Under the pieces are notes generated by a model. It was not told where the DNA came from. It searched no databases and was given only the letters and a program-made list of their open reading frames with translations. From IMG/VR virus record IMGVR_UViG_3300012940_000069, positions 1-32,268 of that record: DNA of 32,268 nt; one strand, 5' to 3'. The position numbers were made by a program, and so were the translations under genes. This document shows, one piece after another, positions 1 to 32,268 of the stretch (positions are counted from its first letter, which is position 1; the number at the start of each line of letters is the position of its first letter). The DNA comes from a virus (Duplodnaviria > Caudoviricetes).

Positions 1-387
1 CCGCAAATTGCGGGATCTATTTCTATACAGGTTCCGTCCGGAGAACTTAGCGCCGTCGGGTTGGCACCAGCTCTTACCGGCGAAAACACTATTCGTCCTG
101 CGGCGGGTGCCCTTTCGATTACAGGCGTTACCCCTGTTCTAAGGAGAGGTACTTTGATTCAACCTCCTACAGGATCGTTAGGGTTGGCTGGACAAGTACC
201 CGACGTTCGTGTGCCCTTTTATATTCAACCGCCAAGCGGTAGTCTGGAGCTTGCAGGTCAGCTTTCACCGGGCGCCGGCGGGAGTGGTGACGGAACAGAC
301 GGAGGTACAGGAATCATCCTACGGCAGCCTGCAAGGCAGGCACTACGCAACCCCATACGCATTCCCTTGAGAGTTTTCCATGGCTGA
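1..387 (+). CDS. C-terminal part of a repeat-rich, probably virion structural protein (5' truncated by the window edge)
   Basis: Frame is open from base 1 (PQIAGSISIQVPSGEL...). Four ~22-aa repeats of the type IQ(V/P)P(S/T)G(E/S)LxLxGxxP, a Gly-rich linker and an RxP-periodic C-terminus. Stop overlaps the next start. Confidence 0.6.
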   Translation, partial: PQIAGSISIQVPSGELSAVGLAPALTGENTIRPAAGALSITGVTPVLRRGTLIQPPTGSLGLAGQVPDVRVPFYIQPPSGSLELAGQLSPGAGGSGDGTDGGTGIILRQPARQALRNPIRIPLRVFHG

Positions 388-976
388 AAGCGCTGGAATT
401 AAGCGAGTTTCTATTAAGCACGAAGCGATTATTGATTTTCTAATCGCTAACCCTACGATGCGCCTTAGAGATGTTGCAGCGCACTTTGGTGTTACACAGC
501 CGTGGCTCAGCTGCATCATTCATAGCGACGCCTTTCAAACTTTGCTGCGTGAGAAGCAGGGTGTGGTGTTTCATCATACTGTCCTTCCTATTCGGGAGAA
601 GATGATGAACATTGGGCACATGGCACTCGATAAGCTTGCTGAGCAGCTTCCAATGGAAACTGATACTCGGACCATTGCGAACGTTGCAGAAAGCGTCCTT
701 GATCGCCTTGGATTTGGCACTAAGGGTGCAGTCGTTAATATCAACAACACTGTTCAAAACACACAAGTAAACGTCTTGCGCGATGAGCTTGAAGCGGCAC
801 GCGCTCTCATTGGCAAGACTGAAAGACCTCGATTGGAGGTAGTTATAGATGGTGAGCGAACTGGTGTCGCGCTACCAGTACCGAGTCAAACCGACCTGGG
901 CGCATCCAATTCAGGAAAAGCACTTGCCGTTTCGCCCTTTCGAGCCGAAGGGGGCGCTGGCAAAGAGGGGAGTTAA
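380..976 (+). CDS. Putative terminase small subunit (N-terminal HTH)
   Basis: HTH-like LRDVAAHFGVTQPWLSCII, helical middle ending in VLDRLGFG, position upstream of TerL. Confidence 0.65.
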   Translation: MAESAGIKRVSIKHEAIIDFLIANPTMRLRDVAAHFGVTQPWLSCIIHSDAFQTLLREKQGVVFHHTVLPIREKMMNIGHMALDKLAEQLPMETDTRTIANVAESVLDRLGFGTKGAVVNINNTVQNTQVNVLRDELEAARALIGKTERPRLEVVIDGERTGVALPVPSQTDLGASNSGKALAVSPFRAEGGAGKEGS

Positions 977-1367
977 ACATGAACGCAAAGCGCATGTACG
1001 ATTCACTGAGCTCTACGAGCTTTCATACATCCCATCCGTTTGGTTTGCTTATGGCTGTCGAACCAGCGACGGAACACGATACTGCCAACTTGATGGTTTG
1101 TTTGCAGACTACAGACGGAAAACTCTATGTATTGTCGAGTGTAAATTTCGACATACAAGCGAGGCATATTGGCAGACCGAGAACCTGTATGTGCCCGTCG
1201 TGCGCACTTGGCTTGGCATGGAAGGATGTCGATTTTGGTCTATCGCAGTATGTGAAGTCGTACACTGGTTCGACCCGAGTGAGCGTTTTCCGACGCATGT
1301 CCAACTTGTTGAAGACCTCACGCTTGTCCGCCCAGACCGATTCAATGTTCATATCTTAAGGCCTTAG
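849..1367 (+). CDS. PD-(D/E)XK-family endonuclease
   Basis: Motifs E...CQLDG...IVECK. GGAGGT Shine-Dalgarno at 835-840, 8 nt before the ATG. Stop directly abuts the TerL start. Confidence 0.7.
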   Translation: MVSELVSRYQYRVKPTWAHPIQEKHLPFRPFEPKGALAKRGVKHERKAHVRFTELYELSYIPSVWFAYGCRTSDGTRYCQLDGLFADYRRKTLCIVECKFRHTSEAYWQTENLYVPVVRTWLGMEGCRFWSIAVCEVVHWFDPSERFPTHVQLVEDLTLVRPDRFNVHILRP

Positions 1368-2888
1368 ATGAGCGCAGCAGAAGAAACAGTCAGGCTCGAA
1401 CTGCCACGCAGTGAAGTCCTAAAGCTCGCTGCGGTGGATGACCTTTTCTACTGCCGTCAGTTCTTCCCGAAGACCTTTAGGCAGAAGTCGCCTGAGTACC
1501 ATCGAGACTTTTGGTACCACTTTAATAATAACGAGCGTGACTTCTTTGCAGCTGAAATCTTCCGTGGCGGGGCCAAGACTACGCTTACGCGGGCAGGTCT
1601 GTCAAAGAAGATTGGCTTTGGGTTGACTAGAAACACGCTTTCAATTGCCATTAATGAGACGATGGCGTCGCATACTGTTCGCTGGATCAAGCGGCAGGTA
1701 GAAATGCAATCTTATTGGGCGACCATCTTCGACATTCGCAAGGGAACGACTTGGCGTGACGACTGGATCGAGCTGATTAATGTTCCCTTTGACATGAGGA
1801 TTAATGTCGTCGCTAAGGGCATGACTTCTGGCATTCGAGGGCTTAACCTTGACGACTGGCGACCAGACTTCATTATCTGCGACGACATCTCAAACGAAGA
1901 AACCACAGGAACCCCTGAGCAGCTTGAAAAGCAGGCTGATCTGTTCTTCGGAACTATCGTCCCTGCTATGGCTCCAAAGTCAGAAGCTCCAAATCGCAAA
2001 CTTGCGCTCCTGCAAACGGGACTGCACAAGGACGACATCATAAATCAGGCGCACAAGGACTCGCGCTTCTTTACTGTTAAGTATCCAAAGCTTGTATACG
2101 ACGCAGTAACAGGTGAGCCTCGATCAGCCTGGCCAGAACGCTATCCGCTTGAAGAGGTTCTTGCAGAGCGCGAAGCGTATATTAGGAAGAAACAGTATCA
2201 TATCTGGCTAAGGGAATTTGGCTGCAAGATCATCTCTAAGGAAACGGCAGCCTTCGACCCGACGTGGCTGAGATATTGGACGTCTCTGCCGACGGACCTG
2301 ATTTACTACGTTGGCCTCGACCCAGCGAGTGACTCGAAAAAGAAGCAGGCGCATCGAACTGCCCTTTGTGTAATTGGGGTAAGTGCGCGTACAGGTGACA
2401 TCTACATCGTGGAGTATCTTGCGGAGCAAAGCAAGAACCCCGAAGAAATGTGGACTTGGCTTGTGCGCGTGAAACGACAGTATAGGCCTCGGATCATTGC
2501 TGTTGAAACTGTTGCCTTCCAGCGCATACTTGCTTGGTATTTTAGGCAAAAGATGCAGGCGGAAAATTTCTACTTCACTATTCGAGAGTATGACGACCGC
2601 CGCAGAAAGCCTGACCGTATTCGGCAAGCGTATACGGATTTCGCTTCAAACGGTAAGCTTTGGGTCAATGAAAACCACACAGAGTTCGTGCAAGGATTCA
2701 CGGACTTTAAGGATGATGTAGATTGGGACTTGGGCGACGCAGGCGCAATGGCTATCGGCGCCGCGAATCCCTGGTTGTTCGTCCCAACTAACACGGAAAT
2801 CCAAGATGAAGACAAAGCAATTGACGACTTCATCACGCAGGAAGAGGCTGCGATCCCTGAGCTGCAATACGAAGGGGGAGCTCCCTAA
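1368..2888 (+). CDS. terL: Terminase large subunit
   Basis: Walker A-like FRGGAKTT, IRGLN, Walker B FIICDD, RNase H-like nuclease YVGLDPAS, ETVAFQ and DLGDAGAMA. Confidence 0.95.
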   Translation: MSAAEETVRLELPRSEVLKLAAVDDLFYCRQFFPKTFRQKSPEYHRDFWYHFNNNERDFFAAEIFRGGAKTTLTRAGLSKKIGFGLTRNTLSIAINETMASHTVRWIKRQVEMQSYWATIFDIRKGTTWRDDWIELINVPFDMRINVVAKGMTSGIRGLNLDDWRPDFIICDDISNEETTGTPEQLEKQADLFFGTIVPAMAPKSEAPNRKLALLQTGLHKDDIINQAHKDSRFFTVKYPKLVYDAVTGEPRSAWPERYPLEEVLAEREAYIRKKQYHIWLREFGCKIISKETAAFDPTWLRYWTSLPTDLIYYVGLDPASDSKKKQAHRTALCVIGVSARTGDIYIVEYLAEQSKNPEEMWTWLVRVKRQYRPRIIAVETVAFQRILAWYFRQKMQAENFYFTIREYDDRRRKPDRIRQAYTDFASNGKLWVNENHTEFVQGFTDFKDDVDWDLGDAGAMAIGAANPWLFVPTNTEIQDEDKAIDDFITQEEAAIPELQYEGGAP

Positions 2889-4786
2889 TGCTGAGTGTTA
2901 AAGTCTCCTACGGCAGCAAGCTGCACGATAATATTAAGAATGCCATCTGCGAGCGGAAGAAATTTTCTGCGCGTAAGATGAAGCTTTATCATCGTCAGTG
3001 GGATGACGCTGACGACTCGATGCGGGCGTATATTCGAGAGCGCGAGCTTGATCGTAAGCGTAAAGACAAAAAGCGCTACGACGGTGAAGTAGATTACGTT
3101 ACGCTCGAAGTCCCATACGTCTCTGCTATTGTTATGACGGCGCACACCTATTATACAAGTGTGCTCCTTAGTCGTAGCCCAATTTTTCAGTTTACCGGTC
3201 GCCATGGCGAAAGCCAAGATTCCATTATGGCTGTTGAAGCTGTAATGGATTATCAAGTTAAGTCTGGTGGTATGGTGCCAGTTTTATATAACTGGCTGTA
3301 CGATATGGCCAAGTATTCGCTTGGCATTATTGGAACCTATTGGGAGGAAGAGGAAAAGATCGTCTCCCGCTACGTCAAGCAGCAAGTAGTGGTGAACGGA
3401 ATTCCCTTCGCTGGTACGCAGAACGTCCTAACGCAGGAAATTGTTAAGGGTTACGTTGGAAACAAGTTGTTCAACGTGCGTCCTTACGACTTCTACCCTG
3501 ACCCTCGCGTTCCAATTTGGCGTTTCCAGGAAGGAGAGTTTTGCATCAGGGATACCAGCGAAGGGTATTTCGAAATCCTTGCGACGGAGCACACATATCC
3601 AGGATATTACATTAACCTGGATAAGTTGGCGCATCTTATAAAGTCGGGTAGTTCGGATTGGACCTACGGTAGTCCGCGAGTGGAACTGCCCTTGGCTCCT
3701 GGTGAAGAGAATCCTCCGGGACCTGGATTCTTTAAAATTACGGATGCTTACATTAAGCTCATTCCGAAGGTTTGGGGGCTTGGTGATTCCAGTCGGATCG
3801 AGCTTTGGTGCTTCCAGCTTGCAAACGACGAAGTTATCATCAGCGCAAAACCGCTAGGCCTTTACCACAACAAGTTTCCCTATGCTGTAATGGAAGGGAA
3901 CTTTGGCTCCGATGAGTTTGCTAAGTATGGAACTATTGAGGTTATCCGCCCATTGACGGATATTCTTACTTGGCTTATCAACTCGCACTTTTATAACGTC
4001 CGTCGAATCCTAAACAATCAGCTTGTGTTCGATCCGAGTCGTGTCACGGTGAAGGATCTCACAAAACCTGGACAGCGGCTCATTCGTCTGAAGCCCTCTG
4101 CATACGGAACCGACCCAAGGCTGGCTATTCATCAGTTGCAGATGTACGATGCAACTGCGAACCACCTGGCAAACGCGCAGTATATCGAACAGATGATTCA
4201 GCGCGTAAGTGCTGTTGTGGACCAGGTCATGGGTATTACTGACCACGGGTCACGGCGGAGTGCAACTGAGGCGCGAATTGGGGCCAATTCAAGTGTAAGT
4301 CGCTTGAAGACACCGATTGAGTACAATTCCTACTTGGCGTTCGATCCGCTCGCTGAGATGCTTATCTCAAATACACAGCAATTGATGTCTGAAGAGCGGA
4401 AGTACGCTATTGCAGGAAACACTCTTGCGACAGCAAACGCCTTTCTTACGGTTGGGCCGGAGCAGATTGCAGGTGCATACAACTTCGTTCCAGTCAACGG
4501 GACTGCCCCGATCGATCGGCTTGCTCAAGCGAATTTCTGGAAAGAGCTACTCGTTCAAATTGCTCGTGTTCCTCAAGTTGCAGCTGGCCTTGACATTATA
4601 GGTATGATCGGGCATACGATGATGTTGCAAGGAGAAAGAAACTTCGATCGTTTTCGTATTCAGGTTATGCCGCCTGGGGCTGGTCCTGGGCCTGGCATGG
4701 TGCCTGTTGGAGGACAGCCGCTTGCAAACAGACAACCATCAGGGTTTGGGGGACACCCTTCGGGAACTTCAGGAGGAACAATCTAA
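2888..4786 (+). CDS. Portal protein
   Basis: 632 aa immediately after TerL (TAATG coupling). Motifs PYDFYPDP, FPYAVME and RRSATEA are typical of P22/SU10-type portals. Confidence 0.9.
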   Translation: MLSVKVSYGSKLHDNIKNAICERKKFSARKMKLYHRQWDDADDSMRAYIRERELDRKRKDKKRYDGEVDYVTLEVPYVSAIVMTAHTYYTSVLLSRSPIFQFTGRHGESQDSIMAVEAVMDYQVKSGGMVPVLYNWLYDMAKYSLGIIGTYWEEEEKIVSRYVKQQVVVNGIPFAGTQNVLTQEIVKGYVGNKLFNVRPYDFYPDPRVPIWRFQEGEFCIRDTSEGYFEILATEHTYPGYYINLDKLAHLIKSGSSDWTYGSPRVELPLAPGEENPPGPGFFKITDAYIKLIPKVWGLGDSSRIELWCFQLANDEVIISAKPLGLYHNKFPYAVMEGNFGSDEFAKYGTIEVIRPLTDILTWLINSHFYNVRRILNNQLVFDPSRVTVKDLTKPGQRLIRLKPSAYGTDPRLAIHQLQMYDATANHLANAQYIEQMIQRVSAVVDQVMGITDHGSRRSATEARIGANSSVSRLKTPIEYNSYLAFDPLAEMLISNTQQLMSEERKYAIAGNTLATANAFLTVGPEQIAGAYNFVPVNGTAPIDRLAQANFWKELLVQIARVPQVAAGLDIIGMIGHTMMLQGERNFDRFRIQVMPPGAGPGPGMVPVGGQPLANRQPSGFGGHPSGTSGGTI

Positions 4787-5132
4787 ACTCCATTCCCTAA
4801 AGGAGCACCCGGGTTATGTATACCTCATGGAAATCTTCCGTGCCCAGCGCGATACCAGGATACAAAGTCTCGTCCTCACGCCGCTCAAGGCCATGGACGA
4901 GGTTTTGGAGCAAGAGTACAAAAAGGGTGAAATCCACTCTTTTGAGCTTGCTGTTGCGCTTGTGGACCTTCGGCTTGATGACCTTAACCAACAGATCAAG
5001 ATTCTAACAAAGGAGATCGAAAATGCTTCTGCGTCATCTACTCCACCTTCAGACCCGCTTGATGGACCCGGAGCCTGGGACGAGCGGCTCGACCTCAGCC
5101 CCGAGTTCGACCCCGACGGCCTCGGAACCTAG
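4707..5132 (+). CDS. Small helical protein between portal and scaffold (start codon uncertain)
   Basis: Coiled-coil-like, LKEHPGY and EYKKGEI motifs. Occupies the portal-scaffold slot common in podoviruses. Confidence 0.6.
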   Translation: MEDSRLQTDNHQGLGDTLRELQEEQSKLHSLKEHPGYVYLMEIFRAQRDTRIQSLVLTPLKAMDEVLEQEYKKGEIHSFELAVALVDLRLDDLNQQIKILTKEIENASASSTPPSDPLDGPGAWDERLDLSPEFDPDGLGT

Positions 5133-6078
5133 CACTACTTCTACTTCTACTCCCAATTCCACTGAGCCGAGTGGCGGCGGCTTTGATTTTGAGGCGCTTG
5201 CCAATTATACGGACGAAGCGCCTTCGTCGCCAACAAGTTCTGGGGCGGGAGCTTCGCTGCCAACCGAGACGCCTACCAGTCAGCCTGCACAGCCGACGAC
5301 GCCACCGTCCGCTAGTGCCGCTACTGCTACGCCATCTCCAGTGCAGCAGGCTCCCGCCTCAACTCAAGGAGCTGCACCCCAGCAGTCTCCGCAAGGGCAG
5401 CCTCAGGTTCAATCGCCTGAGCCTGCGCCGCAACAGGCCACGCAGCCTGCGACTCCGCCGGCAACCTCGCAGCCGACGGCAGAGCAGATTGCGCAGAGCT
5501 TTCAACAGCATCGAGAGCAGTTCCTGCCTCAACTTGAACAATTGTACAAGATTGAGGGGAACTGGGACTCGAATACGATTGACGAGCTCAGGACGAATCC
5601 TGAAAAAGTTCTCCCTAAACTTGCCGCAAACCTTCATTACGAAATGCAGCTTGCGACGTACAACTCTATCATGCAGGCGTTGCCGACCGTTGTCTCGACG
5701 ATCATCGATCAGCGTCGAACAGTGGATCGCTACACTGACATGTTCAGGCAGATGTACCCGCAACTGCATGAGAAGAAGGAGTATGAAGCAGCCGCTGAAA
5801 ATGCGATCAAAGTCATTCGACAGACTAACCCTCAACTATCAATGGAGGAAGTTCTGAAGCGTGCAGGCGTAGCTGCCTGTCTGGCTTTGGGGTTGCAGCT
5901 GCCTACAAGTGCAGCTCCTGCGCCAGCTCCGACTCCTGCTCCCGCTCCGCGGATTCCGCCCCCAGGGCGTCCTGCTGGCATCGGAGCAGCGTCTTCAGTA
6001 ATTCCTCCGGCTAGTCAGAATGACGCTGAAAGCCTTTTCGGTGAGATTGTAGATGCGGTGAGGCAGGGAATCGCCTAA
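5023..6078 (+). CDS. Capsid scaffolding protein
   Basis: AAGGAG SD. Long P/S/T/Q-rich disordered N-terminus, helical core, Pro-rich linker and short C-terminal helix. Directly upstream of MCP. Confidence 0.8.
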   Translation: MLLRHLLHLQTRLMDPEPGTSGSTSAPSSTPTASEPSTTSTSTPNSTEPSGGGFDFEALANYTDEAPSSPTSSGAGASLPTETPTSQPAQPTTPPSASAATATPSPVQQAPASTQGAAPQQSPQGQPQVQSPEPAPQQATQPATPPATSQPTAEQIAQSFQQHREQFLPQLEQLYKIEGNWDSNTIDELRTNPEKVLPKLAANLHYEMQLATYNSIMQALPTVVSTIIDQRRTVDRYTDMFRQMYPQLHEKKEYEAAAENAIKVIRQTNPQLSMEEVLKRAGVAACLALGLQLPTSAAPAPAPTPAPAPRIPPPGRPAGIGAASSVIPPASQNDAESLFGEIVDAVRQGIA

Positions 6079-6099
6079 CCACTTTGGAGTTTTGCAGAC

Positions 6100-7320
6100 A
6101 TGCCTGACAACAATGGCTTTTTTGCCGGCCTGCGGGGGACCGGTTCCTATGGTACAGACGAGCGTCCGAAGAACTTTCGGGAGATGATCCTTTGGCTTCA
6201 GCCGAACGGAAAGGCTCCTCTCTTCGCTCTGACTTCCAAGGCACGGACTCAGCGGACTGACGATCCTGAGTTCGCTTGGTGGGAAGAGGTAATGACCATT
6301 TGCAGGGTGCGCGTCAATAACCTTGGAGGTTATAATAACGCAGCCACAGTTCTTACTGTGGATGGCGGAGATGCGCGGGAGCTGATTCCAGGCGACCTTC
6401 TCCAGTATGAGAAGCCGACGGAGACGGGGCTTTACGATAACGAAATCCTTCGTGTCGTGAGTGTTCAGTCTGCTACGCAGATTACCGTTACGCGCGGCTT
6501 TGCTGGAACCACTCCAGGCAGCCTTGCGGATGATGCCTGGCTGATGCGTGTGGGTAATGCGCAGTCGGAAGGTAACCTTTCGATTTCGTCCTCCTCCACG
6601 AACCCGGTCAAGTTCAAGAACTACACCCAGATCTTCAAGACTCCTTATCAGATCACCAAGTCTGATTTGGAGACAAAGAAGCGGACGGGTGATCCCAAAA
6701 AGAACGAGCAGAAGCGCAAGAGCTTCCAGCATGCTGAGAAGATCGAGCAGCAGCTCTTCTGGGGTATCGCTTCCGAGACGACAGACTCGACGAACAACAA
6801 CATGCCCCTTCGCACGACGATGGGCCTGCGGTCGTTCATCCAGTCCAACGTCAAAATCTGGTCTACGACTCCGACGGAGGATGAGTTCATCGACTTCGTT
6901 GCGCCCGTCTTCGACTACGAAAGTGGTGAAGCGGGGAACGAGCGGTTGGTGTTTTGTGGAAACGGGTTCTTGAACAAGCTCAATCAGCTTCGCCGAGACC
7001 ACAATAACACTAACATCAACTACCAGGGGGATATTACGTACTTCGGCATGGACCTGCAGAAGTTCAAGATCCCGCAGGGTACACTGTACATCAAGTCTCA
7101 CCCGCTGATGAACGTGCACCCTGTGTACAAAAACTCGTTCTTCGTCGTTAACGGCGCCGGTATCATCTACCGTCCCCTTGGTGGCCGCGACACGAAGCTG
7201 GAAACCAACATCCAGCCAAATGATGCGGACTACATCAAGGATCAGTGGCTGACGGAGTGTGGCTTTGAGTTCCACTTCGAACGCACCTTCGCCTATGGCG
7301 GCGGGTTCACTGACCACTAA
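6100..7320 (+). CDS. Major capsid protein (SU10/DUF5309-type, HK97 fold) with an inserted beta domain
   Basis: Motifs NYTQIFK, IEQQLFWG, RTTMGL, TYFG...IPQGTL..KSHPL and WLTECG. Strong C-ending codon bias. GGAG SD. Confidence 0.92.
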   Translation: MPDNNGFFAGLRGTGSYGTDERPKNFREMILWLQPNGKAPLFALTSKARTQRTDDPEFAWWEEVMTICRVRVNNLGGYNNAATVLTVDGGDARELIPGDLLQYEKPTETGLYDNEILRVVSVQSATQITVTRGFAGTTPGSLADDAWLMRVGNAQSEGNLSISSSSTNPVKFKNYTQIFKTPYQITKSDLETKKRTGDPKKNEQKRKSFQHAEKIEQQLFWGIASETTDSTNNNMPLRTTMGLRSFIQSNVKIWSTTPTEDEFIDFVAPVFDYESGEAGNERLVFCGNGFLNKLNQLRRDHNNTNINYQGDITYFGMDLQKFKIPQGTLYIKSHPLMNVHPVYKNSFFVVNGAGIIYRPLGGRDTKLETNIQPNDADYIKDQWLTECGFEFHFERTFAYGGGFTDH

Positions 7321-7330
7321 GGAGAGATGA

Positions 7331-7819
7331 GTGGCCCTCGGAGACCTGAGTTGGGATGAAACTGATCGCCAATGGGGCGATGCTAGCGCCGTTTATTCGG
7401 AGGCTAAGCCAGTCGCCATCATAGGTGATAGGTTCTACCAATTCGATTCGGGGGTTACTTTTGCGGCCGGTCCGGTCGAAGTTTCTTTGACTCGGACCGG
7501 CCTTACTATCCTAGGACAGGATAGGTTCGGTCAGTGGGAAATTGACCCAAGTATTATCAAAATGGTCCTTGGAATGTGGCCTGTGTTCAGGGCTGCAAAA
7601 GGAACAGTCGTACAGCTGTGGGTTGGTGGACAAGATAGCGCGGATGAAGAAATCACTTGGGAAGGCCCATATGATTTCCAGATTGGGGTGGACGACTTCC
7701 AAGATTTTACTGTGAGTGGGCGCATGATCGCAGTAAGGTTTACTTCCAAAGGACAGCTACCCTGGGAGTTGTTGTCGTATGACTTGGATATTGTCCCCGT
7801 CGGAGAACGACACTCATAA
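7331..7819 (+). CDS. Tail nozzle/stabilisation protein, C-terminal fragment encoded as a separate gene
   Basis: GTG start with an AAGGAG SD overlapping the MCP stop. WD....QWG, WEGPYDFQIG, SGRMIAVRF and W.L.SYDL....GER match, from recall, the C-terminal ~150 aa of LUZ24/PaP3-type ~510-aa tail proteins. Confidence 0.75.
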   Translation: MALGDLSWDETDRQWGDASAVYSEAKPVAIIGDRFYQFDSGVTFAAGPVEVSLTRTGLTILGQDRFGQWEIDPSIIKMVLGMWPVFRAAKGTVVQLWVGGQDSADEEITWEGPYDFQIGVDDFQDFTVSGRMIAVRFTSKGQLPWELLSYDLDIVPVGERHS

Positions 7820-7832
7820 GAAAGGTACAAAT

Positions 7833-8006
7833 ATGGAAGGTCGTGTCATTGCTGGTGTAGCTGCGGGTGGGGGCTCGGTAATTGCAAGCGTAACATCTTG
7901 GCTTACTGTAGCGGAGCAGGTGTTGCAAATCGCCTCGACGGTTGTCGCACTCGTCGCAGGTGTCGTTTCTCTAATCCTTCTTCTGAAAAAGAAGAGCAGG
8001 GACTAA
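7833..8006 (+). CDS. Putative holin (57 aa)
   Basis: ATG at 7833 with AAGG upstream. Hydrophobic segments and a basic KKK C-tail. Ends 1 nt before the endolysin. Confidence 0.7.
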   Translation: MEGRVIAGVAAGGGSVIASVTSWLTVAEQVLQIASTVVALVAGVVSLILLLKKKSRD

Positions 8007-8007
8007 C

Positions 8008-8403
8008 ATGCCAAAGTTTAGCAAGCTGTCGGAAGAAAGACTCTCGACCTGCGACTCGAGACTACAGCTTATTCTCAAAGAAGCGATTGAGCTGATAGAT
8101 TTCACGGTTCTCGAGGGGCATCGTGGTAAGGAAGCTCAGGACGAAGCTTTCCGTAAAGGAACGTCACAGCTTCCTTGGCCCAAGGGAAAGCATAATGCTT
8201 TGCCTTCGCGAGCAGTAGACATTGCGCCATATCCGATTGACTGGAACGATACTCATCGCTTTGCCTTTCTGATGGGTCTCGTTGCAGGAATTGCGAAAAA
8301 GCACAATGTCAAGGTCCGCTTCGGTTTGGACTGGAATCGGAACGGGAAGATTAATGACGAGAAGTTTAAGGACTTCCCACACGTGGAGCTAGACGAGCCA
8401 TGA
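8008..8403 (+). CDS. Endolysin, M15-family (L-Ala-D-Glu) peptidase
   Basis: HR...Q, KHN..PSRAVD and DFPHVEL zinc-peptidase motifs. Confidence 0.92.
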   Translation: MPKFSKLSEERLSTCDSRLQLILKEAIELIDFTVLEGHRGKEAQDEAFRKGTSQLPWPKGKHNALPSRAVDIAPYPIDWNDTHRFAFLMGLVAGIAKKHNVKVRFGLDWNRNGKINDEKFKDFPHVELDEP

Positions 8404-8780
8404 TACCCATTCTAGGTGAAATTGTTGAAGCTGCGGCTGGATACTTCAAGGCTCGGCAGGAGCGAAAAGTACGGGAAGCTGAAATTGACGGTAAGCTACA
8501 GGAAATTAAGCTCCAGGCAATGAGCGCGGCGGAAAACGCCGAAATTGCATTGAGTATTGCGCAGGTCAACACTGCCAAGTGGCGTGCAGATTGGTTTACC
8601 TTTCTGTTTTCCATCCCACTCATTATGGCCTTCCATCCCAAAACTGCAGCAATCGTTAAGGCTGGTTTTGAAGTCCTTGATGGAATGCCAACGTGGTATA
8701 AGGTTTACCTCGGCAGCGCCGTTGCTGCATCGTTCGGCTTGTACACGTTGAATCGTGTGTGGCAGTGGTGGCATAGTTGA
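8400..8780 (+). CDS. Holin-like membrane protein (3TM/GTA-holin type)
   Basis: N-terminal amphipathic helix, coiled coil, W(R)ADW..., two hydrophobic segments and P.WY...LG...AASFG. ATGA overlap with the endolysin. Confidence 0.7.
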   Translation: MIPILGEIVEAAAGYFKARQERKVREAEIDGKLQEIKLQAMSAAENAEIALSIAQVNTAKWRADWFTFLFSIPLIMAFHPKTAAIVKAGFEVLDGMPTWYKVYLGSAVAASFGLYTLNRVWQWWHS

Positions 8781-8807
8781 TAGCAAATACGCATGGGTTT
8801 TTGCTAT
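8776..8807 (+). repeat. 32-bp palindromic element, copy A
   Basis: GTTGATAGCAAATACGCATGGGTTTTTGCTAT. 29/32 identical to the reverse complement of 23487-23518. Confidence 0.85.
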
Positions 8808-9453
8808 GAAAAACTCCGAAGTCCTTGATCTCATGATGAAGCGGCTTGGCGACCGCAAGGCGCAAGTGCTGCGTGCGCAAGTTCTGATCGAGCTAAACAA
8901 AAAGATCAGTCAACTTGAGCAAGGATCTACGCTGCCGTGGTTTCTCGAGGACCGCTGGAACGGGCAAATGGTGGCGAATCAAGATTACGTTGACCTTCCG
9001 GCGGATTTCCTTCGGGAGTTTGAAGAGGGAAGGTTCAAGGTCCTCAACAATGAAGGGAAATGGAGTCCGCTTACACGGGTTTCCCTTGAGCAACTGGAAG
9101 AAGAAACTGACGGGGTTGACCCACAGCTTCCAGCTGGCTACGCCTTTTTCGGGGAAAAGGTGTACTTCGGTCCCGTACCTGATAAGGCGTATCAGTTCAA
9201 GCTTCCAATTTACAGAAGGTCCAATCAAATCCTCGATGATAGTAACGAGGTCACAAACAAGTGGCTTCTAAATTTCTTCAACTATGTTACGCTCGAAGTG
9301 TTGCATATCGTAGCTACGCTGCATACACGTGATTTTACACTTGCAACGAATATCAACTCCGAGCTGCTGTCTGCGCGCGATACATACTGGCGTGCAGTTG
9401 AAGCGCGAATGCATACAAATCGAGACTATTTGTTGGATAACGAGGAGCGGTAA
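8806..9453 (+). CDS. Head-to-tail adaptor (tail tubular protein A-like)
   Basis: Motifs YVDLPADF, P..YA, FGPVPDKAY and NKWL are typical of podovirus adaptors. The ATG at 8806 is preferred over the GTG at 8755. Confidence 0.8.
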   Translation: MKNSEVLDLMMKRLGDRKAQVLRAQVLIELNKKISQLEQGSTLPWFLEDRWNGQMVANQDYVDLPADFLREFEEGRFKVLNNEGKWSPLTRVSLEQLEEETDGVDPQLPAGYAFFGEKVYFGPVPDKAYQFKLPIYRRSNQILDDSNEVTNKWLLNFFNYVTLEVLHIVATLHTRDFTLATNINSELLSARDTYWRAVEARMHTNRDYLLDNEER

Positions 9454-9455
9454 CA

Positions 9456-10214
9456 ATGGGTCTTGAAACAGCCAACACAATTAACGAGCTTGTTGAGACT
9501 TGGCCGCTCCAGTCAGACAAGATTCGCCAAGGTGCTGGACACCTTCGAACTATCAAGGGAGCTCTTAAGAGAACTTTCCCTAACATCACGACTCCAGTAA
9601 CGGCTACGTCGGAAGCCCTAAATGGCTTGCCCCCAAATTTTAGCGCCTTCGTAACGGAACTTCTAAAGCACGTTGAGGCAGCTGGAACCATTAAGATTTG
9701 GGATGTTACGAATAAGCCAATCCCAGAGGGTTGGGTGCCCTGTGACGGTCGAACGGTTTCAGGCTATGGTGTAGTTCCAGACCTGCGAGACAGGTTTATT
9801 GTAGCATCAGGAACTAGCCTTGAACCTGGAACAACTGGTGGAAGTATCTCAAAAACTACTACTCCTGGTGGCGGGCATACGCCAGTGATTCAAGGGCATG
9901 CGTTGACAGAAGCGGAAAACGGCCCGCATAAGCATCTTGGTGCGATGGTTACATGTTCTGGAGACGACAACGCACAGCTTCAGGCTAACCATTGGGTTGA
10001 GATTTCTGGTGAACAGTCGCTTGGAAAGGTTAATCTTCCTGATTTTGAGACTTCATCTAGCGGCTCTGGCGTTCCACATACCCACGGAGCTGACGCGGTT
10101 CCAGACCATACACATGATGTGTCAGACGTAAGGCCTCCATACTACGCTGTACTGTTCATCATCAAGGTCGTAGATTTTGACTTTGCCTCGATTGGCGAAG
10201 TGATACCGGTATGA
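9456..10214 (+). CDS. Short tail fibre/needle protein with a tail-collar domain
   Basis: N-terminus MGLETA..I..L...WP...D....G..HLR.IK..LK.TFPNI. Collar motifs IPEGWVPCDG and PDLRDRF, HxH repeats and RPPYYAVLFIIKV. Confidence 0.8.
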   Translation: MGLETANTINELVETWPLQSDKIRQGAGHLRTIKGALKRTFPNITTPVTATSEALNGLPPNFSAFVTELLKHVEAAGTIKIWDVTNKPIPEGWVPCDGRTVSGYGVVPDLRDRFIVASGTSLEPGTTGGSISKTTTPGGGHTPVIQGHALTEAENGPHKHLGAMVTCSGDDNAQLQANHWVEISGEQSLGKVNLPDFETSSSGSGVPHTHGADAVPDHTHDVSDVRPPYYAVLFIIKVVDFDFASIGEVIPV

Positions 10215-11395
10215 GAGTTACAGTTAGCAAATTGGGAGCGCCTGGGTTTGTTCGCGACGTAGCGGAATACGCTATTGCGCCGCAGGCCTTTAATGAGGTT
10301 CGCAACGCTAGGTTCAACTCCTCCGGCATAGCGACCTTCGGTGGTGAAGTAGAGGTCATGTCGCAGGCGCCATTTGCTCCGCTGTGGCTTCGCCCTTTTC
10401 CGCCGATCGAAGCTCCTCTTTGGGTCTATGCTGACACTCAGCATGTCTTTGTCTACGACGGCGACCATCATCAGATAACTCGCAACAGTGGACCTTATTC
10501 GGGGAACGTAAATGAGCGCTGGCACGGAGAAGTCCTCAACGGGATCGGCATCTTCAACAACACCGTTGATGTGCCTCAGATGTGGCTTGACTTTGACGCT
10601 TCACAGAAACTCGCCGATCTTGCTAACTGGCCCGGAACCCTGCGGTGTAAGTTCCTGCGCCCTTGGAAAAACTTCCTATTTGCAGGCTACCTTACAGACA
10701 GCGGAGTCGAAAAGCCATTCAGAATTCGATGGAGTGACCCTGCTTTCCCCGGGACTGTACCTAGTTCCTGGGCGATAGACGATCCAACAAAGCAAAGTGG
10801 CGAAAAGGATCTTGCAGAAACTGACGACTATGTTGTAGACGGGAAGGAGCTTGGAAATTACTTCATCGTTTACAAGCAGAAATCTGCTTATGCCTTTTAC
10901 TACATTTGGCCTAACAACGACGTTTTTGCTCATGAAAAGATCTTGTCGAAAGGTATCCTTCATCGCGATTGTGTACAGGATTTTCCTCGCGGACACTTTG
11001 TCGTAGGCGTAGATGACATCTACGTTCACACTGGCCAAAAGAATAGCAATGAAAGTATTGTTGAAGCGAGGCTAAGAGATTGGGTCTTTAATCAAATAGA
11101 CTCGTCAAATTATAGGAACTGCTATACCTTTCAGCATCCACGCCGAAATGAGATCTTCTTTGCCTTTCCAGAGGCAGGAGAAACGTATCCTACAATTGCC
11201 CTTGTTTGGAATTGGGTGACGAATGGTATAGGTGTTCGAGATTTGCACGGGTCTCCGTTTATTCATCCTGGACCTATTCTTGTTTCAGTTGAAGAAGATA
11301 TTTGGGGCGAAGATTTTGTCGAGACCTTCTTCCTCGTTACACACGGCGGTGATCCGCTTGTGACGTCAGGCGGCGACAACCTTATCTGGAGTTAG
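10211..11395 (+). CDS. Tail nozzle/stabilisation protein, N-terminal fragment (beta-propeller-like) with an added C-terminal peptide
   Basis: Motifs G.V.D, NARF, RW....LNG, RWS....PGTVPSSW, VDG..L...FIVYK, HFVVG.DDIYVH.G and ALVWNW.....VRDL match the N-terminal ~365 aa of LUZ24/PaP3-type nozzles. Ends in LVTHGGDPLVTSGGDNLIWS. Confidence 0.8.
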   Translation: MRVTVSKLGAPGFVRDVAEYAIAPQAFNEVRNARFNSSGIATFGGEVEVMSQAPFAPLWLRPFPPIEAPLWVYADTQHVFVYDGDHHQITRNSGPYSGNVNERWHGEVLNGIGIFNNTVDVPQMWLDFDASQKLADLANWPGTLRCKFLRPWKNFLFAGYLTDSGVEKPFRIRWSDPAFPGTVPSSWAIDDPTKQSGEKDLAETDDYVVDGKELGNYFIVYKQKSAYAFYYIWPNNDVFAHEKILSKGILHRDCVQDFPRGHFVVGVDDIYVHTGQKNSNESIVEARLRDWVFNQIDSSNYRNCYTFQHPRRNEIFFAFPEAGETYPTIALVWNWVTNGIGVRDLHGSPFIHPGPILVSVEEDIWGEDFVETFFLVTHGGDPLVTSGGDNLIWS

Positions 11396-11397
11396 CA

Positions 11398-12906
11398 ATG
11401 GCTAACAAAACAATCGATGATCTTCCAGCTTCTAGTGCTCTCACGGGTAGTGAAGTCGTTCCAGTATCACAAGAAGGTGCGACAGTAAAGACTACAGCTG
11501 CGAACATTGCGGCCCTTGCCCCCAAACAAGATCACAATACGCTATTGAACTTGACTGTCGGAGATGCGCATCCGCAATATCTAAATCAGGTTCGCGGCGA
11601 CAATAGATATGTACAGCTTACTCGCCAGATTACAGCAGGAAACGGGTTGTCTGGCGGTGGAGACCTCAGCGCAAATCGTTCCTTCTCGGTCAAGGCAACA
11701 GCTAATGAGGGCATTACAGTTACCGTAAACGGAGTCGAGCTGGACATCAATGGCCTTGGCGCTTTGCCTGAGTCTGTTGATCCAACTGAGGACATGCTCG
11801 TAATTTGGAATGCAAGTGAAAGCCGTGAGCGCAAGGTGAGCGTGGCTACGGCCTTGGCTGGAGCCAGCGGCTTTGTTCCTACAGGTCGAACAATTACAGC
11901 GGGCGGTGGCCTAACTGGTGGCGGCGATCTTTCACTTGACAGAACACTTGCAGTTGGCGCAGGAACCGGCATTAGCGTAGATGCTGATTCTGTTGGGCTG
12001 GATACCTCGCATCCATGCAACGTCGATCACAGTGCTGTAAGCATCAATGCAGGTACAGGCCTAGTTGGTGGTGGAACGATAACTGCAAATAGAACGATTT
12101 CCCTTAATACTTCAAGTACACGGAATGTAGACCACAGCGCCGTTTCCATTATAGGTGTTAACAGTATTACAGGCGGAGGCGACCTTTCAGCAAGTCGAAC
12201 GATGCAGCTTCAGGGAGACGCAGCTTCGCCTGGAAATAATGCTTTCTACGGAACAAACGGTTCTGGAGTTAAAGGCTGGTACGCTATTTCGAGTGTAAAT
12301 ATTGCTTGGGGGCAAATAACTGGTGTAAAGGATGCAGATCGGTTGCAGGGTAATCCAGCCAGTGCGTTTGCAGCGGCAGGTCATACGCATAATCTTTCGT
12401 CCCTTAGTGGTCAAGTAACGAACGCTCAAGTTCCCCAATCGGCGGTTACGCAGTACCAAGCTGCACTAAGTATAGGGTGGGGGCAAGTAACTGGTACATC
12501 TTCTTCTGGCGCACGATTCCTTGCTTTAGGTGTTGGAATTGATCCTGGTAGTGCTGGAACAATTAGAGCAACTGGCAACATCATAGCGTTCGAGACTTCT
12601 GATGAGCGATTCAAGGAAAACATTCTTCCAATTAAAGATGCTCTCAATTACCTGTCTCACATCCGTGGAGTGTCCTTTAACTGGACGGAAGAATACTTGC
12701 AGCGCGAGGGTGGTGCTGATGGGTACTTCCTTACGAGAGACGATGTAGGTGTGATTGCTCAGGAAGTAGAGAATTACTTCCCGAACCTTGTCAGAACCAG
12801 GGTGGATGGAACTAAAGCGGTCAAGTATGACAAGTTTATTCCTTACTTAATCGAAGCTATTAAAGAGCTATATGAGCGCGTTCAAGAGCTTGAGAGGGCT
12901 CGATAA
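11398..12906 (+). CDS. Long tail fibre with C-terminal intramolecular chaperone (peptidase S74)
   Basis: N-terminal KTIDDLP...LTGSEVVPVSQ.G.T.K module, four GxGLxGGG(D/T)(L/I)SxxRT-type repeats, SDERFKENI autocleavage motif, GVIAQEVE and a terminal coiled coil. Confidence 0.9.
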   Translation: MANKTIDDLPASSALTGSEVVPVSQEGATVKTTAANIAALAPKQDHNTLLNLTVGDAHPQYLNQVRGDNRYVQLTRQITAGNGLSGGGDLSANRSFSVKATANEGITVTVNGVELDINGLGALPESVDPTEDMLVIWNASESRERKVSVATALAGASGFVPTGRTITAGGGLTGGGDLSLDRTLAVGAGTGISVDADSVGLDTSHPCNVDHSAVSINAGTGLVGGGTITANRTISLNTSSTRNVDHSAVSIIGVNSITGGGDLSASRTMQLQGDAASPGNNAFYGTNGSGVKGWYAISSVNIAWGQITGVKDADRLQGNPASAFAAAGHTHNLSSLSGQVTNAQVPQSAVTQYQAALSIGWGQVTGTSSSGARFLALGVGIDPGSAGTIRATGNIIAFETSDERFKENILPIKDALNYLSHIRGVSFNWTEEYLQREGGADGYFLTRDDVGVIAQEVENYFPNLVRTRVDGTKAVKYDKFIPYLIEAIKELYERVQELERAR

Positions 12907-13853
12907 TGCCTACGCCTAGCGGTCGTATTAGCTTTGAAGATATTCGTGTCGAGTTCAATGGCCTTGTTCCCATACTCCTGAGCGACTATTACCTTGCACC
13001 TACAGGGGTAGTTCCCATTTATCTTCCAAACCAGGGACTTCCTACTTCTGGTCCACTATCCCTCGCAGATCTTAGATCAAGGTCTCGACTGCGAGCTGTA
13101 CTTCCAGCTGGGGGTTTTAGTTTTAGTGGAGTTGGTTCTACTCAAAGATATATAGGCTTTTCTCTTGATCCTACTGATAATCTTTGGAGACTTAGGCGGG
13201 GAGCGGGTGCACCACCTTCAGGAGTCACTTCTAGTGGAACATGGAGGTTCAGCGGCGCAGCTTCTGAATACGAGATAATGTGCACTGCAACCAAAGACTT
13301 TTACCCAGCCAGTCTGGCGAGAAATGTCTGGTATAATTTGGGAGGTGGAGCCACTTTTTACTTTGATGGTCAGAGTATTGCACCTAATGTTACTGGAACG
13401 GTATATATCCGTTATGCAAGTACACAACTACTGCTTACAACTTGTGGATTCAATTTCAGTTGGGATCCTGGCCTTCCATCTATTACGGCAGGCATAGCAG
13501 GGAGTGAGCCTCTTTACAGAGGATATGGAAATGGTAGCTCTGGAGTACCGCTCATAGGCTCGATATCTAATGCCGATGTATCTGGATTAGGAACTATAGT
13601 TGGTATTTATGAAGAGTATTTCTCACTAACAACAAGTCATAGATTCACTGTGGAAGTTTCCAATAACGTTTCTCAGAATGCTTTTTCTACTATATCGTTT
13701 GTAGGAAAAGGGGGAGTATTTCGGTCCTTTAATACGAGTTCAGCAACTTTTACTCACCCAGGCGGTACTCGTAGCCGATGGCAGTGGCTTCCTGGCGATG
13801 GACCAACAGAATATTTTGGTCTCGGAGAAACTTACACCTTTAACATATCATGA
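12906..13853 (+). CDS. Putative fibre-tip adhesin / receptor-binding protein
   Basis: N-terminal SG.IS..DI..EF.....LSDYY...P.SG.LSL.DL module typical of proteins that follow S74 fibres. G/S/T/aromatic-rich beta content and A/T-ending codons. Confidence 0.7.
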   Translation: MPTPSGRISFEDIRVEFNGLVPILLSDYYLAPTGVVPIYLPNQGLPTSGPLSLADLRSRSRLRAVLPAGGFSFSGVGSTQRYIGFSLDPTDNLWRLRRGAGAPPSGVTSSGTWRFSGAASEYEIMCTATKDFYPASLARNVWYNLGGGATFYFDGQSIAPNVTGTVYIRYASTQLLLTTCGFNFSWDPGLPSITAGIAGSEPLYRGYGNGSSGVPLIGSISNADVSGLGTIVGIYEEYFSLTTSHRFTVEVSNNVSQNAFSTISFVGKGGVFRSFNTSSATFTHPGGTRSRWQWLPGDGPTEYFGLGETYTFNIS

Positions 13854-14092
13854 GTTATACCCCAATTGAAAGGGTCTCTGACCCAGCAGCGCAACGAGAA
13901 TTTCGTCGGATCGCTGAGTCTTTAAACTCCATTGCCGTGGGCAGGATTGTTGTCCTCCACGTTGCCCCCTCAAAGCCGTATGACGGGCAAGTTGTAATCT
14001 GCGATGGAGTTCATTGGAATCCGCTGAATGACGGACTCAAGCGTCCAATTTGGTTTGATGCCGAGGCAAATCTATGGAAGCCCTTCGCATAG
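13850..14092 (+). CDS. Small conserved tail protein
   Basis: EFRRIAESL...LHVAPSKP.DG.VV..DG..WNP motif, recalled from the gene that normally follows the nozzle in related podoviruses. ATGA coupling. Confidence 0.7.
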   Translation: MSYTPIERVSDPAAQREFRRIAESLNSIAVGRIVVLHVAPSKPYDGQVVICDGVHWNPLNDGLKRPIWFDAEANLWKPFA

Positions 14093-14508
14093 TAATCGTT
14101 CATCCTCTTAATGTTGAAGATAACTGGCCCATTGTTGAGCCTTACATTCTTGCCGCTATTGGCATAGAAGCTCAACCATGTGATCTTGAATATATCAAGC
14201 GTCAGGCTTTAACCGGTAACGCAAGGATTTGGATTGTCCAGCGCAATTTTAACATTGAGGCTGTTCTCGTAACTGAGACAGTCTTTTATGGCGGAAAGAA
14301 AACGCTCGTCATTCGATGGGCCTCTGGCAAAGGTAAACTGATGCTTTGCAAAGACATCATGGACAGCGTTGAAACTTACGCTTACCATGAGGGCTACGAG
14401 CGACTGGAAGCTTGGGGGTCTAAAGGCTGGGAGCGTATACTTCAACCATTGGGTTTCAGACACGAATTTACCATAGTTGGTAAGTTCCTTGCAAAAAGGA
14501 TGCACTGA
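14074..14508 (+). CDS. GNAT-fold-like virion assembly protein
   Basis: W..V.P, LEAWGSKGWERIL..LGF motif. Position just before the ejection proteins. Confidence 0.65.
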   Translation: MEALRIVIVHPLNVEDNWPIVEPYILAAIGIEAQPCDLEYIKRQALTGNARIWIVQRNFNIEAVLVTETVFYGGKKTLVIRWASGKGKLMLCKDIMDSVETYAYHEGYERLEAWGSKGWERILQPLGFRHEFTIVGKFLAKRMH

Positions 14509-15344
14509 TGGGCGGCCGATCTAGAGAACAGCAAACGTCAACCACTACGGTCCAGCTGCCTCCAAATCAGCAGCAGAATGTTGACCTGCTGATGCAGGCA
14601 GGAAGGGACATCTTCAATAGTGGAGGTCCACAATTCTATCCTGGGCAAACCTATGCTAATCCCAGCTCTACACAGATTGCCGGGAGAACAGGAGCTACAG
14701 GTTACGCGCAGGGGGCTGGACAGAACTTCGTTAATCAGCTACAGGGTAGCGAAAGTTTCTTCCTCAATCCCGCTAACATTTTCAATCCTAGCAACATTCC
14801 AGGATTTCGAGCTGCGACAGAAGGCGTTACACAGTCTGTTACAGACAACCTTATGCGTAACATCATTCCCGCAATTAGAGGGAATAATGTCGCTTCTGGT
14901 AGTCTTGGTGGCAGTCGTGGGGCTATTGCCGAGGGGCTCGCTGTAGGCGAGACGAACGCAAACCTCGGGCGCATCCTTGCGGATATGAACATGAACGCCT
15001 ATAACTCTGGGCTAAATATGTATAACTCTGCTGCAGCCCGTGCGCCCCAGACCTTCGGGCTTGGCCTTGCGCCGTCAAACATTCTGCAGGATATTGGCGC
15101 GCAGCAAAGAGCTGATACGCAGATGGGAATTGACGAGGCTGTGGCTCGATTTAACTTCAACGAGATGCGGCCAATCATTGCAGCGCAGCTTCTGCAGCAG
15201 CTTACTGGCACTGCTGGTCAGTATGGTGGTACAACGACACAGGAAACTACTCGCCAACTCGCCGGTGGAGGTAATGGTTGGCTGCAAGGACTTGGCTCGC
15301 TTATGATGATTGCAAGTGCCCTGTCAAGGAATCCGGAGGCATAA
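14508..15344 (+). CDS. Internal virion (ejection/pilot) protein
   Basis: MGG...QTSTTT start, G/Q/N/A-rich, GSLGGSR motif and hydrophobic Gly-rich C-terminus. Confidence 0.75.
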   Translation: MGGRSREQQTSTTTVQLPPNQQQNVDLLMQAGRDIFNSGGPQFYPGQTYANPSSTQIAGRTGATGYAQGAGQNFVNQLQGSESFFLNPANIFNPSNIPGFRAATEGVTQSVTDNLMRNIIPAIRGNNVASGSLGGSRGAIAEGLAVGETNANLGRILADMNMNAYNSGLNMYNSAAARAPQTFGLGLAPSNILQDIGAQQRADTQMGIDEAVARFNFNEMRPIIAAQLLQQLTGTAGQYGGTTTQETTRQLAGGGNGWLQGLGSLMMIASALSRNPEA

Positions 15345-15348
15345 TAAA

Positions 15349-16464
15349 ATGGCTATTGCAGATCTTCTTCAAGCTCTCTTTATGCGACAGCCAGCAGCGC
15401 AACCGCTACCTCCCGTTGTCAATCCCATTGGTGGCGGTACTCCTTCAACACCAACACCAGTACCGGGAATAAATGGCCCCGTAACACCGGCTGTCAATCC
15501 CGCCTACGGCATCCCCAATAACGTTATGGGGCCGCCTAGCCCGGCTGTGGACCCGGCCCGGCAATCCGGTGGCATTTTCAACGCCATACGGACTACCCTT
15601 GCAGACCCAAATTTTCGAGCAGCTTTGATGACGACCGGGGCAAACCTGCTACGTAGTCCTGGTTATGGGCAAGGCGCTGGAGATGTTGCTGCTGACGCTA
15701 TTACAACTGGCATTGGAACATTGCAGGGACTTAGGCAACAGCAGCGTCAAGTGGAGATGCAGCAGCAGAAGCGGGCTGATGAGCGTGAAGATGCCTTGGC
15801 CCGTCGCCGTCAAGCTGAGCAGCAAATTGACATCAATCGTCAACAGGTTGAAGGTCAAATCGAAGCACAGCGGAAGGCTGATACTCGTGGCACTCGTCAG
15901 CTGACTGAAACTGAGAGGTCTAATCGTGCTAGGGAAGAAATTGAGCGTATTCGTGCGGAAGCTGATCGAACGCGCGCGAATGCGTATAGAGCAGCTGGCA
16001 TTGGAAGGACACCGCAGGATATTCAAAAAATTAACATGCTTGCTGCACAATACATGGCAGAGGGTATGGACGAGACTGCGGCAAAAGCCAAAGCTGTCAT
16101 GGTTGTGGAAAGCACTGGACGTGCTAAGTCGCCAGGTGAGCAGGCTCGTTCGCTGTATGAAGCAAGGCTAAAAGCTTGGCAGAATGACTTCCAGAATTTT
16201 GGTAAGACTCTGACTGCCGAGCAAGCTAAGCAAATGCTTGAAGAGTCCATGAACGATGTCATGTATCTACACCAGTTCAACCAGACCACGACAGGGATGC
16301 CAGGCACGCCACGTCCGACTCAACGGAGTGGGCCGATTCAGCGGCCTGGAGATAACGTTCGACGAAGCCCAGTGGGGACTATAAGGAATGGCTACAAGAA
16401 GATCAAGGAAGGCCCCGATACGGATCAAACCACTTGGCAGAAGGTGAACGACAGTGGCGAATGA
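15349..16464 (+). CDS. Internal virion (ejection) protein
   Basis: ATG at 15349 with a GGAGG SD. Pro-rich N-terminus, coiled coil with ETERSNRA.E, and C-terminal PVGTIRNGY...W.KV mini-module. Confidence 0.75.
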   Translation: MAIADLLQALFMRQPAAQPLPPVVNPIGGGTPSTPTPVPGINGPVTPAVNPAYGIPNNVMGPPSPAVDPARQSGGIFNAIRTTLADPNFRAALMTTGANLLRSPGYGQGAGDVAADAITTGIGTLQGLRQQQRQVEMQQQKRADEREDALARRRQAEQQIDINRQQVEGQIEAQRKADTRGTRQLTETERSNRAREEIERIRAEADRTRANAYRAAGIGRTPQDIQKINMLAAQYMAEGMDETAAKAKAVMVVESTGRAKSPGEQARSLYEARLKAWQNDFQNFGKTLTAEQAKQMLEESMNDVMYLHQFNQTTTGMPGTPRPTQRSGPIQRPGDNVRRSPVGTIRNGYKKIKEGPDTDQTTWQKVNDSGE

Positions 16465-19400
16465 AGTTCTCCCTCCGTGGGAGGAAGCCAAGAAGACTTC
16501 TTCCCCTCCGCCTCCGTGGGAAGAAGCTCGAAACGCTCTTCCACCTCCCTGGGAAGAGGCTCAGGCTTCGGCTTCGACTTCGACTCAGGGTTCTCTTCCT
16601 CCTCCCTGGGAGGAAGCTCAGGGTTCTCCGCCAATTGATACATCACTTGACCAGCCTTCGCCTCTTGATCGTCAAGGGAAGTTTCTGTCGAATGTCTATA
16701 GCCCGCAAGCGGCTATCGGGTCTGCCCTGTTGAACGTAGCAAATAAAACAGCATCAGGGCTAAATAGAACAATAATCAGTTCTTTGAGAGGTATTCCGGA
16801 GCTAGCGGAAGTTATTCAAAACACTGGTGCTGATGAACCTTTTCAGCCAACCTGGAAGGCGCCTGTAAGTTCAATGCTTGTAGGTGTTAATAAGCTTTTG
16901 AAGAAACTCGAGGACGAGGTTACACTTCCGCCAGACCCAAACGCAGCTTGGTATGAACAACTTCCTGAAGCGTTTGGTAGTGCTGTAGGATTTATGGGCC
17001 TTGGTTGGGCTGCTGGTGCGGCAGGGTTTACACCTACACTTGCATCTGCTGCTCTCGGCGGTGCAGCTGGCGCAGTTGACCAGTATGACGATGCAATCGC
17101 TCATGGCGCTACACCAGAGCAAGCTGCTATTGCCTATGCAGGAGGAGCAGCCTTTGGCTTGACAGAAGCAGTTCCTGGAGGGATATTTCTTAATAAGCTT
17201 AATCAACTTACGAAGGGAAAGGTTTACGAAGCCATTAAGGCTTATAATCTTAGCGGAGAGACAGGGGTTACACTGGAAACCGTAAAAGGGTTCTTTACGG
17301 AAGCTATTCAAGAAGGTGTACAAACTATCGGATCGAATTGGGTTGCTAGCGACCTTGCGGGCTATGACCCAACAAGAACGCTCGGTGAGAACTTTTGGGA
17401 AAGCGTAGTAACAGGTGGGGTTGTTGGGAGCTTCATTGGAGGAGGACTTGCCCTTATTCGTAAAGGTCAAAGGAATGAAATACTTGCTGCATTGGAGGCT
17501 GAGCGGCGGGCGAAACTTGCAAGTAACGATCCCATTAATTTTATTGAAGGACAGTTTACTCCTGTTGGAGATCTTGTTCGCCTGCGTGGCATTCACGAGG
17601 AGCTTCGTCAGAGGCTTGAGGAGCGTAAGGAAACAGCTCATCAGGAGTTCTTAGTTCCTAAAGAGGGTACGGATATAATTCCTTACAGCTTTCAAGAGCC
17701 TCGTCACGTCGGTTACGACGCGGAAGCTGATAAGGACAAGGCACTAGCGCTAACACTTTTGGATAAGAAAGTAAGCCCTATCGAAAAAGCGCTTCCAAAA
17801 GCCCAAGACGGTTCAAGCATAACTGTTCGTGAAGCTTTGGAGATAACTCCTGTTGTAGCAGTAGATGCCAATCCTTACGATGAGCTTATCAAAACTATAA
17901 CAACGAACATCGACAAGATTAGCAAGCTGCCTACTGAGGGACTAAGTCCTTCAGCTTTGAAGAAACGGCAGCGAACCCTAGAACTGCTTAAGGGCCGCCG
18001 AATTGACTTGATTGCAAAGCAGCAAATTGCTGATAACTTGCTTGCGCAAGTCAAGTCGTATGCAGCAGTGTTTACAAAGGTCTTGAATCCAGACCTCAAG
18101 CTTATCGTAACCGATGTTCCAACGGTTAAGGAAAAGCTTGCTGGATTCTTTCAGCTAACAAATAATTACAAGATGCTAAATGGAAAGTCCGTCCCCCTCG
18201 GACTGCTCTACGTGGATGTAGACGAACTTGCAACTCAAATTTATCTCGACAAGAAAGCAAAGACAAACGAGCACACACATCGAGCTCGACGGCGTTTGTT
18301 TGAGACGCTTAACCATGAGCTTGGCCACTCGATCGCTACAAATCTTATAGCTCAGATTTTCAGGGACTATGAAAGCCCAGACCAGAAAATAAAGGAAGAT
18401 GCTATTAAGCTTAGTGCAGTCCTTCTTGAAGAATATCAGCGTTGGCTGGAGAAAGCTGCTCAATCTCCTCAGGCATTTTTGTTGTTAACGCAATTTGCTC
18501 CGCAAAGAGCAATAAGTGCTGCAAAGTCAGAGGGCGCAGAAAACATTAACTTGACTCCTATGACAGCGCCCTTGCCAGCAAGCTGGGCTTCAAAGGAGTA
18601 TCTGCTTTCGTTTGACGAGTTCTTTGCAGAAATGACTGCAAGACTTGCCACACAAGAAAGCTTTAGCGACGAGGTGATGACTAGATATTTCAAACCTGTA
18701 ATCGCTCAATATAAGGCTATGTTTGAGCATATGCCTCCGTTTGTTAAGAGCGAGTACGGAAATGACTGGAAGTTGTTCCTTGAAACAAGGAAGTTTGCTT
18801 ATAAGGTAAATGCGGAACTTGAGCGCGTTGCTGCTGCAGGTGGAAGCGATATCATCAAGGTCCTTCGCTACGGCCTTAATGATTTTGATGAGAAGTTTGC
18901 CGGACTACAAGAGCATCTTGATAAGTTTGATAAAATCATCTCGGTGGGGTTTAATCTCCTGCAAATTGTAAAGGAAAACCCTCATATCCCCCACTTACAA
19001 CGTTATCTACAAGCTGTCACAAACTGGGCTGAATATCAGCGCAACTTTCAGGCAGATGCTGTTGACACGCTAAAGGCGTGGAAGAACTTGGGCAAAGTAG
19101 AAGCAGCGCAGCTTGCTGACGTATTGTACGAAGAGGCGCTGAATAAAAAGAGGTTTATAGAAGACGAGCTTGCCCGTAGGCTTACAAATGAGGCACTGGA
19201 CGTATACAAGCAAGTTCGCGGGCAGCTAGATCGTGTACTGGAAGAAATGCGCACTACAGCACTTACTGATGCTGCGCGTACTATTATCGATAGCGAAGAG
19301 CAGCTTAAGCAGGAGATTGCTGGCATAAACGCAGACTTCGACAAGCTTAAGGCGCAAGGGTATTTTCCCTTTATGCGCTTTGGAAATCACACAATAACTG

Positions 19401-22123
19401 CACGTGCGAAGAGAGACTTTAACCACAAGGGAGTTAATTATAAAAAGGGGCAGCTTATTTCCTTTGAGGCATACGAATCTGTAAAGGAACGAGACTTGGC
19501 CTTGGGGGAGCTTCGAAAGGAGTTGGGTGTTAACGCCGTTGTTGCAAGCGGTAAGATGCGTGAGACGGACTTCGTTGTGCAAGGCATGCCACGTGCGCTC
19601 TTGCGAAGCTTGCGAGGGAAGCTAGAAGCTACGAAAAACTTTACCCCAGAACAGGCCGCAGCGTTCGAGCGCTGGGAGGCGCAGGTTGCTCCGTTTAGGA
19701 GTTTCCGTAAACACCTGCTTCGCAAGCGAGGAATTCATGGGTATAGCGAAGACGCCATTCGCAGCTTTGCTTACTATATTCGCTCCGGCGCAGGGCATAT
19801 TGCGAGGGTAAAGTTCGCTGACGATTTGCACGACCCAATTCAAAGCATGCAGCAGGATGTAGCTATCATTCAGGAATACGGTGGTCGCAGCGACGAACGT
19901 CAGGAAATGCGCCACTGGCTGGATAGACACTTCAGCTACATTATGAACCCTGATAATGAGTGGGCGGTGCTGCGTAGCGTTGGGTTCGTAGCGTACTTAG
20001 GGTTTAACGTAAAGTCTGCTGTCGTAAATGGCATGCAGATTCTAACTACCGTCGCGCCATATTTGGCCGCAAGATATGGAGATGTTAAGGCTATAAGTGC
20101 CTTGACAAAGGCAACCTGGACACTAAGGGATTGGGTTGCTAATAGGCAGAAGTTCCTCAATGCAATGGACTCTGCTCAAGACAAGCTTAAAGCAAAGTTG
20201 AGGTATGCGCTGCGTATTGGGAAGATTGAGGGCGGTGCAGCGCACTTTACACTAGATTTTGGCGAGGATTCTCTGTTTGAGGAATTTCTCTCAGACGTAG
20301 GCGGGGAAGTTGATGCCTATGACCTTAGCAAGCTAAAGGTTGCGCCAAACACTCTTGAAGTTAGAAAACTCATTCTGCAAAAGACACTTGAACTGGAACA
20401 GGCTGGGAATCGTGGAAACTTGCAGTCTGGTTCCGGCGAGCTGTTTGGAACGAGAGAATTGCTTGCCCCAGAAGAAATCGTTAGTGAAATCACGATGATG
20501 CTGGAGAGTAACAATATTCCTCCGTTCGACCCGCAGATGGCTGAGGAGCTTGGACTCTATCGTGGAGCACTAGCGCTTGGCTACGATGCAATGCTGATTA
20601 TGGAGTCGGGGGATGACATCAACTCGACGACACTAAGCGTATTTAACAATACGAATAAGATTAAGAAGATCGACAAGAAAACCTTTGAGCGAAATCGAAA
20701 TGCATCTCAAGCTCGAGAGAATCTTAGAGAGAATCGCATTGCGAGGCTCATCGAGCGAGGCAAGCATGAAGGTTGGCTAGATCAGAGCTTGGCAACTGAA
20801 ATTGCAATCGCTGCCTCGGAAAACAATCTTGACCGGGGGCTTTACCTTCCGAAAGTAAGGCGTTTCTGGCACGAAGTCAGCAGGTTCAGCGCTCTTCCAT
20901 TCCACCTGGTTGAAAAGATGAACCGCTACATCACAGCGATCGCTGCTTATGAGCTCGAATTCGCAGAAAGTGGTTCGCACGAAAAGGGCGTGCTCGCTGC
21001 GCGTCAGGCAAACTGGACTGCGAACTACGAGAATGCCAGATGGAACCGCCCCGAATTCATGCGAGGGAAAAAATCTGTGTTTTTCCTCTTCGCTAATTAT
21101 CTGCAAAACACATTGTACTTTGCTACTCATGATCCAGGGGCCCTCCGTTATTGGCTTATGATGATGCTCTTAGGTGGCTTGATGGGGTTGCCAGGGGCAG
21201 AAGACGTAGCAGACCTCGTGGACTTTACGGCTACTTACTTCAGTCGAATCCTTGGGATTAAGGAGCCGAAGACTCAAATCCGTCGGGAACTTCGGGAGCA
21301 CCTCGAAGAGCTTGGCGCTAACCCAGACCTCATTCTTCATGGCATAAGCCAAAGCACCTTTGGACTTGCGCATGTAGGTGAACTCACCGGCATTCCTATC
21401 CCGCATTTGGACCTCTCCCGTAGTGTAGGCATGGGAGACGTAGTACCGCTGACCGAAGTGCCTTCCATGTTTCTTCAGTCTGAGCCGAACGATATTCTTG
21501 TAGCAGCTGCTCGATCCGCAGCGGGCGCGAGTGGAAATCTCGTTGAGTCATACTATCGTGGGCTTCTGTCTGATGATCCCAATGACTGGAAATCCATCGA
21601 GAGAATACTACCACTAGTGGCTGCAAAGAATCTGTCGAAGGCGGCTCGTCTTGCAATTGAAGGGAAAGAAACCACTTCGTCTGGTGATGTAATTGGATCA
21701 TTTGATCTGGGCAACCCAAGGGACCAACTTGAAATTCTAGCACAGGCCCTTGGATTTTCGCCTGCGAGATTGATACTCGGATGGGAGCGTCAAATGGCGC
21801 AGCGCGATATGATTCAATACTACAAAGTCCAACAAGAGGCACTGCTGCGAGACATGAATTGGGCACTCTTCCAGGAAGATCGGGAGGCGCGGGCCGATGC
21901 CCTTGCAAGTATCCGCAAATATAATGAGCAAGTGCCCTTGCCTGAGATGAAAATAGGGACTCAGACAATTCGGGACTCATTTAAGTCTTACCTCGCGAAA
22001 CAAGCAACTTCCGCGCTAGGTTTGGCAGCCGAGAAAAAATATCGTCGCCTGCGTGAGCAAGTTGAGAAATCTTTCCCTGACCCACTTGGCAATGCCGGCA
22101 TGGCCGGAGATTCTGCGCCTTAA
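16454..22123 (+). CDS. Large internal virion/ejection protein, polyvalent (zincin metallopeptidase, PLxRFG region, ART-like insert)
   Basis: 1889 aa. Four PPWEEA repeats, Gly/Ala-rich membrane-like helices, HELGH...EFFAE, YFPFMRFG and LGYDAML...VFNN.NKIK. Confidence 0.85.
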   Translation: MANEVLPPWEEAKKTSSPPPPWEEARNALPPPWEEAQASASTSTQGSLPPPWEEAQGSPPIDTSLDQPSPLDRQGKFLSNVYSPQAAIGSALLNVANKTASGLNRTIISSLRGIPELAEVIQNTGADEPFQPTWKAPVSSMLVGVNKLLKKLEDEVTLPPDPNAAWYEQLPEAFGSAVGFMGLGWAAGAAGFTPTLASAALGGAAGAVDQYDDAIAHGATPEQAAIAYAGGAAFGLTEAVPGGIFLNKLNQLTKGKVYEAIKAYNLSGETGVTLETVKGFFTEAIQEGVQTIGSNWVASDLAGYDPTRTLGENFWESVVTGGVVGSFIGGGLALIRKGQRNEILAALEAERRAKLASNDPINFIEGQFTPVGDLVRLRGIHEELRQRLEERKETAHQEFLVPKEGTDIIPYSFQEPRHVGYDAEADKDKALALTLLDKKVSPIEKALPKAQDGSSITVREALEITPVVAVDANPYDELIKTITTNIDKISKLPTEGLSPSALKKRQRTLELLKGRRIDLIAKQQIADNLLAQVKSYAAVFTKVLNPDLKLIVTDVPTVKEKLAGFFQLTNNYKMLNGKSVPLGLLYVDVDELATQIYLDKKAKTNEHTHRARRRLFETLNHELGHSIATNLIAQIFRDYESPDQKIKEDAIKLSAVLLEEYQRWLEKAAQSPQAFLLLTQFAPQRAISAAKSEGAENINLTPMTAPLPASWASKEYLLSFDEFFAEMTARLATQESFSDEVMTRYFKPVIAQYKAMFEHMPPFVKSEYGNDWKLFLETRKFAYKVNAELERVAAAGGSDIIKVLRYGLNDFDEKFAGLQEHLDKFDKIISVGFNLLQIVKENPHIPHLQRYLQAVTNWAEYQRNFQADAVDTLKAWKNLGKVEAAQLADVLYEEALNKKRFIEDELARRLTNEALDVYKQVRGQLDRVLEEMRTTALTDAARTIIDSEEQLKQEIAGINADFDKLKAQGYFPFMRFGNHTITARAKRDFNHKGVNYKKGQLISFEAYESVKERDLALGELRKELGVNAVVASGKMRETDFVVQGMPRALLRSLRGKLEATKNFTPEQAAAFERWEAQVAPFRSFRKHLLRKRGIHGYSEDAIRSFAYYIRSGAGHIARVKFADDLHDPIQSMQQDVAIIQEYGGRSDERQEMRHWLDRHFSYIMNPDNEWAVLRSVGFVAYLGFNVKSAVVNGMQILTTVAPYLAARYGDVKAISALTKATWTLRDWVANRQKFLNAMDSAQDKLKAKLRYALRIGKIEGGAAHFTLDFGEDSLFEEFLSDVGGEVDAYDLSKLKVAPNTLEVRKLILQKTLELEQAGNRGNLQSGSGELFGTRELLAPEEIVSEITMMLESNNIPPFDPQMAEELGLYRGALALGYDAMLIMESGDDINSTTLSVFNNTNKIKKIDKKTFERNRNASQARENLRENRIARLIERGKHEGWLDQSLATEIAIAASENNLDRGLYLPKVRRFWHEVSRFSALPFHLVEKMNRYITAIAAYELEFAESGSHEKGVLAARQANWTANYENARWNRPEFMRGKKSVFFLFANYLQNTLYFATHDPGALRYWLMMMLLGGLMGLPGAEDVADLVDFTATYFSRILGIKEPKTQIRRELREHLEELGANPDLILHGISQSTFGLAHVGELTGIPIPHLDLSRSVGMGDVVPLTEVPSMFLQSEPNDILVAAARSAAGASGNLVESYYRGLLSDDPNDWKSIERILPLVAAKNLSKAARLAIEGKETTSSGDVIGSFDLGNPRDQLEILAQALGFSPARLILGWERQMAQRDMIQYYKVQQEALLRDMNWALFQEDREARADALASIRKYNEQVPLPEMKIGTQTIRDSFKSYLAKQATSALGLAAEKKYRRLREQVEKSFPDPLGNAGMAGDSAP
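16469..16620 (+). repeat. Four ~18-20-bp coding repeats (PPWEEA)
   Basis: cctcc(g/c)tggga(g/a)ga(a/g)gc occurs four times. Confidence 0.9.
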
Positions 22124-22283
22124 AGGCCGCACGCCAGTAACGAACTGTACGTGGCTCTAAGCCGAGGATTTGTGCGAGGAGCCCTGTACGAACCTTGGAG
22201 TTCAGGGAAAAGAATTCGAAAGGACAACAATAACCACAGGCCTGTACGAGTTCGTAGAAAATCGTTTTACTACGCTTGCCCAT
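21981..22283 (-). CDS. Small HTH protein with Cys pairs (putative regulator)
   Basis: ATG at 22283 overlaps the upstream gene end. HTH-like RTGLLAQILGLEPRTVRYWR, flanked by CGYC and CRHC. Confidence 0.6.
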   Translation of the reverse strand: MGKRSKTIFYELVQACGYCCPFEFFSLNSKVRTGLLAQILGLEPRTVRYWRAAFKAQNLRPCRHCQVGQGKISQLAHAGDDIFSRLPNLARKLLVSRGKT

Positions 22284-23463
22284 TATAAACAAGCCACCAT
22301 TCTTCTTGGTCCTGCAGTTTAAGGAGTATTCTACTCTGCACGCCCGAGGTAACGGCATCAACAAATTCCTTGTGCCCCATTGTCTTAAACAAGAGGCGAA
22401 AGGCCTCGACTTCTTTCAAACGCCCGTAGGAACGGACAAGCTCTACGAGCATATGCGAGTGCTTAGCGTATTGCCCAACTCCAATGAGACTAAAGACCTC
22501 GGGCATATCCGCTTCAAGTGACGTAACGATTTCAGCTGCGGCTGAGAGGTTTTCTGACGTTATAATGAGATCGTCCTTTTCCGCAGCACTGAGTACCATT
22601 GCAAGTTTGTGGATATGAGTTTGCTTTCTTGCAAGGTATCCACTAAACCGCTCATTGTCGAGATGCTTTGGGCGCTCATTGTAATGACGCTCGTACCAAT
22701 TAGAGCCCCACTCAATTGCCTGAGGAGATAGAGTGTAAGGACCTCGAAGGATTGATATAGCTTCAAGGTCGTGCACAAGTTTCCGTTCAAGCTCCCGAAA
22801 CTCAGGCGGAAGCACAGCGCTTGGATAAGCCACAAGCCTGCGTTTACGCTGTGCGTACACGAATACGCACCTGGAAGTAAACCCACCTCCAATAAGATAC
22901 TCTGGAAAGTTTCCGGCGATCCATCCGGGAGTAGTGCAGGCTGCAATGTTAATCCAGGGATTTTCAATTCGATCCGAGCCCTGAGTCTTTGTCCGCTTTT
23001 CCCATACTCCAAGTTGTCCGTCCCATAAGGACACAAGGACATCTACCATTTCCCTATCGTTGGGATTTAAGAACGTACCAAACTCGCTGCTCGCAATCGT
23101 AATACAACTCATCGGGAAGTAGCTCCCGTCCTCCATAGGGACGGATTCGTTTGAGTCCGCCAAGGCTTGTGTAAGGGCCTGCCAAGTAACCGCGTCCGGG
23201 CCGAACTTGATACCTTCGACTTGCTTCAATAAGTTCATTCCGATACTTAGTGTAGTCGACTTGGAAACGATTCCAGGCGGAGCGACGAGGATAATGTAGA
23301 AGTTTGGCGTCCACTGGAAGTACCCTTGGTCAATCCAAACACGGCGGCGTAAAGCACCGGCAATCGTACTTACGCCTACCCAAAAATGGAACTTGTCTGG
23401 AGCCTCCGAGAAGCTGGAATACTGCATATATGCTTTGAGCCAGTTGTCAAGTTGCCGCCCCAC
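22270..23463 (-). CDS. DUF3987-family P-loop ATPase (putative replicative helicase) with a short C-terminal winged-helix-like region
   Basis: SEAP..F..W, NFYIILVAPPGIVSKST, SSEFG, LWDG, GGFTSR and KLAMVL motifs. GAGG SD before the GTG. Confidence 0.8.
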   Translation of the reverse strand: MGRQLDNWLKAYMQYSSFSEAPDKFHFWVGVSTIAGALRRRVWIDQGYFQWTPNFYIILVAPPGIVSKSTTLSIGMNLLKQVEGIKFGPDAVTWQALTQALADSNESVPMEDGSYFPMSCITIASSEFGTFLNPNDREMVDVLVSLWDGQLGVWEKRTKTQGSDRIENPWINIAACTTPGWIAGNFPEYLIGGGFTSRCVFVYAQRKRRLVAYPSAVLPPEFRELERKLVHDLEAISILRGPYTLSPQAIEWGSNWYERHYNERPKHLDNERFSGYLARKQTHIHKLAMVLSAAEKDDLIITSENLSAAAEIVTSLEADMPEVFSLIGVGQYAKHSHMLVELVRSYGRLKEVEAFRLLFKTMGHKEFVDAVTSGVQSRILLKLQDQEEWWLVYNGQA

Positions 23464-23486
23464 CGTAAAACCTCGTCTTATATTTT

Positions 23487-23518
23487 ATAGCAAAAACGGT
23501 TGCGTATTTGCTATCAAC
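23487..23518 (-). repeat. 32-bp palindromic element, copy B
   Basis: Minus strand reads GTTGATAGCAAATACGCAACCGTTTTTGCTAT, in the intergenic gap between the polymerase and DUF3987 genes. Confidence 0.85.
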
Positions 23519-23521
23519 AAC

Positions 23522-26026
23522 TCATGCCCAGCTAATTTCTTCGCAGTCTCCCCACGACTTGTCAGAAATCTTTATTCCCGCCTGGAAGACCAGCGGGAAG
23601 CTATAGGGGACTGTGATTGTGAGATGCTTATGGAGTCTCGGTTTGACCCAGTTTGTGAGGTATGCTGGCCACTGAAAGACGGATGAGTCGTGAACTTGTA
23701 GAAGAAACTCAACTCTTGCCCTTCTAAGCTCTTCGTCATCTGTAATGTTAAGTATTCCAAGGTTGGTCGCAATGGCAACTGTAGATTGTGGAATCCAAGC
23801 CAAGGCTTCTTTAAGGAGATTGTCAATTCGATCGAAATAGAATCTTCTGTAGCCGAAAGCGTTTTCTACATAGCGCTTAGTGGCTAGTTGCAACTCGATT
23901 CTGCGGTGCCACTTCGGAATGCCAGTTCGAACACTAAAATAGCGCTTTTGAAACTTGGCTGCTTCGTTGACTGTAATGCCCAAGGTCCGAGCAAGAACTT
24001 GCGGCGTTCCACCGTAGTGTGTAAGGTGAACTCCCTGCTTTGCGAGGTAATAGTTCAACGTACCCTTTTTCGGGGCCTGGCCAAAAATGATCTCGCCATT
24101 GACGTAATGGAGGTTTGGTGCATTTGGGTCAAGAAAGTGATCCATCAAGGACTTGTCTTCTGATTCCCATGCCACCACTCTTGCGTCAGCTTGCGGTAAG
24201 TCAAATTCTCCGAGGCAAAATCCTGGATCTGGTACAAACATCTTGCGGAGATTGGGAAGAGGCCAATACTCTTCCGCCCGTTCTCCCGAGGTGATATTCT
24301 GACCGTTAGTTCCAAATCCAAAGGGGTCTGCAGATGATGCGAATCTGTACGTTTCAGTTCCTGGAATGGTATACTGACAACGAAATCTTCCGTCAGCGTC
24401 AAGAGGTGTATTGCAAACTGAGAGCGCATTAGCGAGAGACCGCTGGTGGTTGATTGCGCTGATGAGTGGATAGAGCAAGACGTCTCGCTTGCCATAGATT
24501 TCGAGAATATCTCCACCAAGCGACGGAGACTTCGTTTTACGATCGAGAATCTTTTCCTGCTTGAGTTCGTCATAAAACAACTTCCTCATCTGTGGAGTCG
24601 ATCGTACATTTAAGGGATGACCTAAAACCTGCTCCAGCCACACCTGGTTTTGATAGATGTCGTTGTGGAGCATGAACATGAGCCTATTTTTATAGTCATG
24701 GTCTACACGAATGCCCCGGGCAGAGGAACGAGCAACAGGCGTTGATAGCCGCTGCTGAATTTCGTGTGGAGTGCCGTATACAGTGCGCCGAAGCCCCCGC
24801 TGATCTCGGGCGCGCATAAGAACTTCAGCGATCTCATATGTTGCAACGCAGTCGCGGCAGTTGTAAGTCCACCAAGTAATGGGGTCGCCCTTCCCCATTT
24901 CCTTGCCCTCGTCCTTCCAGTAAATGTGGACATCTCGATAAAGGCTAGACTGGAAATCAAGTCCCTTTGGCAATCCTGGAAATTGGACGTGGTGCTCGCT
25001 CATGCAGTCGAGGTATAAGTTTACCTCAAACCCCCAATACTTCGCTATGTATTGGTAGTCATACTGCCAGTTTTGTCCGATGATTCGAGCATTCGTGTGA
25101 GTGAGAAGGTCCCGCAATAGCAAGACGATAGCAAACTCCTCGTCGGCTGTCCAATAGTGTTTGTCTCCCTTACGCGGGTCGAGGAAAGGGAGACATATGG
25201 CGTCGGTCTTAGACCAAGCGATACCAATACAGGCGAGATGTCTCCGGGAGGTTTCGATATCCACTGCCAAATAGGTAGGACCGCGCTGTACTTGAAGCAG
25301 CAATGCTTCGAGTGTACTTCGTGCAACTGCAAAGCTTGGTTCGACATAGAAGTTTTCCTCTACTGTAGGAAAACCGATATATTCAGCCCATCTTTTAACC
25401 CGTCGGAGATCGTGAACAGCAAGAGTTCTGTATTCCCAATTCCGAAGTATGGCGGCGGGGTGGATAGTGGGAATAACCTTAATTCGGGAATCGGCCTCGA
25501 AGGAATCGTGCAATCGTAGTAGGCTACCTCGCCACTTGGTAATTCCATTTTGACGAGTAAGGGCCCATAACGGGAGATTTCCAAGAGGCACAATGATATT
25601 TGGTTTAGTAGTCGCGATTTCATCTTTGAGCTCCTGTAGACCTTCGACTACCCGGGGATCGAAGTAGTCTGTGTCATACTTGACCATGGAAGGGGTGATG
25701 TACTTCTTGACTTGTTTCCCACCAGCGCCTTTCTTTGGCCACCAAAGTTCCATTTTATTTCCAGGAGGGCGATAGTGGCAGACATTTGCAACGCGACACT
25801 CACTACGCAAAATGCCAGCCTCGTTAAGCATCTTCGTAAGCTCGCGACCACTGCCGCCTACGAAGGGACGACCTTCTTTTTCTTCCTCCTTTCCGGGCGC
25901 TTCGCCAACAATGAGAATCTTCGCAGGCTGTGGCCCAAAGTTAGGAACCTTACGGCTATCGAATTGAGGGGCCTCTTCTGCCTGTTCATTCAAGGCTGCA
26001 CGAATACGCTCGGAAAGGGTTGTCAT
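23522..26026 (-). CDS. Family A DNA polymerase with N-terminal family-4-like uracil-DNA glycosylase and 3'-5' exonuclease domains
   Basis: UDG motifs GEAPG..E...GRPFVG.SG and HPAAILR. Exo I DIET, Exo II QNWQYD, Exo III YNCRD. Pol motifs TYRFAS, A (DLPQAD), B (K...H...YG) and C (QVHDS). Confidence 0.93.
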   Translation of the reverse strand: MTTLSERIRAALNEQAEEAPQFDSRKVPNFGPQPAKILIVGEAPGKEEEKEGRPFVGGSGRELTKMLNEAGILRSECRVANVCHYRPPGNKMELWWPKKGAGGKQVKKYITPSMVKYDTDYFDPRVVEGLQELKDEIATTKPNIIVPLGNLPLWALTRQNGITKWRGSLLRLHDSFEADSRIKVIPTIHPAAILRNWEYRTLAVHDLRRVKRWAEYIGFPTVEENFYVEPSFAVARSTLEALLLQVQRGPTYLAVDIETSRRHLACIGIAWSKTDAICLPFLDPRKGDKHYWTADEEFAIVLLLRDLLTHTNARIIGQNWQYDYQYIAKYWGFEVNLYLDCMSEHHVQFPGLPKGLDFQSSLYRDVHIYWKDEGKEMGKGDPITWWTYNCRDCVATYEIAEVLMRARDQRGLRRTVYGTPHEIQQRLSTPVARSSARGIRVDHDYKNRLMFMLHNDIYQNQVWLEQVLGHPLNVRSTPQMRKLFYDELKQEKILDRKTKSPSLGGDILEIYGKRDVLLYPLISAINHQRSLANALSVCNTPLDADGRFRCQYTIPGTETYRFASSADPFGFGTNGQNITSGERAEEYWPLPNLRKMFVPDPGFCLGEFDLPQADARVVAWESEDKSLMDHFLDPNAPNLHYVNGEIIFGQAPKKGTLNYYLAKQGVHLTHYGGTPQVLARTLGITVNEAAKFQKRYFSVRTGIPKWHRRIELQLATKRYVENAFGYRRFYFDRIDNLLKEALAWIPQSTVAIATNLGILNITDDEELRRARVEFLLQVHDSSVFQWPAYLTNWVKPRLHKHLTITVPYSFPLVFQAGIKISDKSWGDCEEISWA

Positions 26027-26028
26027 TG

Positions 26029-27324
26029 TTACTTATCCTCCAAAATGGCGCTCTTAGCAAGCCCAATTGCAACTTCGTTTACTTCGATTCCTGTGCACTT
26101 GAGCTTCTGGAGCTTGGCTGCCCTGAAGATCGAACCGCTTCCGACACAAGGATCAAGAATGTGTTCGCCAGGATAAAAAGACAGGCCAAGTATATCAGCC
26201 AGAAGTTCGACTGGTTTCTGCGCGGCATAGATTTTTTGCTTTACTGCGGGATAAGAGAACACGTCCGAAGCAGACTTTGAAAGCTTGCGGTTGCCCTTCT
26301 GTGCAAACAGAATACATTCATAACGTCGCCCGAAATAGCCTGGCTGTGGGGCATGCCCAAGCCCAGGTTTGTGCCAAATAAGAGGCGTGGCGAAGGGAGT
26401 CCACCCATACTTTCTGGCAAGGTCTGCAAGAGTAGGCCACATCCTGATATCACAGAACATGTAGAGGTGGGCGTTAGGCTTGCACAACCTGAAACCTTCA
26501 TGGAGAATTAGGTTAGCAATCCGCGCCGCAGTCTCCGAATCATCCTCGTATTGATGCCCTGTGGCACTTGTTTGTTCCCCGAAGTTGTCAGCGCCCATGC
26601 CATAAGGCGGGTCCGTTACTATACCGTGGAACGTTTCAGCTTGCAAGGTAGGAAGAATGTCTAGGCAGCTTCCCTCGATAAGGATGAGGTCACTGTTCTT
26701 TTGCTCGGTTAGGGCAGCAAGTCCGCCGAAGAGTTCCTGTTCGAGCTTTTTCTTTGCGATTCGAACGGCTTCACGACGGGATTGCGCCTTGGCAACGTCA
26801 GGGTCGTTGGCGAAGGAGTCAAGCAAAAGTGCGTCGGCCACTTCGCCGCGCTGCCTATCCTCCGTGCGCTCGTCGCCTCGAATTTCATCAATGGCTTTGC
26901 CTGTTTCCGCCAGGGTTTGAAGTGGGTTCTGTTCCTTGAACATTGCATGTAGCTTGGCAATAGCCCGCGCTTCGTCGAGAGGAGAGAGGTTCTTGCGACG
27001 AAGGTTTTCGGATAGTTCGATCCGAAATAGAATGCGTTCGTCGGGCTCCTTGATCTTAACGATTGGAACAAACCTAGGCTGGACCATTACTGTACCATAA
27101 CGATACTCGGTAGTAATGGACTTAATCGCCTGAAGCCTACACCAGCCAGCAATGAGGTTGCCGTTGAGATCAACGGAAGGAGCGTGGATAAGCCCGTTCT
27201 CAAGGATATCTTTTGTAAGCTCCTTGATGTGCTCGTCAGGTACCTCGCGGCGCTGACGTTCGCCAACAAAGATTGAATCGACAGGAACAACTTGAAATGT
27301 GGAAATGGAACTATGATCGTGCAT
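26029..27324 (-). CDS. ParB-N domain fused to an amino (N6-A/N4-C) DNA methyltransferase, beta-type motif order
   Basis: ParB: RQR, GLIHAP, LIAGWCRL.A, ENLRRKNL. MTase: TDPPYG precedes QKP and LDPCVGSGS. Confidence 0.9.
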   Translation of the reverse strand: MHDHSSISTFQVVPVDSIFVGERQRREVPDEHIKELTKDILENGLIHAPSVDLNGNLIAGWCRLQAIKSITTEYRYGTVMVQPRFVPIVKIKEPDERILFRIELSENLRRKNLSPLDEARAIAKLHAMFKEQNPLQTLAETGKAIDEIRGDERTEDRQRGEVADALLLDSFANDPDVAKAQSRREAVRIAKKKLEQELFGGLAALTEQKNSDLILIEGSCLDILPTLQAETFHGIVTDPPYGMGADNFGEQTSATGHQYEDDSETAARIANLILHEGFRLCKPNAHLYMFCDIRMWPTLADLARKYGWTPFATPLIWHKPGLGHAPQPGYFGRRYECILFAQKGNRKLSKSASDVFSYPAVKQKIYAAQKPVELLADILGLSFYPGEHILDPCVGSGSIFRAAKLQKLKCTGIEVNEVAIGLAKSAILEDK

Positions 27325-27724
27325 GCTCTTCCTCCGCAGGTAAGGCGCCTGTTAGGATATAACCTGTATTCTTTTCTACGCTGATAGCTCGATCATCCCA
27401 GAGTTCGGACATCTCATAGTCTTTGATGCAAGTTATTGGCAAGTATTGCCCGATGTGCTCGAGACACCAGCGCCTGATGGATTCGACTGCCTCCTTGGCA
27501 ATGTGAGTTTCATAAGAGTCTGGAATCCAATTAGGGCTGTAAGACTGAGGAATATAGCCCAAAGGATAAGCGCGAGCGGTAAAGATTCGGACCTCTTTGC
27601 CAGCAGCCAGCCAAGACTGAATCCTTTGAACCATGAGAGGAATAGGCCTACCAATTTTGGTCGGTCCAAGCCATCCAGTGTACTCCGCAAGGGTTCCATC
27701 AAGATCAACCCCTATCCAAGCCAT
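27311..27724 (-). CDS. HAD-superfamily hydrolase (phage PNKP-phosphatase-like)
   Basis: Motifs DLDGTL, FTAR, K and WDDRA. Confidence 0.85.
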   Translation of the reverse strand: MAWIGVDLDGTLAEYTGWLGPTKIGRPIPLMVQRIQSWLAAGKEVRIFTARAYPLGYIPQSYSPNWIPDSYETHIAKEAVESIRRWCLEHIGQYLPITCIKDYEMSELWDDRAISVEKNTGYILTGALPAEEEHARS

Positions 27725-27737
27725 TATTGCTCTCCCC

Positions 27738-28934
27738 TCAAAGTGCTACCACTACGCGCTCTTCAGCGCGAGTCAATGCAGTGTAAAGCCAGTTCCGGCT
27801 GTAATCCGGCTTGCCGTTGCGGCCCGCGAAGACATAGGATTCGTTCGCAATGTATACTGTTTTCCATTGCGAACCCTGAGCTTTATGACACGTAATAGCA
27901 TAGCCGAAGTCGAATTCTTCAGCTTTGCTCCGTTCATACCACATGAGCTGCTTGAAGTCCGTGTCGAACTGATGAGCTTCGACAAGCAAACCCCTTTTTG
28001 TCGGGTCGTACTCCTCTTCCCAAGGGAAGATTTCCATAGCAATTGCGTAGCCCCGGTCTTCCGCCTGGGCGACACGCCACTGCGTTCCGTTAAGGAGTCC
28101 GTGTTCCTTGTTGTTTTTTAGGCAGATGACTTTCTCCCCCTGCTCTGGAGTGGAGGAAGTCCAGCCAAAGAGGTCGCGATACCTTGTATTCCAAGCTTTG
28201 CGCGTGCGGTTGAGCCCAACGATAAGCTGCTCGAAGTCTTTTGGGTTCTCATTTTCTTCACGGCGGTCGATACACTTCGAATTGCCGTATGAACCCTTCT
28301 TGAGCCGATGCCCTTGTCGGACAAGGGTTGCCATCGTGATGATGGGATTGTCGCGCGCTTGGCGGTGAATTTCCGTAAGCAAGAAATCAGGTTTTGCCGA
28401 GGTGAAGAACCCACCTCCGTCAATCGGCGGAAGCTGGGCTGGGTCGCCAAGGACAAGGATCTTCTTGCCAAAGGACAAGAGGTCCTGCCCAAGTTGCTCT
28501 CCTACCATTGAAACCTCGTCGATGACGATGAGGTCAATATCCTTAAGCTCGTTCTTGTCGCGCAAACTAAATGTAGGCTTGTTGGCTTCCTCAAACTCTC
28601 TCTGTAGGGTCTTTCTGAGGGCCGGGACCTTGCACTCCTCGAGTTTTTGTTTGAGGTCGTGGATCTTTTCCTCGTCGGGCTCATCAACTTTGTAGATTAA
28701 TGAGTGAATGGTGTTTGCGGGATTGCCCTTCTTGCGGAGGACGCTCGCCGCTTTGCCAGTGTACGCGCCGAACACAGCCCGAGCTGAGAGGCTCGCAACC
28801 ACGTCCTTTGCAATCGTAGTCTTGCCCGTTCCAGCGTAGCCGAACAGACGAAACACTTGGGGAGAAGAAGCACCTCCATTGTACCACTCCACAACTTTGT
28901 CTTTAGCCTGCGCTTGTTGAATTGATAGTTGCAT
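27738..28934 (-). CDS. SF1B (Dda/RecD-like) DNA helicase
   Basis: Motifs GYAGTGKT, TIHSLIY, DEVSMV, GDPAQLPP, HRQ, YAITCHKAQGSQW and LYTALTRA. Confidence 0.93.
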   Translation of the reverse strand: MQLSIQQAQAKDKVVEWYNGGASSPQVFRLFGYAGTGKTTIAKDVVASLSARAVFGAYTGKAASVLRKKGNPANTIHSLIYKVDEPDEEKIHDLKQKLEECKVPALRKTLQREFEEANKPTFSLRDKNELKDIDLIVIDEVSMVGEQLGQDLLSFGKKILVLGDPAQLPPIDGGGFFTSAKPDFLLTEIHRQARDNPIITMATLVRQGHRLKKGSYGNSKCIDRREENENPKDFEQLIVGLNRTRKAWNTRYRDLFGWTSSTPEQGEKVICLKNNKEHGLLNGTQWRVAQAEDRGYAIAMEIFPWEEEYDPTKRGLLVEAHQFDTDFKQLMWYERSKAEEFDFGYAITCHKAQGSQWKTVYIANESYVFAGRNGKPDYSRNWLYTALTRAEERVVVAL

Positions 28935-28943
28935 TGTAGTTCC

Positions 28944-29321
28944 TCATTTCATTAGTCCGGCTGCGTACTCAATCAGCCAGACGCGCGGCGCGAGTGTGAT
29001 TTGTATAAGCCCAATGAATGCCCACACGCTCAATACAAGTGCGATGAAACCAACGAGAGTGGACCCAGCTATAGCTGCCTCGTATGAGTCATCGTATGAG
29101 GATTCACTCGCCTTCCGTAACAAAAAGCGAATCCAGAACGGAAGCACCACTAGAACGCTCACCCCGGCAACGAGGGCGACGGTGTAGCCTATCGTATAGA
29201 GCCGAATGAGCTCTTGGATTACGAGTGGAACCTGCTCGCTGATGAAGTCTCCTGTACGAGTCGCATTCCCGATCAGATCGCGCAGCATCGTAAAGGCTTG
29301 TTCTTTTAGACTCTCGTCCAT
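28944..29321 (-). CDS. Two-TM membrane protein of unknown function
   Basis: ATG at 29321 with a GGAGG SD. Two hydrophobic segments, EQVP.VIQEL and APRVWLIEY motifs. Confidence 0.75.
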   Translation of the reverse strand: MDESLKEQAFTMLRDLIGNATRTGDFISEQVPLVIQELIRLYTIGYTVALVAGVSVLVVLPFWIRFLLRKASESSYDDSYEAAIAGSTLVGFIALVLSVWAFIGLIQITLAPRVWLIEYAAGLMK

Positions 29322-29337
29322 TAACCCTCCTTCGAGC

Positions 29338-29380
29338 AAAAAGGGACAGGGCCTGCAGGGGAATCTACAGGCCCTGTCCT
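29338..29380 (-). terminator. Rho-independent terminator after the SSB-like gene
   Basis: 12-bp perfect stem GGACAGGGCCTG/CAGGCCCTGTCC followed by C-TTTTT on the minus strand. Confidence 0.75.
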
Positions 29381-29384
29381 AAGG

Positions 29385-29873
29385 TTACGCCAGTTTCGTT
29401 ACTTCGGAAACTTCGGCGTATGTGTTACCTCCGTCAATCCGGTGCTTGACCTTGATGCGAGCAACCTGCCCACCAAGCATCGTGAAGCTCCACGGTCGAC
29501 CCGTGAGGTTCTGGTTGAAAGCCTCACGAAGGCGACCGAGCGAGACGTTCTTGCCCTTGCCGAATTCGAGCGTACCGCCTGGCCCAAAGTCCAACGTGAG
29601 GGACTGACGGACCTTCGGCGCACGCCCGAGGTACTCAGAAAGTGCACCGCTCTCGTCGTTGACGCTCCACGTGAGATGGAGCATCACACCCTTCTGGCCG
29701 GCACGTTCGCCCTTCTTATAGTCGAAGGTCCTGAAGGACTCGGCCGTGACAGGCTCTGTTACCGCCGTGTATTCCCCCTCGGGGACCTGCAAGAGTTCTG
29801 TTGAGTTTGACTCGTTAAAGGTGGAGCTCAAGAACTGTTCCGGATTAAAAGGCATATTGTTTTCGACAGACAT
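29385..29873 (-). CDS. Putative single-stranded DNA-binding protein (OB-fold-like)
   Basis: VPEGEY, beta-rich body, LGRLREA and G....IKVKH. Follows a Sak4-like ATPase, the usual pairing. Confidence 0.65.
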   Translation of the reverse strand: MSVENNMPFNPEQFLSSTFNESNSTELLQVPEGEYTAVTEPVTAESFRTFDYKKGERAGQKGVMLHLTWSVNDESGALSEYLGRAPKVRQSLTLDFGPGGTLEFGKGKNVSLGRLREAFNQNLTGRPWSFTMLGGQVARIKVKHRIDGGNTYAEVSEVTKLA

Positions 29874-29935
29874 TTCAATTACCCTTTGAGTTGATGTTGA
29901 GGTTGCCTCATTAACCGCTGAGGCTAGCGGAAAAC

Positions 29936-30778
29936 TTATTCGGTTGGGAGGATCTTCCCGCCCTTGGTTATCCAGTTATTGACAAGCTGAGTGAATTTAG
30001 GTTCGAGTCCACTGGCAAGCGGGAGGTGCCTGCCGACGACTGTCGCCTCGAGGTCAGCTGTGTCCCAGGTGATGACCTTGCCCTCTCGCTTTGCACGAAT
30101 GACGTCGGCAAAGTCGCGGGGCATGTCCGGACCGAGCTTCTGGCCGATAGTTTTAACGGTAGCGAAGTAGCGTCCGGAAACGGGTTCTTGTTCTTTGTCC
30201 AGATGGGTGATAATAATCACCCAGCACTTGAACTCGATCCACACTTTGTAGACCATGCGCAGGGCATTCTGCGCAACCTGATAATCCGGGCGGTCGCGAA
30301 CAGGCTTATTGCCGACGACAAGCGCGAAGGCCATGTCACTAGCGCCCGACCACGAGTCGAGCACAAGGGCTCGGTCCGTGTTCCACTTGTTCGCTTGGCC
30401 CCATGACTTGCCGCAACATTCGCAAACAAACTCGTTTGTATGCTGCATGAGGTCGATGAACTTGTTGTGTTGCATCTTGAGCGGATCGACCATCTTGCAC
30501 AGGTTTTCGTATGAAAGCCTGTTGATGTTTGTCAAGGTGTTGATTACGGTTGCAACGTCAGTTGGCTTAGGGCTGACGTACACGTAATGCATTGTCTTCC
30601 CCCAATGCTCCTTGTGGACTTGCACGCCGTTCTGCTCAGTAACGAGCACGAAGGGCGTGATGCCGAGAGGTGGAAGGGACTGAAGCGCCGTTGACTTGCC
30701 GGTGCCACTGTCACCCATAAGGAGGATGTTCGGGGCGGGGATATTCGCACTCCGGGGCTGAGAAGTATCTTGATTCAT
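29936..30778 (-). CDS. Sak4/AAA_24-like ATPase (putative single-strand annealing recombinase)
   Basis: Walker A GDSGTGKS, Walker B LVLDS, IITH, G.KL...P..F..V. GGAG SD. Confidence 0.8.
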   Translation of the reverse strand: MNQDTSQPRSANIPAPNILLMGDSGTGKSTALQSLPPLGITPFVLVTEQNGVQVHKEHWGKTMHYVYVSPKPTDVATVINTLTNINRLSYENLCKMVDPLKMQHNKFIDLMQHTNEFVCECCGKSWGQANKWNTDRALVLDSWSGASDMAFALVVGNKPVRDRPDYQVAQNALRMVYKVWIEFKCWVIIITHLDKEQEPVSGRYFATVKTIGQKLGPDMPRDFADVIRAKREGKVITWDTADLEATVVGRHLPLASGLEPKFTQLVNNWITKGGKILPTE

Positions 30779-31085
30779 CTTGTACTCCTATTGCGCAATC
30801 GATCTCGTACAGGAGTTGTACGGCATCGAGGACAGGACACTCGAATGGATGAATGAGCTCTCCTCCATGCCGAAACATAACGTAACTGCTGAGCGAACCA
30901 ATACGCGTGTGCAAACACTTGGCGCAGCCGCCATAGATAACAGACCAAATTTCGTCTGAACCTTCAACGACGCGCTTAGCAAATATGTCTCCACAGTGGT
31001 AACAAAAGAATGCTACGCTGTGAGAGATCCAGGGGGAGAAAAACTCCCCCAGGATTTGGTCTCTGTAAAATACCTTAGTCTTCAT
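30711..31085 (-). CDS. Zinc-finger protein of unknown function
   Basis: ATG at 31085 after a GAGGAGG run. CYHC and CAKC pairs. Confidence 0.65.
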   Translation of the reverse strand: MKTKVFYRDQILGEFFSPWISHSVAFFCYHCGDIFAKRVVEGSDEIWSVIYGGCAKCLHTRIGSLSSYVMFRHGGELIHPFECPVLDAVQLLYEIDCAIGVQDESRYFSAPECEYPRPEHPPYG

Positions 31086-31281
31086 CCTCCTCCTCGTCCC
31101 ATTCGTCCCAATCCGAATCGTCTTCGTCTTCGTCTTCGTCTTCGACTTTCTCGATTTCAAGGTCTTCTTCGTTCATACAAGTGCCTCCACTTGGGGCCAC
31201 GCCCCAATATCGCTCCTCTTTGTCGTCACACATCACGATGAGCAGAGCAAGCGCATCACACAGGCGCTGGTGCTTACTCAT
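31075..31281 (-). CDS. Small protein with a hyperacidic C-terminus (possible internal start at 31176)
   Basis: Starts in a junction repeat (GAGG SD + ATG). 24 of the last 33 residues are D/E. Confidence 0.65.
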   Translation of the reverse strand: MSKHQRLCDALALLIVMCDDKEERYWGVAPSGGTCMNEEDLEIEKVEDEDEDEDDSDWDEWDEEEDED

Positions 31282-31471
31282 CGCTGCAGTCCTCATTGCC
31301 CACGATGCGAACCTTCGCAAGGCTGAGAAAACCGGCCACGCCCTCGTAGCTGCGTCGAGCGGTACCGGCCTTGCAGCAGCGCTCGAACGCCTCTAGGTCC
31401 TGCCCATCAAGCAGTCCAACGTAGATGCCATCGAGATGACGAATCAACGCGAGGTCCGAACGCTCACTCAT
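31274..31471 (-). CDS. 65-aa hypothetical early protein (cassette)
   Basis: GGAGG SD + ATG within a junction repeat. Ends EDCSDE*. Confidence 0.7.
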   Translation of the reverse strand: MSERSDLALIRHLDGIYVGLLDGQDLEAFERCCKAGTARRSYEGVAGFLSLAKVRIVGNEDCSDE

Positions 31472-31661
31472 CGCTACGGTCCTCCGCGTGCAGCAGCGCC
31501 TTCGCCCGAGCAAGCGCAGCGCGAAGGCAGTTGCAATACCGCTCCTCAGAGCGGTCGCACTGCAACGAATCTATCTCGTGCGCCTCGATAGTCCCAATCA
31601 GCAGAGTAAGCGCATCGCGCAGGCGCTCGATCTCAGCCCACGGCCCCGGCGTATCACTCAT
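31464..31661 (-). CDS. 65-aa hypothetical early protein (cassette; TPGPW and AEIERLR motifs)
   Basis: GGAGG SD + ATG within a junction repeat. Ends EDRSDE*. Confidence 0.7.
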   Translation of the reverse strand: MSDTPGPWAEIERLRDALTLLIGTIEAHEIDSLQCDRSEERYCNCLRAALARAKALLHAEDRSDE

Positions 31662-31851
31662 CGTTGCGGCCCTCCGCCCTTTTGACAATCACACACTCGA
31701 ACTGCTTTGCGCACTCCCGGCACAACACAGTCCAGTCGCCGAGATTCCACAGACCTGTATCTGGATACGTGCGGAAGTCGTAATCGAGAGTGGCGTCGTA
31801 GAAGGCTTTTCCTCCACACTTGTCGCAAAGTCGATAATCAGCCCGGGCCAT
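31654..31851 (-). CDS. 65-aa zinc-ribbon protein (cassette)
   Basis: CDKC and CREC pairs. GGAGG SD. Ends EGRNDE*. Confidence 0.75.
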   Translation of the reverse strand: MARADYRLCDKCGGKAFYDATLDYDFRTYPDTGLWNLGDWTVLCRECAKQFECVIVKRAEGRNDE

Positions 31852-32056
31852 CTCTGCGACCCTCCGCGCGGGTGGTGATCTTCATGATCGCGTCATGCAA
31901 GCGCTGCTGGCGCAATACATCGACGGTCGATGAGCCGATGGAAGATTCACGGCGCGCCCGCTGAACCCGCAGCGGCGCGTCAAACGTCAGATGCATCATC
32001 CACGGCGGCACGTCGCGCATGGCCCGTAGCCGGCGCACGAAGTCCTCGTCACTCAT
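31838..32056 (-). CDS. 72-aa hypothetical early protein (cassette)
   Basis: GGAGG SD + ATG within a junction repeat. Confidence 0.6.
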   Translation of the reverse strand: MSDEDFVRRLRAMRDVPPWMMHLTFDAPLRVQRARRESSIGSSTVDVLRQQRLHDAIMKITTRAEGRRDGPG

Positions 32057-32083
32057 CGCTGCGGTCCTCCGGTTACACCCGAC

Positions 32084-32268
32084 TCAGCCATGGGGTCGGC
32101 TCAGATAGTCATGAGCCCGACGCAGCGCCTCGCGAAGGCGCTCGATCTCGGCGATCAGCGCATTGCGCGCGGCATCGGCATTTGCTAAAGCGTCGTCATA
32201 TCGCGGCGTGCCACGCGCCAGCGCTGCGGCCACGATTGCATCGCCGTAGGCGTCTACGAGCTGTTCGA
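32084..32268 (-). CDS. C-terminal part of a small early protein (truncated by the window edge)
   Basis: Open frame EQLVDAYGDA...AEIERLREALRRAHDYLSRPHG*. Confidence 0.6.
   Translation of the reverse strand, partial: EQLVDAYGDAIVAAALARGTPRYDDALANADAARNALIAEIERLREALRRAHDYLSRPHG

Follow-up and report, generated by a model that had tools for sequence, protein, structure and literature searches.

The nozzle protein of a phage tail is normally one chain. In the DNA analysed here, a viral stretch of 32,268 nt (hereafter the window), nozzle sequence lies in two separate open reading frames on the plus strand, with the frame for the C-terminal part (C-piece; 162 aa, 7331..7819) upstream of the frame for the N-terminal part (N-piece; 394 aa, 10211..11395). 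Are these the halves of one working nozzle, how old is the arrangement, and what has the break made available to the phage? The first-pass annotation had described the two frames as open, with their own starts, and as complementary halves of a LUZ24/PaP3-type tail protein, and that description holds: both frames are open, and in profile matches they cover the 524 positions of phrog_3287 without overlap, the N-piece at 11-349 and the C-piece at 379-524. Coverage of the full-length Pa223 gp59 (PDB 9nwi) is likewise adjacent and non-overlapping, with the N-piece on chain residues 12-346 (9nwi_Y, E 2.6e-45; Foldseek 9nwi, E 1.2e-26) and the C-piece on the C-terminal residues 370-509 (Foldseek top matches 9nwi, 8zkk, and SU10). 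The match across the length of the family is thereby made by two pieces together rather than by a single polypeptide, and the window record, which is 72% complete, contains no intact copy.

The break separates the first tryptophan from the other two in a three-Trp loop that grips the tail fibre. In Pa223, these residues (W363, W370, and W377) hold the fibre trimer, and the insertion domain is built from residues 2-46 plus 403-512 (bioRxiv 10.1101/2025.06.11.659172); SU10 has the same Trp triad and a velcro-closed propeller (PMC9509320). The N-piece comprises the N-terminal platform strands, the beta-propeller, and Trp1 (W365), while the C-piece comprises Trp2 (W8), Trp3 (W15), the last propeller strands, and most of the platform beta-sandwich. 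The family alignment agrees with the earlier placement of the break within the Trp-rich loop, with Trp1 on one half and Trp2 and Trp3 on the other. The annotation had also let the N-half end at the first loop Trp; Trp1 is indeed W365, but the frame continues for 29 residues, which include a triple-repeat tail that does not belong to the nozzle sequence. We consider it very probable that a LUZ24/Pa223-type tail-hub gene was split once, long ago, within this loop, with the C-piece ending up upstream of the lysis genes, and that the two chains, as predicted, fold together into a single nozzle subunit; the freed ends would probably have become outward-facing sites where add-on modules attach. The N-piece would then contribute Trp1, the initial platform strands, and the bulk of the propeller, and from the C-piece would come Trp2 and Trp3 along with the strands that close the propeller and the remainder of the platform. 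A Trp triad reconstituted across both chains would be the docking site of the short fibre.

The C-piece starts with GTG at 7331, ten bases past the stop codon of the major capsid gene (6100..7320, plus strand; PF17236 SU10_MCP, phrog_1328), and the proposed Shine-Dalgarno sequence is present as a candidate AAGGAG at 7319..7324 on the plus strand, 6 nt ahead of the start; purine-rich runs precede the same start in three relatives (L007, L005, and L055). Between the pieces lie five genes, as had been counted, all on the plus strand: a lysis cassette (7779..8780; phrog_465, phrog_2524) of a small membrane protein, an endolysin, and a holin-like gene, where the membrane and holin labels are our reading of the sequence; a head-tail adaptor (8806..9453; PF24175 SU10_adaptor), whose frame is listed from 8755 and for which Met at 8806 is the start used in relatives; and a collar fibre, the short trimeric homologue of Pa223 gp60 (9456..10214; 9nxk_A, E 7.7e-16; SU10 7z47_I residues 4-55). 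Close relatives (L007, L005) carry other lysis genes in place of the cassette. Downstream of the N-piece are a long tail fibre with a Peptidase_S74 chaperone (11398..12906, plus strand; PF13884) and a needle-like gene (13850..14092, plus strand), labelled by its position relative to Pa223 gp58; its own profile matches LUZ24 gp55 at E 8e-7, and it has no sequence match in the PDB. A scan of the plus strand from 5900 to 12200 found no sigma-70 promoter. Complementary ends with little loss would permit the pieces to be rejoined covalently, by a trans-splicing intron after transcription or a split intein after translation. However, the spacers are short (10 nt before the C-piece and 2 nt after the N-piece), the window has no Rfam match, neither piece matches an intein family, and the piece ends differ freely in length across the clade, so that such rejoining is highly improbable.

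The window comes from an uncultured, incomplete metagenomic record, and a misassembled contig could in principle produce a reversed order. We give this explanation practically no credence, since relatives with as little as ~41% N-core identity keep the C-then-N order despite having different genes in between, and contigs of a close strain from another study span the split region. As the annotation had proposed checking, gene order was compared among related genomes: the C-piece is upstream of the N-piece in all 36 fetched loci that have both (a redundant set of ~15 distinct phages), and lysis, adaptor, and fibre genes occupy the 1.7-3.8 kb that separate them. One complete, terminal-repeat genome (G002) has no intact copy, its single N match and its single C match lying apart, and a 95% complete genome (G001) likewise has one of each, also apart. 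A further 19 loci show an N-piece only; all have <3.6 kb of upstream DNA, and in one of them (L101) the piece comes from a cut gene of the intact type. For database proteins "split" means lacking the C-domain, the partner gene being observed only in loci, and the clade size from these searches is a lower bound. The split is real, old, and clade-wide. The supposed ancestral order of adaptor, fibre, nozzle, and lysis genes is not supported: a needle-like gene directly follows the nozzle in 64 of 68 intact loci, and in the two inspected intact loci with lysis genes nearby, these precede the nozzle. Among the matches listed, none is a cultured phage belonging to the split clade (best N-piece identities ≤35%, best 30 of 269; best C-piece identities ≤29%, best 30 of 120), and a weak search of a bacterial and archaeal genome collection with one pattern yielded no relatives. 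When 7999 candidates for longer proteins were scored with the C profile, they yielded one 751-aa C-piece that lacks an N domain, plus two intact but distant proteins.

The annotation had drawn attention to an 8-mer, TGGGGCGA, at both break ends, and had suggested that circularization between the copies would regenerate a full-length gene on a 3.9-kb circle. The window does contain two copies of the 8-mer and no more, one in frame at each break, at 7373..7380 (plus strand; codons of Trp3-Gly-Asp) and 11303..11310 (plus strand; codons of Trp1-Gly-Glu); in addition, the contigs of one run break at 11288-11314. As a recombination site it fails, being a codon echo that is not conserved in relatives. 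Because coding for Trp-Gly-Asp/Glu dictates 7 of its 8 letters, the sharing is no more than chance would give, and the longest word common to the two break windows, in the 12 related loci that have both, is 4-7 nt, mostly TGGGG. The contigs of seven runs contain no 11302-7373 joint, although rare variants drop out of contigs, and one contig from another study covers 7100-11900. A join at the 8-mer would, by sequence, retain one of the three loop tryptophans, and no origin of replication is identifiable on the circle. Recombination at the 8-mer, whether excising a circle that restores the gene or having given rise to the order, thus merits hardly more than mention.

A single ancient fission agrees with the trees. 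The 43 split N-cores group together (SH-aLRT 100), joined at the base of the clade by a single intact protein, P0072, and the 14 C-pieces form one clade (SH-aLRT 94). In free trees P0072 lies inside the N-core clade with weak support, which may reflect re-fusion or a second origin of the split; monophyly of the split forms only is not rejected (p-AU 0.64), and the trees are compatible with a single origin. The locus of P0072 was looked for and not found. It is conceivable that the N-piece makes the nozzle by itself and that the C-piece is left over or does something else, given that the C-piece adjoins capsid and lysis genes rather than tail genes and that its presence in virions, like that of the N-piece, is something we infer. 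However, conservation is equal in the two pieces: synonymous sites are saturated while amino-acid identity is 70-80% for both pieces, above that of the adaptor (43-54%), indicating that purifying selection acts on both. The divergence of the C-piece also tracks that of the N-piece (Mantel r 0.66, 0/5000 permutations), a correlation that common ancestry alone can produce. Moreover, the C-piece holds most of the platform domain, which binds the adaptor in Pa223 and SU10. Taken with these points, a nozzle made by the N-piece alone is very unlikely.

Co-folding of the two chains, which had been called for, gave a score of 0.94 for N plus C against 0.01 for the best control, at a mark reached by 116 of 157 solved pairs and 2 of 215 mismatched pairs. 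The runs agree in ≥74% of contacts, with partner pLDDT ≥81. The predicted interface joins N residues 1-62 and 344-358 with C residues 21-63 and 144-155 and fits the architecture of the intact protein; in the predicted models the propeller and a platform sandwich drawn from both end segments are present, and 9nwi is the first match. Folded singly, each piece has low confidence in its first 30-40 residues. The Trp loop (N 359-371, C 1-20) is absent from the confident contacts, and the signal may derive from resemblance to solved intact nozzles (9nwi, 8zkk, and SU10).

That two polypeptides can assemble a nozzle, as the annotation had supposed, gains support from this prediction and from a precedent. 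The structure that cryo-EM gave for the Pseudomonas podophage A1002 (Kochitakasuvirus) shows a two-chain nozzle, nozzle-base gp42 plus nozzle-rope gp39, on whose split origin the authors only speculate (PMC13730344, PLoS Biol 2026). There platform-N and the larger part of the propeller come from the N chain, the closing blades and platform-C from the C chain, and the cut lies in the fibre-dock region; here too, two complementary gene products are predicted to make up platform and propeller. Yet there is no detectable sequence link. The closest relatives of the window pieces are intact phrog_3287 proteins, not A1002-type, and the KPP25 counterparts (398 and 620 aa, assigned by length and order) belong to phrog_8040 and phrog_26502 and do not score on our profiles. 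Gene order in A1002/KPP25 is collinear (N, fibre, fibre, C), whereas here C is far upstream of N, and the break in the window goes through a three-Trp clamp that receives a trimeric fibre. The A1002 C chain carries at its free end a long rope that binds fibre dimers; the window C-piece has none, although some relatives are extended as well, in part by repeat-rich sequence with putative fibre binding, and one (L014) encodes a phrog_3758 member, like KPP25 ORF006. By sequence comparison the window split is independent of that in A1002, a permuted variant of the two-chain nozzle, and nozzle breaks at the fibre loop have arisen at least twice, in unrelated lineages. Pa223 gp59, LUZ24 gp56 (loop tryptophans 363/370/377), and PaP3-type proteins of PHROG 3287 share family, fold, and fibre partner with the window pieces, but Pa223-type hubs, which are hexamers in the virion tail, are one 513-aa chain with the needle gene directly after. 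The SU10 nozzle (PDB 7z47) and Vibrio phage VP1 gp16 (PDB 8zkk) have a homologous propeller and platform but are single chains, and the extra domains of SU10 are within the propeller, not at the cut loop. In a literature search that lay mostly outside subscription journals, A1002 was the sole split phage nozzle among the matches listed, with nothing on a reversed order; passages of PMC10386132 make no mention of a split tubeB.

A core virion protein can evidently withstand interruption of its fibre-holding loop, and where a nozzle is annotated as "truncated", the missing piece may be encoded kilobases upstream. This group includes intact sisters as well as split forms both bare and decorated, which allows the steps to be put in order. 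Among 52 non-intact N-pieces, 23 end ≤4 residues from the loop Trp, 18 have the triple-repeat tail, and 11 have long appendages (three rows were reassigned by eye); N-terminal extensions on C-pieces reach ~590 residues, compared with 7 residues before Trp2 in the window. Bare ends are seen in those 23 N-pieces and in the deepest lineages, so the split persisted without add-ons. The same bare ends would suit a neutral fission of co-assembling chains, with add-ons incidental and a tail that docks nothing. We think this improbable, though less so than the other alternatives: LamG, repeat-rich, and other appendages were gained repeatedly at exactly the freed ends, and tail and fibre gene are strictly paired on separate branches.

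For an ancient fission whose ends were put to use, the split site would be a natural spot where podophages add receptor-binding parts, and, with A1002, fission at the fibre dock would be a repeated route to new tail attachments. The conserved tail of the N-piece (11327..11392, plus strand) begins beyond the loop Trp and consists of three short hydrophobic strands with a period of 8. It is somewhat probable that the product of the next gene, a long trimeric fibre, docks on it as a second fibre. Whether the loop cut has created a two-ended plug-in site, with a clamp rebuilt from two chains and a C-terminal pseudo-three-fold peptide docking the extra long fibre, so that each subunit carries two different trimeric fibres, we rate as evenly balanced. 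The N-terminal domain of the long fibre has no named family and no solved relative that we could find, and its type occurs only downstream of tail-bearing N-pieces. If the docking is real, the peptide-fibre pair would be a portable module: tail and long-fibre gene occur together in 9 of 27 split loci, on about four branches (6 of the 9 fibres went into the profile), and the other 18 loci have neither.

The window, a linear virus record of 32,268 nt with an estimated completeness of 72%, carries a podophage structural module with terminase, an SU10-type portal, capsid and adaptor. The nozzle gene, which is a single ORF in LUZ24 (513 aa) and Mel-JY34 (529 aa), was proposed in the first-pass annotation to be split here into two open ORFs, and our searches support this. 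The C-terminal piece (C-piece; 7331-7819, 162 aa) covers positions 379-524 of phrog_3287 and residues 370-509 of the Pa223 tail hub (PDB 9nwi), while the N-terminal piece (N-piece; 10211-11395, 394 aa) covers positions 11-349 and residues 12-346, respectively, so that the two matches do not overlap. The split is real and conserved, and the phage probably has a two-chain nozzle.

As described for Pa223 (10.1101/2025.06.11.659172), hub residues 354-387 form the fibre attachment loop, in which W363, W370 and W377 create a pseudo-three-fold face to which the trimeric fibre attaches. Residues 2-46 and 403-512 build the domain that binds the adaptor. The same Trp triad is present in SU10 (PMC9509320). 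In the window, the nozzle part of the N-piece ends at W365 and the C-piece opens with W8 and W15. Based on these positions and the mapping of the Pa223 loop, we conclude that the cut sits in the outward loop, between the first and second tryptophans (Trp1 and Trp2), exactly where it had been placed previously. The product of 9456-10214 matches Pa223 gp60, and so the fibre partner is retained. The shortest C-pieces, at related loci L072 (4665-5099, 144 aa) and L136 (1495-1971, 158 aa), start only 3-5 residues before Trp2, and the cut site is therefore the same in the deepest lineages. Two intact nozzles have additions in or near the same loop, namely a ~300-residue insertion (L107:1082-3865) and a duplicated Cys-containing segment (L052:10001-11731); the loop thus tolerates insertion without being cut.

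The reversed gene order is found well beyond the window. Of all related loci fetched, 36 encode the two pieces in separate ORFs, and in all 36 of them C lies upstream of N on the same strand; the set includes many copies and represents ~15 distinct phages. The locus runs capsid, optional accessory genes, C, usually lysis genes, adaptor, fibre, N, an optional long fibre and a needle-like gene (13850-14092 in the window). Two phages at 69-79% identity keep this order with different lysis genes between the pieces. A deep member, G001 (95% complete), shares it, running across the contig ends, and both G001 and the complete genome G002 have one N match and one separate C match. Misassembly is further countered by one contig of a ~98% identical strain from a different study, which covers 7100-11900 unbroken. 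Against three relatives, both pieces show 70-80% identity with saturated synonymous sites. The split is a clade trait, and not an artefact.

It had also been suggested that an 8-mer at 7373-7380 and 11303-11310 could recombine to form a circle. This idea did not hold up: the copies encode Trp-Gly-Asp and Trp-Gly-Glu, the protein motif fixes seven of the eight letters, only 4-7 letters are shared between the break sites in twelve relatives, and no joint between the two sites occurs in contigs (which drop rare variants) of seven runs. RNA- and protein-family searches of the window and pieces found no intron or intein.

To place the split phylogenetically, 106 N-cores were dereplicated and, to speed up the analysis, pruned by hand, which left first 105 and then 76. 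All 43 split forms fall within one clade (SH-aLRT 100), which also contains, at its unresolved base, one intact protein, P0072. Forced monophyly of the split forms is not rejected (p-AU 0.64, 34-row subset), and 14 C-pieces group as a clade without P0072 (SH-aLRT 94). On these trees, a single origin is the simplest reading, although P0072 may have arisen by re-fusion of split pieces. The needle-like gene directly follows the nozzle in 64 of 68 intact loci (a redundant set), rather than the lysis genes that had been assumed to do so ancestrally. Since it follows bare N-pieces likewise, it is the C-piece that left this position, having been either relocated or duplicated with reciprocal loss.

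When predicted alone, each piece has low confidence over its first 30-40 residues. Predicted together, they score 0.94 (best control, 0.01); runs agree to 74% or more, and partner pLDDT is at least 81. In calibration, the pass mark was reached by 116 of 157 solved pairs and 2 of 215 mismatched pairs. As expected, N 1-62 contacts the C-piece sandwich in the model, and the propeller is closed by contacts between N 344-358 and C 21-46. The proposed pairing of the chains thus passes, but the Trp loop is absent from the confident contacts and, because intact homologues are already solved, the pass may reflect likeness to them instead of proving the pairing.

A split nozzle has been solved for phage A1002 (PMC13730344), where domains are divided between chains as they are here, and the C chain bears a rope for fibre dimers. 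In its relative KPP25, genes of equal length are arranged as N, two fibre genes and then C; in contrast, the gene order here is reversed and the Trp clamp is divided. The KPP25 counterparts belong to other families, with no similarity to split-clade profiles, and the present case is therefore a fission that took place independently within the LUZ24/Pa223 family. The split nozzle as a kind was first described in 2026; among the papers listed by literature searches, none describes this reversed split in the LUZ24/Pa223 family, and that form is new.

What the cut seems to allow is add-ons at the freed ends. Among 52 non-intact N-pieces (three rows reassigned by eye), 23 end no more than four residues from Trp1, 18 continue into a tail made up of three short repeats, and another 11 carry 119-271 extra residues, with LamG domains in three. 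C-piece extensions before Trp2 range from 0 to ~590 residues, often as short repeats. Of the 27 split loci whose N-piece is complete, nine have the triple-repeat tail, each time followed by a gene, mostly a long fibre, with one N-terminal domain type (profile built from six of the nine; the L027 tail is degenerate). The other 18 lack both, and the domain is in no intact locus. These pairs occupy ~4 tree branches, with sisters lacking both. The tail is a putative dock for this second fibre, which it would hold by a three-fold logic like that of the Trp triad. Contigs of sequencing run X2 break at window 11288-11314; they show 6 differences over the 850 nt preceding the break and 51 over the 913 nt following it, which hints that tail and fibre are exchanged as one module. 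Run X3 spans these positions unbroken. The C-pieces L030:1880-3403, L074:6878-8329 and database protein P0103 measure 483-751 aa, and their long, repeat-rich extensions have a layout similar to that of the A1002 rope. Small proteins that match the fibre dimers in size are encoded at L014 and L074, and one of them belongs to phrog_3758.

Elsewhere in the window, two inverted copies (89%) of a 36-nt element, each with an internal palindrome, lie just upstream of the adaptor start (8776-8811) and of the primase gene, which is on the opposite strand (23483-23518). A search for the exact pattern matched two copies of the window's own DNA and none of the related loci; the element is possibly an operator or terminator. 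Interleaved direct repeats of 23-29 nt (3-4 copies, some 190 nt apart) among small genes at 31233-32152 are possibly early promoters or origin elements. A family A DNA polymerase (23522-26026, minus strand) has an N-terminal uracil-DNA-glycosylase-superfamily domain, and a 1889-aa protein (16454-22123) with DarB-like PHROG matches and N-terminal PPWEEA repeats is probably the large ejection protein.
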